This document shows positions 1 through 64,000 of a stretch of 64,000 bases of DNA, piece after piece; within the stretch, counting starts at the first letter, position 1, and every line of letters starts with the position of its first letter. The DNA comes from Myxococcota bacterium. GTDB lineage: Bacteria; Myxococcota_A; UBA796; GCA-2862545. The stretch lies in assembly GCA_965224055.1 (NCBI GenBank), contig OZ245034.1, forward strand, positions 8,182,762-8,246,761, read 5' to 3'. The notes under the pieces are model-generated. The model did no database searches. It was not told the origin of the DNA and worked only from the letters and a program-made list of their open reading frames with translations. The position numbers were made by a program, and so were the translations under genes.

Positions 1-107
1 CCCGCAGTCCCATTCGAACCTCCTGGCCGCTGCCCATGCAGGGCCGGTGCCAGGGCTCCGCATCGCGATTCGCGAGCTTCGACCGTTCGATGGGCGGCCA
101 GTGGGCG

Positions 108-956
108 TCAGCTGTCGTCGGATCCGGCGACGGTCGTCGGCGAGCCCGTGACGTCGGGTGGGCTGCGATCGCCGAGCAGGCCGTGGGCGTGCAGCAGGCT
201 CAGCTCGACGAAGTGGAACAGCAGGCTGTTGCGGCTACCTCCGCCGGGCTCCGGGACCGCGCTCCCGTGCAGGACGTGATTGGTCCAGAACAGGACGTCC
301 CCCGTGCGCAGCTCGGGCGCGATGCACGTCAGTCCGTGGTCCTGCGCGATCTCCCCGAGCAGTGCCTGGGCTTCGGCCTCGGCGGTCTCGGGGTCGAGAT
401 CGACGAACGCTTTTCGGTAGTTCACCCAGGCGAGCCCGGTGAACCGCTTCATCCGGTCGTCCATCGGCAGGGTGTGGCTGCGCGGGAACAGGTGGAACCG
501 GCCCGCTGTGCTCGCGATGTTCTCGAGGGCGACCCACACCCCGAGCATGGGTCGCTCACGATCCACGGGGTTGAAGTCCAGGTGGGTGTGCGTGCCGCGA
601 CTGGACTCGTAGTACGCGCTCTGGAGCATGCCGGGCGGCGCTCCGAGCAGCTCTCCCACGACCGGAACGAGCGGACAGGCCCGCATGACGGTCTCCTCGA
701 TGCGACAGAACCGCGGGAACTGCGGCCGCATGCGCGGATTCACGACGGGGTTCGTGACGAAGCCGTCTGCCGAGAAGTGGTGGGGTTCGTCGATGCTGGT
801 CAGCTGACGAAGCAGCGGCCCGGTCCAGGGCTTGACCTCGGTGAGGAACGCCTGGCGGACCTCGGCGCACGTGCGTCGGGGGACGAGTCCGCGCACCAGG
901 GTCCAGCCCTCGCGCTCGAAGCGTCGCCGGGCCTTCTTCTTGAGGGGCGCCCTCAC
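108..956 (-). CDS. Phytanoyl-CoA dioxygenase (PhyH)-family Fe(II)/2-oxoglutarate oxygenase
   Basis: 282-aa ORF with high GC3. HTHLDF (HxD) facial-triad motif and a distal HGS motif typical of PhyH-like dioxygenases. Overlaps the upstream anti-sigma gene stop by 4 nt. Confidence 0.65.
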   Translation of the reverse strand: MRAPLKKKARRRFEREGWTLVRGLVPRRTCAEVRQAFLTEVKPWTGPLLRQLTSIDEPHHFSADGFVTNPVVNPRMRPQFPRFCRIEETVMRACPLVPVVGELLGAPPGMLQSAYYESSRGTHTHLDFNPVDRERPMLGVWVALENIASTAGRFHLFPRSHTLPMDDRMKRFTGLAWVNYRKAFVDLDPETAEAEAQALLGEIAQDHGLTCIAPELRTGDVLFWTNHVLHGSAVPEPGGGSRNSLLFHFVELSLLHAHGLLGDRSPPDVTGSPTTVAGSDDS

Positions 957-2182
957 AGCGCCTCCTCGACCTCCTGGTAGGCGTCCATCTCGCTCGCGCG
1001 GTTCTTGCGGGTGGCGTTCGGGGTGGTGCCCTCGCCCTCGGCGGCTCCAGAAGCCAGCTCGACCCGAACCCGGACCTCGACGGGGTCTCCGGCGAACATC
1101 GTGTTGTCGTTGGTGGCCGTGACCAGCCCCAGCGCGGCGATCTCGCGGCCGAAGTCCTGCAGGGCGTGGGACGGGATCTTGACCAGCACGGTGGCGCCCT
1201 TCGAGCCCGTGAGCTCGGTGACCTCGAGGCTCTGGGCCTTGGTGTCGGTGACCTCACCCCGGTGCTTCGCAGCGATGGCGGCCAGGCGGTAGAGCACCTC
1301 GGGGTCGTCGGTGGTGAGCTGGTAGCTGTAGGGGACCCGGGTGAAGCGGGTGCCCTCGGGCTCGGTGTCTTCGCCGTCCGCACCGGTCTTCGACGCGGCA
1401 TCCAGCGGTTCTTTCGGTGCGGTCTCGGGAACGAGCTTCTTGGAGGGGTCTGCCCAGCCATCCACGGACTCGCCGGACCCGGCGCCCTTGCTGCCCTTGC
1501 TGACCTTGTCGGAGACGCCTCCGATCGTGTTCAGGTCGCCGACCATCGCCTTGTCGTCGTCGACCTCGCCAGCATCGTAGGCGTAGCCGGCTTCCTTCTT
1601 GTTCAGACCGACTTTTGCGGGCTTGGCCTGCTTCAGGCCCGTGTCGACGGCGGCTTCGGCGCCTTCGCCCGCGTCGGACCCTGCGCTCTCGGCGTCGATG
1701 GCGGCATCGGTGACAGCATCGTTGTCGAGGCTGTCGGCGCTCTTGGACGGGAGCGAGGAGCCCATGCCCTGGGCCTGCTTGCCGCGATCGGCCTGCTGGG
1801 CGCCGGTGTCGGGAGTGGACCCGCCGGGAAGCGCGATCCACACCACCAACAGCGCTGCTGCGGCGACCGCGATCCCCTCGATGGGCACCCCGAGGGTCTG
1901 GCGAGACGCCCGACGCATGCGCTGGAACCATCCCAGATCGACGACCTCGGGTTCCTCGTCGACAGCGGCCAGCACGTCTTCCAGAAAGCCTGCTGGCGCG
2001 GAGACGGCCCCGTGCTCGGCCAGGAACGCCCGGGCATCGGCCAGGGCATCGAGCTCGGCACGCAGGGAGGCATCGCCCTGCAGGCTGGATTCGACGGCGC
2101 GACGCTCCTCGGAGGTCAGCTCTCCGTCCAGGTAGGCGGACAGCTGCTCGGTGGCGTCGATGTTGGCGAACGGTTCGGACAT
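953..2182 (-). CDS. Anti-sigma factor (membrane-spanning, zinc-finger type N-terminus, DUF4349-like periplasmic domain)
   Basis: N-terminal LSAYLDGEL motif typical of RsrA/ChrR-like anti-sigma domains, one hydrophobic TM segment (IAVAAAALLVVWIAL) and an acidic low-complexity periplasmic region. Lies 6 nt downstream of the ECF sigma gene. Confidence 0.7.
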   Translation of the reverse strand: MSEPFANIDATEQLSAYLDGELTSEERRAVESSLQGDASLRAELDALADARAFLAEHGAVSAPAGFLEDVLAAVDEEPEVVDLGWFQRMRRASRQTLGVPIEGIAVAAAALLVVWIALPGGSTPDTGAQQADRGKQAQGMGSSLPSKSADSLDNDAVTDAAIDAESAGSDAGEGAEAAVDTGLKQAKPAKVGLNKKEAGYAYDAGEVDDDKAMVGDLNTIGGVSDKVSKGSKGAGSGESVDGWADPSKKLVPETAPKEPLDAASKTGADGEDTEPEGTRFTRVPYSYQLTTDDPEVLYRLAAIAAKHRGEVTDTKAQSLEVTELTGSKGATVLVKIPSHALQDFGREIAALGLVTATNDNTMFAGDPVEVRVRVELASGAAEGEGTTPNATRKNRASEMDAYQEVEEAL

Positions 2183-2188
2183 TGTGGT

Positions 2189-2806
2189 CTAGATCACATC
2201 TCGCTTGTCGATTCTGCGCTGGAGGACCCGGGCGAGCTGAGCGCGCGCCCTGTGGAGCCGACTCTTGACGGTGCCTCGGTTGAGGCCGAGGATCTCGGCG
2301 ATCTCTTCATATCCGAGGTCTTCCACGTCCCGCATCACGATGATGGTGCGTTGGTCCTCGTCGAGCTGGTCGAGGGCCTCGCGTACGAGGTTCTCGGCTT
2401 CGCTGCGGTGGGCGCTCGCATCGGTTCCCGGACCATCGTGGGCGATCTGCCTCACGGGTTGGTCCTCGTCGGTGCGTTTGCCCTCGAGGGGTTCGTGGAA
2501 GTTCACGTGCCGGCGTTTTCGGTACAGCTTCTTGTTCTTGCAGTGGTTGATCACGACCCGGTAGATCCACGTGGACAGCTGAGCGTCTCCGCGGAACTTC
2601 GGCAGCGAGCGATACAGCGCGAGGAACACGTCCTGCGCGACCTCTCGGGCCACCTGGTCGTGACGCATCCACCGCAGGCACAGGCTGTACACCCGGTCCT
2701 GGTAGCGTCTGACGATCTCGGTGTATGCGGTGCGATCTCCCTCCTTGAAGCGGCTCACCAGCTCGGCATCGCTGGGATGGTGGACCATGGCGAGCATCAG
2801 GAACAT
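2189..2806 (-). CDS. ECF (sigma-70 family) RNA polymerase sigma factor
   Basis: Region 2 (YRSLPKFRGDAQLSTWIYRVVINHC) and region 4 (GYEEIAEILGLNRGTVKSRLHRAR) signatures. Forms an operon with the anti-sigma gene. The true start may be a few codons downstream (MVHH...). Confidence 0.85.
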   Translation of the reverse strand: MFLMLAMVHHPSDAELVSRFKEGDRTAYTEIVRRYQDRVYSLCLRWMRHDQVAREVAQDVFLALYRSLPKFRGDAQLSTWIYRVVINHCKNKKLYRKRRHVNFHEPLEGKRTDEDQPVRQIAHDGPGTDASAHRSEAENLVREALDQLDEDQRTIIVMRDVEDLGYEEIAEILGLNRGTVKSRLHRARAQLARVLQRRIDKRDVI

Positions 2807-2900
2807 CTCGGGTGTCTCGCATCCTTCGACAACAGGGGGTGGGGTCGGGTTCCCAGAATATGCGACGCGCGTCGAAAATCCGAACCGCGGCTTCGTGGGA

Positions 2901-3311
2901 TCAGTCGTCGGTCGGACGACGTTCCATGCGAATACGCTTGCCGGTCTTCACGGCCTGCTGGAGCGTAGCGAGGCTGACCCGGCTCAGGGGGAAGATCGCC
3001 TTGCGGATCTTGGCGCCCTTGAAGGTGCACCCATCCAGGATCGTGAAGTCGAAGTCGGCTTCCTCGAGGTTGGCACCGTCGAACACGGCATCGGTGCAGT
3101 CGGAGTGCCACATGGACGCCGCCTGGAGGTTGGCACCACGAAACGTGGCCCGCGTGAGGTTGCACTCTGCGAGCTTGCACTCTGCGAGGTCGGCCCCGTC
3201 GAAGTTGACGCCCGAGAGGTCGTTGCCCCGCAGGTCGAGGCCTGCGAGGGACTCACCTCGCGCGATCAGGTCGACGACCTGTTTCTTCGTCAGGGGGCGT
3301 GGGGAGCCCAT
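2901..3311 (-). CDS. Pentapeptide-repeat protein
   Basis: Repeated A(D/N)LxG/x pentads (LRGNDLSGVNFDGADLAECKLAECNLTRATFRGANLQ...). I chose the internal ATG at 3311 because the longer ORF start overlaps gshB extensively. Confidence 0.65.
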   Translation of the reverse strand: MGSPRPLTKKQVVDLIARGESLAGLDLRGNDLSGVNFDGADLAECKLAECNLTRATFRGANLQAASMWHSDCTDAVFDGANLEEADFDFTILDGCTFKGAKIRKAIFPLSRVSLATLQQAVKTGKRIRMERRPTDD

Positions 3312-4257
3312 CCTCGATCCTCTCCGCGCGTGTGAGCAGCCGTACGACACGATCTGCCAACCGGGTTCCGTGTAATGCATCCGCATGCACCGTGCCGCCC
3401 GGATTGACGGCGTTCACCTCGACCAGCCGCCCAGCGAGGACGTCCAGTCCGGCGAACCGTACCCCGATTTCCTGCAGGAGGGGAGCCAGTCTCGACACGA
3501 TGCGTTCATCCCGTGAATCCGGGGGTAGCGGACCCGGGGTGGCCCCGCGTTTGAGGTTGTGGCGAAACTCGCCCTGGGCGTTGTGGCGGACGTAGCCCCC
3601 GAGCAGATGGCCGTCGCACACCACCAGTCGTCGCTCGCCCACGGGGTCGTGCAGGCGGGGCTGCAGGACCACCAGCCCACCGGCTCGCCGCGCGCGGGTG
3701 AAGGCGTCGTCGAGCCCCTGGATGTCGCCCTTCTGGACGGCGCACACCCCGACACCCCCGCTACCACGGTCTGGTTTGACGACCACCGCGCCGTGGTCCT
3801 GGTGGAACAGGTGTGCCGAGCCCCGGCTGCGCGTGACGAGTGTCTCTGGAGTGGGCAGGTCGTGGGATGCGAGCCAGGCCTTCGACAGGACCCGGGCCAG
3901 GCCCGCAGGACGGTTGACGACCTCGACGCCGGCGTCTTCGATCCGCAGTGCCAGTGCGAGCAGCGTGGGGTCGAGCGGGGCGCACCGGAGCATCAGCAGA
4001 TCGAGTCGGGCCATGTCGATCAGGCTGCGGCGGGCCGTGCGGTGCTGCAGGGTCTGGCTGATGGTCGCCGGGCTGCTCTGGGGGTCGGGGGGGAAGCGGA
4101 AGGCGCGACCGGTCACGCGGTGGACGTCGACGCCGAGGTCGCGCACTTCGACCACCCACACCAGGTGGCCCTGGCGGGAGGCTGCGGCGATGAGGGCCGC
4201 GGTCGTCCAGGTCGGGGTGACGGACGCTGCGGCGCGGATGACGACCCCGATGTTCAT
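3253..4257 (-). CDS. gshB: Glutathione synthetase (ATP-grasp)
   Basis: Strong similarity to GshB as I recall it: N-terminal MNIGVV start, TPETLVTR matching E. coli exactly, KPDRGSGGVG (cf. KPLDGMGGAS) and RRLVVCDGHLL / GLDVLAGRLVEVNAVNP ATP-grasp C-terminal motifs. Start taken at the internal ATG (M26 of the track ORF). Confidence 0.85.
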   Translation of the reverse strand: MNIGVVIRAAASVTPTWTTAALIAAASRQGHLVWVVEVRDLGVDVHRVTGRAFRFPPDPQSSPATISQTLQHRTARRSLIDMARLDLLMLRCAPLDPTLLALALRIEDAGVEVVNRPAGLARVLSKAWLASHDLPTPETLVTRSRGSAHLFHQDHGAVVVKPDRGSGGVGVCAVQKGDIQGLDDAFTRARRAGGLVVLQPRLHDPVGERRLVVCDGHLLGGYVRHNAQGEFRHNLKRGATPGPLPPDSRDERIVSRLAPLLQEIGVRFAGLDVLAGRLVEVNAVNPGGTVHADALHGTRLADRVVRLLTRAERIEDGLPTPPDEETGRRPDRAR

Positions 4258-4349
4258 GAGGTGTGCGTACCCGTGTGCGAGTGCTGGGGCCATGATCCCG
4301 GCGGGGATGCGGTAGGCTGCGGCCGCCGACAACGACTGGCGGAGGCGAG

Positions 4350-5345
4350 ATGCGGTGCACGGTTCTGGGAGCGGGTTCGTGGGGGACGGCGCTGGCCGTG
4401 CAGCTCGCGAGGCAGGGGCACGAGACGTGGTTGTGGGACCGCAATCCAGACCGCTGCGCGGTGATCAACGACGAACATCGCAATCCCCGCTACCTGAAGA
4501 CGATCGAGCTTCCCGAGAACCTGTCGGCCCACTCCGACCTGCACGAGGCCGCCGCCCGAGCCGAGCTGTTGGTGCCCGTGCTTCCGAGCCACGCGCTGCG
4601 CGAGGTGATGGCCCGCGCGGTCGATCAGGTGCCCGAGGACGCCCACATCGCCTGCGCGACGAAGGGGATCGAAGACGGCACGCTCAAGACGATGCACGAG
4701 GTGATGGTCGAGCTGACGGGACGGCCGGAGCGCATCTCGATGCTGTACGGACCGTCGTTCGCGCTCGAGGTCGCGAAGGGCCTGCCGACCGCGGTGGTCG
4801 CCGCGGGGCCGGACGCCACGGCACGGGTGGCTGCCGATGCGTTCCACGGGCCCCAGTTTCGCTGCTACCACACCGAAGACACCGTGGGCGCGTGCATCGG
4901 CGGCTCGCTGAAGAACGTGATGGCGATTGCGTGTGGTGTGTCCGACGGCGTGGGGCTCGGCAGTAATGCGCGCGCGGGCATCATCACCCGCGGTCTGGCC
5001 GAGATCTCGCGGCTGGCAGTGGCCAAGGGCGCGAATCCGCTCACGCTCGCCGGACTGGCGGGAATGGGCGACCTGGTCCTGACCTGTACCGGCAACCTGT
5101 CCCGAAACCGTCGGGTGGGTCTGGCGCTCGGGGAGGGTCGCACGCTCGACGACATCCTCGAAGAACTGGGCGAGGTGGCCGAGGGCGTCATCACTGCGAA
5201 GACCGCCCGCGCGTTGGCCAAGCAGCTCGACGTGGAGATGCCCATCACCGAGCAGATCTACGACCTGCTGTACGAAGGCAAGCCCGCCAAGCAGGCGCTG
5301 GTGGAGCTGATGGGTCGCGAGCGGCGGGCCGAGCGCGACCGCTGA
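4350..5345 (+). CDS. gpsA: NAD(P)H-dependent glycerol-3-phosphate dehydrogenase
   Basis: N-terminal Rossmann motif [12 protein letters not shown] and conserved GpsA core ([46 protein letters not shown]). Confidence 0.95.
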   Translation: [331 protein letters not shown]

Positions 5346-5364
5346 GCGCCCGACAGCAGACGGA

Positions 5365-5928
5365 TCAGGCGGAGGGGTCGATGATGCCGCAAGCGATCCG
5401 CTCCGAGGTGTCGGCGCGGCTCACGACCAGTGCGCGGTCGTCCATCGCAGCCACGCCGTACGGGATGCGCTCGTCGATCGTGAGTGTGCCGTCGGGGTCG
5501 GGCTGAATGTAGCGGGGTTCGGCCATCTCGGCGCGCGTCACGCCTTCGGTGGTCCGACGAGGAGCGGGCTCCATCATCAGCCAGGCCCGAGGTCCGGCTG
5601 CGCCGAAGCCGTCTTCGCCACAGCGTGCGGCTTCGTGGATGCCGACCTGGTATTCCTCACGGGGGTCGAGGTTGTGCAGCGCGACGTGGGCGACCAGCTG
5701 GCCGTCCTGCTCGGGCATGAACGTGACCGTCCCGTGATCGAGGCCGTCCTGACCGGTGATCTCGGCTTCGAGAGCCGTGGGGACGTCGCCCCAGGCGGGC
5801 AGGATCGCGGGCTCTTCTGTGATGCCGGCGAAGTCAGGCGTCTCGTCCATCCCGACGGTCGCGGGGCTCCAGTTGCAGGCCGTGACGAGGGCGGTGGCAG
5901 TGAGTAGCGTGTACTTCAGGTTTTCCAT
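5365..5928 (-). CDS. Cu/Zn-superoxide-dismutase-like lipoprotein with degenerate metal site
   Basis: Lipoprotein signal (LVTAC). SodC-like core QVGIHEAARCG and C-terminal RIACGIIDP (cf. RYACGVIK), but most of the Cu/Zn-ligand histidines are absent. RBS AGGAGG lies 5 nt upstream of the ATG. Confidence 0.7.
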   Translation of the reverse strand: MENLKYTLLTATALVTACNWSPATVGMDETPDFAGITEEPAILPAWGDVPTALEAEITGQDGLDHGTVTFMPEQDGQLVAHVALHNLDPREEYQVGIHEAARCGEDGFGAAGPRAWLMMEPAPRRTTEGVTRAEMAEPRYIQPDPDGTLTIDERIPYGVAAMDDRALVVSRADTSERIACGIIDPSA

Positions 5929-5935
5929 ACGTCCT

Positions 5936-5977
5936 CCTTGTCTTGTATCTTAGCAAGTATGCAAAGATAAGTCAAGG
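5936..5977. promoter_or_regulatory. AT-rich palindromic operator-like site upstream of the SodC-like gene
   Basis: CTTGTATCTT-N12-AAGATAAGTCAAGG: a 6-12-6 perfect inverted repeat TATCTT / AAGATA with flanking CTTG / CAAG. It sits in a roughly 45-nt AT-rich island in a 70% GC genome, immediately 5' of the 5928 start codon. Confidence 0.35.
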
Positions 5978-6015
5978 AGAGAGGGCGCGCGCTCACCGGT
6001 GCCCACGGACCGATC

Positions 6016-6301
6016 CCGTCCTCTACCGCAGGGAGCTCGGCGGGAACGACCGTCGTTGCGGCACCCGCCCCGAACGGCCTTCCGCAGGAAATCGAGCCGA
6101 CCCCGTCCTCTGCTGCAGGGCGCAGCGTTGCCGTTCCTGAGCCGCAGTTTCCCGGCTCGCTCCGCTGAGCTGTTGCCTGCTTGGGTCGGCCGCGTGTTTC
6201 ATCCCCTGGAGCAGGGCTTCGAGCGGCGAGTACACTCGATCCGAACAGCCTTCCGCAGGAAATCGAGCCGATCCGTCCTCTACTGCAGGGCGCAGCGTTG
6301 C
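6016..6301. repeat. Degenerate direct repeats: two ~61-nt copies at about 6070-6131 and 6241-6301, plus a third partial core copy at 6016-6033
   Basis: CCGAAC(G/A)GCCTTCCGCAGGAAATCGAGCCGA(CC/T)CCGTCCTCT(G/A)CTGCAGGGCGCAGCGTTGC occurs twice 171 nt apart. The core CCGTCCTCTNCNGCAGGG occurs three times. No coding potential in any frame. Confidence 0.55.
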
Positions 6302-6314
6302 GTTCAGGCTGCGT

Positions 6315-6405
6315 GTTTCATTCGTCGCTGGGCGCGTCGACCGAAACCGAGGTGTACTTCTGTACCCGAGTGTTGAAGGGCGACGTGTCCAGCGGCGAAT
6401 GAAAC
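6315..6405. other. Long stem-loop: 17-bp inverted repeat GTTTCATTCGTCGCTGG / CCAGCGGCGAATGAAAC closing a ~57-nt partly self-complementary loop; candidate structured RNA or terminator
   Basis: Near-perfect 17-bp arms; the single non-Watson-Crick position is a U-G wobble if the plus strand is transcribed. The loop contains further pairing (GCGUCGAC / GGCGACGU, GUAC-uucu-GUAC). Lies 20 nt downstream of the ferredoxin stop. A third copy of the GTGTTTCAT arm sits at about 6194. Confidence 0.4.
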
Positions 6406-6425
6406 CGCGGATGAACGCGAGCGAG

Positions 6426-6683
6426 CTAGCCGTCGTCGCCGATGGCCTCGACCGGGCAGTTCTCCATCGCCTCGTAGCAGGCCGCGAGCTCCTGGGCATC
6501 GGAGGGCTGCTTGAAGCAGATGTCGTGGTCTTCGTCGTCGGACATGCGGAAGTTGTTCGGCGCACAGTCCGAGCAGACCGAGCACAGGATGCACTCGCGG
6601 TCGACGTAGAACACCACCCGCTTGCCATCGATGTTCGCTTCGCCGCCGACGTTGTCGTGCCACTGGTCGGTGGGGTCCGCCAT
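6426..6683 (-). CDS. 4Fe-4S ferredoxin (small, Cys-rich)
   Basis: 85 aa with a CILCSVCSDC cluster and a distal C...CP motif. Its own RBS GGAGGA lies upstream. Probably co-transcribed with selB. Confidence 0.85.
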   Translation of the reverse strand: MADPTDQWHDNVGGEANIDGKRVVFYVDRECILCSVCSDCAPNNFRMSDDEDHDICFKQPSDAQELAACYEAMENCPVEAIGDDG

Positions 6684-6755
6684 GCTTCCTCCGGAGTGGC
6701 CGCTCCTAACGGGTCGGGGATCCAGATGCTCGGCCCACCCTCGCGGTGCAGCCCC

Positions 6756-8648
6756 TCAGAGCTGGGAGCCTCGCGTGCGCCGGCCTTCGGCTCCGAAGGC
6801 GGTGTAGCGGCCCTTGTCGAGCCACTCGAGCCAGGGGATGGCCGTCTTGCGCGACAGCTCGGTGAGCGACTTGAAGTCGCCGGGGCTCAAGACCTCGTTG
6901 GACGCGAACCAGCCCTGGAGCCGCTGGAGAAGAGCGTCGCGTGCGGGTGTGGCGACCCACCCCACGCTGGCCACCTGCAGGACCTCCCCATCGTCTTCGA
7001 GGAGCTTGGTGAGGGCCGCGACCTCGGGCTCGGGATGGGTGGCGTGCAGGGACTTCGGCGACACCCCGGCCAGACCCGCCGTCACGATGGTCTGGAGCAC
7101 GTCGTCGCGGAGCGCCCGCTGCTCGGCGTCGAGCTCGACCGCGAAGCCCGCCGCACGCACCATCGGACCGTCGATCTGCACCCGGGTCGCGTCCACCAAC
7201 GAATCGACCAGGGTGTCGAACAACCGGTCCGGGAGGTGTCCCAATCGACCGCGCTTCAGCTCGCGTCGCTGGGCGCCGAGCGCCAGGGGATGCTCTTCGT
7301 GGAACGCCAGCAGGGCTTCCAGCAGGGCTCCCTGGAGCCGACCGACCACGCTGCGTGCGAGCACCCGGTCGCCGATGGTGGTCGCTCCGCGCGGCTCGTC
7401 CGCGGCCGGACCCTGTACTCCCCCTCTTCGGACGGTCCACTCCGAGGTCGACAGCCCGAGATCGCCCGCCCGCTCGAGCCAGACGACAGGATCGCCGTCG
7501 GCCAGGCGCTGGGTTCCTTCGCCGTGTGCAACCCGGTCCCGGCGACGCATCTTCGGTGCCCAGGGATCCACGACCCGACCCCCGCCGAGGGTCTCCATCG
7601 GACTGGTTCGCCGGACCACGAAGCGATCGCCCGGCATGCAGGGCAGCGCCTGATCGAGTCGCAGCTGGGCCATCACCGTGACCCCGGGCGGGACCTGATC
7701 GCGGTCGGCGGCGATGTGCAGACGACCGATGCACTCGGTGGTGCCGAGCAGCACGCGAACGCTGGTCCGGTCGTCGAGGGCGCCCATCGAGGCGAGCTGG
7801 GTGTAGGTGACGTCGAGGACGTGGGGGCACGGCACCGCGTCGCTGTCGGTGACCACGACCCCCCGCGAGACGGCGTCGGTGTCGATTCCGGCCAGGTTGA
7901 GCGCGATGCGTCGGCCCGCCCGCGCGACCTCGGACGGCTCGCCGTGCACCTCGATCCCCCGCACCCGGGCCGTGGTGTCGCCCGGCAGCAGGTGGACGGT
8001 GGCGCCGTCGGTCAGTGTTCCGCTCCACGCCGAGCCCGTCGCCACGGTTCCGAAGCCGCTCCGACTGAAGGTCCGGTCGACCGGCAACCGAAACGGCCCG
8101 TGTTCCTGGGGTGCATTGCGGGGCAGTGCTGCAATCGCGTCGAGCAGGGCGTCCTTTCCGCGGCCGTCCTCCGCGCTGGTGGCGATGGTGGGCGCGCCCT
8201 CCAGGAAGGTGCCGGCCACCGCATCCTCGACGTCGACGAACGCGAGCTCCAGCAGCTCCTCGTCGACCAGATCGGCCATCGTGACCGCGACGATCCCGCG
8301 CTGCAGGCCCAGAAGCTGGAGGATGGCGAGGTGCTCGCGGGTCTGGGGCATCACGCCGTCGACCGCCGAGACCACCAGCAGTGCGGCGTCCAGGCCCGTG
8401 GCCCCGGCGATCATCGTGCGGACCAGGCGCTCGTGGCCGGGCACGTCGATCAGCGCCACCCGACGGCCATCGGGCAGATCGAGGGGGGTGAAGCCGAGCG
8501 CGATGGTGATCCCGCGCTCCTGCTCCTCCGGAAGCGTGTCCAGATGCTGACCCGTGAGCAGGCGGACCAGGCTGGTCTTGCCGTGGTCGATGTGGCCCGC
8601 GGTGCCGAGCAGGAGCGGGCGGTCATCGGGGCGGTCGTCGGACGCCAT
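6756..8648 (-). CDS. selB: Selenocysteine-specific translation elongation factor SelB
   Basis: GTP-binding motifs AGHIDHGKTSL, DVPGH and AVTMAD; SelB-specific stretch QTREHLAILQLLG. The ~630 aa length and winged-helix C-terminal region are consistent with bacterial SelB (compared with E. coli SelB from memory). Confidence 0.9.
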   Translation of the reverse strand: MASDDRPDDRPLLLGTAGHIDHGKTSLVRLLTGQHLDTLPEEQERGITIALGFTPLDLPDGRRVALIDVPGHERLVRTMIAGATGLDAALLVVSAVDGVMPQTREHLAILQLLGLQRGIVAVTMADLVDEELLELAFVDVEDAVAGTFLEGAPTIATSAEDGRGKDALLDAIAALPRNAPQEHGPFRLPVDRTFSRSGFGTVATGSAWSGTLTDGATVHLLPGDTTARVRGIEVHGEPSEVARAGRRIALNLAGIDTDAVSRGVVVTDSDAVPCPHVLDVTYTQLASMGALDDRTSVRVLLGTTECIGRLHIAADRDQVPPGVTVMAQLRLDQALPCMPGDRFVVRRTSPMETLGGGRVVDPWAPKMRRRDRVAHGEGTQRLADGDPVVWLERAGDLGLSTSEWTVRRGGVQGPAADEPRGATTIGDRVLARSVVGRLQGALLEALLAFHEEHPLALGAQRRELKRGRLGHLPDRLFDTLVDSLVDATRVQIDGPMVRAAGFAVELDAEQRALRDDVLQTIVTAGLAGVSPKSLHATHPEPEVAALTKLLEDDGEVLQVASVGWVATPARDALLQRLQGWFASNEVLSPGDFKSLTELSRKTAIPWLEWLDKGRYTAFGAEGRRTRGSQL

Positions 8649-8655
8649 GCGGCCT

Positions 8656-9531
8656 CTACTGCAGCGGATCTCGGGAGATGCGATCCGCCGACATGTCGGC
8701 CTCGACGTCGAAGTTGAGGAGCAGCACGGTGCCCGCCCACGACAGGTCCATCTGGGTGGGCTCCATCTCGCCCTCGGCCGGGAAGTCGTAGGAGATGGGG
8801 CCGAGGATCGCGGCGCCGGCCTGACCCGTGAGCTCGCCGTTGGCCGGGTTCACCTCGAGGTCGAACACGAAGTCGAGGGGCAGGTCGAACAGGATGAGGC
8901 TGGCCACGCAGTCGCCCGTCCCGGCGGCGACTTCGCCGTAGACGTCGACCTGGACCAGCGCGCTCCCGGAGCAGCTGAACTGGAACTGCTGGTAGCCGCC
9001 CGTGGCTGTGAACAACCCGCTGAAGGTGCCCGCCAGCGGGTGCTGCACGCGGACGCCACCGGAGGTGTAGGACAGCACGTCGCCGTTCGGCAGGTACGCG
9101 GTGGCGGTGATGTCGTGCACGCCGACGTCGATCGAGTCGTCTTCGAAGAACGCACCGAGGCCGTCCCACATGGGGTCGACATCACTCGACCACTCGATGC
9201 GATCGACCGACAACGGCGTGCCGTCTGCGGCGAGGAGCTCGGCTTCGTAGGGACGGACCTCGCCGAACGCGCGGAAGCCGCCGGGCTCGGGGGAGAGGAT
9301 GCGGAACGTGGCCTCTTCGTAGATCGCCCAGTCTTCGGGTTCGGGATCGTCGGGGTCTCCGCCGGTGGGGACCTCGTCGACCCAGCCCTCTCCGCTGTTC
9401 ACGGGAGTCTCGTCGATCAGCACGGCCTGGGTGGGCCCGCAGCCGGCGACGACCGCGACGAGCCCCGCGCACACGGGCTGCCACAGCGGCATGCTGTGAC
9501 GAGGGGTCTGCAACAGGACGGGATCGGGCAT
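8656..9531 (-). CDS. Hypothetical lipoprotein
   Basis: Signal peptide plus lipobox (VVAGCG). High GC3. 7 nt upstream of selB, so operonic. No recognised domain. Confidence 0.6.
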   Translation of the reverse strand: MPDPVLLQTPRHSMPLWQPVCAGLVAVVAGCGPTQAVLIDETPVNSGEGWVDEVPTGGDPDDPEPEDWAIYEEATFRILSPEPGGFRAFGEVRPYEAELLAADGTPLSVDRIEWSSDVDPMWDGLGAFFEDDSIDVGVHDITATAYLPNGDVLSYTSGGVRVQHPLAGTFSGLFTATGGYQQFQFSCSGSALVQVDVYGEVAAGTGDCVASLILFDLPLDFVFDLEVNPANGELTGQAGAAILGPISYDFPAEGEMEPTQMDLSWAGTVLLLNFDVEADMSADRISRDPLQ

Positions 9532-9613
9532 CGGGTGCGCTTAACCGGAATTCTCCTCAGCCGGGTGACACCTGGGGCGGCCTGTGGTGTTCAACGGGCG
9601 TGAGGGAGGCGTA

Positions 9614-10279
9614 ATGACTGCACAGACCGGCCAGATCTGCCTGTTGGCGATGGGCTTCATCGGACTCGTGGGCTGCCACGGAGTCGCAGACGAGCGGGAC
9701 TACACGATCCGGGGCGACTTCCAGGACGTCCGGGTCGAGCTGTCCAACGGAGACCTGTCCATCCGGGCCGAGCCGGGGATCGATGCGATCCGGATGGAGG
9801 CCGACGTGGGCGGCATGGGGGGCGGCGACGCGGTCGACCGCTACATGGAGGGCGAGACGCTGGTGATCGACTACCGCTGCGGGTTCTGCGGCGGCGATGT
9901 CGAGCTGGTGGTGCCCGACCACCTCCCGATCGACGCCTGGGTGAAGCGCGGCGATCTGCAGCTGGACGGGCTGGCTGCACCGGTCGTCGCCGAGGTGCGC
10001 ACGGGTGCGATCGAAGGGCACGACCTGACCGCGGATGTCGAGGTGTTCGCGAACGCGGGAAGCGTCGAGCTCGAGTTCGTCGAGCGACCCGGCCTGGTGG
10101 ACGTCGAGAGCCACGTGGGAGCGGTGCTCCTGGAGGTGCCGTCCGGCGGCTACCAGCTCGATACGCGCGGACATCTGGGTGCAGTTCGTCTGGTGGACGT
10201 CTGGCAGGACGACGACGCGCTCGAGGAGATCCGGGTGTTCAACCACGCGGGCGAAGTCGAGATCCTCGGCAATCCGTGA
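9614..10279 (+). CDS. Putative lipoprotein (DUF4097-like / putative adhesin beta-rich domain)
   Basis: Start chosen at the ATG preceded by RBS GGGAGG. Lipobox LVGCHG. Repeated short beta-strand segments (VELEFVERPGLVDVESHVGAV...). Confidence 0.55.
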   Translation: MTAQTGQICLLAMGFIGLVGCHGVADERDYTIRGDFQDVRVELSNGDLSIRAEPGIDAIRMEADVGGMGGGDAVDRYMEGETLVIDYRCGFCGGDVELVVPDHLPIDAWVKRGDLQLDGLAAPVVAEVRTGAIEGHDLTADVEVFANAGSVELEFVERPGLVDVESHVGAVLLEVPSGGYQLDTRGHLGAVRLVDVWQDDDALEEIRVFNHAGEVEILGNP

Positions 10280-10300
10280 GGCGTACGGCTATGAAAGGCC

Positions 10301-12004
10301 ATGCGCGCGTGGTTCGCATCGCTGGGCCTGCTGGGCTGCCTCGGGATCGGGGCGGGCCTGGCGTCGTGCAGGAACAGCCAGGTTCCGACCGACACGGGAG
10401 GGCCCCCGTCGCCCGAGTGTGATGGCGTCTCCTGGGAGAGCCATGGTGCGCCGTTCGTGTCGATCTGCACCGACTGTCACAGCGCCTCCAACGAAGGGCC
10501 CGACCGCAACGGGGCTCCCGAGGCGCTGAACTTCGATCCGCCCGACGGAGTCGAGGGATTCGCGAACCAGATGGTGGCCGTGGGTACGGGAGACGACCCC
10601 AGCATGCCGCCCTCCACCGCCCCCCGTCAGCCGACCCGGGGCCAGCGGGACGACTTCGCCACGTGGGTGGGCTGCGGGCTTCCGGACCTGCCCGAGCCCG
10701 AGACCCAGGCCTGTGCGGGCCAGACCCTCTCCGGGAATGTGCGCCTGTCGGAGCTCGACGGGGAACTGTGTGACGCCGACCCGCCGGTTCGCTGGGTCGA
10801 AGGCGACCTGGTCCTGGACGGCGACCCCACCACCGCATCGTGTCTGTGTGGCGTCGGAGGGGTGCTCGTCGCCGATGCCGATGCGGGAGAGGGTCCGCTC
10901 GTCATGCCGCGGCTCCGTCGCCTGGACGGGGGGCTGGTGGTCGAGGACAGCGCGATCACCAGCGTCTCGTTGCCGGGGCTCCAGGAGTCCGGGCCTGTCC
11001 AGGTGGTCGCGAACCCCGCGCTCACCCGGCTCGATCTGCCCGCCCTGACGCGCGCTCCCGGGGTTCGGGTGCGCGACAACCCCGTGCTGCTGGACGTGTT
11101 GGTCGACTCGCTCGCGTTCGTCGAGGGTGCACTGGTGGTGCGGGGCAACGCTGCGCTCCCGCTCCTGGATCTGGACGCGATCCGCGGGGTGCAGGGCATC
11201 GTCGACGTCCGGGACAACGCCGGGCTGACCCAGCTCGTTCCTCCGATGGGGCCCGCTGCACCGACTCAGCTGCCGGACGCGCTGCACCTGGTCGATCACC
11301 CGTCCCTCGACGTGCTGGAGGGGTTCTCGAGCCTGCAGGCGGTGGTGGGGGGCGTGCGGGTGCAGGGGCTGGGGGTGACCCGGGTCGATGCCTTCGGGGG
11401 GCTGCTCGCGACGGGGCCCGTCCAGGTGGTGGATCTGGGAGAACTCGACGAGCTGCGGGCGTTCTCGGCGCTCGTGACGAGCACGGGGTCGGTGCGGATC
11501 TCCGAGATCGGGCCCGTGGACGACCTGGATCTGCTGGGGGCGCTGCAGTCGATCGACGGGGGGCTGGTGGTGGACGACTTCCGCGGCCAGGCGGTCGTCG
11601 GGTTTCCGTCGCTGGAATCGGTGGGAGGCACGGTCGAGATCGCCAATGGCGACGTGGTCGACGAGCTCCGCTTCCCGCTCCTGGTGAGTGCGGGTGGGGT
11701 GTTCGTGCACGACAACGCCGTGTTGCCCACGCTGGACGGCTTCCAGACGTTGACCACGGTGTCCGGCACGGTCGAGATCCACGACAACCCGGCGATGACC
11801 TCGCTGTTCGGTCTGCACAACGTGGTGGAGGTGGACGGTGGATTGCGGTTGGAGGGGTTGCCGATGCTCCAGGAGCTCCAGGGGCTGCAGTCGCTGCAGG
11901 TGGTCCAGGGCGATGTGTTCGTGCGCGACGTGGGCCTCGATCCCGCCGTCGTCGAGGCGTTCTTTGCGGAGGTCACCGTGAACGGGACCACGACCATCGA
12001 GTGA
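10301..12004 (+). CDS. Lipoprotein with receptor L-domain-like repeats
   Basis: Lipobox GLASC. N-terminal CTDCH (CXXCH) motif. Multiple L-domain-like leucine-rich periodic units (LxxLxxLxxVxGxLxIxxNxxL). Function unknown. Confidence 0.65.
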   Translation: MRAWFASLGLLGCLGIGAGLASCRNSQVPTDTGGPPSPECDGVSWESHGAPFVSICTDCHSASNEGPDRNGAPEALNFDPPDGVEGFANQMVAVGTGDDPSMPPSTAPRQPTRGQRDDFATWVGCGLPDLPEPETQACAGQTLSGNVRLSELDGELCDADPPVRWVEGDLVLDGDPTTASCLCGVGGVLVADADAGEGPLVMPRLRRLDGGLVVEDSAITSVSLPGLQESGPVQVVANPALTRLDLPALTRAPGVRVRDNPVLLDVLVDSLAFVEGALVVRGNAALPLLDLDAIRGVQGIVDVRDNAGLTQLVPPMGPAAPTQLPDALHLVDHPSLDVLEGFSSLQAVVGGVRVQGLGVTRVDAFGGLLATGPVQVVDLGELDELRAFSALVTSTGSVRISEIGPVDDLDLLGALQSIDGGLVVDDFRGQAVVGFPSLESVGGTVEIANGDVVDELRFPLLVSAGGVFVHDNAVLPTLDGFQTLTTVSGTVEIHDNPAMTSLFGLHNVVEVDGGLRLEGLPMLQELQGLQSLQVVQGDVFVRDVGLDPAVVEAFFAEVTVNGTTTIE

Positions 12005-12012
12005 TCTGAGCG

Positions 12013-12381
12013 ATGCTCCCGCCAGGAGGTGCGCAGATGCGACAGCTGTGTGGAATCGGAGCGCTCGTGTTCTGGGGCGTCGGGGGATGCTCGGGTTCGG
12101 AGCCCATCGACACCGATCCCATCGACACGGACACCGAGGCCGCGGACTGCGAGGGGTTGTCCGAGCAGACGTGCGGCCAGGTCGACGGATGCGTGCAGAT
12201 CGTCGGTACGCGCGTGAACGGCGCCGAGCAGTACGCTGGATGCGCGGCGGACAATCCGGATGGGTGTGCCGAGGAGCCCACTGCGGCCGAGGATCCGAGC
12301 GATGGCGCGTGCTGGGACTTCGACACGGCGTGCGTTCCGGACGGATGGACCGTGCTCGGGGGCGCCTGCGCAGACCAGTAG
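12013..12381 (+). CDS. Small secreted Cys-rich lipoprotein (hypothetical)
   Basis: Lipobox GVGGCSG, 8 further Cys and an acidic low-complexity region. 8 nt downstream of the L-domain protein. An alternative start is the ATG at 12037. Confidence 0.5.
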   Translation: MLPPGGAQMRQLCGIGALVFWGVGGCSGSEPIDTDPIDTDTEAADCEGLSEQTCGQVDGCVQIVGTRVNGAEQYAGCAADNPDGCAEEPTAAEDPSDGACWDFDTACVPDGWTVLGGACADQ

Positions 12382-12396
12382 GCCGCGAGCGCTGCG

Positions 12397-12972
12397 TCAG
12401 ACCACGGCGTCGTCGCCACGGATGGGCAGGCCCCAGGCCAGACCTCCGACCGCGATGCAGAGAACCCCGTGGAACACATCGATCGCCAGGAACGGCCCGA
12501 CGTCGCCCTCGGTGCCGATCACCAGTCCGGCGACGGCGAACAGCAGGGCTCCGACGATGGCGGCGGCCCCGCGCTTGGGATGGTGGGGCAGACAGCGCGA
12601 TGCCCCGACGATGACTGCGACCATCGACAGCGCCCCCACCACGGTCCCATAGGCCTCGAACGGGAACGCGAGCCCGAATGCGGCGAAGCCGACCACGCTG
12701 GTGCCCATCGTGATCATCCGGCCATCCGGACCGGGTCGGTTCCAGCACGTCGACAGGAACTGCACACCGATGAGGGGGAGACCCGTGGCGGTGGCCAGCG
12801 CCGAGACGAAGCCGTGCAGCTCGGCGAGATCGGGGTTCACGCCGAAGCGCACCGCTCCGATGAACGCGGCGATGCCGATCAGCATGAAGCCCGTGGACGC
12901 GTAGCGTTCTCCGCGCGAACGAAGCCACATGCACGCGGCGAACGCCACGAGCATGAGGAGGCCGTCGGACAT
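12397..12972 (-). CDS. Hypothetical integral membrane protein
   Basis: Five to six hydrophobic helices. Start taken at the internal ATG (MSDGLL). Divergent from aspS. Confidence 0.55.
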   Translation of the reverse strand: MSDGLLMLVAFAACMWLRSRGERYASTGFMLIGIAAFIGAVRFGVNPDLAELHGFVSALATATGLPLIGVQFLSTCWNRPGPDGRMITMGTSVVGFAAFGLAFPFEAYGTVVGALSMVAVIVGASRCLPHHPKRGAAAIVGALLFAVAGLVIGTEGDVGPFLAIDVFHGVLCIAVGGLAWGLPIRGDDAVV

Positions 12973-13106
12973 TGCGGTCGAGAGCTGGATGGTCGATCCT
13001 CTGCGCGGAACCTGCGTGCTCGACGGGTCGAGTAACCAACGCATGTCATGACCCCGTCACGGAGGTATGGGAAGCGGCGACTCTGCGACCAGACGAGGAG
13101 AGAGTG

Positions 13107-14876
13107 ATGTTGACCCGGAGAACCCACCAGTGTGGGGAGCTGCGTTCGAGCCACGTCGACCAACAGGTCGTCGTCCAGGGGTGGGCCAGTGCCGTGCGAG
13201 ACCGCGGCGGCGTGGCGTTCATCCTGCTGCGGGATCGGCACGGGATCGTGCAGATCACCGTCGACGAGCGCTGCACCGACGAGGTCCGGGATGCCGCCAA
13301 GGGTGTGCGGCTCGAGTACGTGATCCAGGTGCGCGGAACCGTCGCCGCCCGCAACGCCAGCGCCGTCAAGGACGACATGGACACGGGAGCCATCGAGATC
13401 ATCCCGTCCGAGCTCACCGTGCTCAACGGCACCAAGCCGCTGCCCTTCGCGATCGGCAAGCAGTCCGAGGCCAGCGAGGAGACCCGGCTGAAGTACCGCT
13501 ACCTCGATCTGCGGCGCCCGGAGCTGCAGCAGAACATCGTCATCCGCCACAAGGCGGCCCAGGCGGCGCGGCGAGCACTCGACGAGCTGGATTTCCTGGA
13601 GATCGAGACCCCAATCCTCACCAAGGCCACGCCCGAAGGGGCCCGGGACTACCTCGTTCCGAGCCGGGTGCACCAGAGCCACTGGTACGCGCTTCCCCAG
13701 AGCCCGCAGATCTTCAAGCAGATCCTGATGGTCGCGGGCATGGACCGCTACTTCCAGATCTGCCGCTGCTTCCGCGACGAAGACCTGCGATTCGACCGTC
13801 AGCCCGAGTTCACCCAGATCGACATCGAGATGAGCTTCGCGCCGCGCGACCAGGTGATGGAGGTCGCCGAGACCGTCACGCGCGCCATCTGGAAGTCCGT
13901 GCTCGACCACGACGTCGGCGAGATCCCACGGCTGACCTACCACGAAGCCATCGAACGCTACGGCGTGGATGCGCCGGATCTGCGGTTCGGCATGGAGCTG
14001 TTCACGCTCACCGACATCGTGGCCGACTCCACCTTCCCGCCCGTCTCGAACGCGCTCTCGAGCGGGGGCGTTGTGCGCGGCTTCACCCTGAAGGGCGGGG
14101 TCGAGGGCACGTCGCGCAAGGTCCTCGACGCCTGGACGAAGTTCGTGCAGAACTACGGGCTCGGCGGGCTGCTCTGGGGCAAGGTCAACGACGACGGCAT
14201 GTCCGGTCCGCTGAAGAAGGCCGTTCCGGAAGGCCAGGATGCGGCGTTCCGCGAGGCGGCGGGCTGCGAGGCCGGCGACGTCGTGCTCGTGGCCGCCGGT
14301 GCTGCGAAGCACGTGAACGCGGGCCTCGGAAAGCTCCGTGTGCACGTGGCCCGCGAGAAGGGCCTGGTGGGCGAGGGGTTCGCGTTCGCCTGGGTGGTCG
14401 ACTTCCCGCTGTTCGAGGCCGACGACGACGGCAACTGGACCAGCATGCACCACCCGTTCACCGCTCCCAAGCCCGAGCAGGCCGAGCTCGTCGGCACCGA
14501 TCGCACGGGCGAGGTGCTCTCCGACGCCTACGACCTGGTGTGCAACGGCAACGAGATCTGCGGGGGCTCCATCCGTATCCACGACTCGGACACCCAGCAG
14601 AAGGTGTTCGCAGCCCTGGGGATCGGCGAAGCGGAGCAGCAGGAGAAGTTCGGCTTCATGCTCGACGCACTGGCCCACGGCGCGCCTCCCCACGGCGGCA
14701 TGGCGTTCGGGTTCGACCGGCTGATCATGTGGTTGTGCAGCACCGAGAGCATCCGTGACGTCATCGCGTTCCCGAAGACCACCAGCGCCCAGGACCTCAT
14801 GTCCGGCGCACCTGGTACGGTGGACCCCCACGAGCTCGTCGAGCTCCACGTGAAGAACACGTCCAGCCAGGAGTGA
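13107..14876 (+). CDS. aspS: Aspartate--tRNA ligase
   Basis: Class II aaRS motifs (FRDEDLR motif 2 region, GGSIRIH, GMAFGFDRLIMWL motif 3) and an N-terminal OB-fold. Start at ATG with RBS GAGGAGAGAG. Confidence 0.95.
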   Translation: MLTRRTHQCGELRSSHVDQQVVVQGWASAVRDRGGVAFILLRDRHGIVQITVDERCTDEVRDAAKGVRLEYVIQVRGTVAARNASAVKDDMDTGAIEIIPSELTVLNGTKPLPFAIGKQSEASEETRLKYRYLDLRRPELQQNIVIRHKAAQAARRALDELDFLEIETPILTKATPEGARDYLVPSRVHQSHWYALPQSPQIFKQILMVAGMDRYFQICRCFRDEDLRFDRQPEFTQIDIEMSFAPRDQVMEVAETVTRAIWKSVLDHDVGEIPRLTYHEAIERYGVDAPDLRFGMELFTLTDIVADSTFPPVSNALSSGGVVRGFTLKGGVEGTSRKVLDAWTKFVQNYGLGGLLWGKVNDDGMSGPLKKAVPEGQDAAFREAAGCEAGDVVLVAAGAAKHVNAGLGKLRVHVAREKGLVGEGFAFAWVVDFPLFEADDDGNWTSMHHPFTAPKPEQAELVGTDRTGEVLSDAYDLVCNGNEICGGSIRIHDSDTQQKVFAALGIGEAEQQEKFGFMLDALAHGAPPHGGMAFGFDRLIMWLCSTESIRDVIAFPKTTSAQDLMSGAPGTVDPHELVELHVKNTSSQE

Positions 14877-14880
14877 ACCC

Positions 14881-15483
14881 ATGACCGCGGCCGCCTACAG
14901 TCGACGCTTCGACCGGGCGGTCGCGCTCGCGCTCGACTCCTTCCGCCCCATCGTGCGCAAGGGGTCGGGGGTGCCGTACGCCACCCACCTGTTGAGCGTC
15001 ACCGCGTTGGTGGGCGAGTACGGCGGCGACGAAGACCAGCTGTGCGCGGCCATCCTGCACGACTACATCGAGGACATTCCGGGCGCGACCGAGGAGAAGC
15101 TGGCCGAGGAGTTCGGAGACCGCGTCGCGAAGATGGTGGTGGCGCTGTCGGACTGTGAAGGCGAGCCGAAGCCCCCGTGGCGCGAGCGGAAGATGGCGTA
15201 TCTCGCCCATCTCAAGCACGAAGACCCCGACATCAAGCTGATCAGCTGTGCCGACAAGCTCCACAACGCGACCACCATCGTGATGGACCACAAGCGCATC
15301 GGGAACAGCATCTTCGAGCGGTTCCGCGGCAAGAAGGACGGCACGCTCTGGTACTACGACGCCGTGGTCCACGCGCTGGCTCACGGCTGGGAGTCCCGTC
15401 TGCTCGACCGTCTCGACGAGGTGGTCGACGAGATCCACGTGCTGGCGGGTGTTCCCAGGCCTTCGCCCGCGGGAGCCGAGTAG
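14881..15483 (+). CDS. HD-domain protein, RelA/SpoT-type (p)ppGpp hydrolase-like (small alarmone hydrolase candidate)
   Basis: HLLSV...AAILHDYIEDI matches the SpoT/Mesh1 HD hydrolase motif. ~200 aa with no synthetase domain. 4 nt after aspS and 3 nt before the large kinase gene. Confidence 0.7.
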   Translation: MTAAAYSRRFDRAVALALDSFRPIVRKGSGVPYATHLLSVTALVGEYGGDEDQLCAAILHDYIEDIPGATEEKLAEEFGDRVAKMVVALSDCEGEPKPPWRERKMAYLAHLKHEDPDIKLISCADKLHNATTIVMDHKRIGNSIFERFRGKKDGTLWYYDAVVHALAHGWESRLLDRLDEVVDEIHVLAGVPRPSPAGAE

Positions 15484-15486
15484 CCG

Positions 15487-18400
15487 GTGACCCTGGAGCG
15501 GGCGCGCGCGGCCTGGCGGGTCCGGGACTGGCAGGCGGTGCTCGAGGCGGTCGGGTCCCGAGACGACGCGCCTGCGCTGGTGCTCCGGAGCCATGCGTGG
15601 CGCTGGACGGCGGCCGTCGATCGCGCCCTGGAGGCCGCCGAGCTCGCATTGGCGCGCGCTACCCAGGAGTCGGTACGCCATCAGGCCCTGGATGTCTTCG
15701 CGCGTGCGCTCCCCTCGGCCCGTCGCTCGACCGAAGCGGGGCTCGTCGAGCGTCTCGAAGAACCGGACATCCCGCTGCTGCGCGCTACGGCGTCGTTCGT
15801 GCGCGCCGAGCGGGCCTTCTACCGCCGTGACCCCGGCCTGCTGGCGGCGTGCGAGCGCTTGATCCGCGATGTCGAGCGGCTCGGCGAGCCCGCGGATCTG
15901 GCCGATACTCTGGGGTCCTGCGCGTTCTGGGTGCACGAGAACGGTGCCAGGAGCCAGGCTGCGGTGTGGGCGGAGCGGGCCGAGCAGTGTGTCGGTGAGG
16001 CGGGGTTCGAGCACGCGCTGGCCCGGGCTCGCTCCATCGCGGTACGGCTGCCCCTGTCCAGTCCCCATGCGATTCGACAGCTACAGCGCGCCGTCCCGTT
16101 CATCGATCGATGGGGGACCCCCTGGCTCCGGGTCCAGACGTTGAGCGGGCTCGCGACGATGCTCGCCGAGACCGAGCGGTACGACGAAGCCGTTCGTGCC
16201 GCGGCGAGAGCGAGTGCCGTGTGCCGTTCGGAAGTGCCGGCCGCACTCGGGAAGGTGCGCTGGGCGGAGTCCTGGGTGCAGCTGCTCGCGGGTGACCCCG
16301 CGATCGCGCAGACCGCCATCGAGGTTCGCTCGCTCCTGCCCGACGGCGAGGCCGCACGGACCTCACAGGTGGTGGACTGGATGGTCCAGGCCGAGGGTGG
16401 GGACTTCACAGGCCTCGAAGCGGAGCTTCTCCGGACGGCACCGCGCCTGCGACGCCTCGGGGTCGTTCCGTACTACTGGTCCATCGCCATGAATCGCATC
16501 GCGTCGCGGGCCGAGGAAGCGGGGCAGACGGGCATCTCGGTCCTGGCGACCCGCGAGATCCTGGAAGTCGGCGAGGTTCCCGAGCGCGACGCTGCAGTGG
16601 CGCGCATCACGAGGCTCCCTTCGGATTCCCCCGTACCCATCGGGCCGTTCGTCGTCCGTCGCCAGGTCGGAGCCGGGGGGATGGGCGCGATCTGGACCGA
16701 CGATGTGCACGCGGTGAAGCTGTTGACGCTGACCGATCCGCGGGCGGTGGCGATGTTCGAGGAGGAGATCGCGGCCGTCGCCCGCCTGCGTCACCCGAAC
16801 ATCGTGCCCGTCGTCGATGCCGGGCGGGTGGGTCCGGCGGCAGCCACCCAGCTCGGGGTCGATCCGGAGACCCCGTGGCTGGCCATGCCGCTCGCACAGG
16901 GGTCTGTGCACGACCAGCTCGACAGCCTGGACTGGGATCGGGCGTCCGCCATCATCTGTGACGTGCTGGACGGGCTGGCGGCCGCTCACGCTGCGGGGTT
17001 GCTGCACCTGGACATCAAGCCCGCGAACGTGCTGTTGGACGGGGAGCGGGCGCGGTTGTCGGACTTCGGTCTGCAGGCGTCCATCGGCAACGTGGTTCGG
17101 CCGAGCGGGACGCCAGCGTACATGGCTCCGGAGCGCTTCCGGTCGCGTCCCCTGGGTATCGAAGCCGACCTGTACGCCGTCGGTTGCATGCTGTGGGAGC
17201 TCGTCGCTGGCGCGCCTCCATGGGACGGAGAGCCGGAAGAGGTCGCGAGAGCCCATCTGGAGCGGCCGCTTCCCGACCTCGTCCCGCGATTCACCATCCC
17301 GAGTGGGCTCCCGGCCATCCTGGGAGAGCTGCTCGACAAGACGCCGGTGCACCGTCCGGCACACGCACGCCTGGTTCGGATGCGCATCGCCTCCCTCGAC
17401 CCGGATCCCCATCCCGCCGGGGTTCCCGTGGCGATCGAAGAAGCCGGTGAGATCACCTTCGACTTCGGACTGGAGAGCAGCGGTTCGTTTCCGGGTCCGC
17501 CGACCGAGGAGCCGATGGTCGTGGAGCTCCCGGACTGGCGGGAGCTGATGAACCCGAGCTGGCAGCAGCTGGAAGGCACCGGGTTGTTCCACGTCCACCG
17601 TCCTCCCGTGCTGGGTCTGGACGATCAGAAGGACGTGTTGTGGTCGATGCTGGGCGGCGTCGTCACCGGAGGTCGGCCCGCGATGGTCGTCCTGGAAGGC
17701 GAGGAGTCCGCGCAGGAGCTGGTGGACTGGTTCGAGGACGCAGCCGGGCGATGTGGGCTCGCCGAGGTCCTCCCGGCGGGGCACCTGTCGTTCCGGTTCC
17801 CCGCCTCGGTGACGTGCATCCGTCGGTCCGTACCCGGAGCCCTCGAGCTCGAGAAGGCGCTGGAACGCATCGACGAGGGCTGTCCGCTGCTGTTGATCGT
17901 GGTCGGCGAGCGCCCCGGGCGGGGGGTGCACCTCGTCGTTCCTCCCCCCACCCCGGCGACCCTGCGCGAACGTCTGGCGCTGTGGTTCCCCCTCACGTCC
18001 CCGGTCAGGCTCCTGCTGTCGGAGTGGTCTGCAGGACGGCTCGGGCCCGTGCTCGAGGTGCTGCAGAAGTGGGCGGCAGAGGATCGACTCGTCGACACCG
18101 AGGACGGATGGGCGGTGCGCGGAGAACCCGACCTCCAGGAACGCGTCGCGGACGTCGAAGTCGTGGACGCGCTCTCGGACACCGCTCGTCGGTCGTTGCA
18201 GTGCCTGGCGCTGGGAGACGAGGAGATCGACCGGGCGGAGTCGGTGGAGGTGCTCCGCGCGTTCGGGCTCGACTGGCCCACCCGCGTAGTGCGCATGCTG
18301 GTGACGCGTCGCGTCCTGTGGGTCGACCGTGACGCTGGAACGGTGCGGTTCCTCGACCCCGCGCTTCGAGCCACCCTGTGCACCGGACCCCTGGATCCTC

Positions 18401-19503
18401 GTGCTGTGCGGATGGCCTGGGCAGACGTCGCGTCCGAGCCGGGTCGAGAGGGGGCCTTCCTGGCGAGGGCGGGTGCGTTCGAACGCGCCATTCCGCTGCT
18501 GGTGCAGGGGACGCGCGCCCTGGCGCACATGGGTCGGCTGCCCGAGGCTCGACGATTGCGCGAAGCGCTGGTGGACGCCCTCGGCCGGGTCGGTGCCGAC
18601 GACGACCATCCGGCGCGGGTGACGGTCTCGGTCTCGGCGGGCGCATTGCTCCCGACGACGACCGCCGCGCTTCGAGCAGCCGTCGAGCAAGCCGATGCGT
18701 CGATGGCCGCGGGTTGTTCGGACCCGCACGACGCAGCGTGGGCGCGCCTGACCTTGTCGACCTACGCCGATCCTCCGCTGGACTGGGAAGAGCGTCGCGA
18801 GATCCTCGCCCGTGCGTACGCCATCGGTCCCGAGACCCATGCGGGCGTCCTGGCCGCTGCCGACCGAGCGGTGCGGGGGCGATGGCGCGGCGACCTCGAC
18901 GGCGAGGCCTGGATCCACTGGGCGGTCGACGGCCTGAATCGCCTCGGGTTTCATGGGTACGCAGCCCACGTCGAAGCCAACTGGGCCACTGCGAATGGAG
19001 ACATGGACGCCGCTCACGCACATCTGCAGCGGGCGATCGAGCATGCGGAGTCCACCGCGATTCGCGCCGCCTCCTGGACCGAGCTCGGCGTACTCGCCGA
19101 GCGGCAGGGCGACGACGAACGGTCCATCGCGTGCTTCGTGGAGGCCATCCGCCTGGCGTCGCACACGGGCAACGATGCAGAAGCGCGTTTGGCCCTCGCG
19201 GAGATGTGGGTCCGGCAGGGTCGGCTGGAAGGCGTCGGAATGGCGGTTCGGGTGCGATACCGCTTGAGGCGGTTCGCCATCCATCGCCTCACCATCGCCA
19301 CCCTCCAGCTCGCTGCGATCCCGCCGGACTCGGACGATACCCATCCTGCGCTGGAGGCCGTGCGGGCGGAGGTCGACCCCGCGCAGCTGCACCCGGCTCA
19401 CGTGGACACCCTCGACCACGTCACCGCGATGCGTGCGGCTAGGGGATGGAGTGTCGCCGGATTCGATGCGCTCCGGCAGCACCTGACCGATCTCTGCAGC
19501 TGA
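15487..19503 (+). CDS. Large multidomain Ser/Thr protein kinase (Hanks-type kinase core flanked by helical/TPR-like regions)
   Basis: Kinase subdomains VGAGGMGAIW, AVKLL, HLDIKPANVLL, DFGLQ and APE around residues 390-650. Long alpha-helical N- and C-terminal regions. 1338 aa. Confidence 0.8.
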   Translation: MTLERARAAWRVRDWQAVLEAVGSRDDAPALVLRSHAWRWTAAVDRALEAAELALARATQESVRHQALDVFARALPSARRSTEAGLVERLEEPDIPLLRATASFVRAERAFYRRDPGLLAACERLIRDVERLGEPADLADTLGSCAFWVHENGARSQAAVWAERAEQCVGEAGFEHALARARSIAVRLPLSSPHAIRQLQRAVPFIDRWGTPWLRVQTLSGLATMLAETERYDEAVRAAARASAVCRSEVPAALGKVRWAESWVQLLAGDPAIAQTAIEVRSLLPDGEAARTSQVVDWMVQAEGGDFTGLEAELLRTAPRLRRLGVVPYYWSIAMNRIASRAEEAGQTGISVLATREILEVGEVPERDAAVARITRLPSDSPVPIGPFVVRRQVGAGGMGAIWTDDVHAVKLLTLTDPRAVAMFEEEIAAVARLRHPNIVPVVDAGRVGPAAATQLGVDPETPWLAMPLAQGSVHDQLDSLDWDRASAIICDVLDGLAAAHAAGLLHLDIKPANVLLDGERARLSDFGLQASIGNVVRPSGTPAYMAPERFRSRPLGIEADLYAVGCMLWELVAGAPPWDGEPEEVARAHLERPLPDLVPRFTIPSGLPAILGELLDKTPVHRPAHARLVRMRIASLDPDPHPAGVPVAIEEAGEITFDFGLESSGSFPGPPTEEPMVVELPDWRELMNPSWQQLEGTGLFHVHRPPVLGLDDQKDVLWSMLGGVVTGGRPAMVVLEGEESAQELVDWFEDAAGRCGLAEVLPAGHLSFRFPASVTCIRRSVPGALELEKALERIDEGCPLLLIVVGERPGRGVHLVVPPPTPATLRERLALWFPLTSPVRLLLSEWSAGRLGPVLEVLQKWAAEDRLVDTEDGWAVRGEPDLQERVADVEVVDALSDTARRSLQCLALGDEEIDRAESVEVLRAFGLDWPTRVVRMLVTRRVLWVDRDAGTVRFLDPALRATLCTGPLDPRAVRMAWADVASEPGREGAFLARAGAFERAIPLLVQGTRALAHMGRLPEARRLREALVDALGRVGADDDHPARVTVSVSAGALLPTTTAALRAAVEQADASMAAGCSDPHDAAWARLTLSTYADPPLDWEERREILARAYAIGPETHAGVLAAADRAVRGRWRGDLDGEAWIHWAVDGLNRLGFHGYAAHVEANWATANGDMDAAHAHLQRAIEHAESTAIRAASWTELGVLAERQGDDERSIACFVEAIRLASHTGNDAEARLALAEMWVRQGRLEGVGMAVRVRYRLRRFAIHRLTIATLQLAAIPPDSDDTHPALEAVRAEVDPAQLHPAHVDTLDHVTAMRAARGWSVAGFDALRQHLTDLCS

Positions 19504-19506
19504 CCG

Positions 19507-20175
19507 TCAGAGGTCGAAGATCGTCGGCCAGTGGTCGGGGAAGGGCTGCTCGACGACCTCGCCGGCGAAGATCGCGTCCAGCATGCCGCAGCGCTCGGCG
19601 TCCAGGGCCAGGGTGCACTCCTCGGACAGGGCCTCGAGCTCGGACAGGGTCATCACCTCGTCGGGCTCGGTCCGGATCGCCACCGAGCTGAAGCCGAGAT
19701 CCTCCGCCTGCTCTTCGACGTGACAGGTCGCGCAGACCGTGCCGCCGTCCTCTGCCGCGATCTTGTCGTGGGGGGCGAATGCGTCCAGCGCACCTTCGAT
19801 GGGCAGGGCGAGCTCGCCTTTGAGGGTGTGCCGATCGGTGCCGTCGCGGTCGACCGGTACGCCGAACTCGACGACCTCCGAGCCGATCCCCTCCGGGACC
19901 AGGGACATCGTGACCTCGCCGACGAAGAAGAAGATCCGCGGGTTGTGTGCGCCGGAGCTCGGTTGTGCGGACAACCCGCTGGTGCTGGCGGTCACCCGGA
20001 GCGGACGACCGAGGCTGTGGATCAGGCAGGTGGCATCGATGGGGCGCGGAAGGGCGTCGATGTGCGCGATCAGAGCGTCGAGATCGGCCGGCTCGACGGG
20101 CTCGTTCACGGCACAGGGATGCGAAGCGCCCGCCGGCTCGGGGCTGCAGGCCGCCAGCAACAGCAACGCGATCAT
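19507..20175 (-). CDS. Lipoprotein with a CXXCH motif (possible c-type cytochrome-like)
   Basis: Start at the internal ATG (MIALLLLAAC lipobox). Single CATCH motif near the C-terminus. Overlaps the upstream kinase gene stop by 4 nt (ATGA). Confidence 0.55.
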   Translation of the reverse strand: MIALLLLAACSPEPAGASHPCAVNEPVEPADLDALIAHIDALPRPIDATCLIHSLGRPLRVTASTSGLSAQPSSGAHNPRIFFFVGEVTMSLVPEGIGSEVVEFGVPVDRDGTDRHTLKGELALPIEGALDAFAPHDKIAAEDGGTVCATCHVEEQAEDLGFSSVAIRTEPDEVMTLSELEALSEECTLALDAERCGMLDAIFAGEVVEQPFPDHWPTIFDL

Positions 20176-23138
20176 GCCTGTGCCTCGTTCAGCAGGGCGG
20201 AGACGCGATCGTACAGCCGGGGCTCGTACAGGCACATCGGCTCGAGGGCCTGGAGCTGGCGGACGTAGTCGGGGTCGTGGGACGGCCGCTCGATGCGTTC
20301 GAGCAGGGCAGGGACCTCGTCGAGACGGCCGAGCTCGGCCAGACACCGCGCCCAGCTCGCCAGCACGATGGGCGACAGCTCGGACCACACCCCGCCCGCG
20401 TCGTCGAGCTCGTCGAGCACCGCCGAGGCGCGCTCGGGGCTCCCGGCGTCGATCAGGGCCAGCGCGAGGTTGAGCCGGGCGACCGGACCCAGCTTCGGAC
20501 TGCGGCGGTCCAGGCGCACCACCTCCTGCAGCATCGCGACGGACTCGTCGGGCCGGCCCAGCCAGCGGATCACCTCGCCGAGCTCGGCCCGGATGGTGTT
20601 GGCCAGACCCGGTGCGCCCGCGTCCATGGCCAGCTCCAGCGCCAGCTTCAGGTGGTTCTGGGCGCGCTCGAAGGCCTCGAGACCGAACGCCACCCGGCCC
20701 ACGCTGCGGTTCCACGCGGCGCGATCGACCCGGCGGGCGTCCTTTCCGGGGGGGCCCTGCATCAGCACGAACGCCTGGGCTTCCGCGAACCGGCCCGCGC
20801 GGAGCAGCAGCTGCAGGCGGGCGTTGGCGTTCGCGGGGTCGTCCGGTGCGCGACGCTGGGCAGCATCCAGGGCTTGTCCGGCGGCGTCGAACTCGGCCCG
20901 GCGGATCCGCACGATCGAGAGCATCCGCCAGGCCCGCGCGACGTCCCGATCCTCGGCCTCGCCCAGATCGTCCGCCAGCACCGCCCGATCCACGAGGGCA
21001 GTGGCCTGTTCGAGCGCGGCGTCGGGGGTCATCTCGCCCAGACCCTGCAACAAGCCCGCGATGTCGCGGCGGATCCCCAGGCTGCCCGTGGGCTCCGGGC
21101 ACGCTTCGGCGACCTCCCATGCGCGGTCGCGTCGACCGAAATCCCCGGCGTCGTGGGCCTCGGTGTGCACGTGCAGCGCCAGCTCGAGGGCGTCGGATTG
21201 TTCGCCCGCCGCCAGGAAGAGCCGGGCACGACGGAGGGGGTCGGCGTCGCGAAGGGTGACCGCCGCCGTGGTGTTGAGCCGCACCCACACCGCATCGGAT
21301 GCGCGTTGCTTCACGGCCTCCGCCAGGAGGGGATGAGCGAGGCGCCAGCCATGGCGGGTCTGATCGGCGAGGCATGCGCGCACCAGCCCGTCCAGACCCT
21401 CGCCGGTCTCCCGTGCATCGCTGCTGAGCAGGGCGTACTCCCGATCGAGCACCTCGCCCCCCAGGACGGCGCCCACCAGCAATGTGGGCCAGAGCTCCGG
21501 ATGGACGTCGAGCACGCTGTCGAGTCGGGTGCGCCAGGCGTCGAGCGGGTCGGACTGAATCGCGAATCGCCCGGTCTGAGCGAAGTGAACGGCCAGCTGA
21601 ACCGCCAGCAGGGGGCTGCCACCGCTCAACTCGGCCAGCTGGACCGCCCGGAAGCTGTCTTCGCCCAGGACCTCTGCGGCGAGGGCTTCGGCGGTCTCGG
21701 ACGACAGGCCCGCGAGGCGGGTTCGGGGCCACGAGGCCGGCAACACCGAGCCCGCAGGGGGTTCGATGCGCTCGGTGACCAGGATCGCCAGGGGGGTGGG
21801 CCCCACCTCGAGCAAGCGCTCGACGAACGCCGTCGCTTCGCGCCCCCACTGCAGGTCGTCGACCAGGAGCAGGGTGGGACGGGAGCGGTTGAGGGACTCG
21901 ATGGCGTCCAGCAGCGCTGTGAGACGGTCGTCCCACGGGGGCGTCGGACTGCGGAAGTCCACCCACGCCGACAGGATGCGCCGGGTGGCGTCGGACATCG
22001 GGTTGCGGGGGCGCTGCAGCAGTCGCTCCGCGAAGTCCGCGAGCCCATCCCCGCCCACGTCGTCGGCGTCGTGGCGAACCTCCAACACCCGCACGGTTCC
22101 GGACTCCGCCGCACGGAATGCCACCTGGGATGCGAGGTACGACTTGCCCGTTCCCGCAACGCCCTCGACCACGTGAACGGCGCGGCCGCCGGAGGCCATG
22201 GTCTCGTCGATCCAGGCCAGCAGCGCGCGCTCCTCCTCTTCGCGCCCGACCAGGGGCAGCTCGCGCATCCCGATGAGCGCGGCTCCCTTCGGACGGTCCT
22301 TCGCGGACGGGCTGTCCTCGAAGTCCCAGCCCGAGGGCCCGTCTGGGAGGGCCTCTCGAGCATCTGCCGCGTGTTGGAAGCGCTGGTCGGGGTCTTTTGC
22401 GAGCAGGCGTCGCAGCCAGAGCTGGAAGCGCGGCGGGAGCTCGAACAGGCCGTCGAACTCGGGCAGCGGCTCGGAGGTGTGGGCGTGCTGGAGCGCGCGG
22501 ACATCCCCGAAGTAGGGCGGAGAGCCGGTACAGCGCGCCCAGGTGACACAGCCGAGCGCGTACAGATCACTCCACGGCCCGACGTCGCGCGGATGGGTGA
22601 ACTGCTCGGGTGCCATGTACATCGGCGTGCCTGCGATCCGGTCGCCCAGGTCTTCGAGAGGTGCTGCCAGCCCGAAGTCGGCGAGCTTCCATCGGCCTTC
22701 GCTGCGCAGGACGTTGGCGGGCTTCAGGTCGCGGTGGACCAGCCCTCGTGCGTGGCAGTAGGCCAGCCCGTCCAGCAGGTCGAGCAGCAGGGCTCGCAGC
22801 GATGCCCAGTCCCGAATGGGCCGCTGGGCCGAGTGCTCCGCGCGCTCCATCGCGAACCAGGGGCTGTCCGGTGGGCGCTCCAGAGCGGCGGCGTGGTCGG
22901 GATCGAGGCGCCCCTGATCGAAGATCGCCACCACGCCCGGGTGGTTGAGTCGGGCAACGGCCCGGACCTCGCGTGCGAACGTCGCTCCAGCTTCCTTCGA
23001 GCGCGCGGTCTCGGCGGTGAGCAGCTTGATGGCCACCGGGTGGCTCGTGTGGAGGTCGAGCCCGGCGCGGACCTCTCCGATGGCCCCGCGACCCAGGACC
23101 TCACCGATGGCGTAGCGGCCGACGTGCACGGTCTCCAC
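20172..23138 (-). CDS. Ser/Thr protein kinase with AAA/STAND-type NTPase and TPR repeats
   Basis: N-terminal Hanks kinase (GRGAIGEV, AIKLL, HRDLKPANVL, DFGLA, APE). Walker A GVAGTGKS. C-terminal TPR-like helical repeats. 988 aa. Confidence 0.85.
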   Translation of the reverse strand: METVHVGRYAIGEVLGRGAIGEVRAGLDLHTSHPVAIKLLTAETARSKEAGATFAREVRAVARLNHPGVVAIFDQGRLDPDHAAALERPPDSPWFAMERAEHSAQRPIRDWASLRALLLDLLDGLAYCHARGLVHRDLKPANVLRSEGRWKLADFGLAAPLEDLGDRIAGTPMYMAPEQFTHPRDVGPWSDLYALGCVTWARCTGSPPYFGDVRALQHAHTSEPLPEFDGLFELPPRFQLWLRRLLAKDPDQRFQHAADAREALPDGPSGWDFEDSPSAKDRPKGAALIGMRELPLVGREEEERALLAWIDETMASGGRAVHVVEGVAGTGKSYLASQVAFRAAESGTVRVLEVRHDADDVGGDGLADFAERLLQRPRNPMSDATRRILSAWVDFRSPTPPWDDRLTALLDAIESLNRSRPTLLLVDDLQWGREATAFVERLLEVGPTPLAILVTERIEPPAGSVLPASWPRTRLAGLSSETAEALAAEVLGEDSFRAVQLAELSGGSPLLAVQLAVHFAQTGRFAIQSDPLDAWRTRLDSVLDVHPELWPTLLVGAVLGGEVLDREYALLSSDARETGEGLDGLVRACLADQTRHGWRLAHPLLAEAVKQRASDAVWVRLNTTAAVTLRDADPLRRARLFLAAGEQSDALELALHVHTEAHDAGDFGRRDRAWEVAEACPEPTGSLGIRRDIAGLLQGLGEMTPDAALEQATALVDRAVLADDLGEAEDRDVARAWRMLSIVRIRRAEFDAAGQALDAAQRRAPDDPANANARLQLLLRAGRFAEAQAFVLMQGPPGKDARRVDRAAWNRSVGRVAFGLEAFERAQNHLKLALELAMDAGAPGLANTIRAELGEVIRWLGRPDESVAMLQEVVRLDRRSPKLGPVARLNLALALIDAGSPERASAVLDELDDAGGVWSELSPIVLASWARCLAELGRLDEVPALLERIERPSHDPDYVRQLQALEPMCLYEPRLYDRVSALLNEAQA

Positions 23139-23192
23139 GCGCCCACTGTAGCTGGTTCGACCGAACGCCGTCCGAGCGGACTATCCTGGGAC

Positions 23193-24767
23193 ATGCTGTG
23201 GCTCGCCCTGCTCGGATGCCCCGATCCGGCCGACTCCGATGGACCGGATGTCGTCGATGCGCCCGTGCGGGTCGAGGTGGAGCCGCTCACCCCCTGTCAT
23301 GACGCGACGCCCGGCTTCGACGCCTGGGAACCCGGAGGCGACTGGGACACCCAGTACATCGAGGACAACGCCCGCTACCTGTACACGGGCGGGGGGCTCG
23401 CCGTGGCGGACTTCGACCAGGACGGGTGGCTCGACGTCTTCCTGCCGGGGGCCACGCGGGCGCAGTTGTTCTGGGGCACGCCGGACGGATTCGAGGACGA
23501 TGCAGCTCGCGGAGGGGCCAACGAGGCGCTGCTGGCCACCTTCGAGCGCGGGGTGGGGGCCAGCGTGCTGGACTTCGACGCCGACGGCGACCTCGACCTG
23601 TACCACACGCGTCTTTCGCGCCCGAACGCCCTGTTGATCAATGAATCCGGGGTGTTCTCGGACCATGCGCCGCTGTGGGGCCTGGACGACGGGCGTCAGA
23701 GCATCTCGAGCAGCTGGGCCGATCTGGATGGGGACACCGATCTCGACCTGTTCGTGGCGAACTTCGGCAACCAGGGCACCGACCGCGCCACGGCCAACGG
23801 GTTGTTCGAAGCCCAGCCCGGCGCTTTCGTCGAGCGTACGGCCGAGCTCCCCGCCGACTTCACCGAAGCGTTCACGTTCACGGGGGGCTTCGTCGACCTC
23901 GATGGAGACCGGCTTCCCGAGCTGTACGGCGTGAACGACTTCGGCTGGAAGTTCCCCAACCAGCTGCTCTGGAACACCGGGAGCACCTTCACGGCAGACG
24001 GCAACGCGTCCGGGCTGGACGTGGTGATGGAGGGCATGGGCCTCGGGATCAACGACCTGAACGGCGATGGGGTCCCCGACCTGTTGATGAGCAGCTGGGA
24101 CGACCTGTTCCTGATGCAGTCCGTGCAGACCGCCGATGGCGTGGTGTGGGCGGACACTGCGGATGCCGTGGGGATCGGGCCCGACGTCGAGACCGATCGG
24201 GTCATCGCCTGGGGAGCCGATCTACAGGACCTGGACAACGACATGGACCTCGATGCGCTGGTGGTCAACGGCTACCTGCGCGTGTCCGAGGACTGGCCGC
24301 TGCCCGCACCCGAGGAGCAGCCCGAGTCGGTGTTCGTCAACGAGGGCGGGGTCTTCTCGCAGCAGGCCACCCAATGGGGTCTGACCGACACGGGGTTCTC
24401 GCGGGGCTTCGTGTTGGCCGACCTCAACGGCGATGGGGCGTTGGACCTCGTCCGCCGGGCGCTGAAGGGCAATGCGCTCCTGCACCTGGGGCGCTGCACC
24501 GGCAATGCAGTGATCGTCGAGCTGGAGCAGCCCGGCCTGAACCGGGACGCCATCGGGGCGGTGATCGACGTGGATGCCGGCGGAACGACGCAGCGCCGCT
24601 GGATGCTCTCGGGCACGACCAACTTCGCGAGTTCGGGGCCCCTGGAGGTCCACGTGGGAGTCGCGGATGCCACGGACGCCACGATCACGGTGACCTGGCC
24701 GGACGGCAGCGTTCACACCGTCGAGGTTCCGACCCACCATCGAGTGCAGATCGAGCGGGTGAAGTGA
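23193..24767 (+). CDS. FG-GAP / ASPIC-UnbV-like secreted repeat protein
   Basis: Lipoprotein-like N-terminus (LLGCPD). Repeated DxDxDG Ca-binding FG-GAP units (DFDQDGWLDVF, DFDADGDLDLY, DLDGDTDLDLF, DLNGDGVPDLL, DLNGDGALDLV). C-terminal UnbV-like segment. Confidence 0.75.
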   Translation: MLWLALLGCPDPADSDGPDVVDAPVRVEVEPLTPCHDATPGFDAWEPGGDWDTQYIEDNARYLYTGGGLAVADFDQDGWLDVFLPGATRAQLFWGTPDGFEDDAARGGANEALLATFERGVGASVLDFDADGDLDLYHTRLSRPNALLINESGVFSDHAPLWGLDDGRQSISSSWADLDGDTDLDLFVANFGNQGTDRATANGLFEAQPGAFVERTAELPADFTEAFTFTGGFVDLDGDRLPELYGVNDFGWKFPNQLLWNTGSTFTADGNASGLDVVMEGMGLGINDLNGDGVPDLLMSSWDDLFLMQSVQTADGVVWADTADAVGIGPDVETDRVIAWGADLQDLDNDMDLDALVVNGYLRVSEDWPLPAPEEQPESVFVNEGGVFSQQATQWGLTDTGFSRGFVLADLNGDGALDLVRRALKGNALLHLGRCTGNAVIVELEQPGLNRDAIGAVIDVDAGGTTQRRWMLSGTTNFASSGPLEVHVGVADATDATITVTWPDGSVHTVEVPTHHRVQIERVK

Positions 24768-25366
24768 TGATCGGAGTCGTGTGGATGGGCCTGATGAGCG
24801 GTGCGGTCGCGAAACCGCCGGTGGACGTGGTGCTGATCGACGCCGTGCGCACGGTGCAGCCCCGCTACGTCGAGGGGCCGTCGGAGACCTGTCGGATCGA
24901 GACGATCCTGGTGGCCGGGAGTCCGCGGCGGGTGTCCGTCACCGGATGCTCCTGGGCGCGGGCGGTCTCGGTGTTCGAGGCTCTCGACGGCTGGGTGTGG
25001 TCGGTCGATGGAGAGACCGAGCCGCTGGTGAGGCCTGCCAAGACGCGGGTGCGCGTCGACTTCCGGGCCGCTGCAGGATGGACCGGACAGGGCGCGGATC
25101 CACCGGGCGACCCCGTGACGTTCTTCGCGGAGGACGGCAGAACGCTGGTCTGGAGCAGCGACGAAATGCACAGCGTCGGGACGGATGCCAACCTCGACCC
25201 GCCCGCACTCGAGGGACGCTGCACGTTCACGGTCGGGTCGTCCGGCCTGGTCGCCGATGAGCCATGCCCGGCTGCGATCGAGGACTTCTCGCGGATCTGG
25301 TTCGAGCTCGCTCGACTGGAGGATGTCCAGCGTTGGACGGTCTTCGCAGGCGATGCCGGGCGGTAG
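24767..25366 (+). CDS. Hypothetical secreted protein
   Basis: Start ATG overlaps the upstream stop by 1 nt (TGATG). N-terminal hydrophobic signal. High GC3. Confidence 0.5.
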   Translation: MIGVVWMGLMSGAVAKPPVDVVLIDAVRTVQPRYVEGPSETCRIETILVAGSPRRVSVTGCSWARAVSVFEALDGWVWSVDGETEPLVRPAKTRVRVDFRAAAGWTGQGADPPGDPVTFFAEDGRTLVWSSDEMHSVGTDANLDPPALEGRCTFTVGSSGLVADEPCPAAIEDFSRIWFELARLEDVQRWTVFAGDAGR

Positions 25367-25467
25367 GCGACCGACTGACGCGCGTTACGGACCTCGACGG
25401 CGCCGCACCGACAGGTACCGAAGAGGCGGTGGATCCTGGAGGGCCCGGTCGACACGGTGCGGAAGCG

Positions 25468-27531
25468 ATGACGATGTGGTTCGCGGCCATCAGTATGGGA
25501 TTGTCGGGAGGCGCCGAAGCCACGGAGCCGTCGGGGCCGGTCTATCCACCCCACGAGCGGCTGGAGGCCCTGTGCGAGGTGCGCGGCTCGGGGGATGCGC
25601 GGACGGTGACGTCGGTCGCGTCCCGCCCGGAACTGCCGTGTCCCGAGGCGTTCCAGCGAGAGGCGGGTCGGGTCCGGGTCGAGCCGTCCGACGGCGCGGT
25701 GTGGGTGCATTTCACCCCGAACGAGGTCGATGACGGGCTGTTGCCCGTGGTCCGCACCACCCTGTGGGACCGAAGTCCCAGCGGGCATGTCGGCGGACTG
25801 GGGCTGACAGTCTGGGCGGGCCGACGCCTGGTCGAGCCAGCGATCACGCCGTTGAGCCACGACCTGCTGAAGATCGTGTTGCGTGGACTCCCACCGCTGC
25901 CGACACCCGAGTCGGGGGAGGTCTTCGAGTGCACCCTGCTGTCGGGCACCGAGCGGCCCTTCTCTGCGAGTGTCGACCCTCGTCAGGGCTGCGACCCCGA
26001 CCTCGAGCAGGCACTCACGCCGGTGCTCAACATCGAGTCACCCCGATTCGGGGAGAGCCGAGACCGTCTCGCCATTGACATTGTCGTCGGGAGCCCGGCG
26101 GATGCCCAGTTGCTCGGCACGGTCTCGGTCGGCTCACCCGGGGAGGTGGGCCCTCCAGAGCGAAAGCTGGCCGAGGATGTCGTTCGTGTCGTGTCGGTGG
26201 GATCCGTTGCGAATACGCAAAGCGATTCCGTTGGCGTGTACGCCCTGCCTGTGATGCACAGACCCCGGTGCACGCTGCGCACGAGGATGGGAGTGCACTT
26301 CAGCCGCTTCCGAGACGGGCAGGGCGGCATCTGGAGAGCATCCGTCGGGCCCCGCTGTCCAGCGGACGTCGCTCGGGGAATCGCCCGAGAAGCCGTTCGG
26401 CCGCGGACCGGCCCGTGGTGGTTCGACAACGCGAGCCGCAACGACCCCGGTCAGCGGAGCGTCTCCTACGCCGAGGAGCAGCAGGTGGAGGTTCCCCTCG
26501 AGACCCTCGCAGTCCCCGAGGGCACACCGGCCGACCAGAGCATCGAGGGGCCCTGTCGGCTCGTGGGGGTCCTGGAGAACGTGGATGGGGTGGTGCGAGA
26601 GCGCTTCTGGAGCGAAGGTGGGCCGTGCTCCGCCTGGGTGGAGGACGCGCAGGGAGACGTGTGGTTCAACGCCATCCGCGAGAACCCTCCGCTGGAGTCG
26701 GCATCGTGTACCGTGTCCGGGACGGCTGGACCGCTGGAGAGCCCCGGTGGGGTGGACCGTTCCACGTGTCCAGCGCGGTTTCGGCCGTGGGTGTCGGCCC
26801 TGCAGCTCATCGGTCCCGAGAACACGCCGGTCGAGATGCGTCTGACGCTCGCTCCGGGTGTGGTCGATCAGCCGCCGCGGGTGTGGGCCGCGATGCCGGA
26901 CGCACCGCAGGAGAAGAAGGCGTTCCTGGTGACTCCTGTGGACGTGCCTGCGACGGAGCTGGCCGGCGCGCACTGCCAGGTGGAGTCCTGGGTCGGGAGC
27001 TGGCGGGAATCCCCGCAGATGATCACGGTGTCCGGCGAAGACTGCCGCTGGGAGCATGCTCGGGCCCTGCATGCCTCGGTGTCGGACTGGGTCTACACGA
27101 CCCGGGAGCGGACCCTCCGCAACCTGCTCGCTTCGCGAGATCGCGTGTGGGTTCCCGGGACGGATGAGACGAAGACCTCGGCACCGATCGCGTCAGATGC
27201 CGACTGCGTGATCCGGTCCAGGGCGGGTCTGCCGGGCGTCTTTCTCGACAACCCGCCCCTGCACTTCGTGGAGCACGGAGACTGCCGGATGGGGCAGCGG
27301 CTCGCCACGATTCCCGACATGCAGTGTCGACTTCGCCTGACGGTGGACGGCCGGACGTATCGGGCCGAGCCCTCCTCCTGTCCCCCGGCGCAGGTTCGAG
27401 AGCTCTCCGAGGTCCTGCAGGGGGGCGGGGCGCAGTATGCAATCGGTCGGGCGCTGGAGCGGGACGAGCCCGGGCCGTTCACGGTCGAGTGGGTGTTCGA
27501 CGGGCGCGTCGACGGGGTCAGCGACAGGTGA
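25468..27531 (+). CDS. Hypothetical secreted Cys-containing protein
   Basis: Internal ATG followed by a signal peptide (MTMWFAAISMGLSGGAEA). 687 aa, no recognised domains. Confidence 0.5.
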   Translation: MTMWFAAISMGLSGGAEATEPSGPVYPPHERLEALCEVRGSGDARTVTSVASRPELPCPEAFQREAGRVRVEPSDGAVWVHFTPNEVDDGLLPVVRTTLWDRSPSGHVGGLGLTVWAGRRLVEPAITPLSHDLLKIVLRGLPPLPTPESGEVFECTLLSGTERPFSASVDPRQGCDPDLEQALTPVLNIESPRFGESRDRLAIDIVVGSPADAQLLGTVSVGSPGEVGPPERKLAEDVVRVVSVGSVANTQSDSVGVYALPVMHRPRCTLRTRMGVHFSRFRDGQGGIWRASVGPRCPADVARGIAREAVRPRTGPWWFDNASRNDPGQRSVSYAEEQQVEVPLETLAVPEGTPADQSIEGPCRLVGVLENVDGVVRERFWSEGGPCSAWVEDAQGDVWFNAIRENPPLESASCTVSGTAGPLESPGGVDRSTCPARFRPWVSALQLIGPENTPVEMRLTLAPGVVDQPPRVWAAMPDAPQEKKAFLVTPVDVPATELAGAHCQVESWVGSWRESPQMITVSGEDCRWEHARALHASVSDWVYTTRERTLRNLLASRDRVWVPGTDETKTSAPIASDADCVIRSRAGLPGVFLDNPPLHFVEHGDCRMGQRLATIPDMQCRLRLTVDGRTYRAEPSSCPPAQVRELSEVLQGGGAQYAIGRALERDEPGPFTVEWVFDGRVDGVSDR

Positions 27532-28483
27532 TGGTCTGCGCGAGGATCTGGTCGGGCTGGCCGTCCGGCAGGTCGTTGCCGGTTCCGAAGTCCAGGGACT
27601 CCACGCAGCTCGCCGGCGAGGCCTCGTCGCAGTCGTAGGTCGCGATCAGCACCAGCACGTCGTTCTCGAGGATGCGTCGCTCGGCGATGGCCCAGCGCTT
27701 CTCCTCCCAGGTCCACGACTCCCGACTGAAGGGCTCGTCGTTCACGAAGGTCTCGAGCAGCGTCGGACGGCCGTGCTCGTCGCGGGCCCAGCGTTCCTCA
27801 CGGACGTCGTCCACCTCCCCGTCGGCGCCGATCTGAGTGAGCTTTCGGCTCAGCAGGCGGTCGGAGTTCTCCCACCAGGACTGCTCGGTTTCGGTGCGGG
27901 CCTCGGATCCGACCGTCGAGACGGTGCGATTCAGGAGGCGGTCCCGCGAATCGTACGCGAAGGTCGACTCCCGCGTCTGGTCGGGCTCTGCGCTGGGGTC
28001 GGCCAGCGCGCCCAGCTCGTCCCAGCGCTGCTCGACCTCGGCGGTCCGGCGACCCCGGCGTTCCCGGCCGTTCGGATAGGTCGGCTCGAAGGTGAAGATC
28101 TCGTTGAAGAAGGGCTCGGAGGGGGCCGCGCTGTCGACGATCAGGGTGTCTTGCTCGAGGACGTCGCCGTACCGGTCGCAGGTGCGCTCCACGTCCACGA
28201 TCCGGTCTGCACCGGACGCTGCCGCACCCTCGTCGACCGAGGATTCCAGGACGGCGCAGTCGTCCTCCCAGGTGAGGTCGATCTCGAAGGCGCGGGCATC
28301 GGCGTCGATGGTCCGGCGCACGATGCGGCCCTCGCGGTCGGTGGTCTCGACCCGCAGCTCGTCTTCGACGCCGTCGGCATCGAGGTCGATCGACGTGGTG
28401 ATCGTGCAGTCGGACAGTGCGGGCTCGCGAACGGAGCTGCAGGCCGTGGCCGCCAGGAGCAGGAGCAGGGCAGGGGACTTCAT
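27518..28483 (-). CDS. Cys-rich lipoprotein, paralog 1 of a tandem triplicated family (unknown function)
   Basis: Lipobox LLAATAC. Conserved family motifs WEDDC, TCDRYGD, FxPTYPN, RDEHGR and C-terminal C..C...TC. Confidence 0.65.
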   Translation of the reverse strand: MKSPALLLLLAATACSSVREPALSDCTITTSIDLDADGVEDELRVETTDREGRIVRRTIDADARAFEIDLTWEDDCAVLESSVDEGAAASGADRIVDVERTCDRYGDVLEQDTLIVDSAAPSEPFFNEIFTFEPTYPNGRERRGRRTAEVEQRWDELGALADPSAEPDQTRESTFAYDSRDRLLNRTVSTVGSEARTETEQSWWENSDRLLSRKLTQIGADGEVDDVREERWARDEHGRPTLLETFVNDEPFSRESWTWEEKRWAIAERRILENDVLVLIATYDCDEASPASCVESLDFGTGNDLPDGQPDQILAQTITCR

Positions 28484-28491
28484 GCCGGCTC

Positions 28492-29418
28492 CTATCCCGG
28501 GCAGTCGTACTCGACGGTGCGACGGGTCTCGGGGCTCCCGTCCGGCGGGTTGATGCCCCGGCCGATGTCGATGTCGATTTCGCAGGTCGTGAGGGGTCCA
28601 GGCTCACAGGTCCAGCTCTCGGTCTCGTGGAGCATGCCGTCCTGGGTGGTCCGTCGGGAGATCGGGGCCCAGCGGTCGGCTTCCCAGGTGGTGATAGTCT
28701 CGGTGAGATCGACGGACTGCTCGGTCTCGACCTCCACGCGCCCGTGCCGGTCGCGCTGCCACTCCCATTCCTCGGCGGCGGTGTTGCCGCCGAACGACAC
28801 CGTGTGGGTGGTGGGCAGCGACGTGTCTCGCCACCAGCTCCAGGCAAGCGTCGTGGTGAAGCCGTCGAGCCGTCGCGATTCGTGAACGAGCCGGTTCCGT
28901 CGGTCGTATTCGTAGTCCCGGTACTCGGTGCTGCCCGGGTCGGGCCAACCGTATGGAGGTCCGTACACCTCCTGGCCGCCAATGGGGCCGAGCACCTCGT
29001 TCTCGCTCTCGACCCGATCGCGCTGGCGGCGCGCCTCGGGATCGTCGGGGTACGTCGGGAAGTACTGCGTGAACGAGCGTTGCGCCACGGCGTCGTTCAC
29101 GAGGGTCTCGACGTCCACGACGCCGGGATCTCCGAACCGATCGCAGCGCCGTACCACGGTCTGGATCTCGGTGGGACCGCCGTCGTCCGTCGTTGCCACC
29201 TCCAGGACGGGGCAGTCGCCGTCCCAGGTGGTCGTCACCTCAGAATCCCGGGTCAGGTCCGCGCTGTCGAAGGCGGTCCTCCGAAAGGTCTCGCGGCCCG
29301 CTGGATGCCCGGGCAGGCTGCCGATCTTCAGTCGCAGTCGGATTCGAGGATGCGGAGCTGATCGGCGAACCCGTCGATGGCCTCGCCGGTGGGGCTCTGA
29401 TCGACCGCCACCTCGCAC
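28492..29418 (-). CDS. Cys-rich protein, paralog 2 of the triplicated family (5' end uncertain; no signal peptide or in-frame canonical start after the upstream gene stop)
   Basis: Shares WDGDC, RCDRFGD, FPTYPD and RDRHGR motifs with paralogs 1 and 3. The ORF's N-terminal ~30 codons overlap paralog 3 and look non-coding. Confidence 0.45.
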   Translation of the reverse strand: MRGGGRSEPHRRGHRRVRRSAPHPRIRLRLKIGSLPGHPAGRETFRRTAFDSADLTRDSEVTTTWDGDCPVLEVATTDDGGPTEIQTVVRRCDRFGDPGVVDVETLVNDAVAQRSFTQYFPTYPDDPEARRQRDRVESENEVLGPIGGQEVYGPPYGWPDPGSTEYRDYEYDRRNRLVHESRRLDGFTTTLAWSWWRDTSLPTTHTVSFGGNTAAEEWEWQRDRHGRVEVETEQSVDLTETITTWEADRWAPISRRTTQDGMLHETESWTCEPGPLTTCEIDIDIGRGINPPDGSPETRRTVEYDCPG

Positions 29419-30350
29419 CGTTCCCAGGGAGCGCTGCTGCTGCCGTCGCAGAACCAGTGTTCGGCCTGCGTGACGGTGCCGTCGAAGGCGAAGGTGCGGT
29501 CGATCGGCGCGGAGCGTGCGGGTTCCCAGCGGGTCTCGATGCGCACGGTCGGACCGTCGATCGACTCGTCCTGTTCGACCAGAACGCGGTCGTGTTCGTC
29601 GCGCACGAGGGTCTCGCGGGCCAGGACCTCGGTCTCGTCGCCGTTCCAGCGCGTGCGGATCGTGGTCCGATCGGCGTACTCGGTGGTGGTGATGGTCGTT
29701 CCGCCGAGGCTGTCTTCACGGACGAATCGCACCCTCCGGCCCTGGTCGTCGAGGATCCAGGTGTCGTCGAAGGTGCGCGCCACCTCGTCCGGCTCGGCGT
29801 CCCACCCCGGCCATTCTCCGCTGATCTCGGTGAGCTGTCCGGTGCGCGGCGTGTTCGCATCGGGGTAGCGGGGCGTCACCTCGGAGAACTCGATGTAGTC
29901 GAGCTCGCCGTCGGATTGGTACGACGCGTGGTCCAGCTGGAGGAGGTCGCCGAAGCGGTCGCAGGTCTGCAGGGTCTCTTCGCGCAACACGTCCTGCGGA
30001 CCGTCGGTCGACCAGACGCGCTCCTCGGTCCGGCAGTCGTCCTCCCAGCGGATCTCGGCTCGCGAGCCGCTCGAGTGGGTGCTGAGCACGAGGCGACCGT
30101 CGCTGTCGTACGTCTCCTCGAGCTCCTCGTCGATCTCCCCGTCCAGATCCCGGTCGAAGCGGGTGCGAATCGAGCGACGGTCGTCCCCGTCGGTGCCGAA
30201 TTGGGGCCCTTCACCGCCGATTCGCGAGGGGAGACCTAAGCGAGATAGTGCCAACCGAGGGCGGAACGACCGAGGGCGGAGGCCGAGAATCGGCCGGAGG
30301 TAAAGGAATCGTGCACCCGGCGCGCTCCTGTGCGGGAGGTTCGGGTGCAT
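29328..30350 (-). CDS. Cys-rich protein, paralog 3 of the triplicated family (possibly 5'-disrupted)
   Basis: WEDDC, TCDRFGD, YPDAN, RDEHDR and C-terminal ESDCD motifs. The first ~45 codons have poor codon usage. A lipoprotein signal peptide is encoded in another frame just upstream. Confidence 0.5.
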   Translation of the reverse strand: MHPNLPHRSAPGARFLYLRPILGLRPRSFRPRLALSRLGLPSRIGGEGPQFGTDGDDRRSIRTRFDRDLDGEIDEELEETYDSDGRLVLSTHSSGSRAEIRWEDDCRTEERVWSTDGPQDVLREETLQTCDRFGDLLQLDHASYQSDGELDYIEFSEVTPRYPDANTPRTGQLTEISGEWPGWDAEPDEVARTFDDTWILDDQGRRVRFVREDSLGGTTITTTEYADRTTIRTRWNGDETEVLARETLVRDEHDRVLVEQDESIDGPTVRIETRWEPARSAPIDRTFAFDGTVTQAEHWFCDGSSSAPWERCEVAVDQSPTGEAIDGFADQLRILESDCD

Positions 30351-30399
30351 CGACCGCTGGGGTGGGCGTGCATCCGATGAGCAGGTGGATCCAGAGCAT
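30211..30399 (-). pseudogene. Orphan lipoprotein signal-peptide ORF (MLWIHLLIGCTPT...) out of frame with paralog 3; candidate frameshift remnant
   Basis: A good signal plus lipobox is followed by about 130 nt of low coding potential containing a direct repeat CCGAGGGCGGA x2 (plus strand about 30253-30285) before the paralog 3 frame becomes codon-biased. Confidence 0.3.
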
Positions 30400-30499
30400 G
30401 TTCCTCGCCTCGTGGCGTTCGACGACTACCATCAGGGTAGCGGATGATCGTGGGTGTGGTGGAGCAGGGCCGGCGTTAACGCTCTGCAGGAGGTGATCC

Positions 30500-31300
30500 G
30501 TGCGCTCCAGCCTGTTCCTGGTCCCGGTGTTGTCACTGCTGATCCTGTCCGACGCCCTCGCAGCCGACGACGCGGACGAACCCGCGGATCCGCCCGTCCC
30601 CGCCGGGACGAAAGAGGATCCGGTCCCCATGTCGTTCGAAGAGCTGACCCTCACGCGCGACCGCTCTCCGTCCTACCCGATGAAGCCCTCGGGTCCCTCG
30701 GCGTGCATCGCGACGCTCCTGGTCGACGAGAACGGGCGGATCACGATCGAGGACGTCGCGGCAGACGAAGGCAGCAAGTGCCAGAAACCCATCCGAGCCG
30801 CGATCGAAGAGGCCGTGGCGCGCTGGGGATTCGAGTCTCCGATGCGCGATGGCGACAAGGTCTACGCCCGCGTGCCGGTGCCGTTCACGTTCGACGGAGC
30901 GTCGGGTGCATTGCTGAAGAGCGAGAGCGACGAGGTGCTCGGCAAGCTGTTCCGCTCGTACGAAGCGGAGTCCGGAGAGGGGTCCGGGGCCTGCACGCTG
31001 TCGATGGAGGTCTTCGCCGACGGAGACGTCACGAATCGCCGCACCGACGACCGCTACAACTGCCTGGCCCTGCCCGCCGGCAAGCCCCCGAAGAAGCTGT
31101 ACAAGAAGCTGAAGGGCGACGCCGAGACCTGCATGGTGTCGCTGGACGCGGTCGAACGCGAGGCCACGAACATCACGTCGGAATGTGGCGATCTGGACGC
31201 GTTCGTGCCCGACCTGCTGAAGAGCTGGTCGTTCAACGGAACGAAGGACGGACGGCCTTACCGTCTCGCCCTTCGATTCAGCACGTCTCGCGACGAGTAG
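30500..31300 (+). CDS. Secreted protein with TonB C-terminal-like domain
   Basis: Signal peptide. The segment SPSYPMKPSGPSACIATLLVDENGRITIEDVAADEGSKCQKPIRAAIEEAVARWGFESP resembles the TonB-C fold (YP...G.V.V...VD.NG.V..V....S.....AA..AV..W.F.P). Confidence 0.55.
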   Translation: MRSSLFLVPVLSLLILSDALAADDADEPADPPVPAGTKEDPVPMSFEELTLTRDRSPSYPMKPSGPSACIATLLVDENGRITIEDVAADEGSKCQKPIRAAIEEAVARWGFESPMRDGDKVYARVPVPFTFDGASGALLKSESDEVLGKLFRSYEAESGEGSGACTLSMEVFADGDVTNRRTDDRYNCLALPAGKPPKKLYKKLKGDAETCMVSLDAVEREATNITSECGDLDAFVPDLLKSWSFNGTKDGRPYRLALRFSTSRDE

Positions 31301-31322
31301 CCGGGATTCACCGTCGAGACAT

Positions 31323-32678
31323 TCAGCCCGGCGGCAGCGGAGGCGGACCGCCACTCCCGAGCTCGGATGCGATCTCGGGGACGTCGGCGGGCGCCTTCCA
31401 CCCGTCCCAGCCGTTCTGCCAGACGTGGTGCTTGCCATCGGGGTCGGCGCTGACGGCCTGAACCACCTGCTCGAGCGTCATCTCGCCCGACCCGCCGGAC
31501 CCGTTGTAGTGGTACTTCGCGCCAGCGCCCGGAAGCGGGGGAGGTGCAGCGGCGGGAGGGGGAACCTGCCCGGCGATCTCGGGGACGTCCTTCCAGGACT
31601 TCCAGCCCGACCAGCCGGCCTGCCAGACGTTGTGGGCACCATCGCGATCGGCGCTGATCGCCGCGACGATCTGCTGGAGCGACTTCTCGCCCTGACCCGC
31701 GGGGCCCGCGTAGTGGTAGCTGGCGGCCTGGGGCGGAGGAGGCGGCGCGGGTGGACCCCCGCCCTGCATGCCCTGGTTGGGGTTGAACTGGCCTCCGCCT
31801 CCGTTCATGGCGCGGCCCATCTGGTTGCCCATCATGTTGCCCATGCCGAATCCGACGCCCATGCCGATGCCGGCGCCCCCGATCCCGGGGTTCTTGGCGG
31901 CGGTCTCGATGGAGTCGGCGGCCTTCATCTGGGTGTAGGCGTTGAGGTCGCCCAGCATCCCCATCTTGGAGCGGTCGTCCAGCGCCTTCTCGACGGCCTC
32001 GGGCAGGCTGATGTTCTCGATCACGAAGTCGGTGATGGAGATGCCGTACGCATCGCTCATCTTGCCGCTCATGCTGGACTTCAGCGACTCGCCGAACTCC
32101 ATGTAGGACGCTGCGAGGTCGAGGATCGGGATCTTGCTGGCCCCGACCTCGGATGCGAAGGCGGACTGCAGCTTCTTCTTGAGCTGACCGTTGATCTCGT
32201 CGGTGGTGAACAGCCCGTCTGTGCCGACGACCTGGCGCAGGAACTCTGCGGGGTCGGTGATGCGGTAGCTGTAGTTTCCGAAGGCGCGGATCCGCACGGG
32301 GCCGAACTCGGCGTCGCGCAGCATGATCGGGCGCGGGGTGCCCCAGCCGTTGTCCATGAACTGGCGCGTGGAGCAGAAGTAGATGTCGCCCTTGTAGGGG
32401 TACTGGAACTGGTACGCGATGCTCTTGAAGAACGACATGATCGGCGTGTTCTTCGTGTCGAGCGTGTACGTTCCGGGCCCGAAGACGTCGGACAGCTGGC
32501 CCTCGGCGACGAAGACGGCAGCCTGGCCTTCGCGTACGACGAGCTTGCTGTTGTCGGTGATGGCCTGGTTGAACACGGGGAATCGCCAGACGAGCGTGTC
32601 GTTGGTGTCGTCCAGCCACTCGACCACGTCGAGGAACTGCGCTCCAGCGTGTTGCTTCAGCATGTTCCACAGACCCAT
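31323..32678 (-). CDS. SPFH/band-7 domain protein with two C-terminal DUF4339 (GYF-like) repeats
   Basis: Start ATG with RBS GGAGGTG. Gly/Met-rich linker. Duplicated segment YHY(A/N)G...(L/M)(S/T)LEQ(I/V)V.A(I/V)SAD(R/P)DG.H.VWQ.GW.GWK...VPEI. Confidence 0.8.
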   Translation of the reverse strand: MGLWNMLKQHAGAQFLDVVEWLDDTNDTLVWRFPVFNQAITDNSKLVVREGQAAVFVAEGQLSDVFGPGTYTLDTKNTPIMSFFKSIAYQFQYPYKGDIYFCSTRQFMDNGWGTPRPIMLRDAEFGPVRIRAFGNYSYRITDPAEFLRQVVGTDGLFTTDEINGQLKKKLQSAFASEVGASKIPILDLAASYMEFGESLKSSMSGKMSDAYGISITDFVIENISLPEAVEKALDDRSKMGMLGDLNAYTQMKAADSIETAAKNPGIGGAGIGMGVGFGMGNMMGNQMGRAMNGGGGQFNPNQGMQGGGPPAPPPPPQAASYHYAGPAGQGEKSLQQIVAAISADRDGAHNVWQAGWSGWKSWKDVPEIAGQVPPPAAAPPPLPGAGAKYHYNGSGGSGEMTLEQVVQAVSADPDGKHHVWQNGWDGWKAPADVPEIASELGSGGPPPLPPG

Positions 32679-32809
32679 TGTCACCTCCGTGCCACGCCAT
32701 TCTCTGATGGGGTGGCCAACCCGTTCGTGCATCCGCACTGTTCACCGTACTGTGCACACGCGTCGGGGCTTCGGAAAGGGTGCCCGCCACGCGAAACGCA
32801 GATTAACGG

Positions 32810-33418
32810 TTGGGGCGAGGGAAGGGACAACTGGAAGCGATCGATCAGGTGGTGGAACGGCTGTCGGCTCCGGCGTGGCTGGGTCTGACCGCGATCGCCG
32901 TGGTCGGCTCGGTGGCCGGTACGGTCTGGGCCGTCGGTGCGGCAGACCTGTTTCTGGGCGGGCTCGCGATGGTGTCGGGGGCCTCTGGAGTGGGTGCGGC
33001 CATGCGCAGTCGGACGATCGCGCGGCTTCCTCTCGAGCTCGCTCCGGTGGTGGCGCGAAGCACGGGAGGACGCGAACCCACCCTCACCGTGCGCGGCTGG
33101 CTCGGACGGGGACGCCGCATCGATGGGGTGTCCGCCGAGGTGGTGTTCGAAGGCGCGGAGGACGTCGATCTGCACGTGTGGGTGCCGCCCACTCCCCTGG
33201 TGGGGCGCTTTCACCTCGTGCTCACGGGCCTCCCCGAGGATCACGATGCGCGCTCGCTCCGGGTCGTGGTCCGGGTCTCGGGGGCCGACGGCGAGCAGGT
33301 GGCGTCCCGCACGTACGGGTCGTCGGACCGGGCGGATGGGCGATTCGCACCAGGAATCGCACTCCAGCCCGGGGTTCGCTGGTCACGGGGGGAGTGGGCG
33401 CACGTCGAGCCCGGCTGA
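32810..33418 (+). CDS. Hypothetical membrane protein
   Basis: Two N-terminal hydrophobic helices. High GC3. No recognised domain. Confidence 0.45.
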   Translation: MGRGKGQLEAIDQVVERLSAPAWLGLTAIAVVGSVAGTVWAVGAADLFLGGLAMVSGASGVGAAMRSRTIARLPLELAPVVARSTGGREPTLTVRGWLGRGRRIDGVSAEVVFEGAEDVDLHVWVPPTPLVGRFHLVLTGLPEDHDARSLRVVVRVSGADGEQVASRTYGSSDRADGRFAPGIALQPGVRWSRGEWAHVEPG

Positions 33419-33421
33419 CGC

Positions 33422-34381
33422 TCACCAGATGTCGATCGACCGCGATCGCTCGTCTTCTTCCCGGCCACTCGCGGTGGCGCGGTACATCCCGCCCGAGTTG
33501 AAGGGCATCACGACCGTGCCGGACGGGTCGATGGCGATCAGACCGCCCGATCCGCCCAGCTCGCGGACCTCTTCGAGCACCTGGGTCGCTGCGGCGGCGA
33601 GGGACAGGCCCGACAGCTCGACCAGATCGCTGACCCGATGGGATGCGGCCACCCGGATGAACGGCTCGCCGTGACCGGTCGCTGCGACGGCACAGGTGCG
33701 GTTCCACGCCCAGGTCCCCGCCCCGATCACCGGGGTGTCGCCCACGCGTCCGGCCCGCTTGTTGGCCATCCCGCCCGTGCTGTTCCCGGCGGCGAGGGTG
33801 CCCTGCAGGTCGAGAGCGACGGCGCCCACGGTCCCCACCGCTCCGTCTTCCGAGGGGGTGTCCTGGTCGACGGTGTCATGATCGAGGACGACGTCGCCCG
33901 TGCGTCGCACCCGCTCGAGCTGGGCGACCCGATGGGGGGTGACGAAGAACGCCGGCTCCACCTGCTCCAGACCCTGATCCCGTGCCCAGGCATCGGCCCC
34001 TGGACCCGCCAGGAAGACGTGCAGCCCGTCGTCGAGCACGGCGCGGGCGAGTCGGACGGGGTTGCGGGTGGTGCGGCACGCGGCAACGGCACCGGCACGG
34101 CGGTCTCCGGACATCACCGCGGCGTCGAGCTCGGCCTGACCGTGCGCGGCCAGCACGCTGCCCCGACCCGCGTTGAAGTGCGGCCACTCCTCGAGGGCCA
34201 CGATGGTCTCGGTGACGGCGTCGAGAGCGGATCCACCCCGGGTCAGCACGGCGATTCCGGCGTCGAGCGCGGCGTCCATGCCCGCGGTCGCGCGTGCGAT
34301 CTCGTCGTCGGACAGGGAGTTTCGGGCGATCAACCCCGCGCCGCCGTGCAGGGCGAGGGACCAGGTCCGGGGCGAGGTCAT
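33422..34381 (-). CDS. Isoaspartyl peptidase / L-asparaginase (Ntn-hydrolase, plant-type)
   Basis: LALHGGAG start, GRGSVL, autoproteolytic-site TVGAVALD and GTWAWNRTCAVAATGHGE motifs. Start at the internal ATG (MTSPRTW). Confidence 0.85.
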   Translation of the reverse strand: MTSPRTWSLALHGGAGLIARNSLSDDEIARATAGMDAALDAGIAVLTRGGSALDAVTETIVALEEWPHFNAGRGSVLAAHGQAELDAAVMSGDRRAGAVAACRTTRNPVRLARAVLDDGLHVFLAGPGADAWARDQGLEQVEPAFFVTPHRVAQLERVRRTGDVVLDHDTVDQDTPSEDGAVGTVGAVALDLQGTLAAGNSTGGMANKRAGRVGDTPVIGAGTWAWNRTCAVAATGHGEPFIRVAASHRVSDLVELSGLSLAAAATQVLEEVRELGGSGGLIAIDPSGTVVMPFNSGGMYRATASGREEDERSRSIDIW

Positions 34382-34414
34382 GGTGAGCCGGGATCCTGCG
34401 GTGTACGGTTCGAC

Positions 34415-36010
34415 ATGGCTGATAACCCTGCTGCCGGCGCCCTCGCGCTCCTCGGACTCGCACTGTGCAGCCCGGGTGTGTTCGCGGTCGAGGGCGACGT
34501 CGAGCCCACGTTCATCGGGGGATTCGACGGTCACGACCCGTTCGAGCTCGTGCGGGTCGAGGATCCCGACCACCCTGATGCGATCGTGCGCTCCAGCACG
34601 GGTTCGGTGCTGCTCGGCCCTCCGCAGCCCGGTGTGGCGTGGCGACGCGAGCCCATCGCCGAGATCGATCAAGACGACCAGGAGACCGGGGCGCCGGGGT
34701 TGTCTCCGGCATTCGAGCTGCTCGAGGTCACCAATGCCGACCTGTGGCACGCCGAAGGCCACCGGGGTGCGGGCGTGCGCATCGCGGTGTTCGATCCGGG
34801 CTGGAACACGGCGAGTGCCGAAGAGCTGGGTGCGTACACCACCCACGACTGCGTGGCGACCCAGAGCTGTGCGGTGCCGTTCGACCCCTTGCGACAGGAC
34901 GGCAAGCACGGCGTGGGGTGTGCCGAGGTGATCCGCGATCTGGCTCCAGAAGCCGAGCTGTTCCTGGTTCGAACCGGCTCGTTCACGTCCTTCGAGAACG
35001 GGGTCGACTGGGCGATCCGCAACGACATCGACATCATCAGCATGTCGGTGAGCTTCTACAACGACAGCTTCCACGATGGGACGGGGCCGTTCGACCCGCT
35101 GCTGCACCGCCTCGAAGCTCACGACATCCTGCTGGTGACGAGTGCCGGGAACACCTCCCGGGAACACTGGCAGGGGCGATTCACGGACGCGGACTTCGAT
35201 GGCCGGATGGACTTCGACGGCTCGAATCGCCTGCTGTTCGACATGAACCAGGGGGATCGGCGTCGGGTGAACCTGAACTGGGATCAGCACTTCGACTGCG
35301 GAGCGACCGATCTCGACCTGGTCGTCACCGACCTCCAGGGCGACATCCTGGCGCGCTCCGAAGACGTGCAGTCCCGCGATGCGGATCGCTGCGAGCCCGT
35401 CGAAGCCCTGCGGTTTCCGGCGCTGGTGCCCGGACGGTACGCACTGGAGGTCCACCACGCGGGGGGCGCGCTGGGCGACCTCGATCTGGCGCTGCTCGCC
35501 CGAGGGGGCGCGTTCGTGGAGCCCGTGCGTGCGCACAGTGTCACCGTTCCGGCCGACCACCCCCTCTCGGTCGCGGTGGGGGCGGTGCGGGCAGACCTCT
35601 ACCAGACCTCGCCCACCGAGTCGTTCTCGAGCTGGGGCCCCAACAATGCCGGGCATGGCAAGCCGGACATCGCGGGTCCGGATCGGTTGAGCACCCTCAC
35701 GTACGGGGCCCAGGGCTTCTCGGGGACCAGCGCCTCGACGCCCGCTGTGGCCGGGTTGATCGCGATCCGGATGTCGGCCGCGGACGAGACCCCACGCCAG
35801 GCGTTCGAGTGGCTGCAGGTCCACGCGCTGTCCGACGTTCCCGGGTGGTCTCTCGATCCTGCTCTGGGCGCCGGTCGCGCGCGTCTCCCCGACCCGTACC
35901 CCACGGCCCGCGAGGCGATGGGATGCGGCGAACGACCTCTGTGGATGTCGCTGTGCCTTCCCCTGTTCCTGGTGCCCGCGTGGCGACGGCGGGTACGATG
36001 CGGTCGATGA
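34415..36010 (+). CDS. Subtilisin-like serine protease (S8) with MYXO-CTERM-like C-terminal sorting tag
   Basis: Catalytic triad context D (AVFDPGW), H (HGVGCAEV) and S (GTSASTPAVAG). C-terminus AMGCGERPLWMSLCLPLFLVPAWRRR. Start at the internal ATG with signal peptide. Confidence 0.85.
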   Translation: MADNPAAGALALLGLALCSPGVFAVEGDVEPTFIGGFDGHDPFELVRVEDPDHPDAIVRSSTGSVLLGPPQPGVAWRREPIAEIDQDDQETGAPGLSPAFELLEVTNADLWHAEGHRGAGVRIAVFDPGWNTASAEELGAYTTHDCVATQSCAVPFDPLRQDGKHGVGCAEVIRDLAPEAELFLVRTGSFTSFENGVDWAIRNDIDIISMSVSFYNDSFHDGTGPFDPLLHRLEAHDILLVTSAGNTSREHWQGRFTDADFDGRMDFDGSNRLLFDMNQGDRRRVNLNWDQHFDCGATDLDLVVTDLQGDILARSEDVQSRDADRCEPVEALRFPALVPGRYALEVHHAGGALGDLDLALLARGGAFVEPVRAHSVTVPADHPLSVAVGAVRADLYQTSPTESFSSWGPNNAGHGKPDIAGPDRLSTLTYGAQGFSGTSASTPAVAGLIAIRMSAADETPRQAFEWLQVHALSDVPGWSLDPALGAGRARLPDPYPTAREAMGCGERPLWMSLCLPLFLVPAWRRRVRCGR

Positions 36011-38304
36011 TCGTGCTGCTCGTGCTGGGCTGTCGCCCCGACCCGGACTTCGGTCCGCCGTCTCCCGCCTCCTTCACCGACTCCCTTCCGGCTGTGGGGG
36101 CCGAGGTCGTTGCGGCTTCTGGAGGGCGTGAAGCCGCCGTCCTCGTGCGCTCGTTCAACGCCAACGGAGGCAGTGTGGGCGGGCCGGATGCGACGCTGGA
36201 GGTCGATGGCGTCGCCCAGACCGTGCCGATCGGTGCCCAGGGCTACGGAAGCATCGTGCTGGACGAGCCGGGCACGTACCAGGTCCGTGTCGGGCCGAGC
36301 GAAGTGACCACCCACGTGTACGGGTCCGACTGGCCGGGATTCGGGCTGCGCCAGAGCAGCGCTCCACCGATGCAGACCACGACCGACGCCATCCAGGCCG
36401 GCACCGGGATCCTCACCGCGGGCGAGACCGAAGTGTGGTGGTCGAGCGATGTCCTGCCCCCGCACCGGGTCCTGGTCACGGATGGTCGGCTGGGGGGCAT
36501 GGTCAGCGGCCACTACGACGGTGACGGCGTGCTCGATGCTGCGATCTGGGCGGGCGGAACCGTGCACTTCCTGCGCGGTCGGGCCGACGGCGGGATGGCG
36601 TACGCCGCTCAGCTGCGGTCGCCTTCACACGGCGTCGCTGGCGTGGACTTCGGGGACGCCGACACCGATGGGATCCCCGATCTGCTCGTCGCCTGGGTCG
36701 GGCCCCCCTCCATGGGTCGGCTGGACGTCTGGATGGGCAACGGCGTGGAGTACAGCCCACGTCCGAACCGCGTGCTGGTCGACCTGCCCTTCGACGTGGC
36801 GGCGGGCGACAACGTGGCCGAAGGCCGCAACCAGCTCACGGTCACGGTCGAGGGCGGCCAGTGGAACCGGTTCTTCGAGTACGAGAACGGCTTCGCCCCG
36901 ATCGGTCCGGCGCTCGAGCTCTCTCTCGAGGCCTTCACGCGCGTGTACTCCCCCGGCGACCTGAACGCCGACGGCACCGACGACCTGCTGTTCGTTCCGC
37001 CCTACCTGGCCGACACCGAGCGCCGGGTGGTGATGTTCGACCTCGACGAAGAGGTCTCGACGTTCACGGGCATCAACCGCGTCGATGCACACGTGGCGAT
37101 CGACGATCTGGACGGCGATGGGCTGATCGACCTGCTGTTCGCCGAGGGCTCGGGAACCCTGCTCGGGGTGCACGTGAACGACGAGCGGGACGGCCTCGAG
37201 ACCGACACGCTCTTCACGGGGCTTCCAGAAGGGGGCCCGGTCGCTCGTCTTCCGGGAACCGACCGTCTGCTGGTCGCGGGCGAGCAGGCCTGGCACTGGA
37301 TCGAGGGTCGCTCGACCTCCGATCCCACCGACCCCGACGAGGAGTGGTTCAGGGTGATCGATCGCCCGCTGGCATCCCCGGGCATCACCGTTCGCGACGG
37401 TCGGTTCGAGCTGGCCGAGCTCGATGGCGACTCCGCCACGGCCGAGGTCGTGGCGCTCAGAGGCGGCGAGGGCTCCACCCGTCTGCGCGTGTTCAGCGTC
37501 AACGCGGACGGGCTCCTGACGCGGGGCGACGTCGAGCTGGATTCCGAGATGACGCCGCTTCGCGACCTGGCGATGTGCGACGACGAGGTCTTCGTCCTGC
37601 TCGAAGACGCGCTGTACCGCGTCGACGTCTCGGATCCCGACGATCCGGTGCTGCTCGACTCCGCCACGCTGGTCGGCGACCGGGTGGCGTGTGGGCCCGG
37701 CCCTGCTGGGCCCGTCAGCGTGTTGGCCAACGGAACCGCCCTCCTCCTGGACGCGACGCTCACCCAGGTGGGCTCCAGCGGCGCCGCCGGGAGCGTCGAT
37801 CTCTTCCTGGACGAGTTCGGGACCTCGACCTGCGCTCGCAACGGCTGCGAGATCGTCCGGGGTCCGGTGGGGCCAGCCGGTCAGGTGGTCGATGTCGTCG
37901 GTTGGCCGGATGGCGCCGAGATCGACGGGACCACGGTGTTTGGTCGCGGGCAGCCCTCGATCGCAGATGTCGACGCGAACGGCTTCGCGGACGTCGTGTT
38001 GCACGATGCGGGGCAGATCGTGGTCTACCGCCACACGGGCGAGCAGCTCGGCGACCCCGAGGTGTTCGTGACCCGCCGTCCCATCACGGGTGCGCTGGCG
38101 ATCGCCGACTACGATGGCGACGGCTTCATGGACGCCTGGGGGGTCGACCCCGAGTCCTCTCGGCTGCGGATCACTCCCGCACCCGGCAGCGAGCCACTGA
38201 CTCCCGTCGACACGTCGGACACGTCGGACACGTCGGACACCGGTAGCGGTGGGCCGGGTTCCACGGGCGGCACGGGAAGCACGGCCGACACCGCCATCCC
38301 CTGA
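35998..38304 (+). CDS. FG-GAP/VCBS-repeat lipoprotein
   Basis: Lipobox VLGCRPD. Repeated DGDGVLD, DTDGIPDLL, DLNADGTDDLL, DLDGDGLIDLL and DYDGDGFMD units. C-terminal (TSD)3 Gly/Ser/Thr tail. Overlaps the subtilase gene by 13 nt. Confidence 0.75.
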   Translation: MRSMIVLLVLGCRPDPDFGPPSPASFTDSLPAVGAEVVAASGGREAAVLVRSFNANGGSVGGPDATLEVDGVAQTVPIGAQGYGSIVLDEPGTYQVRVGPSEVTTHVYGSDWPGFGLRQSSAPPMQTTTDAIQAGTGILTAGETEVWWSSDVLPPHRVLVTDGRLGGMVSGHYDGDGVLDAAIWAGGTVHFLRGRADGGMAYAAQLRSPSHGVAGVDFGDADTDGIPDLLVAWVGPPSMGRLDVWMGNGVEYSPRPNRVLVDLPFDVAAGDNVAEGRNQLTVTVEGGQWNRFFEYENGFAPIGPALELSLEAFTRVYSPGDLNADGTDDLLFVPPYLADTERRVVMFDLDEEVSTFTGINRVDAHVAIDDLDGDGLIDLLFAEGSGTLLGVHVNDERDGLETDTLFTGLPEGGPVARLPGTDRLLVAGEQAWHWIEGRSTSDPTDPDEEWFRVIDRPLASPGITVRDGRFELAELDGDSATAEVVALRGGEGSTRLRVFSVNADGLLTRGDVELDSEMTPLRDLAMCDDEVFVLLEDALYRVDVSDPDDPVLLDSATLVGDRVACGPGPAGPVSVLANGTALLLDATLTQVGSSGAAGSVDLFLDEFGTSTCARNGCEIVRGPVGPAGQVVDVVGWPDGAEIDGTTVFGRGQPSIADVDANGFADVVLHDAGQIVVYRHTGEQLGDPEVFVTRRPITGALAIADYDGDGFMDAWGVDPESSRLRITPAPGSEPLTPVDTSDTSDTSDTGSGGPGSTGGTGSTADTAIP
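38210..38241 (+). repeat. 9-nt tandem repeat (GACACGTCG)x3 encoding TSDTSDTSD
   Basis: Perfect triplicate nonamer near the 3' end of the FG-GAP/VCBS gene. Confidence 0.5.
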
Positions 38305-38396
38305 AAACGCCGGCTGCACGAGGGTGACGCTGCCCCGGGCTGCGAACGGCCCGGATCCCGTTAACGAAAAGGGCCCTCGCGACACTGTGTTTCCGG

Positions 38397-38426
38397 TTGA
38401 CCCACCCCCGATCGACCGCCTATAAG
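38397..38426 (+). promoter_or_regulatory. Candidate sigma-70-type promoter (TTGACC -N18- TATAAG)
   Basis: Lies about 50 nt upstream of the 38479 start. Preceded by a weak hairpin (CCGGGC-tgcgaacg-GCCCGG) after the FG-GAP gene. RBS GGAG 8 nt before the ATG. Confidence 0.35.
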
Positions 38427-38478
38427 GGCACGTCATGGGTCGGGACTTGATGTTCCCCCGCTGCTTCTGGAGTCCTGA

Positions 38479-39723
38479 ATGTTCCGGTTCGCGCCTGTTC
38501 TCGCGCTTCTCGCTGTCGGCTGTGCGCCGCAGTCCGCCGAAGTCGTCGAAGGCCAGATCGTCGGTTTCCTGTCCGCGACCACCTCGTTCACGCTGATCAA
38601 GGGCAACTTCGATCCGGAAGACGCGAACGAGTCCTGGAACGTCGACTGCCGGGAGCTCGAGGAAGACGGCGACCTCCTCTCGCTCGACGACCCCCTCGAT
38701 ATCTGCGACGACGGCGACTACCCGCCCCAGCGCGAGGTCTGGCTGGGTCTCGGCGCCTACCGTGGCTTCCAGGAGCCCCTCGATCCGTGGCGTGGCGAAG
38801 CCATCCTGCTCAACGAAGGCGATCTGCAGATCGGCTTCCACCAGCGCATGCCCGGCGGAGAGGACTTCCGGTTCATCTTCACCATCGACCCCGACTTCCA
38901 GCCCACCGAGTGCGCGCCGGACGGCAACGGCGGCGTCGAGACCCAGAACATCGACGGCAACTGGGTCGAGAACTGGTCCACCGAGATCGACAACATCCTC
39001 GAGCGCGACGCGGACGACGTTCCCCCGTTCATGCGCACCGCAGCCGAGGGCGCCGAGGGCGGCAGCCTGTTCTTCCTGAACGCCTTCTCGTTCCAGTGGA
39101 ACCCCGGTCCCGACTCGGCCGAGCAGGCCACCTGGACGCTTCCCGAGGCCTGGCGCTCCGGCTACTCTCTCGGCACGTTCGTCGAAGAGGACATGACCGG
39201 GCGCAACAACCGCTTCGCGGATCCGGCGTCCTACACGCTCGCCGATGCCGGTATCGGCGGCGGAGCTGAGCCCGACCTCATCTACTTCGGCGTCGACGAT
39301 TGCGAAGGCGATCCCACCTGCCTCGAGTACAGCGACCAGCGCGTGCTGGCGCGTCAGCATCGCAACCAGACCCGCAGGGAGTACGAGCTCGTCACCTCCC
39401 CCGCGGTCAACGACATCTGGGGCATGGAGCCCATCTGGCACGACAACGGCTGGCGCGAGTACGACGGCAACATCGCCGGTCTCGACAACTGGTCCGAGCT
39501 CGCGTACAGCTGGGTGATGGTCACGCCGGACTCCGACATGACCAAGGGTGGCAGCATGCACGGCTACTTCCACCTGATGCTCGAAGGCTCCGACAGCCAG
39601 TCCCGCATCTTCGTCGAGGGCGAGTTCGACGTTCCGCGGATCCGTGGTGAGAAGTGGGGCGCTCGCGACCTGCGCACCGAGAAGATCGAGGACGCCGAAG
39701 TCGACCTCTGCGCGGGCTACTGA
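38479..39723 (+). CDS. Hypothetical lipoprotein
   Basis: Lipobox LLAVGCAP. 414 aa, acidic, several Cys. No recognised domain. Confidence 0.6.
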   Translation: MFRFAPVLALLAVGCAPQSAEVVEGQIVGFLSATTSFTLIKGNFDPEDANESWNVDCRELEEDGDLLSLDDPLDICDDGDYPPQREVWLGLGAYRGFQEPLDPWRGEAILLNEGDLQIGFHQRMPGGEDFRFIFTIDPDFQPTECAPDGNGGVETQNIDGNWVENWSTEIDNILERDADDVPPFMRTAAEGAEGGSLFFLNAFSFQWNPGPDSAEQATWTLPEAWRSGYSLGTFVEEDMTGRNNRFADPASYTLADAGIGGGAEPDLIYFGVDDCEGDPTCLEYSDQRVLARQHRNQTRREYELVTSPAVNDIWGMEPIWHDNGWREYDGNIAGLDNWSELAYSWVMVTPDSDMTKGGSMHGYFHLMLEGSDSQSRIFVEGEFDVPRIRGEKWGARDLRTEKIEDAEVDLCAGY

Positions 39724-39745
39724 GAGCCCTTCAGCGCGGGATGAC

Positions 39746-40510
39746 TCAGCGCGGGACCAGTTGAGCGACCCACTTGAGCGACTTCGCGGTGAGGGGGTGG
39801 CCGGCGAAGTCCTCTGCTCGGAACACCACCCGGTAGCCAGCATCCTGGATCAGCTGTTCCAGCTCCTCGCGCTCGAACATCCGCAGGCGCAGATGGCACT
39901 TCTCTTCGCTGCCGTCGCGATGGCGGTACGTGTAGAGCACGTGGTGGGTGCGTGAAGGCTCGTCCCACCACCCCTGCTCCCAGGTGTGCAGGGGCTGGCC
40001 GGTTCGCGGGTCCGAGAAGATCCGGTGCTCGTAGGTCCGGTCGGGATCGCGGTCGTACAGCTCCCGATCGGGAAGGTAGGCGTCGACCGCAACGCGCCCG
40101 TTCGGGCCGAGGTGATCGCGGATCCAGGTCAGGGTCTGCACGACGTCGTCGGGCCCCTTGCAGTGATGGATGGCGTTGAACGGCCACAGGATGAGCGCGT
40201 AGTCGTCCCGCGGCGTGCCCGAGGGCTGCCGGAAGTCGCCTTCCCAGAAGCGGATGCGTGCCTGGACGTTCGGGGGCTCTGCTGCGAGCTTCAGGCGCAA
40301 CCCCTCCAGCATCGTGGGCTCGAGGTCGACGCCGTCGATCCGGATGCCGGCCCGAGCGATGGGCAGCGTGAGCCGACCGGTCCCGCAGCCGAGCTCCAAC
40401 ACGGGGCCGCGGGTCTGACGCGCCAGAGCCTGGTAGTACTCGATATCCTCGGTGTGAGCGGCGTATTCGAGGTCGTACAGCGCGGGGTCGGCATACGGGT
40501 TGTCGTTCAT
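39746..40510 (-). CDS. Class I SAM-dependent methyltransferase
   Basis: Motif I VLELGCGTGRLT and downstream acidic-loop and motif II/III pattern. Start at the internal ATG (MNDNPYADP). Divergent (43-nt gap) from the ammonia-lyase pair. Confidence 0.8.
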   Translation of the reverse strand: MNDNPYADPALYDLEYAAHTEDIEYYQALARQTRGPVLELGCGTGRLTLPIARAGIRIDGVDLEPTMLEGLRLKLAAEPPNVQARIRFWEGDFRQPSGTPRDDYALILWPFNAIHHCKGPDDVVQTLTWIRDHLGPNGRVAVDAYLPDRELYDRDPDRTYEHRIFSDPRTGQPLHTWEQGWWDEPSRTHHVLYTYRHRDGSEEKCHLRLRMFEREELEQLIQDAGYRVVFRAEDFAGHPLTAKSLKWVAQLVPR

Positions 40511-40553
40511 GGCGCGATTGTACTCCCAGGGGTGGGCCGGATAGGGGTCGCGG

Positions 40554-42182
40554 ATGCAACCGCTCGAGCTCACCGGAAACGATCTGACCCTGGCCGACGT
40601 CGCGGCGGTCGCGCGGTCCCGACGGCCGGTCGCACTCGCAGCCTCGGCGCGCGAGCAGATGGCGGCCTCGCGGGCCTGGGTCGAGAGCGTGGTGTCCGGC
40701 GACGACGACATGCCCGTCTACGGCGTGAACACGGGCTACGGGTCGCTGGCGCGGGTGCGCATCGACAACCACAACATCGCTCAGCTGTCGTGGAACCTGG
40801 TGCGCAGTCACGCGGCAGGGGTGGGGCCATCGGCGTCCCCTGCGGTGGTGCGGGCGATGATGCTGTTGCGCGCGAACGCGCTGGCCAAGGGGGCGTCGGG
40901 GGTCCGTCCGGCGCTGGTCGACACCCTGTGCGCCATGCTGGAGGCCGGGGTCACGCCCATCGTCCCCGAACGGGGCAGCTGTGGATCGTCGGGCGATCTG
41001 GCGCCGCTGTCCCACCTGGGGTTGGTGGTGTTCGAGGGGCCGCGCGATGCGGCTCGGGATTCGTCCGCTCCAGACGGGTCGGTCGAGGATCGGGAGTCCG
41101 GCGAGGCGCTGTACGATGGGCGTCGCATGTCCGGGGCTGCGGCCATGCGCCAGGCCGGGATCCAGCGGCTCGTTCCGGCTCCCAAGGAGGGGCTGGGCAT
41201 GATCAACGGTGCCCAGCTCACCTGTGCGATCGCGGCCCTCGCCGCGGTCGATGCGAGTCGACTGGTGGTCGCGAGCGAGATCGCGGCGGCCATGAGCTTC
41301 GAGGCGCTCTTCGCGGTGACGCGCGCGCTCCACCCGGGTGTGCACCGGCTCCGCGCGTACGTCGGCGCCCGTCAGACGGCGGCCAACCTCCTGCGGCTCG
41401 TCGAGGGGAGCAGCCTGGTGGATGCGCTGCCAGACAAGGTGCAGGACGCGTACAGCCTGCGGTGCATGCCCCAGGTCGTCGGGGCTGCGCGGGACGGCAT
41501 CCGCTACGCGGCCGGGCAGATCGAGGTCGAGCTGAACAGCGTCACCGACAACCCCGTGGTGCTCCTGGACGTCGACGGTCCCAACAAGGCGTTCTCGGCG
41601 GGGCTGTTCCACGGCGAGCCACTGGGGATGGCGGCCGACCACCTGAAGCTGTGCGTGCTGGAGGTCGGGGCCATCTCGGAGCGACGGATCTACCGGCTCA
41701 CCACCGACAAGCTGTCGGCCCGGCTGCCTCCACTTCTGGCCGAGAAAGACGGGTTGCGGCTGGGATTGATGATGCCCCAGGTGTCGGCTGCCGCCCTGGT
41801 CGCTCAGAACCGCCAGCTGGCGTACCCGGCCTCGGCCGACAGCATCCCCACCTGCGAAGACCAGGAGGATCACGTCGCCATGAGCACCACGGCCGCGCGT
41901 CGAGCAGCCGAGGTGGTCGACAACACCCACCACATCGTGGCGATCGAGCTGTTGGCCGCCGCAAAGGGCTTGTGGTCGCGGCTCACGAAGGATCCGTCCG
42001 CGAAGCTCGGGGTCGGCACCGCTGCCGCTCTGGACGCTGTCGAGGCGGCCCTCGGGGGGCGGCGCACCTCCGAAGCACCGGCGGACGACATCGAAGCCCT
42101 GGGGCGGATCGTCCGCGACGGGAGCCTGATCGACCGCGTCCAGCAGGCCACGGGGCCGCTCCAGGGGGTCCTCGATGGCTGA
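40554..42182 (+). CDS. Aromatic/histidine ammonia-lyase family enzyme (HAL/PAL/TAL fold) with an Ser-Ser-Gly motif where HAL has the Ala-Ser-Gly MIO triad
   Basis: YGVNTGYG (catalytic Tyr region), GSCGSSGDLAPLSH (MIO triad region; SSG instead of the canonical ASG), NPVV and FHGEP segments. 542 aa. Confidence 0.85.
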   Translation: MQPLELTGNDLTLADVAAVARSRRPVALAASAREQMAASRAWVESVVSGDDDMPVYGVNTGYGSLARVRIDNHNIAQLSWNLVRSHAAGVGPSASPAVVRAMMLLRANALAKGASGVRPALVDTLCAMLEAGVTPIVPERGSCGSSGDLAPLSHLGLVVFEGPRDAARDSSAPDGSVEDRESGEALYDGRRMSGAAAMRQAGIQRLVPAPKEGLGMINGAQLTCAIAALAAVDASRLVVASEIAAAMSFEALFAVTRALHPGVHRLRAYVGARQTAANLLRLVEGSSLVDALPDKVQDAYSLRCMPQVVGAARDGIRYAAGQIEVELNSVTDNPVVLLDVDGPNKAFSAGLFHGEPLGMAADHLKLCVLEVGAISERRIYRLTTDKLSARLPPLLAEKDGLRLGLMMPQVSAAALVAQNRQLAYPASADSIPTCEDQEDHVAMSTTAARRAAEVVDNTHHIVAIELLAAAKGLWSRLTKDPSAKLGVGTAAALDAVEAALGGRRTSEAPADDIEALGRIVRDGSLIDRVQQATGPLQGVLDG

Positions 42183-43695
42183 TGTCGTGCTCGATGGTCG
42201 TCGGCTCACGCCCCGCCAGGTCCAGGATGTCGCTCGGGGCGCGTCGGTGTCGATCGACCCCGCAGCTCTGCAGCGCATGGCCGAGTCCGCCGCGATGTTC
42301 CCGCGGTCCATCATCCGCGAGAAGTGGTCGCTGCTGGTCGGGGGCGAGGCACCCGCAGAATCCGCGGCTGCGATCCGTACCTTCATTCAGGGGCACTGCG
42401 CAGGGGTCGGCGAGCCGCTTCCCACCGAGGTCGTGCGCGCGCTGATGTGCGTGCGGGCGAACGTCCTCGCCACCGGCCTCACGGGTGCGCGTCGCGAGGC
42501 GGCCGAGCTGCTCGTGGCCATGCTGGAGCACGGGATCACGCCGGTCGTTCCCCGCGTGGGTTCCGTCGGAGTCGGGGGGAGCATCGCGCTGGCCCACATC
42601 GTCCGCGTGATGTGCCGCTACGGAGGGCGGGCCGAGGTCGACGGGGTGCGTCTGGATGCCGCCGAGGCGATGGCGCGGCTCGACTGGTTCACCCCCACCG
42701 AGAAGGACGCGTTGTCGCTCATCAACGGCAGCACCCTCACCACGGCGATGGGCGCGCTGGCCGTGGCCGGGGCGCACACGTTGTTGGACGCTGCTGTGGC
42801 CGCCTGTGCCCTGTCGATGGAGGTGGTCAAAGCCGATGTCCACTGCCTCGAAGATGGGCCTCTCGTCGCGCGGAACCACCAGGGCGCTGTCCAGGTCGGG
42901 CGCCGATTGCGGTTGTTGCTGGACGGGAGCACCCTGGCGACGCCTCAGCGGATGCCGGACTCGTTCTCGATCCGCTGTGCTCCCCATGCCCTCGGAGCGG
43001 CCTACGACACGGTGCGCTACTGCGAAGACGTCGTGGTGCGCGAGCTGAACGGCGCCATCGACAATCCATTGGTGTTCGCCGACAGCCGACAGGTCCTCGA
43101 AGGCGGCAACTTCCACGGCGCCCCGGTGGCGCTGGTGATGGACCACCTCAAGGCCGGGCTCACCCAGGTGGGCTCGATGGCCGAGCGACGCCTGTTCCGC
43201 CTGGTGTACGGCCAGCTGTCGGGCCTGCCGAGCTTCCTGGTCCACGGAACCGGGATGAACAGCGGCTTCATGCTCGCCCAGTACACCGCGGCCAGTCTGG
43301 TGAGCGAGTGCAAGGGGTTGTCCCATCCGGCCAGCGTCGACAGCCTCCCCACGATCCAGCATCACGAAGACCACGTGTCCATGGGCCCGAACGCGGCATC
43401 GGGTGCGCTGCATCTGGTCGATCTGCTCTCGGACGTGGTCGCGATCGAGCTCTTGTGCGCGGCTCAGGGGCTCGACTTCCACCTGGCTGGAGATGCCGTC
43501 GATCCCGATGGCAATCGGGTGTCCGTCGCGGTCGAGCGAGCAGGAGCCGGAACCGCCGCCATCCACGCGGTCGTGCGGGGGCTCGTCCCGCGCTGGGAGT
43601 CCGACCGGGTCCTGCACTCCGATCTCAAGCGACTCGGTGTGGCCGTGCGGTCCGGCATGTTCGGACGCGAGGCGATCGAGCGGCGCTTCGGCTGA
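42175..43695 (+). CDS. HAL-family paralog lacking the MIO triad and the YGVNTG motif (predicted non-catalytic partner)
   Basis: Overall HAL-like architecture (ARDGIRY-like, DNP, FHGAP, HHEDHVSMG). The MIO position reads GSVGVGGSIALAH with no Ser-Gly and no DLxPL, and there is no Tyr-loop motif near the N-terminus. Its start overlaps the upstream HAL stop by 8 nt. Confidence 0.75.
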   Translation: MADVVLDGRRLTPRQVQDVARGASVSIDPAALQRMAESAAMFPRSIIREKWSLLVGGEAPAESAAAIRTFIQGHCAGVGEPLPTEVVRALMCVRANVLATGLTGARREAAELLVAMLEHGITPVVPRVGSVGVGGSIALAHIVRVMCRYGGRAEVDGVRLDAAEAMARLDWFTPTEKDALSLINGSTLTTAMGALAVAGAHTLLDAAVAACALSMEVVKADVHCLEDGPLVARNHQGAVQVGRRLRLLLDGSTLATPQRMPDSFSIRCAPHALGAAYDTVRYCEDVVVRELNGAIDNPLVFADSRQVLEGGNFHGAPVALVMDHLKAGLTQVGSMAERRLFRLVYGQLSGLPSFLVHGTGMNSGFMLAQYTAASLVSECKGLSHPASVDSLPTIQHHEDHVSMGPNAASGALHLVDLLSDVVAIELLCAAQGLDFHLAGDAVDPDGNRVSVAVERAGAGTAAIHAVVRGLVPRWESDRVLHSDLKRLGVAVRSGMFGREAIERRFG

Positions 43696-43768
43696 GGCCA
43701 TCGCGTCGGGTGAAACGGTTCGGCAGTCTCCGGCATACCCCGAGTCGAGCCCCCACCCCGGAGCGTCC

Positions 43769-44497
43769 ATGTCCGTTCTCGCCGCGCTGTTGTTCTCGCT
43801 CTCCGGTCCCGCTGTCGCGGCCGAGCCGGTCGCCCTCGTCGAGCTGTTCACCAGCCAGGGCTGCAGCTCGTGTCCACCTGCCGATGCCCTCGCGCAGGAG
43901 CTCGCGGCCGAAGCCCGGCGCGGAGAGCAACCCCTGGTCGTGCTGTCGTTCCACGTCGACTACTGGAACCGCCTGGGCTGGCCCGACCCCTACAGCGATG
44001 CCGAGTTCACCGCTCGCCAGCGCGCCTACTCGGCCAGCCTCGGGGAAGGGGGGCGGATCTACACCCCTCAGGTGGTCGTGAACGGCGCCGATCACGCGGT
44101 GGGGTCGAACCGCGGCCTGGTGAAGGGGCTGATCGCAGGTGCCCTGTCGAAACCCGCGACCGCGACGGTCTCGGGCGAGGCCAGCTTCGCGAAGGACACC
44201 GTGTCCGTGAGCGTGAAGACGGGCGATGCTCCGAAGAACGCCACGGTCTTCGTAGCCCTGGTCGAGCCCGAGAAGACCAACGTGGTCCCGCGGGGGGAGA
44301 ACAGCGGAAAGACCCTGTCGCACGCGAACGTCGTGCGGGCCCTGGTCGAGGTGTCGATGCAGGACGGCGATGGCCAGGCCACGCTGTCGATCCCGGACGA
44401 CGTGGAGCGCGAGGATGCCCGCATCGTCGCCTGGGTGCAGGACGCGCTCACCAACCACGTGCTCGGCGCCGGGGCGCTGCCGCGTTCGGAGAGCTGA
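43769..44497 (+). CDS. DUF1223-family secreted thioredoxin-like protein
   Basis: Signal peptide, then VELFTSQGCSSCPPAD (CxxC), then HVDYWNRLGW, characteristic of DUF1223. Confidence 0.7.
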   Translation: MSVLAALLFSLSGPAVAAEPVALVELFTSQGCSSCPPADALAQELAAEARRGEQPLVVLSFHVDYWNRLGWPDPYSDAEFTARQRAYSASLGEGGRIYTPQVVVNGADHAVGSNRGLVKGLIAGALSKPATATVSGEASFAKDTVSVSVKTGDAPKNATVFVALVEPEKTNVVPRGENSGKTLSHANVVRALVEVSMQDGDGQATLSIPDDVEREDARIVAWVQDALTNHVLGAGALPRSES

Positions 44498-45922
44498 TCA
44501 GTCGCCGGAGCCGTGGCCGACACGCGGCAGGTCGCGGTCCAGGTCCCAGTCGGGGTCCCACTTCTCGGTGTGGCACGAGGTGCAGACCGCTTCGATGACG
44601 CACACCGGGCAGTCGTCGCCCAGGCGTTCGATGTTGTCTTTCCCGCCACCGGCCTCGATGTGTGCGCCACCAGGTCCATGACAGGCCTCACAGCCCACGC
44701 TCTCGTCGATGCGGAACGCGGCGAGGTCCGACCCTGGAGGCCCGCCTCTGGCGCCTGTGGCGTGGCAGCGTACGCACGCGACGTCCTCCTCGGCCCCTTC
44801 CGGCACCTTCTCGCCGGGCGTCTTCAGGGTGGCCATCGCGGTGCCGTGGGGGGTCTTCTTCCAGTCGGCGTACTCGGCTTCGTGGCAGCTCTTGCACGCC
44901 TCTGCGCCGCGGGTCTCGGCGTCTTCGAAGGCCAGGAGCGGCCGGGGAGCCTCGCCGTCGACCAGCGCCAGGCGACGCTCCCGGAATTCGTCGTCCGAGA
45001 TGGCCACGCCCGCGTAGTGATCGATGAGCGGCAGGCCCTTCTCGACCGTGAACGCGATGCTGTGCTTCTCGTCGTGACAGCCCGCACAGGTCGATGTCGC
45101 GTCGGTCTTCTCGCCGTCGTGCGGACCCGATGGCCCGTGGCACGACTCGCACCCGACGTTCACGAGGTCGGGTGTGGAATCGCCCGTCCAGCCGGTCTTC
45201 TCGCCGTTGCCGGTCACGTGACAGCCCGTGCACTCGCGGTTGTCGTGGTCGCCCTTCTTCACCAGCGTGCGCCAGGCGACGGAGTGGTGGGACAGCGCCC
45301 AGCCTTCGAGCTCCTGCTGGTGACAGCCTCCACAGCTGCCGTTCCCGAGGTAGGTGCCGTCGAAGGCCTTCCAGGGGTCGTCGAGCACCCGCATCTTCAC
45401 GTAGGTGTCGAAGCCCGGCTGATAGGGGTACCAGAGGTCGACGATGCGGTACGTGCCCTTCTTCTTGCCCGGCTCGACCAGGATGGCCGACGGAGTGGAG
45501 CGCACGCCGAGCTCGCTCGAGATGGTGCGCCCGAGATCGACGACCACCTCGTCTTCGATGCCGTACTCCTTGCGGAAGTCCTCGACGTCGCCCTTGAGCG
45601 AGCTGCCCGTGGCCACGCCGATCACGGTGGCTTTGCCCTTCAGCGCGCGTCCGAGATCGCCGAGCTCTCTGCCGACGGCCTGACAGTGAGGGCAGCTGGG
45701 CGAGAAGTAGTAGATGAACGACCGGCCCTTCCCGAGCTTCTTGGCGAAGTCGTCGTCGAACGACAGCTCGGGGAGCTCGGAGGTGTCGGGGCCGGCCAGC
45801 ACCCGGGGTGCACCGATGGCCATCTGCCCTTCGCTCCAGCCACGGGGGTCGGCGGTGGTGGCGATGGCGGTGGTCACGACCAGCAGCAGGGCGATGGACA
45901 GGGCCAGAACACGGCGACTCAT
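44498..45922 (-). CDS. Thioredoxin-like (TlpA/ResA-type CPHC) domain fused to an octaheme c-type cytochrome
   Basis: Signal/TM N-terminus. FSPSCPHCQ thioredoxin motif. Eight CXXCH motifs (CGGCH, CTGCH, CESCH, CAGCH, CKSCH, CVRCH, CEACH, CTSCH). Start ATG overlaps the upstream gene stop (ATGA). Confidence 0.8.
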   Translation of the reverse strand: MSRRVLALSIALLLVVTTAIATTADPRGWSEGQMAIGAPRVLAGPDTSELPELSFDDDFAKKLGKGRSFIYYFSPSCPHCQAVGRELGDLGRALKGKATVIGVATGSSLKGDVEDFRKEYGIEDEVVVDLGRTISSELGVRSTPSAILVEPGKKKGTYRIVDLWYPYQPGFDTYVKMRVLDDPWKAFDGTYLGNGSCGGCHQQELEGWALSHHSVAWRTLVKKGDHDNRECTGCHVTGNGEKTGWTGDSTPDLVNVGCESCHGPSGPHDGEKTDATSTCAGCHDEKHSIAFTVEKGLPLIDHYAGVAISDDEFRERRLALVDGEAPRPLLAFEDAETRGAEACKSCHEAEYADWKKTPHGTAMATLKTPGEKVPEGAEEDVACVRCHATGARGGPPGSDLAAFRIDESVGCEACHGPGGAHIEAGGGKDNIERLGDDCPVCVIEAVCTSCHTEKWDPDWDLDRDLPRVGHGSGD

Positions 45923-48612
45923 GGGGTCTCCAGTTCGCGATCGGTGGAGTCGGCGTCGAGCAGGCGAGCGCGGAGCTTCTCGGCGCGGCGTCGTACCCAG
46001 GCTCGGGATGGATCGGCCGCGAGTGCATCGGTCCAACGCGCGAAGGCGGCTTGATCGTCCCCGGCTGCGAATGCGGCATCCCCTTCGGCTTCCCAGCGGT
46101 CGGCGAGCACCGACCCTGCCTGGACGACGGCTTCGGGGTGGTGGTCGTACCGGCGGGCCTTCGCGATCAGCGCGGGGTCGTCGGTGGCTTCGGCCTGGCG
46201 GGCCCAACAGCTCGCCAGGGCGGCGTCGACCCGGGGGTCGGTCGAGGTGTGCCAGGGGTCTTCGGGGGGGAGGTGTCGGCGCGCCTGGCTCCAGCGGCTC
46301 CACGCCTCGTCGCATCGGCCCGCATCGGCGGCCTCGACAGCGGCTTGGACCCCGGAATCGGCCGTCTGCACGACCTGGTTGCGGGGTGCGACCTCGATCA
46401 GGCCCACGAACCGGGCCTCTCCGGCCATGAACACCGGACGACCCACCTGGCGGCTCAGGTCGGTCTCGCCCGCTTCGTCCTTGGGGGTGCCGGCGAATCG
46501 GGCGTCGTTCACATCGTCCGGGATCACGGCGACTCCGACGTCGTACCGCCCTGGGGGCAGGTCGTCGGGAAGGGACACGGTATGGCGGCCGACCATCACC
46601 TGCTTACGCCTCCAGCGCGGAACCGGAATCCAGTCGTATGCAGGTGGGAGCTCCTTCACCACGCGCAGGCCTGCGGGCCCCTCGCCGGTCTGGGACAGGA
46701 AGAGCAGCGCGCGGAAGCCGTTGGGGCGGCGCGTTAAGGACCAGCCGATCTCGACGTACAGCCCACCGCCGGGGTGGACCTGGGGAGCGGGGACCTCGAG
46801 CCCGTTCATCCGGGCCTTGCCGAAGTCGACGCGACGCCCCGGAGTCCCGTGCCACACGTCTTCGGTGAACAGATCTTTGCGGACGTGGTTGCCGACGTGG
46901 AACTTGCTCGGGCTGTGGCCGTAGCCCGGGATCTCGACGTAGTTCGGCCGGAACCAGGGGCGCTTGTCGATGCCGGTCTTTCGGGCCCAGCCGCCGTGGA
47001 CGTGGGCGAAGGTGGGGTTCCGCTCGCCTCGGACGTAGTCGTCGATGAACGCGCGGTCGTAGTGATGGCGTGCGATCGGCACGTCGACCAGCCCCGCCAT
47101 GTCGGTGAGCTCGAAGCCCGACCACCACATGTGGGCGCCCATGTCGACCTCGAGAAGGCTGGCGTGATCGAGGTGGAGGCGCGCCTGGACGCCCTGCATG
47201 TACAGAACGCGACGGCGGACGTCGAAGGGCGTGGTCTCCAGGCCGAACAGGAACGAGACGGTCTGGCCGAAGCCGCTGGCGAGCACGGGAAACACGAGCA
47301 ACAGCGCGATGACGCCCGGCATCATGGGGCGCTTTGCGAGTCGCATGCTGATCGCGTCGGCCAGGGGCTTGCCGGTCGCGGCCAGGTGGCGGGCGGCGTC
47401 GGCCAGCAGCACGGCGAGAGGGACGTAGGCCATGTTGAGCCAGCGATAGCCGCGCATCCAGTCGCCGCCGGTGTACACGGCGAAGAACAGGGCGCACAGG
47501 GTGAGGACCCACGCGAGCATCCGGGCGGTGTGGCCCCCTCTTCCGATGCCGAGCAGGGGGAACAGCGCCGCGCACAGGATGAGGGTGCCGACACGGATCT
47601 GTACGGCGAGCTCGGGCTCGGGGGGCAGGTCGAAGGGGCCGTACGCGCGGAACCAGTGCACGCCGGAGAAGCAGACGCCCATCAGGATCCCGGTGGCGAC
47701 GAGCCCCACCATCCCGCGCCACCCGCGCGCGCCCGATTGGCCCAGGGTGTACAGCGGGAGCAGGAAGCCCTGGGTGCTGACGAGAGCCCAGCGTCGCACG
47801 TAGTTCCAGCCGCGCTCTCCCCACCCGAAGGGCTGGAACTTCTCGTCGGTGAGCTTGGCGTAGTACGTGTTCGGAAACTCCCAGGCGAAGGTCCAGTATC
47901 GCCAGGCGTGCCAGGTGCAGAACGGAGCGAGTCCGGCGAGCGCGAAGCTGGCCAACCAGCGGAATCCTCCGGCACGGACGGCCCAGATGGCCCCGAACAC
48001 CGCGATCACCCCCGCGTACATGGGGGCTTCGGGCCGGGTGATCGCCAGCAGGCCCAACAGCACGCCGGACAGGCCCCAGCTCGGTCGGTCGCCCTCGGCC
48101 AGGATCCGCACGGCCCCTGCCGCCAGCAGCAGGGTGAACAAGCCGTTCTCCAGTCCGGATGCGCTCCACAGCACGTGTTGGGTGGACACGGCGAGCACAA
48201 GGGGGGCGAGGAGCGGCCAGTTGCCGGGGTCGGCCCCTTGTTCTTCGGCAGTGCGACGGGCCCAGAGGTACGCCAGGGGGAGGCATGCCAGCCCGAAGCC
48301 CAGCCCCAGCAGCTTCCCGGTGATCCAGGGGGGGAGGCCGAAGAACGCGGTGACGGCGAGCAGCAGGGTCCAGGTGGGGTTGCTGAAGCCTTCGACCGGC
48401 TCTGCACCGGGGGTGGGAACAGGCCCCTCGCCGTGCGCGATGTTCTCGGCGAACGCGTAGCTGATGGCGGCGTCTTCGATCAGCCAGGTGCTGAACCACA
48501 CGGCGTGAAAGCAGTACACGGCCATGCACAGCACGATGCCGGTGACGTGGCGACGCCCAGTGGGGGACAGCGCGGCGAAGCGTCGTGCGAGGGCGTCGAG
48601 CAGCTGCGTCAT
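45919..48612 (-). CDS. Large polytopic membrane protein, GT-C-like (ArnT/PMT/Emb-like) putative glycosyltransferase, paralog A
   Basis: More than 10 TM helices. Conserved first-loop motif WLIEDAAISYAFAEN (a D/E pair as in GT-C enzymes). Conserved soluble C-terminal domain (HFAHVHGGWA, YVEIPGY, HVGNHVRKDLF) followed by a TPR-like tail. Start at the internal ATG (MTQLLDAL). Confidence 0.65.
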   Translation of the reverse strand: MTQLLDALARRFAALSPTGRRHVTGIVLCMAVYCFHAVWFSTWLIEDAAISYAFAENIAHGEGPVPTPGAEPVEGFSNPTWTLLLAVTAFFGLPPWITGKLLGLGFGLACLPLAYLWARRTAEEQGADPGNWPLLAPLVLAVSTQHVLWSASGLENGLFTLLLAAGAVRILAEGDRPSWGLSGVLLGLLAITRPEAPMYAGVIAVFGAIWAVRAGGFRWLASFALAGLAPFCTWHAWRYWTFAWEFPNTYYAKLTDEKFQPFGWGERGWNYVRRWALVSTQGFLLPLYTLGQSGARGWRGMVGLVATGILMGVCFSGVHWFRAYGPFDLPPEPELAVQIRVGTLILCAALFPLLGIGRGGHTARMLAWVLTLCALFFAVYTGGDWMRGYRWLNMAYVPLAVLLADAARHLAATGKPLADAISMRLAKRPMMPGVIALLLVFPVLASGFGQTVSFLFGLETTPFDVRRRVLYMQGVQARLHLDHASLLEVDMGAHMWWSGFELTDMAGLVDVPIARHHYDRAFIDDYVRGERNPTFAHVHGGWARKTGIDKRPWFRPNYVEIPGYGHSPSKFHVGNHVRKDLFTEDVWHGTPGRRVDFGKARMNGLEVPAPQVHPGGGLYVEIGWSLTRRPNGFRALLFLSQTGEGPAGLRVVKELPPAYDWIPVPRWRRKQVMVGRHTVSLPDDLPPGRYDVGVAVIPDDVNDARFAGTPKDEAGETDLSRQVGRPVFMAGEARFVGLIEVAPRNQVVQTADSGVQAAVEAADAGRCDEAWSRWSQARRHLPPEDPWHTSTDPRVDAALASCWARQAEATDDPALIAKARRYDHHPEAVVQAGSVLADRWEAEGDAAFAAGDDQAAFARWTDALAADPSRAWVRRRAEKLRARLLDADSTDRELETP

Positions 48613-48616
48613 GGGG

Positions 48617-51600
48617 TCACTTGCGCGGCGTGGGCTTCTTGGCCTTCCGCTTCCGCTCCTTGGCGGCTCGGTCGCGTTTCTCCCGTGCCTCGCGGGCTCT
48701 CTGCATCCTCTCCTCGCGTTCGGCGGCCCGCTTGGCCTCCTTCTCGGCGAGGGATTCCGGATCGATGCCCAGGCGGAGGGCTCGGGCCTCCTCGGCGTAG
48801 CGACGGGCCCAGGAGCGCCACGGATCGGCGCGCAGCACCCGGGAGAAGTGCTCGAAGGCCTCCTCCCAGTTGCCGGCCTCCCGCGCGGCCATGCCCAGGG
48901 CGTAGTGGGCGTCCGCAACGGGGTCTTTCGCCTCGAGATAGGCGGGCTGGCGGTGGTCGTGCAGGCGAGCACGCTCGAGGTAGGTGACGGCGAGCTCGGA
49001 GTCCGGGGGCTCCTGCTTCGCGCGCCACGACCAGCAGATCGACAGCTGCATCGCCACGGTGGGGCCGTGCTGGTTGCGGTATCGCTTGTCGATCGGGCGG
49101 TGGCGCTTGGAGAGGAACCAGCTGTGCTCGGCCTTCTCGCAGCGTCCCTTTCGTCCGTGCTCGAGGGCTTCCTGGCGATCGGTCTTGGCGAGGGTGGACA
49201 GCTCGTCGAGGGACACGACGGTCAGCGCGCCGGGGAACACGACCTCGCCCTCGACGTAGATGGGCTCGCGGGTGGGCCGGACCTCGTCCTCGTCGGTGGT
49301 CCCGATCCACGCGCCGTCTGGGAGGGTGGGCTCGGGCTCGTCGGGGTCGGGCTGGACCTCGGGGTCGTCGGGGGTGGGGACGGGTCGTGGCGGCAGCACG
49401 GCGCCGTCGGGATCGAAGAACGCGAACCCGATGTCGTAGTCGCCCACGGCCATGTCCTTGGGGATGGGCAGCTTGTAGCGACCCACGTTGACCTCGTTCG
49501 GCTTCCACTCGTCGGCGGGCAGCCACCCGTAGTTGAGCGGGATGGCCCAGGTCTGGACGAGCTCTCCGTTCTGGCTCGCGAACATGTGGACCGCGACGTC
49601 CTCGCCCTCTTTGCGGGCCAGCGCGTTGCGGATCGCGATCTCGACCCACATCAAGCGGGCCTGCGCGGGCTCGCTCGGCAGGTCGAAGCCCTCGAGCACC
49701 AGCCCGCCCTGCATGGGGATGCGGCGGTCGGGCTGGTCGCTGCGGGGTTCGTAGCGCCGGGACAGGAACAGGTCGCGCCGGACGTGGTTGCCGATGTGGA
49801 GCTTGGTGCGGCCGGCGGGGTAGCCCGGGATCTCGACGTAGTCGCGCCGCCACTCGGGATGCGTGGGGATGCGGGAGTTGCTGGCCCAGCCCCCGTGCAC
49901 GTGCGCGAAGTGGGGGCGCCGCTCCTCGAACAGGTATTCGCGGATGAAGGGCTTCTGGAAGCGGTGCTGGGCCATCGGGATGTCGACCAGCCCGGCGATG
50001 TCCATCATCGCGAGCTCGCCCCGACCCCACCACAGATGCGCGCCCTGATCGACGTCGAGATCGACCATGGGCCCCTCGATCTCCAGGGTGTCTTTGAGGT
50101 CCAGCACGAACTGCACGCGCTTCTTGATCGCGAACGGACCGGTCTCGGGGAAGGGGAGCACCGCCATCGTGTGGGTGATGTTCGGAATCAGTGCCGTGGC
50201 GGCGATCAGCGACAGCACCGTCCATCCGGCCATGGTCCACGGGCCTCTCGAGCGCTCCGAGAGCAATCCGCCCATCAGGGCCGTGATCATCGCGCCCTCG
50301 ATGATGGCGAGCAGCCACCACTTGCCGAGCACGAACTCCGGGCCTGCGACGGTCCAGATGACGATCAGCACCACCTGCATCACGGCCCAGAACACCTTGT
50401 CGCCCGCGAACGAGCGGGCCCGGACGAACACCCGATCGACGGCGTCGGCCAGGGCGCCGGCCCCCATCGCGAACAGCACGGCGGCGGGGACCTGCAACAG
50501 ACTCATCCAGCGCCAGGCCTTCATCCAGTCGCCCAGCGTGTAGATGCTGAAGAACAGCACTCCGACGGCGATCCCCCAGCACAGCACGCGCGCCTGCCAG
50601 CCCTTGCGTCCGCCCAGAGCCAGGTTGGGCAGCAACAGGGCGGCGCCGACCATCATCCAGGACCGCCCGTCGACCCACCAGGTGGGCGCCGGCATCCCCT
50701 GGGGCCACCACGGAATCGTGTTGAAGGCGTCGTTGGTGGGGTAGATCAGCCAGAACGCCATGAACAGCAGGGCGAACAGCGCGACGATGCCCCGCCAGCC
50801 ACGCGTTCCGACGAGCCCGAAGATCCACAGCGGGAGGAAGTACGCGGTCCACAGGTCGTGCGACCAGTTCCGGACGTAGCGCCACCCGCGGGTGTTCCAC
50901 GCCATCTTGGGGTCCTTCGTGGTCATCTTGCCGTAGTACGTCTGCGGGAACTCGTAGGCGAAGTACGAGAACCGCACGGCGTGGTAGACCCCGAACGGGA
51001 CGAAGAACAGCGCCAGCCACTGCAGTGTGCGTCTCACGCCCACCTTCGTGCCGTGTGCGTGCAGGGCGAAGCACATCGTCAGGAAGCCCGCGATGGCGCA
51101 GTACAGGATGGCTTCCGGGCGAGAGATGGCGAGCAGGAACCAGAAGAACGCCGCGAACGGGAAGCCACCGGTGCGGATCTCGATGGCCGACCGGAGGAGG
51201 GCCGCGGCCAGGATGCAGTTGAACAGCGCGTTCTCGAGTCCGCACGACGCCCAGATCGCGTAGGTGCTGGCGGCTGCGAGGTAGCTCGCAGCGACCAGGG
51301 GGGCGTGGCGCTGGCCGGCCTCGTTGGGCGAGGCTTCACGGGCCAGCCAGTAGACCAGCGGGACCGTGATGCCGCCGAGCACGGCCTGGAGAACCTTCGA
51401 CGCATCGAAGCTGTCGAAGCCGAGCAGCTCTGCCACGGTGAGCAGCGCCACCCAGGTGAAGTTGGAGTAGCCCTCGAGCCGCTCGCCGCCGGGGTAGGCC
51501 ACCAGCCCTTCTCCCCAGGCCCAGTTGCGGGCGAAGGCGAACGAGATGGCGGCGTCTTCGATGTACCAGCCCCAGAACTGGAACTGGTGCCAGACGACGC

Positions 51601-51739
51601 CCACGATGCACGCCAGGACGACCAGTCCGTGCAGCACCGCGACGAGTAGAGGACGGCGGTCGGCACGGGCCTCGACACCGGACGGGGCTTCGGGGGTTTC
51701 AGCGTCGTCGGTGGACACCCGGTCTCCTGCGGAACCCAC
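48617..51739 (-). CDS. Large polytopic membrane protein, GT-C-like putative glycosyltransferase, paralog B
   Basis: Same architecture and motifs as paralog A (WYIEDAAISFAFARN, HFAHVHGGWA, YVEIPGY, HIGNHVRRDLF). Lys/Arg/Glu-rich coiled C-terminal tail. 4-nt gap to paralog A. Confidence 0.65.
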   Translation of the reverse strand: MGSAGDRVSTDDAETPEAPSGVEARADRRPLLVAVLHGLVVLACIVGVVWHQFQFWGWYIEDAAISFAFARNWAWGEGLVAYPGGERLEGYSNFTWVALLTVAELLGFDSFDASKVLQAVLGGITVPLVYWLAREASPNEAGQRHAPLVAASYLAAASTYAIWASCGLENALFNCILAAALLRSAIEIRTGGFPFAAFFWFLLAISRPEAILYCAIAGFLTMCFALHAHGTKVGVRRTLQWLALFFVPFGVYHAVRFSYFAYEFPQTYYGKMTTKDPKMAWNTRGWRYVRNWSHDLWTAYFLPLWIFGLVGTRGWRGIVALFALLFMAFWLIYPTNDAFNTIPWWPQGMPAPTWWVDGRSWMMVGAALLLPNLALGGRKGWQARVLCWGIAVGVLFFSIYTLGDWMKAWRWMSLLQVPAAVLFAMGAGALADAVDRVFVRARSFAGDKVFWAVMQVVLIVIWTVAGPEFVLGKWWLLAIIEGAMITALMGGLLSERSRGPWTMAGWTVLSLIAATALIPNITHTMAVLPFPETGPFAIKKRVQFVLDLKDTLEIEGPMVDLDVDQGAHLWWGRGELAMMDIAGLVDIPMAQHRFQKPFIREYLFEERRPHFAHVHGGWASNSRIPTHPEWRRDYVEIPGYPAGRTKLHIGNHVRRDLFLSRRYEPRSDQPDRRIPMQGGLVLEGFDLPSEPAQARLMWVEIAIRNALARKEGEDVAVHMFASQNGELVQTWAIPLNYGWLPADEWKPNEVNVGRYKLPIPKDMAVGDYDIGFAFFDPDGAVLPPRPVPTPDDPEVQPDPDEPEPTLPDGAWIGTTDEDEVRPTREPIYVEGEVVFPGALTVVSLDELSTLAKTDRQEALEHGRKGRCEKAEHSWFLSKRHRPIDKRYRNQHGPTVAMQLSICWSWRAKQEPPDSELAVTYLERARLHDHRQPAYLEAKDPVADAHYALGMAAREAGNWEEAFEHFSRVLRADPWRSWARRYAEEARALRLGIDPESLAEKEAKRAAEREERMQRAREAREKRDRAAKERKRKAKKPTPRK

Positions 51740-51773
51740 GCAATCTAGCGTGTTCGCGGGCTCCCGTCGGTGT

Positions 51774-52061
51774 TCACCGCTTCTTCCGGTCGAACCGACC
51801 GATCCGTCGGTTCACCCCGGCGAGGCGGTCGCGCCAGCGCTGCTTGATCCGCCGCACGCGGGCGCGTCGGGCGTTCGCCCAGGCCTCGTCGAGCGCGCTC
51901 CAGCTGTGGTCTTCGGGGGTGGTCTTGCGGAACAGCATGAACCGCGCGGCTCGCGCAGCCTGGTCGAGCGCGCTGCCAGGCTCCGGATCGATCCGATCGT
52001 CGAGGAGCTGGAACAGCCGACCGGCCAGCTTGGGACGCCGCGCTTCGATCGCGTAGCCCAC
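51774..52061 (-). CDS. Small basic hypothetical protein (GTG start)
   Basis: High GC3 throughout. 95 aa, Arg-rich. 144 nt downstream of the PspA-like gene on the same strand. Confidence 0.4.
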   Translation of the reverse strand: MGYAIEARRPKLAGRLFQLLDDRIDPEPGSALDQAARAARFMLFRKTTPEDHSWSALDEAWANARRARVRRIKQRWRDRLAGVNRRIGRFDRKKR

Positions 52062-52205
52062 GATCTCGACGAGCTCGTCGGTGTTGTCCGCGTCGTCGGC
52101 ATCCAGCCATTCACGGACGAAGGCGTCCTCGGCCTCGGGGGTACGGGCCGGGAGGACGCCTTCTTCGGACGGTTCGTGTGGTGGGGATTCCGAGATCGGA
52201 CCCGC

Positions 52206-52919
52206 CTACATCGTCTTCTTGACGCCTTCGGCGGCCGCGGACTTGCGGGCTTCCATCTGGCGCTTCATCTCGGCGAGCTGCGTACGCGCGTTGGCGTTGC
52301 TGGCCTTCTCCTTGATCTTGGCGAGCTTCGCATCCAGCGAGTCGCCCTTGATCTCGGCGCCGATGTCGGCCTCGGCCTGCAGCTTGTCGATGTGCTCGCG
52401 CACGTTGTCGAGGGCCTTGACGTCGGCGTCCGTGGACAGTCCGTCGAGGGTCTCCTGGATGTCGATGCGGGCCTCGGCGTTGGCCTTGGCGGCGAGCATC
52501 TTCTCCTTCTCGCGCTTGAGCTTCTCGATCTCGGACTGGAACTGCAGCAGGCCGGACTTGGCGTCCTCGGCCTGGTCGGAGACCTTCTTGAGCTCGGCGG
52601 AGAGGCTCTCGATCGAAGCGGTGAGCTCGTCCTTCTTCTGGATCAGGACCAGCGCGACCTCGTCTTCGCCGGTGTCGATCGCGACGGGGAGCTGCTGCAT
52701 GACATCGCGGAGCTCGTTCTCCTTGGCCTCGAGCTCGGTGGACAGCTTGTTGCGCAGGTAGACGATCCCGCTGACTGCCTTCTTGAGCTCGCGATGCTTC
52801 CGGACGCGCTCGTCGATGGCCGCTTCGTACACAGCCTCGGGGTTCCGCGCCTCGATGTCGGAGACCCAGAGATTGAGGAAACCGCGCCAGACGTTGGCGA
52901 GCCGATCGAAGAAACCCAT
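52206..52919 (-). CDS. pspA: PspA/IM30-family protein (phage-shock protein A-like)
   Basis: N-terminal MGFFDRLANVWRGFLN amphipathic helix and coiled-coil repeats typical of PspA/Vipp1. Start at the internal ATG. Confidence 0.8.
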   Translation of the reverse strand: MGFFDRLANVWRGFLNLWVSDIEARNPEAVYEAAIDERVRKHRELKKAVSGIVYLRNKLSTELEAKENELRDVMQQLPVAIDTGEDEVALVLIQKKDELTASIESLSAELKKVSDQAEDAKSGLLQFQSEIEKLKREKEKMLAAKANAEARIDIQETLDGLSTDADVKALDNVREHIDKLQAEADIGAEIKGDSLDAKLAKIKEKASNANARTQLAEMKRQMEARKSAAAEGVKKTM

Positions 52920-53020
52920 GTGTGACTGACCCCCTGGGGTTGTGGAGAGGGTATGCCCGGCACGCTCGCCGGGCAAGAGCCCCGCACCCAACCGTACCCC
53001 CGACATCCCAAGTGTATTGC

Positions 53021-53470
53021 ATGGCCGGGCGATCGGCGGGCGATCGCGCTAGTTCCGGGTGCGTGAAGGCACTATTCCTGGTGGCATTGGGCGGAGCGGC
53101 GGGGGCCGTGTTGCGCCATCTCGCGGGCGCGGGCGTCACCTCGATCGTCGGTCGGAGCGTTCCCACCGACGGGCAGTTCCAGCCGTTCACGTGGGGATCG
53201 ATGCCCTGGAGCACCCTGCTCGTGAACGTCGTGGGCTCGTTCGTGCTGGGGGCGCTGGTCACCTGGGTCGCGCGGACCGAGGCCTCGCCGGACATCAAGC
53301 TGCTGGTGGGCACGGGCTTGTGTGGCGCGCTCACCACGTTCTCGACCTTCTCGGTCGAGACGCTCTCGCTGGTGCAGTCGGGCCACCGCGCGGCCGCGAT
53401 CGCGAACCTGGCCCTGAACGTCGTGCTGGGGCTGTCCGCCGCGGCGCTGGGAATCTGGGCGCTCCGATGA
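53021..53470 (+). CDS. crcB: Fluoride ion channel CrcB/FluC
   Basis: LVALGGAAGAVLRH, GTGLCGALTTFSTFS and NLALNVVLGL motifs. An alternative GTG start lies at 53063. No fluoride-riboswitch consensus was seen upstream. Confidence 0.8.
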   Translation: MAGRSAGDRASSGCVKALFLVALGGAAGAVLRHLAGAGVTSIVGRSVPTDGQFQPFTWGSMPWSTLLVNVVGSFVLGALVTWVARTEASPDIKLLVGTGLCGALTTFSTFSVETLSLVQSGHRAAAIANLALNVVLGLSAAALGIWALR

Positions 53471-53537
53471 TTCGGCCGGCCCAGGTACCCCCGGAAAATG
53501 TGCTCGTGCCTCCGCGCATTTCGGAGGCACCGTTCTC

Positions 53538-55325
53538 TTGGCCGTCGAGGCATTCTGCGCTAAGAAGCCCAACCCGCTCTCGGGAGGTCTCCGCGTGTCT
53601 CGTTCTGTCGACGTCTTCTCCGTCCTCGCCCTGTCGCTCGGGCTGATCCCGGCATCGGCCAGCGCTCGGCCCGTGCCCGTGGGCTTCTCGGCCGGCTCTG
53701 CTGCTTCTGGTCCGTCCGATCCGTCCGTGGTGTCCGACTCTGCCGATGACGTCGACTGGCTCGGGGGTCACGCGCGCGAGATGCTCCAGCGTGGCGGCGC
53801 CCCCGGTCTGCCCACGCCTCCCGCTCCCGGTGGGCTTCCCCCGGCCACGCCCGGTCCGGATGTCCGGGTCTACGGCTACCTCGCGTACTGGGACGACGAT
53901 CTGAACCAGGTGCCGTGGGACCAGATCTCCGACATCGCGATCTTCAACGCCGACGTCGACACCGCGGGCAACCTCTCCAACACGTCGCGCTGGGATCAGG
54001 CCGCGACCGCCGTGCAGATGGCCGCTCCGTACGGGGTCCGCGTGCACCTGTGCGTCACCAACTTCAGCACGAGCGAGCTCGAGACCCTGCTCGGCAACCC
54101 CGCGGCGCGCACCAACCTGATCAACCAGCTCGCCTCGTGGGAATCCACCACGGGGGCCCACGGGATCAACATCGACTTCGAGAACCTGCCGTTCTCCCGC
54201 AAGCAGGAGATGGTGCAGTTCACGGCCGATCTCGACGCTGCGGTGGGGGATGTCGTCCTGGCCGTTCCGGCGGTCGACTGGGAGGCGGCCTGGGACTTCG
54301 ACGCCCTCACCCTCAACGCCGATCTGTTCATCATGGGGTACGGCTACCACTGGTCCGGCAGCAGCGAGTCCGGCCCGACCGACCCGCTCCACGGGGGCCC
54401 TGGCACGGTGTGGGCCAGCGATCACGCCCTGGACTGGTCGGTCGAGGACTACCTCTTCTACGGAGCCGCTCCAGACCGGCTGATCCTGGGCCTGCCGCTC
54501 TACGGCCGCAGCTACTTCGTGTCGAACAACAACGTGCCGACCGCGTCCAACGGCGACAACGGCTCGGTCACCTGGGCGGCTTCGGCGCCCCAGATGCCCA
54601 GCGCCACCCACGAGGCCACGGGCGAGTCGATGTACTACTACGACGGCTTGACGCAGACCTGGAACAACGACGTCGAGACCATGCGCGCCAAGGTCCAGTA
54701 CGCCGTGAACGAGGGCATCGCGGGCATCGGGTTCTGGGCGCTCAACTACGACGACGACGACCCCGCCCTGTGGTCGATGATCGACCAGGAGACCACCTTC
54801 GGGGTGGCCGACACCGACACGGACACCGATACCGACACGGACACCGATGCCGACGCCGATGCGGACTCGGATGCCGATGCCGACGCGGATGCGGACACCG
54901 ACAGCGATGCCGACACCGATGTCCCGGTCGACAACGCGTTCACGGCCGTGGTGGGCGATCCGCTCCTGGCGTACATGGGCGACACCGTGGTCCTGAACGC
55001 CGAGGCCAGCACGGGCCCCGAAGGCGTGCCGCTGGTCTACCAGTGGACCCGCACCTACGGCCCGGATGTGCAGTTCGACACCCTCGACACGCCCACCCCG
55101 AGCTTCGTGGCCACGGAGCCCGGCAACTACGGGTTCCGGGTCCGGGTCGGAGACGGTCAGTCCTCGAGTGCCCCGGCCGAGACCTTCGTGGTGGTGGTCG
55201 ACCCCGAAGCGCGGATGTCCGTCACGCCGAAGGGCTGCGGGTGTTCGAGCACGTCTGCACCGGCTGGAATGCTGGGTGTGCTCGCGATGGGCCTGCTGGG
55301 ACTGGCGTTCCGCCGCCAGGACTGA
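53538..55325 (+). CDS. GH18-family glycoside hydrolase (chitinase-like) with (Thr/Ala-Asp)n linker, PKD-like domain and MYXO-CTERM tag
   Basis: GH18 DxxDxDxE-region (HGINIDFE). MYYYD and GIGFWAL motifs. C-terminus PKGCGCSSTSAPAGMLGVLAMGLLGLAFRRQD. The start may be a downstream GTG nearer the signal peptide. Confidence 0.8.
   Translation: MAVEAFCAKKPNPLSGGLRVSRSVDVFSVLALSLGLIPASASARPVPVGFSAGSAASGPSDPSVVSDSADDVDWLGGHAREMLQRGGAPGLPTPPAPGGLPPATPGPDVRVYGYLAYWDDDLNQVPWDQISDIAIFNADVDTAGNLSNTSRWDQAATAVQMAAPYGVRVHLCVTNFSTSELETLLGNPAARTNLINQLASWESTTGAHGINIDFENLPFSRKQEMVQFTADLDAAVGDVVLAVPAVDWEAAWDFDALTLNADLFIMGYGYHWSGSSESGPTDPLHGGPGTVWASDHALDWSVEDYLFYGAAPDRLILGLPLYGRSYFVSNNNVPTASNGDNGSVTWAASAPQMPSATHEATGESMYYYDGLTQTWNNDVETMRAKVQYAVNEGIAGIGFWALNYDDDDPALWSMIDQETTFGVADTDTDTDTDTDTDADADADSDADADADADTDSDADTDVPVDNAFTAVVGDPLLAYMGDTVVLNAEASTGPEGVPLVYQWTRTYGPDVQFDTLDTPTPSFVATEPGNYGFRVRVGDGQSSSAPAETFVVVVDPEARMSVTPKGCGCSSTSAPAGMLGVLAMGLLGLAFRRQD
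54811..54918 (+). repeat. Hexanucleotide (GAC-RCC/GAT-GCC)n microsatellite encoding a (TD/AD)n linker
   Basis: About 18 tandem GACACC/GACGCC/GATGCC units inside the GH18 gene. Confidence 0.6.
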
Positions 55326-55337
55326 GATCCGCCCGCG

Positions 55338-56159
55338 CTACATGCGCGCTTGCCAGGCGCGTCCGCGACGATTGGTGCGGGACAGCTTCTTGTAGAGCTG
55401 CCCCCGGAAGACCATCACCAGGTGGCTGCACACGAACAGGACGATCGAGACCACGAGGCCGGTGGTTCCTGCAGCCAGCAGGCTGATCCCCATCGGGCCG
55501 AGACCCATGAAGCCGAAGAAGGGGCCGTACAGGCCGGCCATGTAGGCGACCGTGATCCCGAACGCGCCCCCTGCGGCGACGAACTCGGAGCCACTGGCTG
55601 CCAGCGGCGCGGCCATCACGGCGTAGACGACGCTGCCGAGTGCGGCGAAGAGCAAGACGTGGCCGGCCATCCACTCCGGCCAGTTCTCCTGCATGAAGGC
55701 GAGCGACCGCTTGATCGACTCCAGGGACAGCCGGTCGTCCTGGTAGACGACCTCGGGGGCCGGGTTGAACAGCAGGGCGACGATGGGCACGTAGACGAAG
55801 ACGAGCGGCATCGACACGAAGCCCAGCACCAGCTGGAGGATGCCGAACAGGAAGCTGATCGTGATGACCTCGCCGAAGTGGTCGCCCATGGTCTCGCGGA
55901 GGTCGGACATCATCAGCTTGCGGTTCCCGACGACCAGGATGCGCAGCAGCGCCAGGTACCAGGCGCAGAGGAAGGCATCGAACAGCCCGAGGATGAAGCC
56001 GCCCGCGAACCCGAGGGGCAGGACCATCACGGCCAGGATCATCTCGGCGCAGGCCCCGAGCACCAGGAAGAGCAGTGCGACCCCGCTGCGTGGCAGGGTC
56101 TTGCCCGTTGCCACGGCGGCGTCCTTGTACAGCGTCCAGGTGGCCTTGATCAGCGACAT
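55338..56159 (-). CDS. Hypothetical integral membrane protein
   Basis: Six to seven TM helices. Start at the internal ATG (MSLIKATW). No recognised domain. Confidence 0.55.
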   Translation of the reverse strand: MSLIKATWTLYKDAAVATGKTLPRSGVALLFLVLGACAEMILAVMVLPLGFAGGFILGLFDAFLCAWYLALLRILVVGNRKLMMSDLRETMGDHFGEVITISFLFGILQLVLGFVSMPLVFVYVPIVALLFNPAPEVVYQDDRLSLESIKRSLAFMQENWPEWMAGHVLLFAALGSVVYAVMAAPLAASGSEFVAAGGAFGITVAYMAGLYGPFFGFMGLGPMGISLLAAGTTGLVVSIVLFVCSHLVMVFRGQLYKKLSRTNRRGRAWQARM

Positions 56160-56233
56160 GTCCTCGGCGTAACACCACGTTCGGCGGGCTGGTGGGATAG
56201 GGCTACGGACGGCGAACGAGAAGAGGAGGTCGG

Positions 56234-56812
56234 ATGCTGTGGATGGTGGCGATGATGACGACAGCCGCACCTGCCGCCGTCCCCGACGCTCCCCCCGAGC
56301 CCGTGGTGCTCACCGAGCAGGAGCAGAAGCAGCTCGGCAAAGGCAAGATCCCCGTCCGCTTCGACGACAGCGGCACCGGAGGCGGCGTCCTGGGCGTGAT
56401 CGACATCGCCGCACCTCCGGACGACGTGTGGGCCGCCGTGATGGACGTGAAGGCGCGGGTGGGCGAGATCAGCGGGCTCAAAGAGGCCAACATCTACACC
56501 GACACGCCCACGAAGAAGGGCGTTCAATGGGTGCTCTCGGTCATCGGGACCCGCGTGCAGTTCAACGTGCTGTACGACCTCGACGAGAGCAAGCGGTGGT
56601 GTCGCTACCGCCTCGATACCTCCAAGGAGAACGACCTGGTCGACGTCCAGGGCGCCTACCAGATCTACGAAGTCGACGGGAAATCCCGGCTCATCTACCG
56701 ATCCGAGACCGACAGCGGCCGGAGCGTTCCGGGGTTCATCAAGCGATGGCTCGCCAGCGATTCCCTCACCGAGCAGCTGGAGGGGATCGCCGCACGCGCC
56801 ACTCAGAAGTGA
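56234..56812 (+). CDS. SRPBCC (START/Bet v1-like, polyketide-cyclase fold) domain protein
   Basis: Pattern VIDIAAPPDDVWAAVMD...W....Y.L typical of the SRPBCC ligand-binding fold. A hairpin (GCCCGC-ccgt-GCGGGC) follows the stop. Confidence 0.55.
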   Translation: MLWMVAMMTTAAPAAVPDAPPEPVVLTEQEQKQLGKGKIPVRFDDSGTGGGVLGVIDIAAPPDDVWAAVMDVKARVGEISGLKEANIYTDTPTKKGVQWVLSVIGTRVQFNVLYDLDESKRWCRYRLDTSKENDLVDVQGAYQIYEVDGKSRLIYRSETDSGRSVPGFIKRWLASDSLTEQLEGIAARATQK

Positions 56813-56894
56813 GGGTGCTGCGAGGCTCTGACCGACCCAGAGCGCTGAGACGCCCGCCCGTGCGGGCTCGCTGGTATACTGCCGCTCCGGAGGC

Positions 56895-58403
56895 GTGGTG
56901 AAGCGGGCGGCAGGTCCATTCGAGATCCTGGAGATCCTGGGAGAAGGGTCGTTTGGAACGGTGTGCGTCGCGCGCGTGTCCACAGACCCCCTGCGACGCC
57001 GCGTGGCTCTGAAGATCCTCAAGGGCGCCTACGCCACCAACAAGAAGATCCTCAACCGGACGCGGGACGAAGCCCGGCTGCTGTCGCGCATCAACCACCC
57101 GAACATCGTGCGCGTCGAGCGCTTGATGGAGGTCGGAGGTCGGCCGGTCGTCGTGATGGAGCACGTGCAGGGTGTGTCGCTCGATGCGCTGCTGCTCCGG
57201 TTCAAGGATGGGTTGCCCGCAGCCGTCGCCATCGAGGTCACCCGCGAGACCTTCCTCGCGCTCCACGTCGCCTACCAGAAGGCGCTCGGCGAAGATGGCC
57301 GGCCGCTGCGCGTCATCCACCGCGACATCAAGCCGTCCAACATCATGCTGTCGGTGCACGGCGAGGTGAAGGTCCTCGACTTCGGGATCGCCAAAGGGGA
57401 GTTCGAAGGCCGAGAAGCCGAGACAGAGTCGGTCGTCATGGGGTCGCGCCCGTACATGGCTCCGGAACGCCTGGACGGCGTGAGCGACTCGCCCAGCGTC
57501 GACGTCTACAGCACCGGCATGAGCCTGTTCGAGCTGCTCACCGGCCGCACCATGAGCCTGTCGATCAACCCGGTGAACCACGACACCGCGATGAATCGGC
57601 AGCTGGGCTACATCCAGATCCAGGGCATGAGCGACGCCGCGGTCGAAGACCTCCGCAACCTCATCCGGCGGATGTGCGCCTACACCCGTGAATACCGGCC
57701 CAGTGCCGTCGAGTGCGCCCGCGACCTCGAGCAGCTGCTCTACGCCATCGACCCGCAGTACCGCATCGGGCTCGAGGAGTTCGCGCGCACCACGGTCCTG
57801 CCGATCTACGAGTCCCGGCCGCGCACGGCCCCCGAAGAAGCCATGCAGGGCGAGGGCGACGACGCGTTCCTGCGCGAGGTCACGGGCCAGGTCACCAACC
57901 CCAACCAGGTCACCCGACCCAGCCCCGTTCCCGCGAACATGGCGCGCTACACGCCGTACCTGTTCGTCGGTGCGCTGGGCTTCCTGGTCGTGCTGCTGCT
58001 GGGCCTGGTGATGCTCAAGCTGTTCTCCGACTCGGGCACCACCACCACCGCGGGTCAACCCCAGAACAGCAGCACCGTCCAGGTCTCGGTCTGGATTCCG
58101 AGCGATGCCCAGGCTCAGCTCGGCGACCACCTGGTCCGCCAGCCCGGCCGCTACGACATCGAGCCCGGCCTGCACCTGATGCAGGTGTTCTTCAAGGATC
58201 GGCAGCTCAACTGCACCTTCACCGCCGAGCCCGAAATGGCCGTGCGCTACGTCCACGACGCCGGCGACGAAGGGTTGTCGCTCAACGACGGCCCGATGCA
58301 GAAGTGCACGCCCGTCAACAGCTCGCGCAGCCCCGAGCCCGAGCCCGCCACACCCGAGAAGGAACCCATCCCCGAGCCCGGCAACGACGCCGCTCCCGGC
58401 TGA
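56895..58403 (+). CDS. Transmembrane Ser/Thr protein kinase
   Basis: GEGSFGTV, ALKIL, HRDIKPSNIML, DFGIA and APE motifs. One TM helix (YLFVGALGFLVVLLLGLVML) and an extracytoplasmic C-terminal domain. GTG start with RBS GGAGG. TGGTATACT extended -10 motif about 20 nt upstream. Confidence 0.85.
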   Translation: MVKRAAGPFEILEILGEGSFGTVCVARVSTDPLRRRVALKILKGAYATNKKILNRTRDEARLLSRINHPNIVRVERLMEVGGRPVVVMEHVQGVSLDALLLRFKDGLPAAVAIEVTRETFLALHVAYQKALGEDGRPLRVIHRDIKPSNIMLSVHGEVKVLDFGIAKGEFEGREAETESVVMGSRPYMAPERLDGVSDSPSVDVYSTGMSLFELLTGRTMSLSINPVNHDTAMNRQLGYIQIQGMSDAAVEDLRNLIRRMCAYTREYRPSAVECARDLEQLLYAIDPQYRIGLEEFARTTVLPIYESRPRTAPEEAMQGEGDDAFLREVTGQVTNPNQVTRPSPVPANMARYTPYLFVGALGFLVVLLLGLVMLKLFSDSGTTTTAGQPQNSSTVQVSVWIPSDAQAQLGDHLVRQPGRYDIEPGLHLMQVFFKDRQLNCTFTAEPEMAVRYVHDAGDEGLSLNDGPMQKCTPVNSSRSPEPEPATPEKEPIPEPGNDAAPG

Positions 58404-58466
58404 GTCCAAGAGACCTGCCCGATCAGATGGGTATTCGAGGCGCTGGCGGTGTAGAGCTTCGCCAGC

Positions 58467-60311
58467 ATGCCTCCTCGCTCCCGCTCCCTGCAGAAGAAGT
58501 CCGACGTCGGTTGGTTCCGGCGCTCCCTCGGCGTGTTCGCCTACACCCGCCGCGCCATCGAGCTCGTCTGGCAGACCAGCAAGCCGCTGACCGTCGCCAT
58601 GTTCGGCCTCACGATCCTGGCCGGTCTCGTGCCCGCCGCCATCGCGTGGGTCGGCAAAGGGCTCGTCGACGCCGTGGTCGCAGCAGGCGAAGCCAACGGA
58701 GAGCCCGCGCTGGTGCGGGTCGCGCTGTACTGGGTCGCCGCCGAGGCCGTGCTGGTCGTGCTCCTCGCGGGGTTGCAGCGCGGCATCTCGATCAGCAACG
58801 CCCTGCTTCGTGCCCGCCTCGGACACCGGGTGAACGTCCTGATCCTCGAGAAGGCCCTCGAGCTCGATCTGGTGCACTTCGAGGACGCCGCGCTCTACGA
58901 CCGGATGACCCAGGCGCGCCGGGAGGCCAGCTCTCGGCCACTGGCCCTGGTCCGGAAGAGCTTCGGGTTGTTCCAGAACGGCATCAGCCTGGTCACCTAC
59001 GGGGCGCTGTTGATCTCGTTCAGCCCGTTCGCGGTCCTGGCCCTCGCAGTGGCGGCCCTGCCCGCGTTCATCGCCGAGACCCGCTTCGCAGGCGAGGCGT
59101 TCCGGCTGTTCAAGTGGCGCACCCCCGAGAAGCGCAAGCAGGCCTACCTCGAGGTGGTGGTCGCTCGGGAAGACTACGCGAAGGAGGTCAAGCTCCTGGA
59201 GCTCGGGCCCCGGCTGGTGGCGGAGTACCGCTCGATCTTCGAGAACCTCTACGGCGAGGACCGCAACCTGACCCTGCGTCGCGGGGGCTGGGGGCTGGTG
59301 CTCGGGACCCTGTCGACCGCCGCGCTGTACGGCGCCTACGGCTTCATCGCGTTCTCGGCCGCACTCGGGCGCATCACGCTCGGCCAGATGACGATGTACC
59401 TGCTCGTCTTCAAGCAGGGCCAGTCGGCATTCTCGGCCATTCTGCAGTCGATCGGGGGCATGTACGAGGACAACCTCTACGTGGCGAACCTCTACGAGTT
59501 CCTGGACGAGCCCATCCACACCGCCGGCGGCACCCGGACCGAAGGTCCCGACCCCAGCGACGGACTGCGCGTCGAGGGCGTCTCGTTCACCTACCCGGAT
59601 GCTGAGAGCCCGGCCCTGACGGACGTTTCGCTGCACGTACCCCCGGGACGCAAGCTGGCGCTGGTGGGCCACAACGGCAGCGGCAAGACCACCCTGATCA
59701 AGCTGATCACCCGGCTGTACACCCCGGATGCCGGCCGGATCCTGCTCGATGGTCTCGACCTCGCTGAGTGGGAACCCAAGGCGCTGCGACGGCGGATCGG
59801 CGTCGTGTTCCAGGACTTCGTGCGCTACCAGTTCACGGTCGGCGAGAACATCGGGGTGGGGGACGTCGAGGCGATCGACGACCTGGACCGCCAGCAGCAC
59901 GCCGCCGAGCGCGGCATGGCCTGGGAGTTCATCGAGCCCATGGAAGACCAGCTCACCACCCAGCTCGGTCGGTGGTTCCCGAACGGGCGCGAGCTGTCGG
60001 GCGGGCAGTGGCAGAAGATCGCGCTGTCGCGGGCGTTCATGCGCAACGAGGCCGGCGTGCTGGTGTTCGACGAGCCCACGAGCGCCATGGACGCCGAAGC
60101 CGAAGCCGAGATCTTCGAGCGCGTCAAACAGATGGCGGACGACCAGATGGCGCTGCTGATCTCCCACCGGTTCAGCACCGTTCGGATGGCCGACGACATC
60201 GTGGTGCTCGACGGCGGCGAGGTGGTGGAGGCCGGCGACCACGAGGCGCTCATGGACCTCGACGGGCAGTACGCCCACCTGTTCCGCCTCCAGGCCGCCG
60301 GATACCGATAG
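58467..60311 (+). CDS. ABC transporter, fused permease/ATP-binding exporter (MsbA-like)
   Basis: Six-TM N-terminal domain. Walker A GHNGSGKTTL, signature LSGGQWQKIALSRA, Walker B VLVFDEPTSAMD and H-loop. Confidence 0.9.
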   Translation: MPPRSRSLQKKSDVGWFRRSLGVFAYTRRAIELVWQTSKPLTVAMFGLTILAGLVPAAIAWVGKGLVDAVVAAGEANGEPALVRVALYWVAAEAVLVVLLAGLQRGISISNALLRARLGHRVNVLILEKALELDLVHFEDAALYDRMTQARREASSRPLALVRKSFGLFQNGISLVTYGALLISFSPFAVLALAVAALPAFIAETRFAGEAFRLFKWRTPEKRKQAYLEVVVAREDYAKEVKLLELGPRLVAEYRSIFENLYGEDRNLTLRRGGWGLVLGTLSTAALYGAYGFIAFSAALGRITLGQMTMYLLVFKQGQSAFSAILQSIGGMYEDNLYVANLYEFLDEPIHTAGGTRTEGPDPSDGLRVEGVSFTYPDAESPALTDVSLHVPPGRKLALVGHNGSGKTTLIKLITRLYTPDAGRILLDGLDLAEWEPKALRRRIGVVFQDFVRYQFTVGENIGVGDVEAIDDLDRQQHAAERGMAWEFIEPMEDQLTTQLGRWFPNGRELSGGQWQKIALSRAFMRNEAGVLVFDEPTSAMDAEAEAEIFERVKQMADDQMALLISHRFSTVRMADDIVVLDGGEVVEAGDHEALMDLDGQYAHLFRLQAAGYR

Positions 60312-60345
60312 GGAGGGACGCGAATAGTCCTGGACCCTCTGTCGT

Positions 60346-61875
60346 ATGGACGTCGAGGTTCTCTTGATCGCACTTCTCTCCATCCTGCCGTTTCTCGCCA
60401 GCGCCTCCGCGCAGGAAGCCCCGGACGCCGTCCCCACAGACGAAGGCTCCGAAACCCCTGTCGACACGGAGGATTCGGAGTCCGAGGCCGAAGAACCGCC
60501 CGACGAGCCGGCTCCGGAACCCGACCCGCCGCCTACGTTCGAGATCCCCCCGCTCGAGGCCCCGCTCCCCAGCGCGACGCGCACGGTGAAGGACCTCGAG
60601 GCCATCACCTCCGACCCCGAAGAGCTCGAGCGGCTGATGGAGGAAGCCGGCTTCGACCCCGACGAGTTCGGGGTGGGATCGCTGATCCGCGGTCGCTGGT
60701 ACGTCCGACCCCGCTTCAGCGTGACGAGCCTCTTCCGTCCCGACGAGGGCGGGAGTGGCGTGCGGATGGGCTTCTCGGCGGGTCGGCGCTTCTGGACCCT
60801 CGAGGACCTGCCGGTCCAGCTCGCGGCCGACATCTCGCTGCACGGCACCGCTCCGATCGGCGCGGCGAACGGTCGGCGGCTCGGGGCCAACGCCGCCATC
60901 GGGCCCTGGCTCGGACCCGCGCGGATCCAGCTCGAGGTCGGGGGCCGCTGGGAACGCGAGCGGTGGATCGCCAAGCAGTACGAGCTGCAGGACGCCGGGT
61001 TCGTCACCTTCGGCACCCTGGTGGCCTTCGACTTCCGTCGGATCCAGGTCAACGTCGGGTTCACCCCGGCCTTCCTCGTCGCCGGCAATCGAGCCCGCGC
61101 GACGTCCGGCGATCCCGTGTTCCCCGTCATCGGCACCGAGACCGAGTGGCGGGCCGGTCTGGGCGTGCCGATCAACCCGTTCGGCCTGGCGTTCGACGTC
61201 ACCTGGCGCGACACCGCCATCGGCGGCATCCTGGACGTCGGCCTCAACATCCAGTTCACCCCCGTCGTCGCGGCTCCGGGAAACGCGACACCTCCAGCCA
61301 GGATGGCCCGTCATGACCGTGCTCTTCGCCCTGTCCGCCTTCGTTCCGTCCGCCTGGGCCGACCCTCCCGAGGGGGTGGATCGCGACGACCTCGAGCGCT
61401 GGGAAGCGATGTCGAAGGACGCCATCGACGGTCCGGACGGCTGCTGGGACCTGTCGGGGAACCTGCTCGTGGCAGGGGGATTGCTGTCGAAAGCGTCGTT
61501 CTGGCGGCGCACCAGCGAGACCCCCTACGAATACGAGGGCACCTGGAACGGGCGCCTCGAAGACGGCACCTGGACCGCGTTCCGCTACTCGGTCACCGAC
61601 CAGGTCGTACAGGACGGAGAACCCGTCGACGTGCCGATCTACCCGGTGGTGGGCGAGATCGACGCGAGCATCGTGGTGAACGACAGTCCCGAGCCCGAAG
61701 ACCCCAAGGGCGGCTCGGTGACGGTGAACGACGAGCACGGCGGCTCGCCGACCAGCTTGCTGCGCCGGAGCATCGAGGGCTGGGACACCAGCACCGCTTA
61801 CGCCTACTCCCGGTGGAACGAGGAGACCCGCTCGATCGAGCTCGTGCAGGAGACGCCGATCACCGACAGCGCTAA
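60346..61875 (+). CDS. Outer-membrane beta-barrel-like secreted protein; 3' end uncertain
   Basis: Signal peptide, acidic Pro-rich linker, then alternating-hydrophobic strands ending ...GILDVGLNIQF (OMP-like terminal Phe) at about 61262. The frame has no stop until 61875, and that extension is Arg-rich junk overlapping the next gene. Confidence 0.45.
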   Translation: MDVEVLLIALLSILPFLASASAQEAPDAVPTDEGSETPVDTEDSESEAEEPPDEPAPEPDPPPTFEIPPLEAPLPSATRTVKDLEAITSDPEELERLMEEAGFDPDEFGVGSLIRGRWYVRPRFSVTSLFRPDEGGSGVRMGFSAGRRFWTLEDLPVQLAADISLHGTAPIGAANGRRLGANAAIGPWLGPARIQLEVGGRWERERWIAKQYELQDAGFVTFGTLVAFDFRRIQVNVGFTPAFLVAGNRARATSGDPVFPVIGTETEWRAGLGVPINPFGLAFDVTWRDTAIGGILDVGLNIQFTPVVAAPGNATPPARMARHDRALRPVRLRSVRLGRPSRGGGSRRPRALGSDVEGRHRRSGRLLGPVGEPARGRGIAVESVVLAAHQRDPLRIRGHLERAPRRRHLDRVPLLGHRPGRTGRRTRRRADLPGGGRDRREHRGERQSRARRPQGRLGDGERRARRLADQLAAPEHRGLGHQHRLRLLPVERGDPLDRARAGDADHRQR

Positions 61876-62227
61876 CGCCCCCACCATCGACGTCACGTCC
61901 TACATGCCCGAGGGCCAGTGGGTCAGCCGGGTGTCCGTGATGTTCCCGCGCAAGCTCGTGCTGGGAGAGTGGCCGCTGAAGCTGCGCCTGCACGACACCC
62001 AGTTCCACCTCGTTCAGCAGCAGGTGGGCGACCAGGTGTTCCCCAGCGCCGAGAACATCTCCACGGTCGGGACCGCGCTCGGGTTCACGGTCTCCTACGA
62101 GCAGCGGCTGGACTACCTGGCGGCGACGCCTTGCGTGTCGGACGCTTCGGAAGAGGGCTCGGAATCGGGCGCGGACGAGAGCACGGAATCAGGCTCGGAA
62201 TCGGGCGGGGACGAGACGTCCGAGTAG
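61313..62227 (+). CDS. Hypothetical secreted protein with acidic Ser/Glu/Gly C-terminal tail
   Basis: ATG with RBS AGGATGG. Signal peptide MTVLFALSAFVPSAWA. High GC3. Tail SEEGSESGADESTESGSESGGDETSE. Confidence 0.55.
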   Translation: MTVLFALSAFVPSAWADPPEGVDRDDLERWEAMSKDAIDGPDGCWDLSGNLLVAGGLLSKASFWRRTSETPYEYEGTWNGRLEDGTWTAFRYSVTDQVVQDGEPVDVPIYPVVGEIDASIVVNDSPEPEDPKGGSVTVNDEHGGSPTSLLRRSIEGWDTSTAYAYSRWNEETRSIELVQETPITDSANAPTIDVTSYMPEGQWVSRVSVMFPRKLVLGEWPLKLRLHDTQFHLVQQQVGDQVFPSAENISTVGTALGFTVSYEQRLDYLAATPCVSDASEEGSESGADESTESGSESGGDETSE

Positions 62228-62277
62228 TGAGGCGTTCAGCGTTTCCTGGGAAGAAGCCGCCTGGATAGGGCCGAGGA

Positions 62278-62445
62278 GGCTACAGGCTGCAGGCTACAGG
62301 CTCCAGGACGTGACGCCAGCGGGTGTCGACAGAGACGCCCTTCCACCGGATAGCAAAGTTGTAACCATGCCTGTCGAGCGCAATCGGGATCGCCGACATG
62401 GCCGTGGTCAGCAGCCCTGAAGCCTGTAGCCCGGAGCCTGAAGCC
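62278..62445. repeat. Inverted-repeat element in a convergent intergenic region: 2x GGCTACAGGCT (62278-62302) and AGCCTGTAGCC/AGCCTGAAGCC inverse copies (62412-62445)
   Basis: 11-mers repeated directly and in inverse orientation about 130 nt apart. Could form a long hairpin (bidirectional terminator or small repeat element). Confidence 0.4.
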
Positions 62446-62470
62446 ACGACGGCAACGCTGACAGGACCCC

Positions 62471-63361
62471 TCAATCGCAGCCGATCGAGCGCGACACCAG
62501 CCGTCCATCCGGGCAGGTCGTCCACAGCGAATCACTGCTCTGCTCCTGCACGCGACGCCTCGGGATCACCACGCTGGACGGGGGATTCGCGACCCAGCGC
62601 TCCAGATCGCCCTGCAGGCCGGCCACTCCGCCCCGGTAGGTCGCGTCGATGGCGTCCAGACCGCTCTGTTTGGTGCCCTTCTCGCGGTACGCGGCGTGGA
62701 TGGCGGCCAGAGTGTCGTGCCCGGCGTCGGACGAGAGCAGGAAGGCGGTGAGCGCCCAGCCGTGGATGTACAGAACGCCGGCCTGGTTGGCGGGCAGGTC
62801 GTTCCAGCTGGACGGATTCAGGACGATGCCCTCGACCGACGGGGCATCGCTGCGGGCCAGGATCTCGACGAACCGGTCTGGCGGATGCACCGTGAGCACG
62901 TTCCCGGACATCCGGCTGTGCTCGAAGGCCTGCGCGAGCCCCTCGTTCATCCACCTCGGTGCGCGCCCGCCCACCCCGAGCAGCCAGTGGGCACCTTCGT
63001 GCAGGAACACCCCGTGCATCTCGGCCAGATCGTCGCCATAGAGCGCGGCTTCGGGACGCATCCGACCGTTCTCGTCCTTCGATGCGCCGAAGAATCCGTC
63101 CGACCAGTCCGGCAGCCCCCGCGCTCGCGCCACTTCTCGAAACGCAGCTTCGTCGCCGTACACCGTCACGCGGATGGTCATCTCGGACGGATAGCGGATG
63201 CCCAGCGTGTGCTCGTAGAAGCCCAAAACCCGACCCAGCGTCTGGCGCAGGCGGGATCGGGTGGTCTGGGGCACCGTGGCCCCCACGGACTCGACCTGGA
63301 CCGTGAGCTCCGCGGCCTGGACCGGGAGCGACAGCAGCAGCGCGAGCAGGCCCCCGGTCAC
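62471..63361 (-). CDS. Secreted HExxH metallopeptidase-like protein (MA-clan-like; DUF1570-type architecture)
   Basis: HEGAHWLL and downstream NEGLAQAFE (HExxH...E). Signal-like N-terminus. Only a GTG start is available, and it overlaps the serpin stop by 2 nt. Confidence 0.55.
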   Translation of the reverse strand: MTGGLLALLLSLPVQAAELTVQVESVGATVPQTTRSRLRQTLGRVLGFYEHTLGIRYPSEMTIRVTVYGDEAAFREVARARGLPDWSDGFFGASKDENGRMRPEAALYGDDLAEMHGVFLHEGAHWLLGVGGRAPRWMNEGLAQAFEHSRMSGNVLTVHPPDRFVEILARSDAPSVEGIVLNPSSWNDLPANQAGVLYIHGWALTAFLLSSDAGHDTLAAIHAAYREKGTKQSGLDAIDATYRGGVAGLQGDLERWVANPPSSVVIPRRRVQEQSSDSLWTTCPDGRLVSRSIGCD

Positions 63362-64000
63362 GATCCAGCGCTGGGATCGACCACGCGGCCCATGAACAGG
63401 GGGGTCTTGGTCTCGGTGTGCCAGATCGTCCACAGGAACGGGCGATCGGCGGTGAAGGCGATGGGCGGCGGCCCCGCGCTGGTGGTGCGCATCACGATGC
63501 CCGTGGCGGCGGCGGCTTCGGTGCCTTCTTCGTCGACCTCGACGAACACCTTCTGGATCGCCTTGCTGATCGCCATCTTCTCGTCCGAGATGTCGCCGAA
63601 GGTGCCGGCGGTGAACGCGGTCTGCAGACCCATGTCCTTCAGGACGGGAACGAGGTCGTAGGTGGTCTCGGCCTTCCACTTCGGCAGGGCGACGTCGACC
63701 GTGCGGCGACCCGACATCGTGGCGCGGTGCAGCTGCTTGTCCTCGAGCTTGGACTCCACGTCGGCCAGCGACACGCCTTCGTCGGGCAGGGTGATGATCA
63801 TGTAGGCCCCGCGGTCGGCGTAGGGCAGCCCGATGGCGGTGTAGCCCTCGCCGTCCACGTACGACAGGCCTTCGCGGCGGCCGGCCATCATCGGGACCTG
63901 GACCTCGCCCGACGGGGCCTGGAACGCGGATTCGCGGGTGTTGTCCTCGTCGAACGGCTCGGCCCACTTGCCCTTGAACGCGATGGCGTTGGTCAGCACC
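63358..64000 (-). CDS. Serpin (serine protease inhibitor), C-terminal part; gene continues beyond the window end
   Basis: Serpin signature C-terminus FTADRPFLWTIWHTETKTPLFMGRVVDP. Reactive-centre-loop hinge GTEAAAATG and beta-sheet segments. Confidence 0.8.
   Translation of the reverse strand, partial: VLTNAIAFKGKWAEPFDEDNTRESAFQAPSGEVQVPMMAGRREGLSYVDGEGYTAIGLPYADRGAYMIITLPDEGVSLADVESKLEDKQLHRATMSGRRTVDVALPKWKAETTYDLVPVLKDMGLQTAFTAGTFGDISDEKMAISKAIQKVFVEVDEEGTEAAAATGIVMRTTSAGPPPIAFTADRPFLWTIWHTETKTPLFMGRVVDPSAGS

What the first reader, a model, noticed from the sequence alone, without database searches (positions are those of the whole stretch)
13107..19503. Apparent operon aspS - HD-only (p)ppGpp-hydrolase-like protein - 1338-aa Ser/Thr kinase
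The three genes are separated by 4 nt and 3 nt on the same strand. The middle 200-aa protein carries only the SpoT/Mesh1-type HD hydrolase signature (H...HD, AAILHDYIEDI) with no synthetase domain, making it a small alarmone hydrolase candidate. Placing an alarmone hydrolase between an aminoacyl-tRNA synthetase and a giant Hanks kinase is a striking juxtaposition of stringent-response and phospho-signalling components. The kinase also has an unusual ~380-aa helical N-terminal domain in front of the catalytic core.
Basis: partly seen in the sequence, partly recalled or inferred. Interest (0 to 1): 0.55.

Follow-up and report, generated by a model that had tools for sequence, protein, structure and literature searches.

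The report
aspS–alarmone hydrolase pair plus accessory kinase
A myxobacterial aspartyl-tRNA synthetase gene is tightly and conservedly paired with a small (p)ppGpp-hydrolase gene of a known family, but the giant kinase behind them is a fast-evolving, lineage-specific add-on, not a conserved partner.

Summary
The three ORFs, their coordinates and the 4-nt and 3-nt gaps are real. The 200-aa protein is a RelH/Mesh1-L small alarmone hydrolase. It matches the solved Leptospira RelH at E 9e-39, keeps all six hydrolase motifs, and its model superposes on RelH structures (TM 0.83-0.89).

The conserved unit is aspS plus the hydrolase. Seven related Myxococcota lineages keep them adjacent on one strand, with gaps from -8 to about +57 nt, while both flanks differ.

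The 1338-aa kinase is not part of that unit:
- It fills a variable slot (window 15469-19506).
- One close relative carries an unrelated 177-aa ORF there.
- Two sibling contigs carry a 619-aa derivative that lacks the kinase domain.
- More distant relatives carry other genes.
- Its protein sequence changes about eight times faster than its neighbours.
- It has no close homologue among 5.8 billion proteins.
- It has lost its P-loop.
- It is one of three Hanks kinases in this 64-kb window.

Verdict: a new member of known kinds. The aspS–hydrolase linkage is a modest observation I did not find reported. The proposed stringent-response/phospho-signalling module is not supported by conservation.

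The parts
13053..13071 (+). Conserved intergenic block CCGTCACGGAGGTATGGG, 36-54 nt upstream of the aspS start. It sits in the 62-nt gap between the divergent DUF6962 gene and aspS and is a candidate promoter or regulatory site (possible -10 TATGGG).
   Evidence: Invariant or nearly so in the alignment of the window, L081, L082 and L092. The consensus promoter scan found no sigma-70 match at its thresholds, so the function is inferred only.
13107..14876 (+). aspS, a bacterial-type aspartate--tRNA ligase of 589 aa (anticodon-binding OB fold, class II core, GAD insertion).
   Evidence: NF001750 795 bits (cutoff 443) and TIGR00459 726 bits. Pfam tRNA-synt_2, GAD and tRNA_anti-codon. dN/dS 0.10-0.12 against L085 and L081.
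14869..14873 (+). AGGAG Shine-Dalgarno-like motif inside the 3' end of aspS, 7 nt before the hydrolase ATG.
   Evidence: Read from the sequence. GGGAG or GGAG sits at the equivalent place in L081, L085 and L083.
14881..15483 (+). Small alarmone hydrolase of the RelH/Mesh1-L type, 200 aa, a single HD_4 domain.
   Evidence: PF13328 73.8 bits. PDB 7qoe E 9.4e-39 and 7qoc E 1.4e-26. AF2 pLDDT 94.7. Foldseek TM 0.83/0.88, rmsd 2.0 A to 7qoe. Motif residues R26, H36, H60-D61, E64-D65, D125-K126 and N129 are invariant in 28 homologues and correspond to HD1-HD6 as defined in PMC9293644.
15469..19506 (.). Variable slot. DNA collinearity with relative L081 breaks at 15468 and resumes at 19507. The slot holds the kinase gene here and other genes elsewhere.
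   Evidence: blastn breakpoints: window 15468|19507 against L081 10589|11113. L081 has an unrelated 177-aa (-) ORF, L082 has 209-aa (+) and 190-aa (-) ORFs, and L085/L086 have a 619-aa kinase-less homologue. No flanking repeats.
15487..16626 (+). Kinase N-terminal region (aa 1-380): an orphan, all-helical, TPR-like repeat domain.
   Evidence: Coding signature throughout. Exhaustive HMMER against 1.84 billion representatives found only itself, one weak repeat-protein match and the first 57 aa of P0242. AF2 gives 21 helices at pLDDT 61.6. Only weak Foldseek matches, all to TPR solenoids.
16657..17361 (+). Hanks-type Ser/Thr kinase catalytic domain (aa 391-625), non-RD type (HLD).
   Evidence: PF00069 105 bits (cutoff 31.7). 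GAGGMG, AVK, the alphaC Glu, HLDIKPAN, DFG and APE are present. There is a 6-residue deletion between the Gly loop and the Lys. It is 41% identical to the adjacent 988-aa kinase.
17584..17931 (+). Vestigial STAND/AAA_16-like module (aa about 700-815) with Walker A lost (GEESAQ in place of GxxGxGK[ST]).
   Evidence: Alignment to P0122 (GPLGSGRT) and to the neighbouring kinase (GVAGTGKS). No AAA_16 Pfam hit for this protein, although the neighbour and P0122 have one.
17932..19503 (+). Kinase C-terminal helical/TPR region (aa about 816-1338). Together with the first 57 aa, this is the part retained in the 619-aa homologue P0242.
   Evidence: BLASTP window aa 771-1335 against P0242 aa 43-613, 42% identity, E 1e-115. 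TPR_12/TPR_1 hits at aa 1164-1228 fall just below the Pfam cutoffs. dN 0.58 compared with 0.06-0.08 for aspS and HD.
19507..20175 (-). Conserved 222-aa protein of unknown function, convergent with the kinase (stops 3 nt apart).
   Evidence: 80% identical to L081 11113-11787. No Pfam or PADLOC family.
20175..23138 (-). Conserved 988-aa Pkinase-AAA_16-TPR kinase. It is syntenic with aspS-HD in L081, L082 and probably L092, and may be the source paralogue of the 1338-aa kinase.
   Evidence: 85% identity to L081 and 64% to L082. dN/dS 0.13. Pfam Pkinase, AAA_16 and TPR. A convergent kinase is also seen in L092.

Best explanation
The conserved functional unit is a two-gene operon, aspS plus a RelH/Mesh1-L small alarmone hydrolase (SAH).

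The SAH is most likely a Mn2+-dependent 3'-pyrophosphohydrolase that converts (pp)pGpp back to GTP, GDP or GMP. This is inferred from homology and intact catalytic motifs. It is translated from the same mRNA as AspRS, with its ribosome-binding site inside the end of aspS. This is inferred from 4-nt spacing here and overlapping stop and start codons in relatives.

The likely consequence is that alarmone-degrading capacity is produced in step with a housekeeping translation gene. It would be high when the translation apparatus is being made and would fall when that expression is shut down. This consequence is inference.

The 1338-aa protein is a paralogue of the abundant myxobacterial kinase-STAND-TPR signalling proteins. 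It landed in a variable slot at the 3' end of this operon in one sublineage. It is probably read through from the aspS promoter in this genome, judging from spacing and the absence of a recognisable terminator. It is evolving fast, has lost its NTPase P-loop, and lost its kinase domain altogether in a sister lineage. Its link to the hydrolase is therefore positional, not a conserved mechanism.
For: SAH identity:
- HD_4 only.
- 7qoe/7qoc RelH at E 9e-39 and 1e-26.
- All six HD motifs invariant.
- AF2 pLDDT 94.7 and TM 0.83-0.89 to RelH structures.
- RelH_Cg and RelH_Ll are shown hydrolases (PMC5954133, PMC9293644).

aspS-SAH unit:
- Adjacent on the same strand in the window, L081, L085/86, L082, L092, L083/84 and L089. 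aspS identity runs down to 68% and HD identity down to 64%.
- Upstream and downstream neighbours differ among these loci.
- Junctions where read are +4, +17, +19, -4, -4 and -8 nt.
- Linkage is loosened but still present in L090 and L101.

Kinase not conserved:
- Collinearity breakpoints 15468|19507.
- Absent from L081, L082, L083, L089 and L092.
- The 619-aa homologue P0242 in L085/86 lacks aa about 58-815.
- dN 0.58 compared with 0.06-0.08 for its neighbours.
- Best non-self database hit is only 29% identical.
- The N-terminal domain is an orphan.
- Walker A is lost.
- Three kinases lie in this 64-kb window.

Read-through is plausible: no terminator-like site in 12300-20300 and a GGGAG about 11 nt before the GTG.
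Against: - No transcript data, so co-transcription of any of the three genes is inferred from spacing only.
- The downstream gene abuts the hydrolase stop in two lineages (TAG-CCG-GTG here, TAGATG in L085/86). That is more than a random insertion would need and could reflect selected translational coupling.
- The ORF is intact over 1338 codons and the catalytic residues are kept, so the kinase is probably functional and could still act on the SAH or AspRS.
- aspS-SAH adjacency is confined to one clade. HD relatives at 59% identity or less, and one at 64% (L087/88), lack it.
- Substrate specificity of this SAH is untested. Mesh1-type enzymes also act on NADPH and other substrates (PDB titles).
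Confidence: 0.62

Rival explanations
1. The three genes form a real functional module. The TPR-flanked kinase senses a signal and phosphorylates, or docks on, the alarmone hydrolase or AspRS. That would tie phospho-signalling to (p)ppGpp turnover.
For: - The 3-nt gap here and the 0-nt gap (TAGATG) in L085/86 keep the downstream gene translationally coupled to the hydrolase in two lineages.
- The kinase catalytic residues are intact.
- The ORF is intact in both lineages despite large divergence, with dN/dS about 0.5, below 1.
- Another SAH clade (L004, L099, L100, L103) has a co-directional kinase 0.5 kb downstream.
Against: - The kinase domain is deleted in L085/86, so kinase activity is not what is conserved.
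- The gene is absent in L081, L082, L092, L083 and L089.
- An eight-fold faster protein evolution than the SAH is unexpected for a dedicated partner of a conserved enzyme.
- Kinase density is high: three per 64 kb here, and kinases lie within the flanks of many Myxococcota SAH loci in all orientations. Adjacency is therefore near chance expectation.
- The L100/L103 kinase has a different architecture and a gap of about 520-560 nt.
Confidence: 0.15
2. The HD protein is not primarily a (p)ppGpp hydrolase. It may act on another 3'-pyrophosphorylated or phosphorylated substrate, such as (p)ppApp, NADPH, or the pyrophosphorylated CCA end of tRNA. The last option would give its linkage to an aminoacyl-tRNA synthetase a direct tRNA-related meaning.
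For: - The fold family includes enzymes crystallised with NADPH and PAPS (MESH1, 5vxa and 9chy) and a (p)ppApp hydrolase (7smg).
- SAHs neutralise toxSAS toxins (PMC7229694). From my own knowledge, some toxSAS pyrophosphorylate tRNA CCA ends (Kurata et al. 2021); this was not checked here.
- The aspS linkage is conserved.
Against: - The closest relatives by far are RelH_Ll and RelH_Cg, which hydrolyse (pp)pGpp.
- The guanine-contacting HD1 Arg and HD6 Asn are conserved.
- No toxSAS-like gene was seen in the parts of the window that were annotated; the window was not searched specifically for a synthetase domain.
- 7smg matches much more weakly (TM 0.50).
Confidence: 0.1
3. The 1338-aa gene is a decaying or neofunctionalised paralogue whose kinase output no longer matters, acting as a pseudokinase or TPR scaffold. 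Its tight packing is only the residue of deletion-biased genome streamlining at a variable spot.
For: - Walker A is lost and the NTPase module is shortened.
- There is a 6-residue deletion in the beta2-beta3 hairpin.
- GC3 is lower than in its neighbours (0.83 compared with 0.90-0.91).
- dN equals about the neighbours' dS (0.58 compared with 0.56-0.62).
- The sister lineage keeps only the N-terminal 57 aa plus the C-terminal region.
Against: - All catalytic kinase residues are retained.
- A 1338-codon open frame with a coding signature throughout would not survive neutral drift at dS of 0.6 or more.
- dN/dS by its own dS is about 0.5.
Confidence: 0.13

Closest known systems
RelH small alarmone hydrolases (Mesh1-L subgroup): Leptospira levettii RelH (PDB 7QOE) and Corynebacterium glutamicum RelH/cg1485 (7QOC/7QOD)
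   Same: A single HD_4 domain of about 190-200 aa. All six hydrolase motifs HD1-HD6 are present. The alignment covers aa 7-182, including the SAH-specific C-terminal helices. The predicted fold superposes at TM 0.83-0.89 and rmsd about 2 A.
   Different: Only about 36-48% identical. The genomic context differs: here it is translationally coupled to aspS, a linkage I found no report of. Activity, metal dependence, dimer form and product inhibition are untested for this protein.
Metazoan MESH1 (HDDC3; PDB 3NR1, 3NQW, 5VXA)
   Same: Same fold and HD motifs; a stand-alone hydrolase without a synthetase domain.
   Different: Much more distant (E 3e-9; TM 0.70-0.75; 24-25% identity). MESH1 has also been crystallised with NADPH and PAPS.
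Bacterial Hanks kinases fused to a STAND/AAA_16 NTPase and TPR repeats (the adjacent 988-aa kinase; P0122; M. tuberculosis PknK as the studied example, recalled from memory)
   Same: Kinase domain followed by an NTPase-homologous segment and a helical/TPR C-terminal region. It shares the subfamily-specific insertion after the RHPNIV motif with the neighbour and with P0122.
   Different: Walker A is lost and the NTPase module is truncated. An extra orphan 380-aa helical domain sits in front, which P0122 also has but the neighbour does not. It is a non-RD (HLD) kinase with a beta2-beta3 deletion, and it has no close orthologue with a kinase domain.
rel-dtd-hisS-aspS neighbourhood of Bacillota (recalled from memory, not tested here)
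   Same: An RSH-family gene lies near aspS, so there is a precedent for linkage between stringent-response genes and aminoacyl-tRNA synthetase genes.
   Different: There it is a long bifunctional Rel upstream, in separate transcription units, with hisS between. Here a hydrolase-only SAH lies immediately downstream of aspS and overlaps it.

Membership tests
Small alarmone hydrolase (RelH / Mesh1-L subgroup of the RSH superfamily) | Single HD_4 hydrolase domain, about 200 aa, with no synthetase, TGS or ACT domains | tested here: met
   Pfam gives only PF13328 (73.8 bits, cutoff 27.2) and PF01966. NCBIfam RelA/SpoT models match only the hydrolase part.
Small alarmone hydrolase (RelH / Mesh1-L subgroup of the RSH superfamily) | Six catalytic motifs: HD1 Arg, HD2 His, HD3 His-Asp, HD4 Glu-Asp, HD5 Asp(+Lys/Arg), HD6 Asn | tested here: met
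   R26, H36, H60-D61, E64-D65, D125-K126 and N129 are invariant in 28 homologues. They align to the RelH residues. Motif definitions come from PMC9293644.
Small alarmone hydrolase (RelH / Mesh1-L subgroup of the RSH superfamily) | RelH-like all-helical fold, including the C-terminal helices absent from long RSHs | tested here: met
   AF2 pLDDT 94.7, pTM 0.91. Foldseek top hits are 7qoe, 7qoc and 7qod at TM 0.77-0.89 and rmsd 1.9-2.5 A.
Small alarmone hydrolase (RelH / Mesh1-L subgroup of the RSH superfamily) | Mn2+-dependent hydrolysis of ppGpp, pppGpp and pGpp | not testable with these tools
   Requires an enzyme assay. It is inferred from homologues characterised in PMC5954133 and PMC9293644.
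Bacterial aspartate--tRNA ligase (AspRS) | Score above the equivalog cutoff, with OB anticodon-binding, class II core and GAD insertion domains | tested here: met
   NF001750 795 bits (cutoff 443) and TIGR00459 726 bits (cutoff 374). Pfam finds all three domains. Whether it discriminates tRNA-Asp from tRNA-Asn was not tested.
Hanks-type Ser/Thr protein kinase | Pkinase domain with Gly loop, beta3 Lys, alphaC Glu, catalytic loop D-x-K-x-x-N, DFG and APE | tested here: met
   PF00069 105 bits (cutoff 31.7). GAGGMG, AVK, EEE, HLDIKPAN, DFG and APE are all present. Deviations are HRD changed to HLD and a 6-residue deletion before the Lys. Catalytic activity is not testable here.
STAND-type kinase-NTPase-TPR signalling protein | Functional P-loop NTPase (Walker A GxxGxGK[ST]) after the kinase domain | tested here: not met
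   The homologous position reads LEGEESAQ. There is no AAA_16 hit, while the neighbouring kinase and P0122 have one.
STAND-type kinase-NTPase-TPR signalling protein | C-terminal TPR/helical repeat sensor region | tested here: inconclusive
   TPR_12 27.9 bits (cutoff 30.1) and TPR_1 25.3 bits (cutoff 27.8) at aa 1164-1228. The region is homologous to P0242 and P0122 C-terminal regions. Its structure was not predicted.
Operon (co-transcribed, functionally linked gene set) | Same strand, very short or overlapping junctions, no intervening terminator | tested here: met
   Gaps of 4 and 3 nt. No terminator-like site in 12300-20300, against a shuffle mean of 1.7. This is weak evidence, because consensus scans are insensitive in high-GC genomes.
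Operon (co-transcribed, functionally linked gene set) | Gene order conserved across related genomes | tested here: not met
   Met for aspS-HD, which are adjacent in seven lineages. Not met for HD-kinase: the kinase is absent in L081, L082, L083, L089 and L092 and is kinase-less in L085/86. The three-gene set as proposed therefore fails this feature.
Operon (co-transcribed, functionally linked gene set) | A single transcript spanning the genes | not testable with these tools
   Needs RNA-seq, RT-PCR or 5'-RACE.

The most novel reading that the evidence does not exclude
In one clade of Myxococcota, aspS and a RelH-type hydrolase form a hard-wired, translationally coupled pair. The dose of alarmone hydrolase would then be set by AspRS synthesis, or the hydrolase would act on a tRNA-linked or AspRS-linked substrate. 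The fast-evolving downstream protein, whose conserved parts are the first 57 residues and the C-terminal TPR region, with the kinase domain optional, would be a clade-specific regulator that docks on the hydrolase.
Probability: 0.1. Interest if true: 0.55.

Novelty: new member of a known kind. Interest (0 to 1): 0.3.

Why it matters
How stand-alone alarmone hydrolases are regulated is still unclear (PMC9293644). A conserved, overlapping aspS-SAH gene pair suggests a simple answer for one bacterial clade: the hydrolase is made in proportion to a core translation enzyme. That is testable with a reporter or RNA-seq in a cultivable relative.

The kinase result is a cautionary one. In kinase-rich Myxococcota, tight spacing to a kinase gene does not by itself indicate a signalling link. 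Comparison with close relatives shows here that the kinase occupies a variable slot. Nothing found changes what is known about the stringent response or Hanks kinases.

Tried and rejected
The source is inferred to be a Myxococcota, probably Polyangia/Sandaracinaceae-like, with a 9.4-Mb replicon, from its relatives.
None had aspS upstream. Taken alone this would have wrongly suggested no conservation. The close relatives came from the look-up of encoding contigs and the metagenome scan.
- I rejected the idea that the 380-aa N-terminal extension is an over-called ORF in a high-GC genome. The coding signature runs from codon 1, and the N-terminus is conserved in P0242.
- I rejected a defence-system reading of the kinase-STAND-TPR protein. 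PADLOC hits (PD-T4-6, mad6, MkoA) cover only the generic kinase domain and appear equally for the neighbouring kinase.
- I rejected a mobile-element insertion. There are no flanking direct or inverted repeats, GC content is the same as the surroundings, and there is no integrase.
- I found no RNA leader or riboswitch. Rfam gave only a spurious sub-threshold mir-124 hit.
- The promoter and terminator consensus scans found nothing.
- The ORFs lying between aspS and HD in L090 and L101 are unrelated to each other, so there is no hidden conserved third gene.
- The fold search with the low-confidence N-terminal model gave only weak TPR-solenoid matches (E above 1e-3, TM below 0.45). I use it only as consistent with a helical repeat.

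Full report
**Observation**

The window is about 69% GC throughout.
- aspS, 13107-14876
- a 200-aa HD protein, 14881-15483
- a 1338-aa ORF, GTG 15487 to 19503

The gaps are 4 nt and 3 nt.

aspS scores 795 bits on the AspRS equivalog model, against a cutoff of 443. The middle protein has only HD_4/HD domains. The large protein has a Pkinase domain at aa 391-625 and sub-threshold TPR hits near aa 1164-1228.

Long ORFs arise easily in high-GC DNA, so I checked codon-position GC. The kinase frame shows GC3 0.75-0.90 and GC2 about 0.5 from its first codons to its last. The N-terminal 380 aa are therefore coding.

An AGGAG lies 7 nt before the hydrolase ATG, inside aspS. A GGGAG lies about 11 nt before the kinase GTG. 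The kinase stop is 3 nt from the stop of a convergent gene.

**The HD protein**

Its best solved relatives are the small alarmone hydrolases of Leptospira levettii (7qoe, E 9.4e-39) and Corynebacterium glutamicum (RelH, 7qoc, E 1.4e-26). These score far ahead of MESH1 (E 3e-9) and the long Rel/SpoT enzymes.

An alignment of 28 homologues keeps R26, H36, H60-D61, E64-D65, D125-K126 and N129 invariant. These are the HD1-HD6 motifs that bind the guanine base and Mn2+ and carry out the attack on the 3'-pyrophosphate, as described for RelH (PMC9293644).

An AlphaFold model built on that alignment is confident (pLDDT 94.7). It superposes on the RelH structures at TM 0.83-0.89 and about 2 A rmsd.

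RelH_Cg is classed in the Mesh1-L subgroup and hydrolyses ppGpp, pppGpp and pGpp in a Mn2+-dependent way (PMC5954133). Mesh1-L was already recorded in delta-proteobacteria (PMC3153485).

It is a new member of a known, characterised family. Activity itself is inferred.

**Conservation of the arrangement**

A scan of species-representative genomes returned only relatives with 59% identity or less. None had aspS upstream. The closest relatives, reached through the protein database and a metagenome scan, tell a different story.

aspS lies immediately upstream of the hydrolase on the same strand in these loci:

| Locus | HD identity | aspS identity |
|---|---|---|
| L081 | 88% | 92% |
| L085/L086 | 88% | 91% |
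| L082 | 73% | 79% |
| L092 | 72% | 77% |
| L089 | 65% | 74% |
| L083/L084 | 64% | 68% |

The junctions are +4 (window), +17, +19, -4 (GTGA), -4 (ATGA) and -8 nt.

The genes on either side of the pair differ among these loci. Upstream are DUF6962, response regulators or others. Downstream are a sigma factor, a 381-aa protein or others. The pair itself is therefore what is retained.

The linkage persists but is interrupted in L090 (aspS 1.8 kb upstream) and L101 (0.8 kb upstream). The intervening ORFs in those two loci are unrelated to each other.

The linkage is absent in L087/88, L091 and all more distant relatives.

I found no paper linking a small alarmone hydrolase to aspS or aspartyl-tRNA synthetase. 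The FlaGs neighbourhood study of RSH genes does not mention tRNA synthetases.

**The kinase is not part of the conserved unit**

The window is collinear with L081 gene by gene: SelB, several unknowns, DUF6962, aspS, HD, then a 224-aa gene, a 986-aa kinase and an FG-GAP protein.

DNA similarity stops at window 15468 and resumes at 19507. This corresponds to L081 10589 and 11113. The 4-kb kinase gene exactly fills that gap.

What occupies the slot elsewhere:
- L081 has an unrelated 177-aa ORF on the other strand.
- L082 has two other unrelated ORFs.
- L092, L083 and L089 have no co-directional kinase.

A search of 5.8 billion proteins found no close homologue of the 1338-aa protein. The best hit, P0122, is 29% identical over half the length.

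An exhaustive HMMER search with the N-terminal 385 aa against 1.84 billion representatives returned three proteins: the protein itself, a weak repeat-protein match, and P0242.

P0242 is informative:
- It is a 619-aa protein encoded directly after the hydrolase in L085/L086 (TAGATG junction).
- Its first 57 residues match the kinase's first 58 (63% identity).
- The rest matches kinase aa 771-1335 (42% identity).
- It therefore lacks most of the N-terminal domain, the whole kinase domain and the NTPase remnant.

P0122-type proteins align continuously across the region missing from P0242. P0242 is therefore best read as an internal-deletion derivative of a full-length kinase. That is an inference.

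Nei-Gojobori estimates between the window and L085:

| Gene | dN | dS |
|---|---|---|
| aspS | 0.062 | 0.62 |
| Hydrolase | 0.081 | 0.56 |
| Kinase C-terminal region | 0.58 | about 1.2 (unreliable at 44% identity) |

The kinase C-terminal region thus changes its protein sequence seven- to nine-fold faster than its neighbours. The conserved neighbouring 988-aa kinase has dN/dS 0.13 against L081.

**Anatomy of the kinase**

The catalytic motifs are present: GAGGMG, AVK, the alphaC Glu, HLDIKPAN, DFG and APE. It is a non-RD kinase with a 6-residue deletion between the Gly loop and the Lys.

After the kinase domain comes a segment homologous to the AAA_16/STAND NTPase of P0122 and of the neighbouring kinase. 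The Walker A site reads GEESAQ and the module is shortened. No AAA_16 hit is found.

The N-terminal 380 aa are predicted as 21 helices in hairpin-like pairs, at low confidence (pLDDT 61.6). Only weak fold matches appear, all to TPR solenoids. P0122 carries TPR repeats in the same position. A helical repeat domain before the kinase is therefore unusual but not unique.

The catalytic domain is 41% identical to the adjacent 988-aa kinase and shares its characteristic insertion. This is compatible with a local paralogue origin, which remains unproven.

The window holds three Hanks kinases in 64 kb. Kinases occur in all orientations within a few kb of hydrolase genes in other Myxococcota loci. Adjacency to a kinase is therefore close to what chance gives in these genomes.

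PADLOC hits are generic kinase-domain matches. No repeats flank the slot.

**How it most likely works**

Shown or strongly supported:
- The hydrolase has an intact RelH active site and fold.
- aspS and the hydrolase are kept adjacent with coupled junctions.
- The kinase sits in a variable slot.

Inferred:
- The pair is transcribed from a promoter in the 62-nt divergent intergenic region. A block there, CCGTCACGGAGGTATGGG at 13053-13071, is conserved in four lineages.
- The hydrolase is translated by coupling to aspS. Alarmone-clearing capacity would then track expression of a core translation gene.
- In this genome, transcription probably reads on into the kinase gene. No terminator-like structure was found, though that scan is weak evidence in high-GC DNA.

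I put 0.62 on this overall reading. I put 0.15 on a true SAH-kinase functional module, about 0.10 on a different primary substrate for the hydrolase, and about 0.13 on the kinase being a decaying or scaffold-only paralogue.

**Comparison, novelty and verdict**

The hydrolase passes every membership feature of the RelH/Mesh1-L SAH family that can be tested in silico. AspRS passes its equivalog test. The kinase passes as a Hanks kinase but fails the P-loop feature of STAND kinases. The three-gene operon fails the conservation feature, while the two-gene aspS-SAH unit passes it.

This is a new member of known kinds. The only element I did not find reported is the conserved aspS-SAH linkage in one Myxococcota clade. 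That is a modest, testable lead on how stand-alone hydrolases are expressed. Interest 0.3.

Noticed in passing
window 20175-23138 (-) and 19507-20175 (-): A 988-aa Pkinase-AAA_16-TPR kinase and a 222-aa unknown protein lie convergent to the aspS-HD pair. They are conserved next to it in L081, the kinase also in L082, and a convergent kinase is seen in L092. This kinase is under strong constraint (dN/dS 0.13), and its catalytic domain is the closest relative (41%) of the 1338-aa kinase.
   Followed up: partly
window 13053-13071: An intergenic block, CCGTCACGGAGGTATGGG, lies between the divergent DUF6962 gene and aspS. It is conserved in the window, L081, L082 and L092 and is a possible shared promoter or operator. 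It is not matched by the sigma-70 consensus scan.
   Followed up: partly
window 19501-19509: The stop codons of the convergent 1338-aa kinase gene and the 222-aa gene are 3 nt apart with no terminator-like hairpin. Transcripts from either side would run antisense into the other gene.
   Followed up: no
L004 3248-5180; L099; L100 2678-7280; L103 4716-9348: In another Myxococcota SAH clade (53% identical), a co-directional 1166-aa kinase with an N-terminal catalytic domain lies about 520-560 nt downstream of the hydrolase. This is a second, independent SAH-then-kinase neighbourhood, with looser spacing and a different architecture.
   Followed up: partly
L027 8001-10318 (Patescibacteria MAG): An HD_4 hydrolase (31% identical) is followed about 400 nt downstream on the same strand by aspS. 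The same two gene families are adjacent in the opposite order in an unrelated phylum. This may be chance in a compact genome.
   Followed up: no
L081 10583-11116 (-); L082 10645-11274 (+) and 11281-11853 (-): The slot occupied by the kinase in the window holds small ORFs with no Pfam or PADLOC family in close relatives. This marks a local hotspot of gene turnover right after the hydrolase stop codon.
   Followed up: partly
window 6429-8648 (-): A selenocysteine-specific elongation factor SelB (630 aa) sits next to a small ferredoxin-like gene (Fer4_13 in the L081/L082 homologues). This implies selenoprotein synthesis in this organism.
   Followed up: no
window 953-2806 (-): An ECF sigma factor (205 aa) is followed by a zf-HC2/RseA-like anti-sigma protein (409 aa) with overlapping-style spacing.
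   Followed up: no
window 56895-58403 (+): A third Hanks-type kinase (502 aa, Pkinase 146 bits) lies in the same 64-kb window, illustrating the high kinase density of this genome.
   Followed up: no
window 3253-5345: A glutathione-synthetase-like ATP-grasp gene (3253-4332, -) lies divergent from gpsA (NAD-dependent glycerol-3-phosphate dehydrogenase, 4350-5345, +). gpsA is syntenic in L081, L082 and L091.
   Followed up: no

Follow-up and report, generated by a model that had tools for sequence, protein, structure and literature searches.

A probable tandem array of three anciently diverged lipoprotein paralogs with a predicted YD-hairpin fold and two broken upstream copies in a Myxococcota bacterium

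Three adjacent open reading frames (ORFs) on the minus strand of a Myxococcota contig encode proteins with a common cysteine-rich skeleton, which raises the questions of whether they are true paralogs, which of them are intact, and what kind of protein they specify. The window analyzed here, the whole 64-kb stretch of DNA, contains them at the following positions:

27518..28483, minus strand: paralog 1 (para1), an intact 321-aa lipoprotein precursor (P0001)
28492-29418, minus strand: paralog 2 (para2), a 308-aa ORF
29328-30350, minus strand: paralog 3 (para3), an ORF of 340 aa

The common skeleton reflects true paralogy. BLASTP aligned para1 with para2 at E 2e-23 (32% identity over 260 aa), para1 with para3 at E 6e-15 (27% identity), and para2 with para3 at E 5e-14 (29% identity). 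GC3 periodicity of 0.84-0.98 backs the reading frame of each ORF, and a family HMM run on the six-frame translation of the window matched exactly these three copies. The motifs W(E/D)(D/G)DC, (T/R)CDR(Y/F)GD, and RD(E/R)H(G/D)R, on which the original prediction had been built, were found in all three paralogs; (F/Y)P(T/R)YP(D/N) holds as P(T/R)YP(D/N), but its leading F/Y occurs in para2 only, and in the C-terminal C...(T)C...DC pair the residue before the last Cys of para1 is T, not D. The limits given for the locus fit the three ORFs, but the upper bound should reach 30432.

The array had been described as a triplication. The copies are indeed in tandem, but this term wrongly suggests recency, because they are equally far from each other and from the homologues of other organisms; they are anciently diverged, and the triplication is not a recent one. 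The sole resolved pair in a neighbor-joining tree was para1 with P0002 (100% bootstrap); the rest did not resolve, so that the tree places the origin of para2 and para3 neither before nor after the split from the lineage of the closest relative L001, a syntenic metagenome contig with one copy. This pairing and 57% identity to P0002 mark para1 as orthologous to the one copy present in L001. Values of dN/dS between the copies were 0.83-0.99. Given the GC3 bias of the genome, pS levels off near 0.5; synonymous sites are thus saturated, and the ratios say nothing on whether selection is relaxed or positive.

An intact lipoprotein signal was found in para1 only, as had been proposed:

28439..28483, minus strand: para1 signal peptide and lipobox, MKSPALLLLLAATA followed by C15, read from the sequence

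The N-terminus MKSPALLLLLAATAC with this lipobox fits the lipoprotein signal rule of PROSITE PS51257, all signals being judged by eye; the para2 and para3 ORFs are devoid of such a signal. The para1 ORF begins with ATG preceded by GGAG, and its GC3 is 0.86-0.98. The protein would be exported by the lipoprotein signal and acylated on C15. Lys at position +2 is a reported lipoprotein retention signal in Myxococcus; since para1 has Ser at this position, its destination is probably the outer membrane.

In line with the original prediction, the 5' end is damaged in each of the two upstream copies, by truncation in para2 and by a 139-nt insertion in para3. The remaining part of para2 is:

28492..29298, minus strand: homologous part of para2, a 5'-truncated copy with homology from G41 of the 308-aa ORF

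Family homology of para2 (GC3 0.80-0.92) starts about 30 nt past the para3 stop; the copy lacks its signal peptide, some 50 residues at the N-terminus, the first Cys, and strands 1 and 2. A 5' deletion would have removed these elements together with the start. The statement that para2 has no usable start after the para3 stop was slightly off, as a GTG exists at 29238 and serves as the annotated start in the source (P0005, 248 aa); this start yields no signal peptide, and no lipobox was found in para2.

The third copy consists of three segments:

29328..30166, minus strand: para3 body downstream of the insertion, with family frame, five Cys, and conserved motifs kept (GC3 0.84-0.94)
30167..30305, minus strand: insertion in para3, 139 nt comprising 130 nt and one direct-repeat copy
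30306..30432, minus strand: ancestral 5' part of para3, now in a different frame from the body, MVVVERHEARNMLWIHLLIG followed by C21 TPTPAVDAPEPPAQERAGC40TI

The insertion length equals 1 mod 3 and hence shifts the frame. Excision of the 139 nt restores a 321-aa lipoprotein precursor with seven Cys, its 5' part aligns to family N-termini free of gaps, and solely after this removal does para3 show a lipobox; the signal peptide lies in another frame, as had been stated, and so does the first Cys. The GC3 signal vanishes across the insertion, and residues 1-59 of the 340-aa protein derive from out-of-frame leader plus insert. An insertion between the C40-T-I codons and the DxDxDG loop would have put the signal peptide out of frame. 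The insertion is flanked by the direct repeat GCACGATTC/GCTCGATTC (family D6; 8 of 9 positions matching, spacing 139), which is short and could have arisen by chance. No terminal inverted repeats were found on the insertion, blastn detected no second copy in the 64-kb window, and no exact match was present among metagenome contigs. Its predicted fold was unremarkable (z-score 0.08); an Rfam search over 27000-31000 gave no credible match, the sole one being mir-598, far below threshold, at 28328-28390 and thus outside the insertion.

The coding appearance of the whole para3 body and the intact signal peptide and lipobox just upstream would also be expected if the frameshift were a sequencing or assembly error and para3 really an intact lipoprotein gene. 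This is very improbable, as a defined 139-nt block bounded by the 8/9 direct repeat, not a homopolymer slip, has to go to regain the family register, and the single contig of 9.4 Mb suggests a finished genome.

On the time scale of the copies' divergence the 5' lesions are recent, since para2 and para3 still have open frames, the codon bias, and residues conserved in the family (consensus residues kept in non-gap columns: 41 of 57 in para1, 30 of 44 in para2, and 28 of 46 in para3). The same features can be read differently, with each of the three annotated genes functional (321, 248, and 340 aa) and para2 and para3 as signal-less cytoplasmic or alternatively exported variants. Their frames are open over 248-340 codons with a strong GC3 of 0.80-0.94, family-conserved residues are kept about as in para1, and both are CDSs in the source annotation, with NCBI/ENA proteins (P0003, P0005). 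Furthermore, the para2 stop lies 8 nt from the start of para1, a spacing that suggests an operon with translational coupling; a scan of 27200-30800 found neither a sigma-70-like promoter nor an intrinsic terminator, so that it is the gene spacing only that points to an operon. Against functional products, the five kept Cys belong to a skeleton that stands behind a lipoprotein signal in every intact member and thus presumably requires an oxidizing compartment. Moreover, para2 lacks strands 1 and 2 as well as the residue with which its last Cys would presumably pair, GC3 periodicity has collapsed over the first 59 residues of para3, and at 69% GC frames stay open long past inactivation. We therefore regard three functional genes as unlikely. 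A residual function of para2 or para3 is possible; the 340-aa and 248-aa CDSs of the source annotation probably represent pseudogene remnants without function.

The confident AlphaFold (AF2) model of para1 (pLDDT 90.9, pTM 0.81) is a 20-strand beta meander, which would curve into a soluble barrel that is closed or almost so. In a Foldseek search ranked by sequence-aware 3Di, all of the top 20 matches were Rhs, Tc-toxin, or teneurin YD shells. Pfam RHS_repeat scored 11.8 bits for para1 and 14.1 bits for para2 at a cut-off of 22, with no match in para3; sub-threshold matches to it occurred in 7 of 15 family members (best E 9.2e-4), and YD_repeat_2x matched 6 of 15 (best E 2.4e-4). The window copies did not reach the curated cut-off for YD/RHS repeats (PF05593, TIGR01643). 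Beta-hairpin repeats in a curved antiparallel sheet or shell, as typical of YD/RHS proteins, were found. According to the model, the fold of the family is not new and consists of YD/RHS-like beta hairpins throughout the mature domain. Two Bacteroidota 'porin-like' lipoproteins, 3tzg (BVU_2266) and 4ghb (BACUNI_01323), which we take to represent DUF4595 (PF15283, Pfam 'porin-like fold'), were weak fold matches; against the DUF4595 model, a single member out of 15 gave a match (E 0.023), and the window copies gave none.

An integral outer-membrane beta-barrel porin was also considered. This reading has almost no probability and was rejected on composition, lipobox signal, and the TCR C-terminus: the signal is of the lipoprotein type, not type I; the proteins are acidic (pI about 4.2, acidic residues 20-27%; para1, pI 4.2, D+E 23%); hydrophobic residues make up 58% and 29% of the two strand faces and charged ones 22% and 38%, with neither face lipid-like; the C-terminus ...TCR or ...WTCP carries no aromatic beta-signal; and Rhs/YD proteins rank first in Foldseek.

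Besides the lipobox C15, para1 has six Cys (C26, C76, C102, C285, C293, C320). The para2 and para3 ORFs have five Cys apiece; the sixth is deleted in para2, whereas that of para3 is encoded farther upstream in the other frame. The proposed three disulfides fit the six-Cys skeleton, which is present in para1 and in family members outside the source genome. In the para1 model, the Cys sites fall at strand ends that are neighbors in the antiparallel meander; a C26-C320 disulfide would link strand 1 to strand 20, C76-C102 would bridge hairpin 5/6, and C285-C293, two residues absent together from P0017 and P0021, would close a loop. The para1 motif D33-L-D-A-D-G-V-E-D41 fits DxDxDGxxD and probably binds calcium; 90% or more of 15 sequences share D33 and D37.

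The family is very rare. As the original prediction expected of an uncharacterized Cys-rich lipoprotein family, all Pfam and NCBIfam models stayed below cut-off, and no well-characterized domain emerged from these profile searches. Among 1.84 billion cluster representatives, the family HMM gave 23 matches at E ≤ 1e-3 and seven at E ≤ 1e-10; a word search of a 5.8-billion-cluster set gave only two, and family-alignment scans of genome contigs and metagenome contigs found no relatives. Members outside the source genome share the lipobox and the six-Cys skeleton; the lipoboxes of distant members, L-(A/V)-G-C, are equivalent to that of para1, and the L001 ortholog shows MRAPLLLVCVLCA followed by C after start correction. 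A genome-wide family expansion found no support, as the 9.4-Mb source contig contributes these three proteins only among all HMM matches. Other genomes with the family have single copies.

The array is bordered by:

30433..30499, no strand: divergent intergenic region between para3 and a TonB_C-like gene, the probable promoter region of the array
30500..31300, plus strand: divergent neighbor P0004, a secreted 266-aa TonB_C-like protein

P0004 matches Pfam TonB_C at E 3.9e-4, below cut-off, and is 54% identical to its counterpart in L001, where the adjacency is conserved. Across seven related loci, no neighbor recurred beyond the close relative L001. The convergent neighbor, gene C, has no detectable homologue and no domain; it had been considered as a toxin and was dropped.

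Arrays of orphan immunity genes typically contain tandem copies that have diverged or been truncated, and the array could hence encode periplasmic 'orphan immunity' lipoproteins directed against envelope-acting polymorphic toxins. Diverged paralogs including degenerate copies, the lipoprotein nature with its envelope location, and the weak matches to 3tzg, 4ghb, and DUF4595 accord with this. A DUF4595-domain lipoprotein in Bacteroides fragilis was tentatively called a T6SS immunity protein (PMC11854122). However, neither the seven related loci nor the window array has an adjacent gene for a toxin, Rhs core, T6SS, CDI, or another effector, the gene is single-copy in all other genomes, and gene C offers no candidate domain or homologue. 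We consider an immunity role decidedly improbable. Nor was support found for the suggested diversifying turnover of surface, adhesin, or effector-like genes: the seven related loci share no recurrent context of toxins, secretion, or adhesins; a decaying tandem array alone is no pointer to such roles and represents ordinary gene birth-and-death.

We return to the reading of an array of three anciently diverged paralogs encoding rare, acidic YD-hairpin lipoproteins of about 300 aa, with the two upstream copies broken, which we hold with moderate confidence. We would guess that para1 is a passive envelope-ligand binding or cage module, not an enzyme or toxin; the genomic context differs at every related locus, and a specific ligand has no support. 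A bolder and rather doubtful version is a so far unrecognized class of miniature, self-contained YD cages for a specific envelope cargo, each a lipid-anchored soluble 20-strand barrel that an N-to-C disulfide and a calcium loop would close. Its cargo might be a glycan chain, lipid, or peptide that is held or conducted, and such a cage would amount to an Rhs shell cut to its minimal closed form for non-toxin use. If the prediction is true, this 300-residue, disulfide-stapled, lipid-anchored barrel would be the smallest self-contained YD-repeat fold known to us, relevant to the folding of Rhs and teneurin shells and to myxobacterial envelope proteins, and a possible minimal scaffold. The family merits its own profile, since current Pfam and NCBIfam models overlook its members.

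Among known systems, Borrelia OspA, a single-layer beta-sheet lipoprotein, is a fold match of lower score than the Rhs and barrel matches; it has a flat 21-strand sheet with globular ends, without YD motif or disulfide skeleton. The 'porin-like' lipoproteins 3tzg and 4ghb come from a different phylum, gave no match in a PDB profile search, and no six-Cys skeleton was seen in them. Rhs polymorphic toxins combine a core, an autoproteolytic motif, and a C-terminal toxin; Pfam and NCBIfam searches detected no toxin or core domain here, and the family proteins, 288-335 aa in length, end with ...(W)TC(P/R) directly after the last strand. Unlike Rhs shells, the family is without Rhs core, aspartyl autoprotease, C-terminal toxin, PAAR/VgrG, or other delivery domain, and it is lipid-anchored, with six conserved Cys and a DxDxDG loop. 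The best structural matches are nevertheless the Rhs/YD-repeat shells of T6SS Rhs effectors, Tc toxin BC components, and teneurins (PF05593, TIGR01643): shells of more than 700 aa and window proteins of about 300 aa and 20 strands have in common the repeated hairpin, the (Y/F/W)D..GR(L/V) turn, and a strongly curved antiparallel sheet.

Three minus-strand ORFs in succession span positions 27518-30350 of the window, which has a GC content of ~69% throughout:

27518-28483, minus strand: para1, 321 aa
28492-29418, minus strand: para2, 308 aa counted from the longest GTG
29328-30350, minus strand: para3, 340 aa

Values of GC3 were 0.84-0.98 in the respective frames of the three ORFs, according to which all of them are coding now or were until recently; the periodicity breaks down at about 30150-30450. 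The translations could be aligned over their full length with invariant W..DC, CDR(Y/F)GD, P(T/R)YP, and RD.H.R motifs and three C-terminal Cys residues, and BLASTP among the copies gave E values of 2e-23, 6e-15, and 5e-14 at identities of 27-32%. The common motif skeleton claimed by the original prediction for these adjacent ORFs was thus confirmed computationally, and these E values together with the whole-length alignment demonstrate homology rather than compositional similarity. With the window (64 kb) translated in all six frames, a family HMM detected para1, para2, and para3 as the only copies.

Among 5.8 billion protein clusters, a word-indexed search with para1 as the query returned only para1 itself (P0001, an NCBI/ENA protein encoded on a 9,398,701-bp contig) and the metagenomic protein P0002, which is 56-57% identical to it. 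When 1.84 billion cluster representatives were searched exhaustively by HMMER using a profile of four sequences, 23 proteins scored E<=1e-3, of which 7 reached E<=1e-10. Among them were two proteins annotated in the source genome, namely P0003 (340 aa), which exact look-up identified as the 340-aa window ORF para3, and P0005, a 248-aa version of para2 starting at GTG 29238. Further good matches (P0006-P0012, P0015-P0017, P0020, P0021) comprise 288-362 aa. Common to these further matches are a lipoprotein signal (typically L-A-G-C) followed by a short linker, (P)DRxxC-T and then D...ADG..D, (Y/W)D..(G)C in the interior, CD..(G)D(P), in many cases with a T before it, a number of (Y/F)D..GR turns, and a C-terminus of the form C-x7-9-C ... 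DG.PD ... W(T/D)CP. P0009 originates from a Myxococcota MAG and P0007 from a MAG labelled Alphaproteobacteria; one weak relative carries the JGI name 'YD repeat-containing protein'. The family is very rare in public data. The predicted family expansion was not seen genome-wide, because the HMM matches checked included no protein from the 9.4-Mb source contig besides the three window proteins.

In the source annotation, para3 is a 340-aa CDS starting at ATG 30350. Another frame upstream of this ATG encodes MVVVERHEARNMLWIHLLIGC TPTPAVDAPEPPAQERAGCTI..., in which the family's (D/E)RAGCT motif comes after a lipoprotein signal, and a net +1 shift is required to pass from this leader frame into that of the para3 body. 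A 9-nt direct repeat (GCACGATTC / GCTCGATTC, 8/9 identical, repeat family D6), its two units exactly 139 nt apart, marks the edges of an insert at 30167-30305. Removal of this block fuses ...GCTI to RTRFDRDLDG... and gives a 321-aa precursor with seven Cys residues at positions 21, 40, 87, 111, 282, 293, and 320. From its first Cys through the DxDxDG loop, the restored N-terminus aligns gap-free with para1, the ortholog from the closest relative (P0002), P0007, P0017, and P0009. Since the removal restores the family register, the first 59 residues of the annotated 340-aa para3 represent out-of-frame leader plus insert; a signal peptide sitting in another frame had been predicted, and it is joined to the body in this way. 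An assembly error at para3 as the source of the frame break is very improbable. The insert occurs once in the window, lacks terminal inverted repeats, has an unremarkable predicted fold, and is without a match in metagenome contigs; Rfam returned no credible match for 27000-31000. The insert contains a perfect 12-nt direct repeat at 30254-30280 (ACCGAGGGCGGA twice, spacing 15) and an 11-nt inverted repeat (91% complementary) at 30216-30226 and 30284-30294.

Within the long para2 ORF, homology to the family sets in at G41-R (nt 29298), ~30 nt past the para3 stop; para2 lacks a signal peptide as well as the first Cys and strands 1 and 2. Past the para3 stop, GTG 29238 is the sole start codon in frame; the source annotation uses it, and para2 then reads MTTTWDGDC... 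without a signal. An in-frame AGC lies eight nt past the para3 stop, the same spot that the para1 ATG holds relative to the para2 stop (8 nt), and the codons ...GCG GGC CGC (A-G-R) are one transition short of an A-G-C lipobox; one may speculate that these are relics of a former start and lipobox.

Counted over family-conserved, non-gap columns, consensus residues were kept at 30/44 positions in para2, 28/46 in para3, 41/57 in para1, and 36/55 in P0002, and both damaged copies retain strong GC3. Consensus retention and GC3 argue that constraint acted on para2 and para3 during their divergence, compared with which their inactivation is recent. With 5' lesions in both and a lipoprotein signal in para1 only, the predicted pseudogenisation of two copies probably holds. 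It is unlikely that both are functional as annotated; the annotated para3 (340 aa) and para2 (248 aa) are probably mis-annotated pseudogene remnants.

The metagenome contig L001 of the closest relative is syntenic with the window and shares the following genes:

TonB_C-like gene, 54% identity
family member, 57% identity
FG-GAP/ASPIC protein gene
Ser/Thr kinase gene
AspRS gene
Recep_L protein gene

L001 contains one family gene. Its product P0002 was called with a short start (VLCAC..., L001 1195-1243), and an in-frame GTG farther upstream provides the ortholog with a lipoprotein signal, MRAPLLLVCVLCAC. Para1 and this ortholog grouped with 100% bootstrap, the remaining tree being without resolution. 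In the trimmed alignment, para2 and para3 showed 24-28% identity to para1 and are as distant from it as homologues from other organisms. Either the duplications are older than the split and two copies were lost in L001, or the extra copies underwent very rapid divergence. The NG86 values between the copies (pS ~0.5, dN/dS 0.83-0.99) are taken to reflect saturated sites under the GC3 bias of this genome and are not read as a sign of selection. No evidence was found for the adhesin or effector turnover that had been suggested.

Other family loci carry one copy each and revealed no conserved neighbours, the flanking genes being different each time. The array in the window is accompanied by these ORFs:

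24731-25366, plus strand: ORF with recurring Cys...Cys pairs, apparently secreted
25471-27531, plus strand: 686-aa ORF with recurring Cys...Cys pairs, apparently secreted
30500-31300, plus strand: TonB_C-like gene, divergent, 266 aa, secreted, TonB_C E 3.9e-4 (sub-threshold)

The two Cys-pair ORFs, convergent to the array, are located in the interval between the FG-GAP/ASPIC gene and para1 and have no counterpart in L001, so that this spot varies while the backbone around it is conserved. Together with para2 and para3 they form a lineage-specific variable spot. The 686-aa ORF has no Pfam domain, and the word search of 5.8 billion clusters returned only itself. The TonB_C-like neighbour is not conserved at family loci more distant than L001. 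No promoter or terminator motifs were found for the array. The para1 ATG follows the para2 stop by 8 nt, and para1 to para3 probably share a transcript that starts in the interval separating para3 from the TonB_C-like gene. An array of orphan immunity genes would agree with the tandem pattern of the copies and with a remark made tentatively in the literature about a DUF4595 lipoprotein, but no toxin is located nearby, and we consider this explanation quite unlikely.

By its gene content the window is myxobacterial in character. It encodes Ser/Thr kinase-AAA_16-TPR genes and, at 31323-32738 (minus strand), an SPFH/Band_7_1 protein that has a linker rich in Gly and Pro and a GYF_2 domain at its C-terminus. 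Its identity to proteins from MAGs of Myxococcota or 'Deltaproteobacteria' is 58-68%, and these relatives were used for the taxonomic placement of the window. Tandem, overlapping aromatic amino-acid lyase genes at 40554-42182 (E 5e-162) and 42175-43695 (E 1e-123) adjoin a SAM-methyltransferase gene at 39746-40711 (minus strand); the region 39746-43695 may be part of a secondary-metabolite cluster. At 33422-36010, long ORFs overlap on opposite strands, with Asparaginase_2 in residues 488-789 only of the minus-strand ORF and Peptidase_S8 in residues 632-726 only of the plus-strand ORF. Each is probably real only in part, and partly spurious long opposite-strand ORFs are typical of high-GC genomes.

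No Pfam or NCBIfam model matched family members at curated threshold. The only recurrent sub-threshold matches were RHS_repeat (7/15 members, best E 9.2e-4; 11.8 bits for para1 and 14.1 bits for para2 vs a cut-off of 22) and TIGR01643 YD_repeat_2x (6/15 members). Comparison of the family profile with PDB sequences placed the Rhs-family entry 8h8a on top (E 0.059), with Tse5 and teneurins lower. AlphaFold2 with a 15-sequence alignment produced a confident model (pLDDT 90.9, pTM 0.81) of 20 consecutive beta strands and no other element. An earlier model from a four-sequence alignment (pLDDT 80) served as the Foldseek query against the PDB; the first 20 matches were all YD-shell proteins (T6SS Rhs, Tc toxin BC, teneurin, SGS1; E 1.8e-7 to 7.6e-4), followed by the Bacteroides 'porin-like' structures 3tzg and 4ghb and OspA. 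A structural match covers four-fifths of a closed 19-strand barrel, which suggests that the modelled 20-strand sheet closes or nearly closes. A membrane barrel or porin is ruled out with near certainty by composition (para1 pI 4.2, D+E 23%; strand faces 58% and 29% hydrophobic, 22% and 38% charged), the lipobox, and the C-terminal TCR. We conclude that the family consists of compact, lipid-anchored, soluble YD-repeat proteins. The description as an uncharacterised Cys-rich lipoprotein family stands as far as database models at threshold are concerned, and gives way in that the family maps to the YD/RHS-repeat architecture.

Para1 contains C15 (lipobox), C26, C76, C102, C285, C293, and C320. 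Across 15 sequences C76, C102, and C320 are invariant; C285 and C293 are absent together in P0017 and P0021, and this joint loss speaks for a bond between the two. In the model, strand 1 opens with C26 and strand 20 finishes with C320, C76 stands at the start of strand 5 and C102 at the end of strand 6, and strand 18 ends at C285 and strand 19 begins at C293. Each pair being adjacent in the antiparallel meander, the predicted disulfides are C26-C320, which would close the barrel, C76-C102, and C285-C293. Residues D33-L-D-A-D-G-V-E-D41 of para1 form a DxDxDGxxD loop with D33 and D37 kept in >=90% of sequences; this loop may plausibly bind calcium.

Para1 would be exported and lipidated on C15. 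Lys at +2 is a retention signal for lipoproteins in Myxococcus; residue +2 of para1 is Ser, so sorting to the outer membrane would be expected. Our guess is that para1 serves as a passive module that binds or encloses an envelope ligand, because catalytic motifs and a conserved partner gene are lacking and a YD scaffold offers a container or binding surface. The YD/RHS repeat is a known architectural kind, and its small format found here is undescribed and new; in Rhs, Tc, and teneurin proteins, the YD scaffold serves as a container or binding surface.

Follow-up and report, generated by a model that had tools for sequence, protein, structure and literature searches.

The locus lies within a 64,000-nt stretch of DNA from a Myxococcota bacterium (GCA_965224055.1 OZ245034.1:8182762-8246761), referred to here as the window. 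Its center is a pair of co-directional genes – designated G1 and G2 – that encode two HAL-family paralogs. Reading of the ORFs reproduced both the coordinates (Table 1) and the 8-nt overlap that the original prediction had given for them; the G1 stop and the G2 start share the sequence ATGGCTGA, immediately preceded on its 5′ side by AGGGGG, and the overlap indicates translational coupling. A class-I SAM methyltransferase gene is transcribed divergently from G1, with a corrected start that leaves a 43-nt gap between the two, and a gene for a DUF1223 protein lies 3′ of G2. A divergent methyltransferase and a secreted CxxC protein had been predicted as the flanking genes, and the domain matches, a signal peptide, and a CSSC motif bear this out.

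Table 1. Features of the G1/G2 locus; coordinates are counted from the first nucleotide of the window, and residues marked HAL follow HAL numbering.
Feature	Coordinates	Strand	Remarks
Class-I SAM methyltransferase	39746-40510	-	254 aa; start is Met68 of a longer ORF
G1, putative catalytic-type HAL-family subunit of a distinct S-S-G clade	40554-42182	+	542 aa
G1 Tyr loop YGVNTGYG, aa 56-63	40719-40742	+	Aligned with P. putida HAL; contains the counterpart of the base HAL Tyr53
G1 predicted MIO-forming triad Ser-Ser-Gly, aa 145-147	40986-40994	+	Aligns to HAL Ala142-Ser143-Gly144
G1 pocket-helix equivalent LRLGLMMPQVSAAALVAQN, HAL 378-396	41754-41810	+	Constraint relaxed in the G1 family
G1 stop/G2 start overlap, 8 nt	42175-42182	+	Direct sequence reading
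G2, MIO-less HAL-family paralog without Tyr loop	42175-43695	+	506 aa
G2 REKWSLLVGG in place of the Tyr loop	42316-42345	+	Trp51 at the Tyr53 column
G2 Val-Gly-Gly at the MIO triad position, aa 133-135	42571-42579	+	Alignment; followed by a one-residue deletion
G2 DSFSIRC	42958-42978	+	Phe for HAL Tyr280; Arg283 retained; Pro for Gln277 just upstream
G2 pocket helix MNSGFMLAQYTAASLVSE (HAL 377-394, including Met382) and loop PTIQHHEDHVSMG (HAL 408-420, including Glu414)	43255-43386	+	
DUF1223 protein	43769-44497 (corrected start)		Signal peptide and CSSC motif

Both proteins belong to the aromatic amino acid lyase superfamily (PF00221, comprising HAL, PAL, TAL, and the aminomutases), with profile scores of 540 bits for G1 and 414 bits for G2 (cut-off 27.3). 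Within the superfamily, G1 passes the NCBIfam HAL subfamily profile PRK09367 (536.6 bits, cut-off 524) and G2 fails it (416.1 bits), and both fall below the hutH equivalog TIGR01225 (518.6 and 407.4 bits, cut-off 539.15). Two other identities were considered, and both are disfavored. A MIO-dependent aminomutase is contradicted by scores below the cut-offs for Tyr 2,3-aminomutase (TIGR03832; G1 330, G2 241, cut-off 501) and Phe aminomutase (TIGR04475; G1 323, G2 217, cut-off 800), and a trimethylammonia-lyase by the loss from G2 of the Tyr and of Gln277, by the lack of a Lys in its Met382-Leu383-Ala384 helix, and by the MIO triad of G1.

Residues 141-154 of G1 (GSCGSSGDLAPLSH) align with GSVGASGDLAPLAH of P. 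putida HAL, so that the triad reads Ser-Ser-Gly instead of Ala-Ser-Gly; this and the YGVNTGYG Tyr loop are as first described. The triad conforms to the (Ala/Thr/Ser)-Ser-Gly pattern of MIO competence, and MIO formation is predicted. Ser-Ser-Gly is present in 120/120 of the best G1 homologs, with position 142 (HAL numbering, used below for both proteins where HAL residues are named) an invariant Ser across the family; YGVNTG(Y/F)G is found in 117 of these homologs and the wider pattern Y-G-x-N-T-G-x-G in all 120. All 27 G1 orthologs have Tyr53, His83, S-S-G, Asn195, Gln277, Tyr280, Arg283, Phe329, and Glu414, the catalytic and histidine-binding residues being complete in the N-terminal and central parts, and the entropy of the Tyr-loop region (HAL 50-64) is 0.32 bits in the family. 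G1 departs from canonical HAL at positions 76, 197, 317, and 328, and shows hyper-conservation of a new state in its 410-418 loop (Cys410, Glu411, Asp412, Ala418). The designation of G1 as a canonical lyase is not quite apt: the protein forms its own S-S-G clade, is relaxed at residues 365-394, and scores below the hutH equivalog cut-off.

The alignment also agrees with the reading of G2 as a protein that keeps DNP, (N)FHGAP, and HHEDHVSMG, has lost the Tyr loop, and carries Val-Gly-Gly, with no intact triad, at the MIO site. Its GSVGVGG-SIALAH segment aligns with the MIO segment of HAL with one residue deleted, and because no serine occupies the MIO position the methylidene cannot form there. 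Most family members have Ala-Ala-Gly at this position, and none of the 120 best G2 homologs has either the MIO serine or a Tyr loop. At the former Tyr loop the family consensus is (R/E)KW..L.GG; 86% of sequences carry Trp at the Tyr53 column, and Lys50 is invariant in a 17-sequence alignment. The window G2 lacks Tyr altogether in its first 80 residues, and no conserved Tyr was found in the N-terminus in the family alignment. Ser143 is replaced in the family by Ala or Gly, Gln277 by Pro or Ala, and Tyr280 by Phe (in 99% of sequences). The changes of Gln277 to Pro and Tyr280 to Phe in G2 itself add to the losses listed originally.

His83, Asn195, Arg283, Phe329, Met382, and Glu414 are retained in the G2 family, in which Gly376, Met382, Thr387, His416, and Gln447 are 100% conserved and the pocket helix is the most conserved stretch; Cys84, His412, Lys50, and Trp51 are new invariant residues, with His413 present in most members. 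AF2 predicts a full-length HAL fold for G2 (pLDDT 87, pTM 0.90), and the model superimposes on the HAL structures 6V6H, 1B8F, and 7TQR with TM-scores of 0.84-0.86 (Foldseek). The full predicted fold, the retention of 57 of 84 canonical invariant columns, and a diverse family (some twelve clusters when grouped at 50% identity) show that G2 is not in decay.

The pair is kept in many Myxococcota, and dozens of independent assemblies, drawn from many samples, contain it. In 25/26 GTDB species loci the G2-type gene is immediately preceded by one of G1 type, and in the reverse direction – starting from G1-type proteins – a G2-type gene was found downstream in 3/3 further cases, as expected if the two are co-conserved in relatives; moreover, 45 contig-length fingerprints are common to independent lists of the top 120 G1 and top 120 G2 homologs. 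Adjacent pairs in other loci (n = 28) overlap by 4 nt in 21 instances and by 8 nt in four (25/28). G1 and G2 are 2.9 kb apart in loci L081-L084, with two opposite-strand genes between them, and locus L018 has a G2 but, over 5.4 kb upstream and 7 kb downstream of it, no G1. The surrounding genes differ between loci – including ATP synthase, MoxR/DUF58, PUFA-synthase-like PKS, and histidine kinase genes – so that only the pair is constant. Recurrence of the two-gene arrangement in so many assemblies rules out chance and misassembly, and the 37% identity of G1 and G2 likewise speaks against both misassembly and recent duplication. Each clade is monophyletic, and the ortholog distances of G1 and G2 are correlated at r = 0.84, a correlation expected from shared phylogeny alone. 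G2 is thus a paralog without catalytic residues, under purifying selection and co-inherited with an active paralog, the combination by which prozyme-type partners are recognized.

The two proteins have decayed in complementary places. When the 84 canonical HAL-invariant columns are split at residue 340, the 19 missing in G2 alone all lie before it (in the Tyr loop, the MIO loop, and at 277 and 280), and the nine missing in G1 alone (370, 376, 379, 382, 387, 394, 416, 418, and 447) all lie after it (Fisher p=1.4e-7). The G1-only losses fall mostly in the 365-394 pocket helix (Phe370, Gly376, Ser379, Met382, Thr387, and Glu394), where the changes are variable with no fixed new residue, which argues for relaxed constraint and not for new specificity. 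At HAL 380-394 the entropy is 0.80 bits in G1, 0.16 in G2, and 0.46 in canonical HALs; ahead of HAL 365, G1 is the better conserved in almost every 15-residue window, and after that point G2 is so at HAL 365-394, 440-454, and 470-484. The pattern is not fully clean, in that the 410-418 loop of G1 is hyper-conserved and the ‘dead’ pocket of G2 keeps His83, Asn195, Arg283, and Phe329, so that this pocket probably retains some role. Among the histidine-pocket residues, G1 has Ser82, His83, and Glu414, with Met, Leu, Phe, or Ile at 382 and the canonical NSG...MLAQY helix lost; G2 has His83, Met382 (100%), and Glu414, with Gly at 82. The full set of Ser82-His83, Met382, and Glu414 would be present only in a composite G1+G2 site, and the complementary decay is consistent with a G1/G2 heterotetramer whose active sites are composite.

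We conclude, at a probability of roughly 0.6, that G1 and G2 together form a heteromeric, MIO-dependent ammonia-lyase of HAL type, each contributing one kind of subunit, most likely to a G1(2)G2(2) tetramer. The pair suggests a two-protein version of a MIO-type enzyme, in which the decayed parts of either protein are intact in its partner. To our knowledge this enzyme family has so far consisted solely of homotetramers, and we found no literature description of such a HAL/dead-paralog pair. That G2 is an obligate pseudo-enzyme partner, as originally proposed, gains support from its catalytic losses, the pairing, the overlap, and the complementary decay, with the amendment that its lyase partner is not quite canonical.

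The chemistry would come from G1, with a MIO electrophile formed out of Ser145-Ser146-Gly147 and Tyr56 (HAL Tyr53) acting as the base, and G1 would further contribute His83, Asn195, and the Gln277/Tyr280/Arg283 helix. G2, with no MIO and no Tyr base, would form the C-terminal wall of the pocket (HAL 365-394 with Met382), probably together with the Glu414 loop, so closing the substrate-ring pocket in the active site of a neighboring subunit. In HAL (structures 1B8F and 1GKM), Met382 and Glu414 probably reach the MIO of another chain, and for the pair this contact is predicted from that arrangement together with the helix geometry in the AF2 model of G2. HAL active sites are assembled from three monomers (PMC11432326), so a heteromer can divide active-site elements among its subunits. 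Each tetramer would then have two complete composite sites, showing Gln411-His412-His413 from G2 in place of the Ala-Asn-Gln of canonical HAL, and two reciprocal pockets – formed by the G2 N-terminal half and the G1 C-terminal half – that would be catalytically dead and may still bind ligand. The start/stop overlap would maintain a 1:1 protein ratio, and in the expected reaction L-histidine, or a closely similar imidazole compound, would lose ammonia by anti-elimination, yielding urocanate or the corresponding enoate of the analogue.

A more extended form of this proposal, to which we give an even chance, is that the pair represents the first natural heteromer among the MIO enzymes (HAL/PAL/TAL/aminomutase). 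It would have become an obligate G1(2)G2(2) complex by reciprocal active-site degeneration, with live sites combining G1 chemistry and a G2 wall bearing the new Gln-His-His, with the MIO-less pockets reused for ligand binding or regulation, perhaps with a histidine derivative as substrate, and with a role outside the hut pathway.

Conserved substrate-binding residues with loss of the chemical ones are the usual signature of a ligand-binding pseudoenzyme, and co-conservation with G1 fits any functional partnership. G2 might on these grounds be a non-catalytic ligand-binding paralog that influences G1 but is no stoichiometric subunit of it, whether by sensing histidine or urocanate allosterically or by aiding assembly or MIO maturation; it might also serve as a separate binding protein. 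We consider this unlikely, as a separate regulator would leave the 365-394 helix of G1 under constraint, and overlap in 25 of the 28 adjacent pairs points to equimolar co-assembly; we also know of no precedent with the HAL fold.

It is distinctly unlikely that G2 is an independent homotetrameric MIO-free enzyme – a trimethylammonia-lyase acting on a hercynine/ergothioneine-type betaine, or an enzyme of other imidazole-acid chemistry – sharing a pathway with a homotetrameric G1. Active MIO-less HAL homologs do exist (ergothionase and the histidine-betaine lyases), partners in operons are frequently consecutive pathway enzymes, and G2 has both its new invariant residues (Cys84, His412, Lys50, Trp51, and in most members His413) and the retained ligands for imidazole (His83, Glu414) and carboxylate (Arg283, Asn195). 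However, every characterized trimethylammonia-lyase retains the Tyr β-proton acceptor and the Gln-Arg-Asn carboxylate triad, whereas G2 has Trp at the Tyr53 column with no conserved N-terminal Tyr, Pro or Ala at 277, and Phe at 280, and pairwise it is much nearer to HAL (243-263 bits) than to ergothionase (117 bits). Relaxation of G1 in precisely the helix that G2 keeps, and the near-universal 4- or 8-nt overlap, would also be left unexplained.

The original prediction joined the methyltransferase, G1, G2, and the DUF1223 protein into one four-gene system making a methylated unsaturated acid, which is now very improbable. The window does lack hut genes, in agreement with the absence of hutU, hutI, and hutG reported for it: a domain screen of 44 ORFs in these 64 kb of a 9.4-Mb genome detected no urocanase, imidazolonepropionase, or formiminoglutamase. 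Nor does a hut cluster recur beside the pair among 27 other loci that were clustered (a few neighbor clusters being inspected by eye), and Pfam-annotated neighborhoods of the pair in other loci contained no hut genes. The methyltransferase is only 43 nt from G1, and its divergent arrangement persists in loci L001, L003, L005, and L085 (54-73% G1 identity). However, only 6/32 loci (the window, L001, L003, L005, L081, and L085) have a homolog close to the pair, with very different flanks elsewhere, and the matches of the methyltransferase are generic (Methyltransf_25/12/23/11 in Pfam) and all under family cut-offs, the best in NCBIfam being daptide-type at 94 bits against 175. A DUF1223 gene adjoins the pair in 0/31 other loci, largely refuting its membership; the methyltransferase is only loosely tied to the pair and is no core part of it, leaving co-conservation of all four genes and a methylated product without support. 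Finally, that G2 is a functionless decaying duplicate or an assembly artefact was rejected on the conservation data, since – although it has lost catalytic motifs and, in 98.6% of the ortholog pair comparisons, evolves more rapidly than G1 – its ORF is intact and full-length at every locus in independent assemblies from many samples, with many invariant columns and tighter constraint at HAL 380-394 than in canonical HALs.

The heteromeric lyase proposed here can be set beside four known systems. HutH of P. putida (HAL; 1B8F/1GKM) resembles G2 in fold and length (TM about 0.85), and its catalytic and histidine-binding set is present in G1. However, HutH is a homotetramer from one gene, has an A-S-G triad, and is usually found in a hut operon, whereas here there are two diverged paralogs, translationally coupled and with no hut genes nearby: G1 with S-S-G, a relaxed pocket helix, and a score under the hutH equivalog cut-off, and G2 with neither MIO nor Tyr loop.

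The trimethylammonia-lyases (T. denticola ergothionase, 6S7J, and the Shewanella histidine-betaine lyases) share with G2 the lack of the Ala-Ser-Gly triad and the preservation of imidazole and carboxylate ligands. They differ in retaining two residues that G2 has lost, the Tyr base and the carboxylate-triad Gln, and in acting alone as unpaired homotetramers, whereas G2 normally lies beside a MIO-competent paralog. Ergothionase itself is a weak match to G2 (24-25% identity), and carries Lys384, for which G2 has no counterpart.

In the trypanosomatid prozyme systems, deoxyhypusine synthase, AdoMetDC, and PRMT1 are activated by a catalytically dead paralog, forming obligate heteromers with active sites at the interface and with activity that needs the dead partner (PMC3663545; bioRxiv 10.1101/776112). 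The logic is that proposed for G1 and G2. Prozymes are eukaryotic and of other folds, with the complex and its activation shown experimentally, whereas the G1/G2 partnership is one that we infer from genomics only, in a bacterial pair co-translated from overlapping genes. Lastly, the active sites of argininosuccinate lyase/δ-crystallin, in the fumarase-aspartase superfamily, are built from three subunits, and mixing differently defective subunits can restore complete sites. That intragenic complementation involves mutant alleles of one gene in a different family, whereas G1 and G2 are two evolved paralogs and would be its fixed natural version.

The two lyase genes lie in a 9.4-Mb contig in a region of ~69% G+C, among ordinary chromosomal neighbours (GpsA, SelB, AspRS, Ser/Thr kinases, FG-GAP proteins and PspA), and related sequences carry Myxococcota labels. 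The 8 nt that they share, ATGGCTGA, hold both the stop of G1, the histidine ammonia-lyase (HAL)-type gene, and the start of G2, its paralog lacking the methylidene-imidazolone (MIO) cofactor site, and AGGGGG can be read just 5′ of it. A Pfam screen of 44 ORFs across the 64-kb window found no urocanase, imidazolonepropionase or formiminoglutamase, in line with the original prediction that hut genes are absent from the window. The promoter and terminator scan of 38300-44700 gave no promoter-like and one terminator-like site, which is at chance level and uninformative.

Coordinates of the lyase pair, its subfeatures and nearby genes in the window
Feature	Position	Strand	Remarks
Lipoprotein, unknown function	38479-39723	+	414 aa; lipoprotein-type signal peptide (MFRFAPVLALLAVGC); no Pfam match
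Class-I SAM methyltransferase	39746-40510		Divergent from G1, 43-nt gap; likely start is Met68 of a long ORF
G1, HAL-type lyase	40554-42182	+	542 aa; Pfam PF00221 (aromatic amino acid lyase), 540 bits
G1 insertion after MIO loop	41034-41111		G1 aa 161-186
G1 codon at HAL column 411	41856-41858		G1 aa 435
G1 stop/G2 start overlap	42175-42182
G2, MIO-less HAL-family paralog	42175-43695	+	506 aa; Pfam PF00221, 414 bits
G2 codon at HAL column 411	43357-43359		G2 aa 395
DUF1223 protein	43769-44497	+	Signal peptide and CSSC motif; starts 73 nt past G2
Thioredoxin-like/multihaem ORF	44498-46315	-	AhpC/TSA-Redoxin domain joined to cytochrome c554/c7-type domains; unusual fusion
Predicted multi-pass membrane protein	45919-48972	-	1017 aa; no Pfam match at E<=0.001; followed on the same strand by a 1064-aa TPR protein

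G1 and G2 were each aligned to Pseudomonas putida HAL, the numbering of which is used throughout. G1 has Tyr53 in YGVNTGYG, Ser82-His83, Asn195, Gln277, Tyr280, Arg283, Phe329 and Glu414, and its MIO triad is Ser-Ser-Gly, within GSCGSSGDLAPLSH. The MIO site of G2 reads GSVGVGG-SIALAH, with Val-Gly-Gly at the triad position followed by a one-residue deletion, and its Tyr loop is replaced by REKWSLLVGG, with Trp at the Tyr53 column; His83, Asn195, Arg283, Phe329, Met382 and Glu414 are retained. The original prediction of an S-S-G triad and Tyr loop in G1, and of a G2 without the MIO Ser-Gly and Tyr loop, is thus borne out by the alignment, and the loss in G2 goes further than it described, position 277 being occupied by Pro and 280 by Phe. 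Because the MIO methylidene derives from the side chain of Ser143, Ala or Gly at this position cannot yield the electrophile. Mutagenesis of two HALs has shown Tyr53, His83, Asn195 and Glu414 to be essential, and each HAL active site is formed by three monomers (PMC11432326).

The HAL fold of G2 appears to be intact in its AlphaFold2 model (mean pLDDT 87, pTM 0.90), in which confidence is low at the MIO-equivalent loop (aa 130-133), at aa 355-357 and at the Glu414 loop (aa 392-399). Foldseek aligns this model with HAL structures at TM 0.84-0.86, with ergothionase lower (24-25% identity). G1 scores just under the hutH equivalog cut-off (518.6 vs 539) and exceeds that of the HAL subfamily, and NCBIfam holds no model specific to either clade. 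Relative to P. putida HAL, G1 also has an insertion after the MIO loop, a segment that is ~8-9 residues longer than in HAL in 14 of 15 homologs with measurable spacing; the window G1 contains a further ~11 acidic, low-complexity residues (EGPRDAARDSSAPDGSVEDRES).

G1 and G2 each represent a family. The MIO serine is absent from all of the 120 best G2 relatives (53-80% identity), which have GAAG or GVGG at the site, and wherever their N-terminal region is present the canonical Tyr loop is missing, mostly with a K-W motif instead; S-S-G and an undamaged Tyr loop are present in all of the 120 best G1 relatives. An exhaustive search of 1.8 billion 50%-identity representatives gave only about a dozen G2-type clusters, below which the scores drop into ordinary A-S-G HALs.

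The two families are also found together. Among GTDB species genomes, 26 loci contain a G2-type gene with an identity of at least 45%, and 25 of these have, immediately upstream on the same strand, a G1-type gene with 51-65% identity to G1; in other phyla covered by the same scan HALs are nearly all single genes. In the reverse direction, three G1-type proteins on contigs absent from the G2 list each have a second PF00221 gene directly downstream, and 45 contig-length fingerprints are common to the independent top-120 lists of G1 and G2. Of 28 adjacent pairs, 21 have a 4-nt overlap between the G1 stop and the G2 start, and four have one of 8 nt. There are two exceptions. In a marine TARA lineage (ocean metagenome contigs L081-L084; about 5454-11500 in L081) the two genes are 2.9 kb apart, separated by two opposite-strand genes, one for a PAS/GAF histidine kinase-response regulator hybrid and one for a 2Fe-2S ferredoxin; the methyltransferase and the 435-aa unknown protein are still close by in this lineage. 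L018 (5377-6873) is the sole GTDB G2-type locus with no G1-type gene nearby – none in the 5.4 kb upstream, where the contig ends, or in the 7 kb downstream – so that G2 here is either on its own or split from its partner by a greater distance. Several of the pair-bearing GTDB records L001, L005, L006, L010, L013 and L017 are titled 'uncultured Enterobacterales/Enterobacteriaceae bacterium', and one more is titled 'Alphaproteobacteria' despite MYXO in its isolate name; these titles look unreliable as a guide to taxonomy.

A neighbour-joining tree of G1s, G2s and 57 single-gene HALs (56 from the loci, together with P. putida HAL) places G1 and G2 in separate monophyletic, long-stemmed groups. 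Mean identity is 39% between G1 and G2, 46% between G1 and canonical HALs, and 41% between G2 and canonical HALs; the window pair shares 37% identity across 456 residues, with the N-terminal ~70-80 residues unalignable. Recent duplication or misassembly is ruled out by this 37% identity, by the separate monophyly, and by G1 being nearer to canonical HALs (46%) than to G2 (39%). Ortholog distances in the two families are correlated (r=0.84), and in 98.6% of pair comparisons G2 has diverged further than G1. Judged from these sequence relationships, the G1-G2 partnership is an old one.

The main new result is the complementary decay of G1 and G2. Retention was scored per family at the 84 alignment columns with 95% or higher invariance among canonical HALs, of which 48 are retained by both families and eight are lost from both. 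Nineteen are lost in G2 alone, all before residue 340 (53, 54, 57, 58, 60, 75, 82, 112, 113, 139, 143, 145, 146, 148, 245, 253, 277, 280 and 331), and nine in G1 alone, all after it (370, 376, 379, 382, 387, 394, 416, 418 and 447), a separation around residue 340 that gives Fisher p=1.4e-7. Entropy in 15-residue windows follows a similar course: before HAL 365, G1 is more conserved than G2 in nearly all windows, and the order is reversed at HAL 365-394 (1.34 and 0.80 bits in G1 vs 0.79 and 0.16 bits in G2), and again at 440-454 and 470-484.

The first of these reversals falls on the pocket helix, in which Met382 sits. Its consensus is GlnSGlMlaQyTAAaLvSE in canonical HALs, G.NSGlMLAQYTAASLvSE in G2 and pglGlm.PQttAAaLVaen in G1. 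We take this helix to correspond to the Lys456/Ile460 pocket helix of PAL; PAL Ile460 and Glu484 are pocket residues. The helix also corresponds to ergothionase Lys384. Because the G1 residues here are variable and none is newly fixed, the variability at 365-394 indicates lost constraint and no new specificity.

Since active sites of the HAL fold are common to three monomers, the simplest reading is that G1 and G2 form a heterotetramer. G1 would give the MIO, the Tyr base, His83 and Asn195, a second G1 the 277-283 helix, and G2 would provide the wall of the ring pocket. If the tetramer has D2 symmetry and one of its two-fold axes relates the two G1 chains, two complete sites would result, with the two other pockets holding the decayed parts, i.e. 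the Tyr and MIO loops and positions 277/280 of G2 and the 365-394 helix of G1. We infer that 365-394 would reach the site of another chain: in the G2 AlphaFold2 model Phe329 lies beside its own MIO position, and a 29-residue helix leads away with Met382 at its far end. This placement would agree with structures 1B8F and 1GKM. The start/stop overlap in nearly all pairs fits equimolar co-assembly.

Several features do not sit easily with this reading. Besides retaining His83, Asn195, Arg283 and Phe329, G2 has new invariant residues (Lys50, Trp51 and Cys84), and because of this combination its MIO-less pocket probably still has a role; histidine, urocanate or some other ligand may bind there, or the 410-418 loop of G1 may fill it. 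That G1 loop has taken on a new, hyper-conserved state, PTCEDQEDHVAMS, with Cys410, Glu411, Asp412 and Ala418. Column 411, next to the Glu414 loop and Ala in canonical HALs, is changed in both families, to Glu in G1 (100%) and to Gln in G2 (99%), where it is followed by His412 and, in most members, by His413; these changes may mean that the shared sites have adapted to each other, or that a metal or a ligand is bound here. A live site would bear Gln411-His412-His413 from G2 vs the canonical Ala-Asn-Gln, and G1 in addition deviates from canonical HALs at 76, 197, 317 and 328; the substrate could therefore be a histidine derivative.

The genes flanking the pair are less constant. The original prediction was of a methyltransferase-G1-G2-DUF1223 system, and this is not supported by clustering of all ORFs of 28 pair loci, with three more examined by annotation: a methyltransferase is near the pair in five of the 28, plus L085, and DUF1223 in the window only. 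Because the lyase pair alone is constant and other flanks are unrelated, we regard the functional unit as the two genes; the DUF1223 protein, next to the pair in no other locus, is probably unrelated to the lyases. The remaining flanks are mutually unrelated (ATP synthase alpha, MoxR/DUF58, PUFA-synthase-like PKS, histidine kinases), and a search of the neighbour clusters for hut genes or a biosynthetic partner returned ATP synthase alpha subunit, histidine kinases, PUFA-synthase-like PKS, an epimerase and surface repeat proteins, none of them consistent. Homologs of the lipoprotein upstream of G1 lie upstream of the pair in 10 of the 28 loci, often beside an FG-GAP repeat protein (near the pair in six), and could reflect either conserved synteny or an unknown link. 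Four loci (L002, L003, L006 and L013) have a very large KS-AT-tandem ACP synthase, PUFA synthase-like, ~1.6-2.9 kb downstream of G2, and at the end of L030, downstream of its lyase pair, there is a 55% identical homolog of the thioredoxin-like/multihaem ORF.

NCBI and JGI label G1 and G2 relatives merely as 'histidine ammonia-lyase' or 'aromatic amino acid lyase', and a full-text literature search (heteromeric HAL, MIO-less HAL partner, Ser-Ser-Gly MIO, hutH1/hutH2) found no description of the pair. To our knowledge, and in the literature searched, all characterised HAL, PAL, TAL and aminomutase enzymes are single-gene homotetramers, and we rate the pair as a proposed form of this HAL/MIO enzyme family that is heteromeric and contains a pseudo-subunit. 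Hundreds of database entries under these two names belong to the pair; half of them cannot be lyases alone, and the rest, if expressed without their partner, may have impaired activity or none, which is of relevance to annotation and to biocatalyst mining. The MIO-less pocket with its retained binding residues, and the altered, His-rich loop of the proposed composite site, offer leads toward a new ligand or substrate.

If the heterotetramer reading is true, this translationally coupled pair would illustrate the conversion of a symmetric multi-subunit enzyme to an obligate heteromer via complementary degeneration. Ergothionase and the histidine-betaine lyases, which are the HAL homologs known to lack MIO, have the Tyr base and work without a partner; G2 has neither this base nor Gln277, which places it outside that group. 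The nearest mechanistic precedent for the proposed heteromer is found in the 'prozyme' systems of trypanosomatids, to which the pair would be a bacterial counterpart, and in which a catalytically dead paralog joins a weak enzyme in a heterotetramer and raises its activity up to 3000-fold (PMC3663545).
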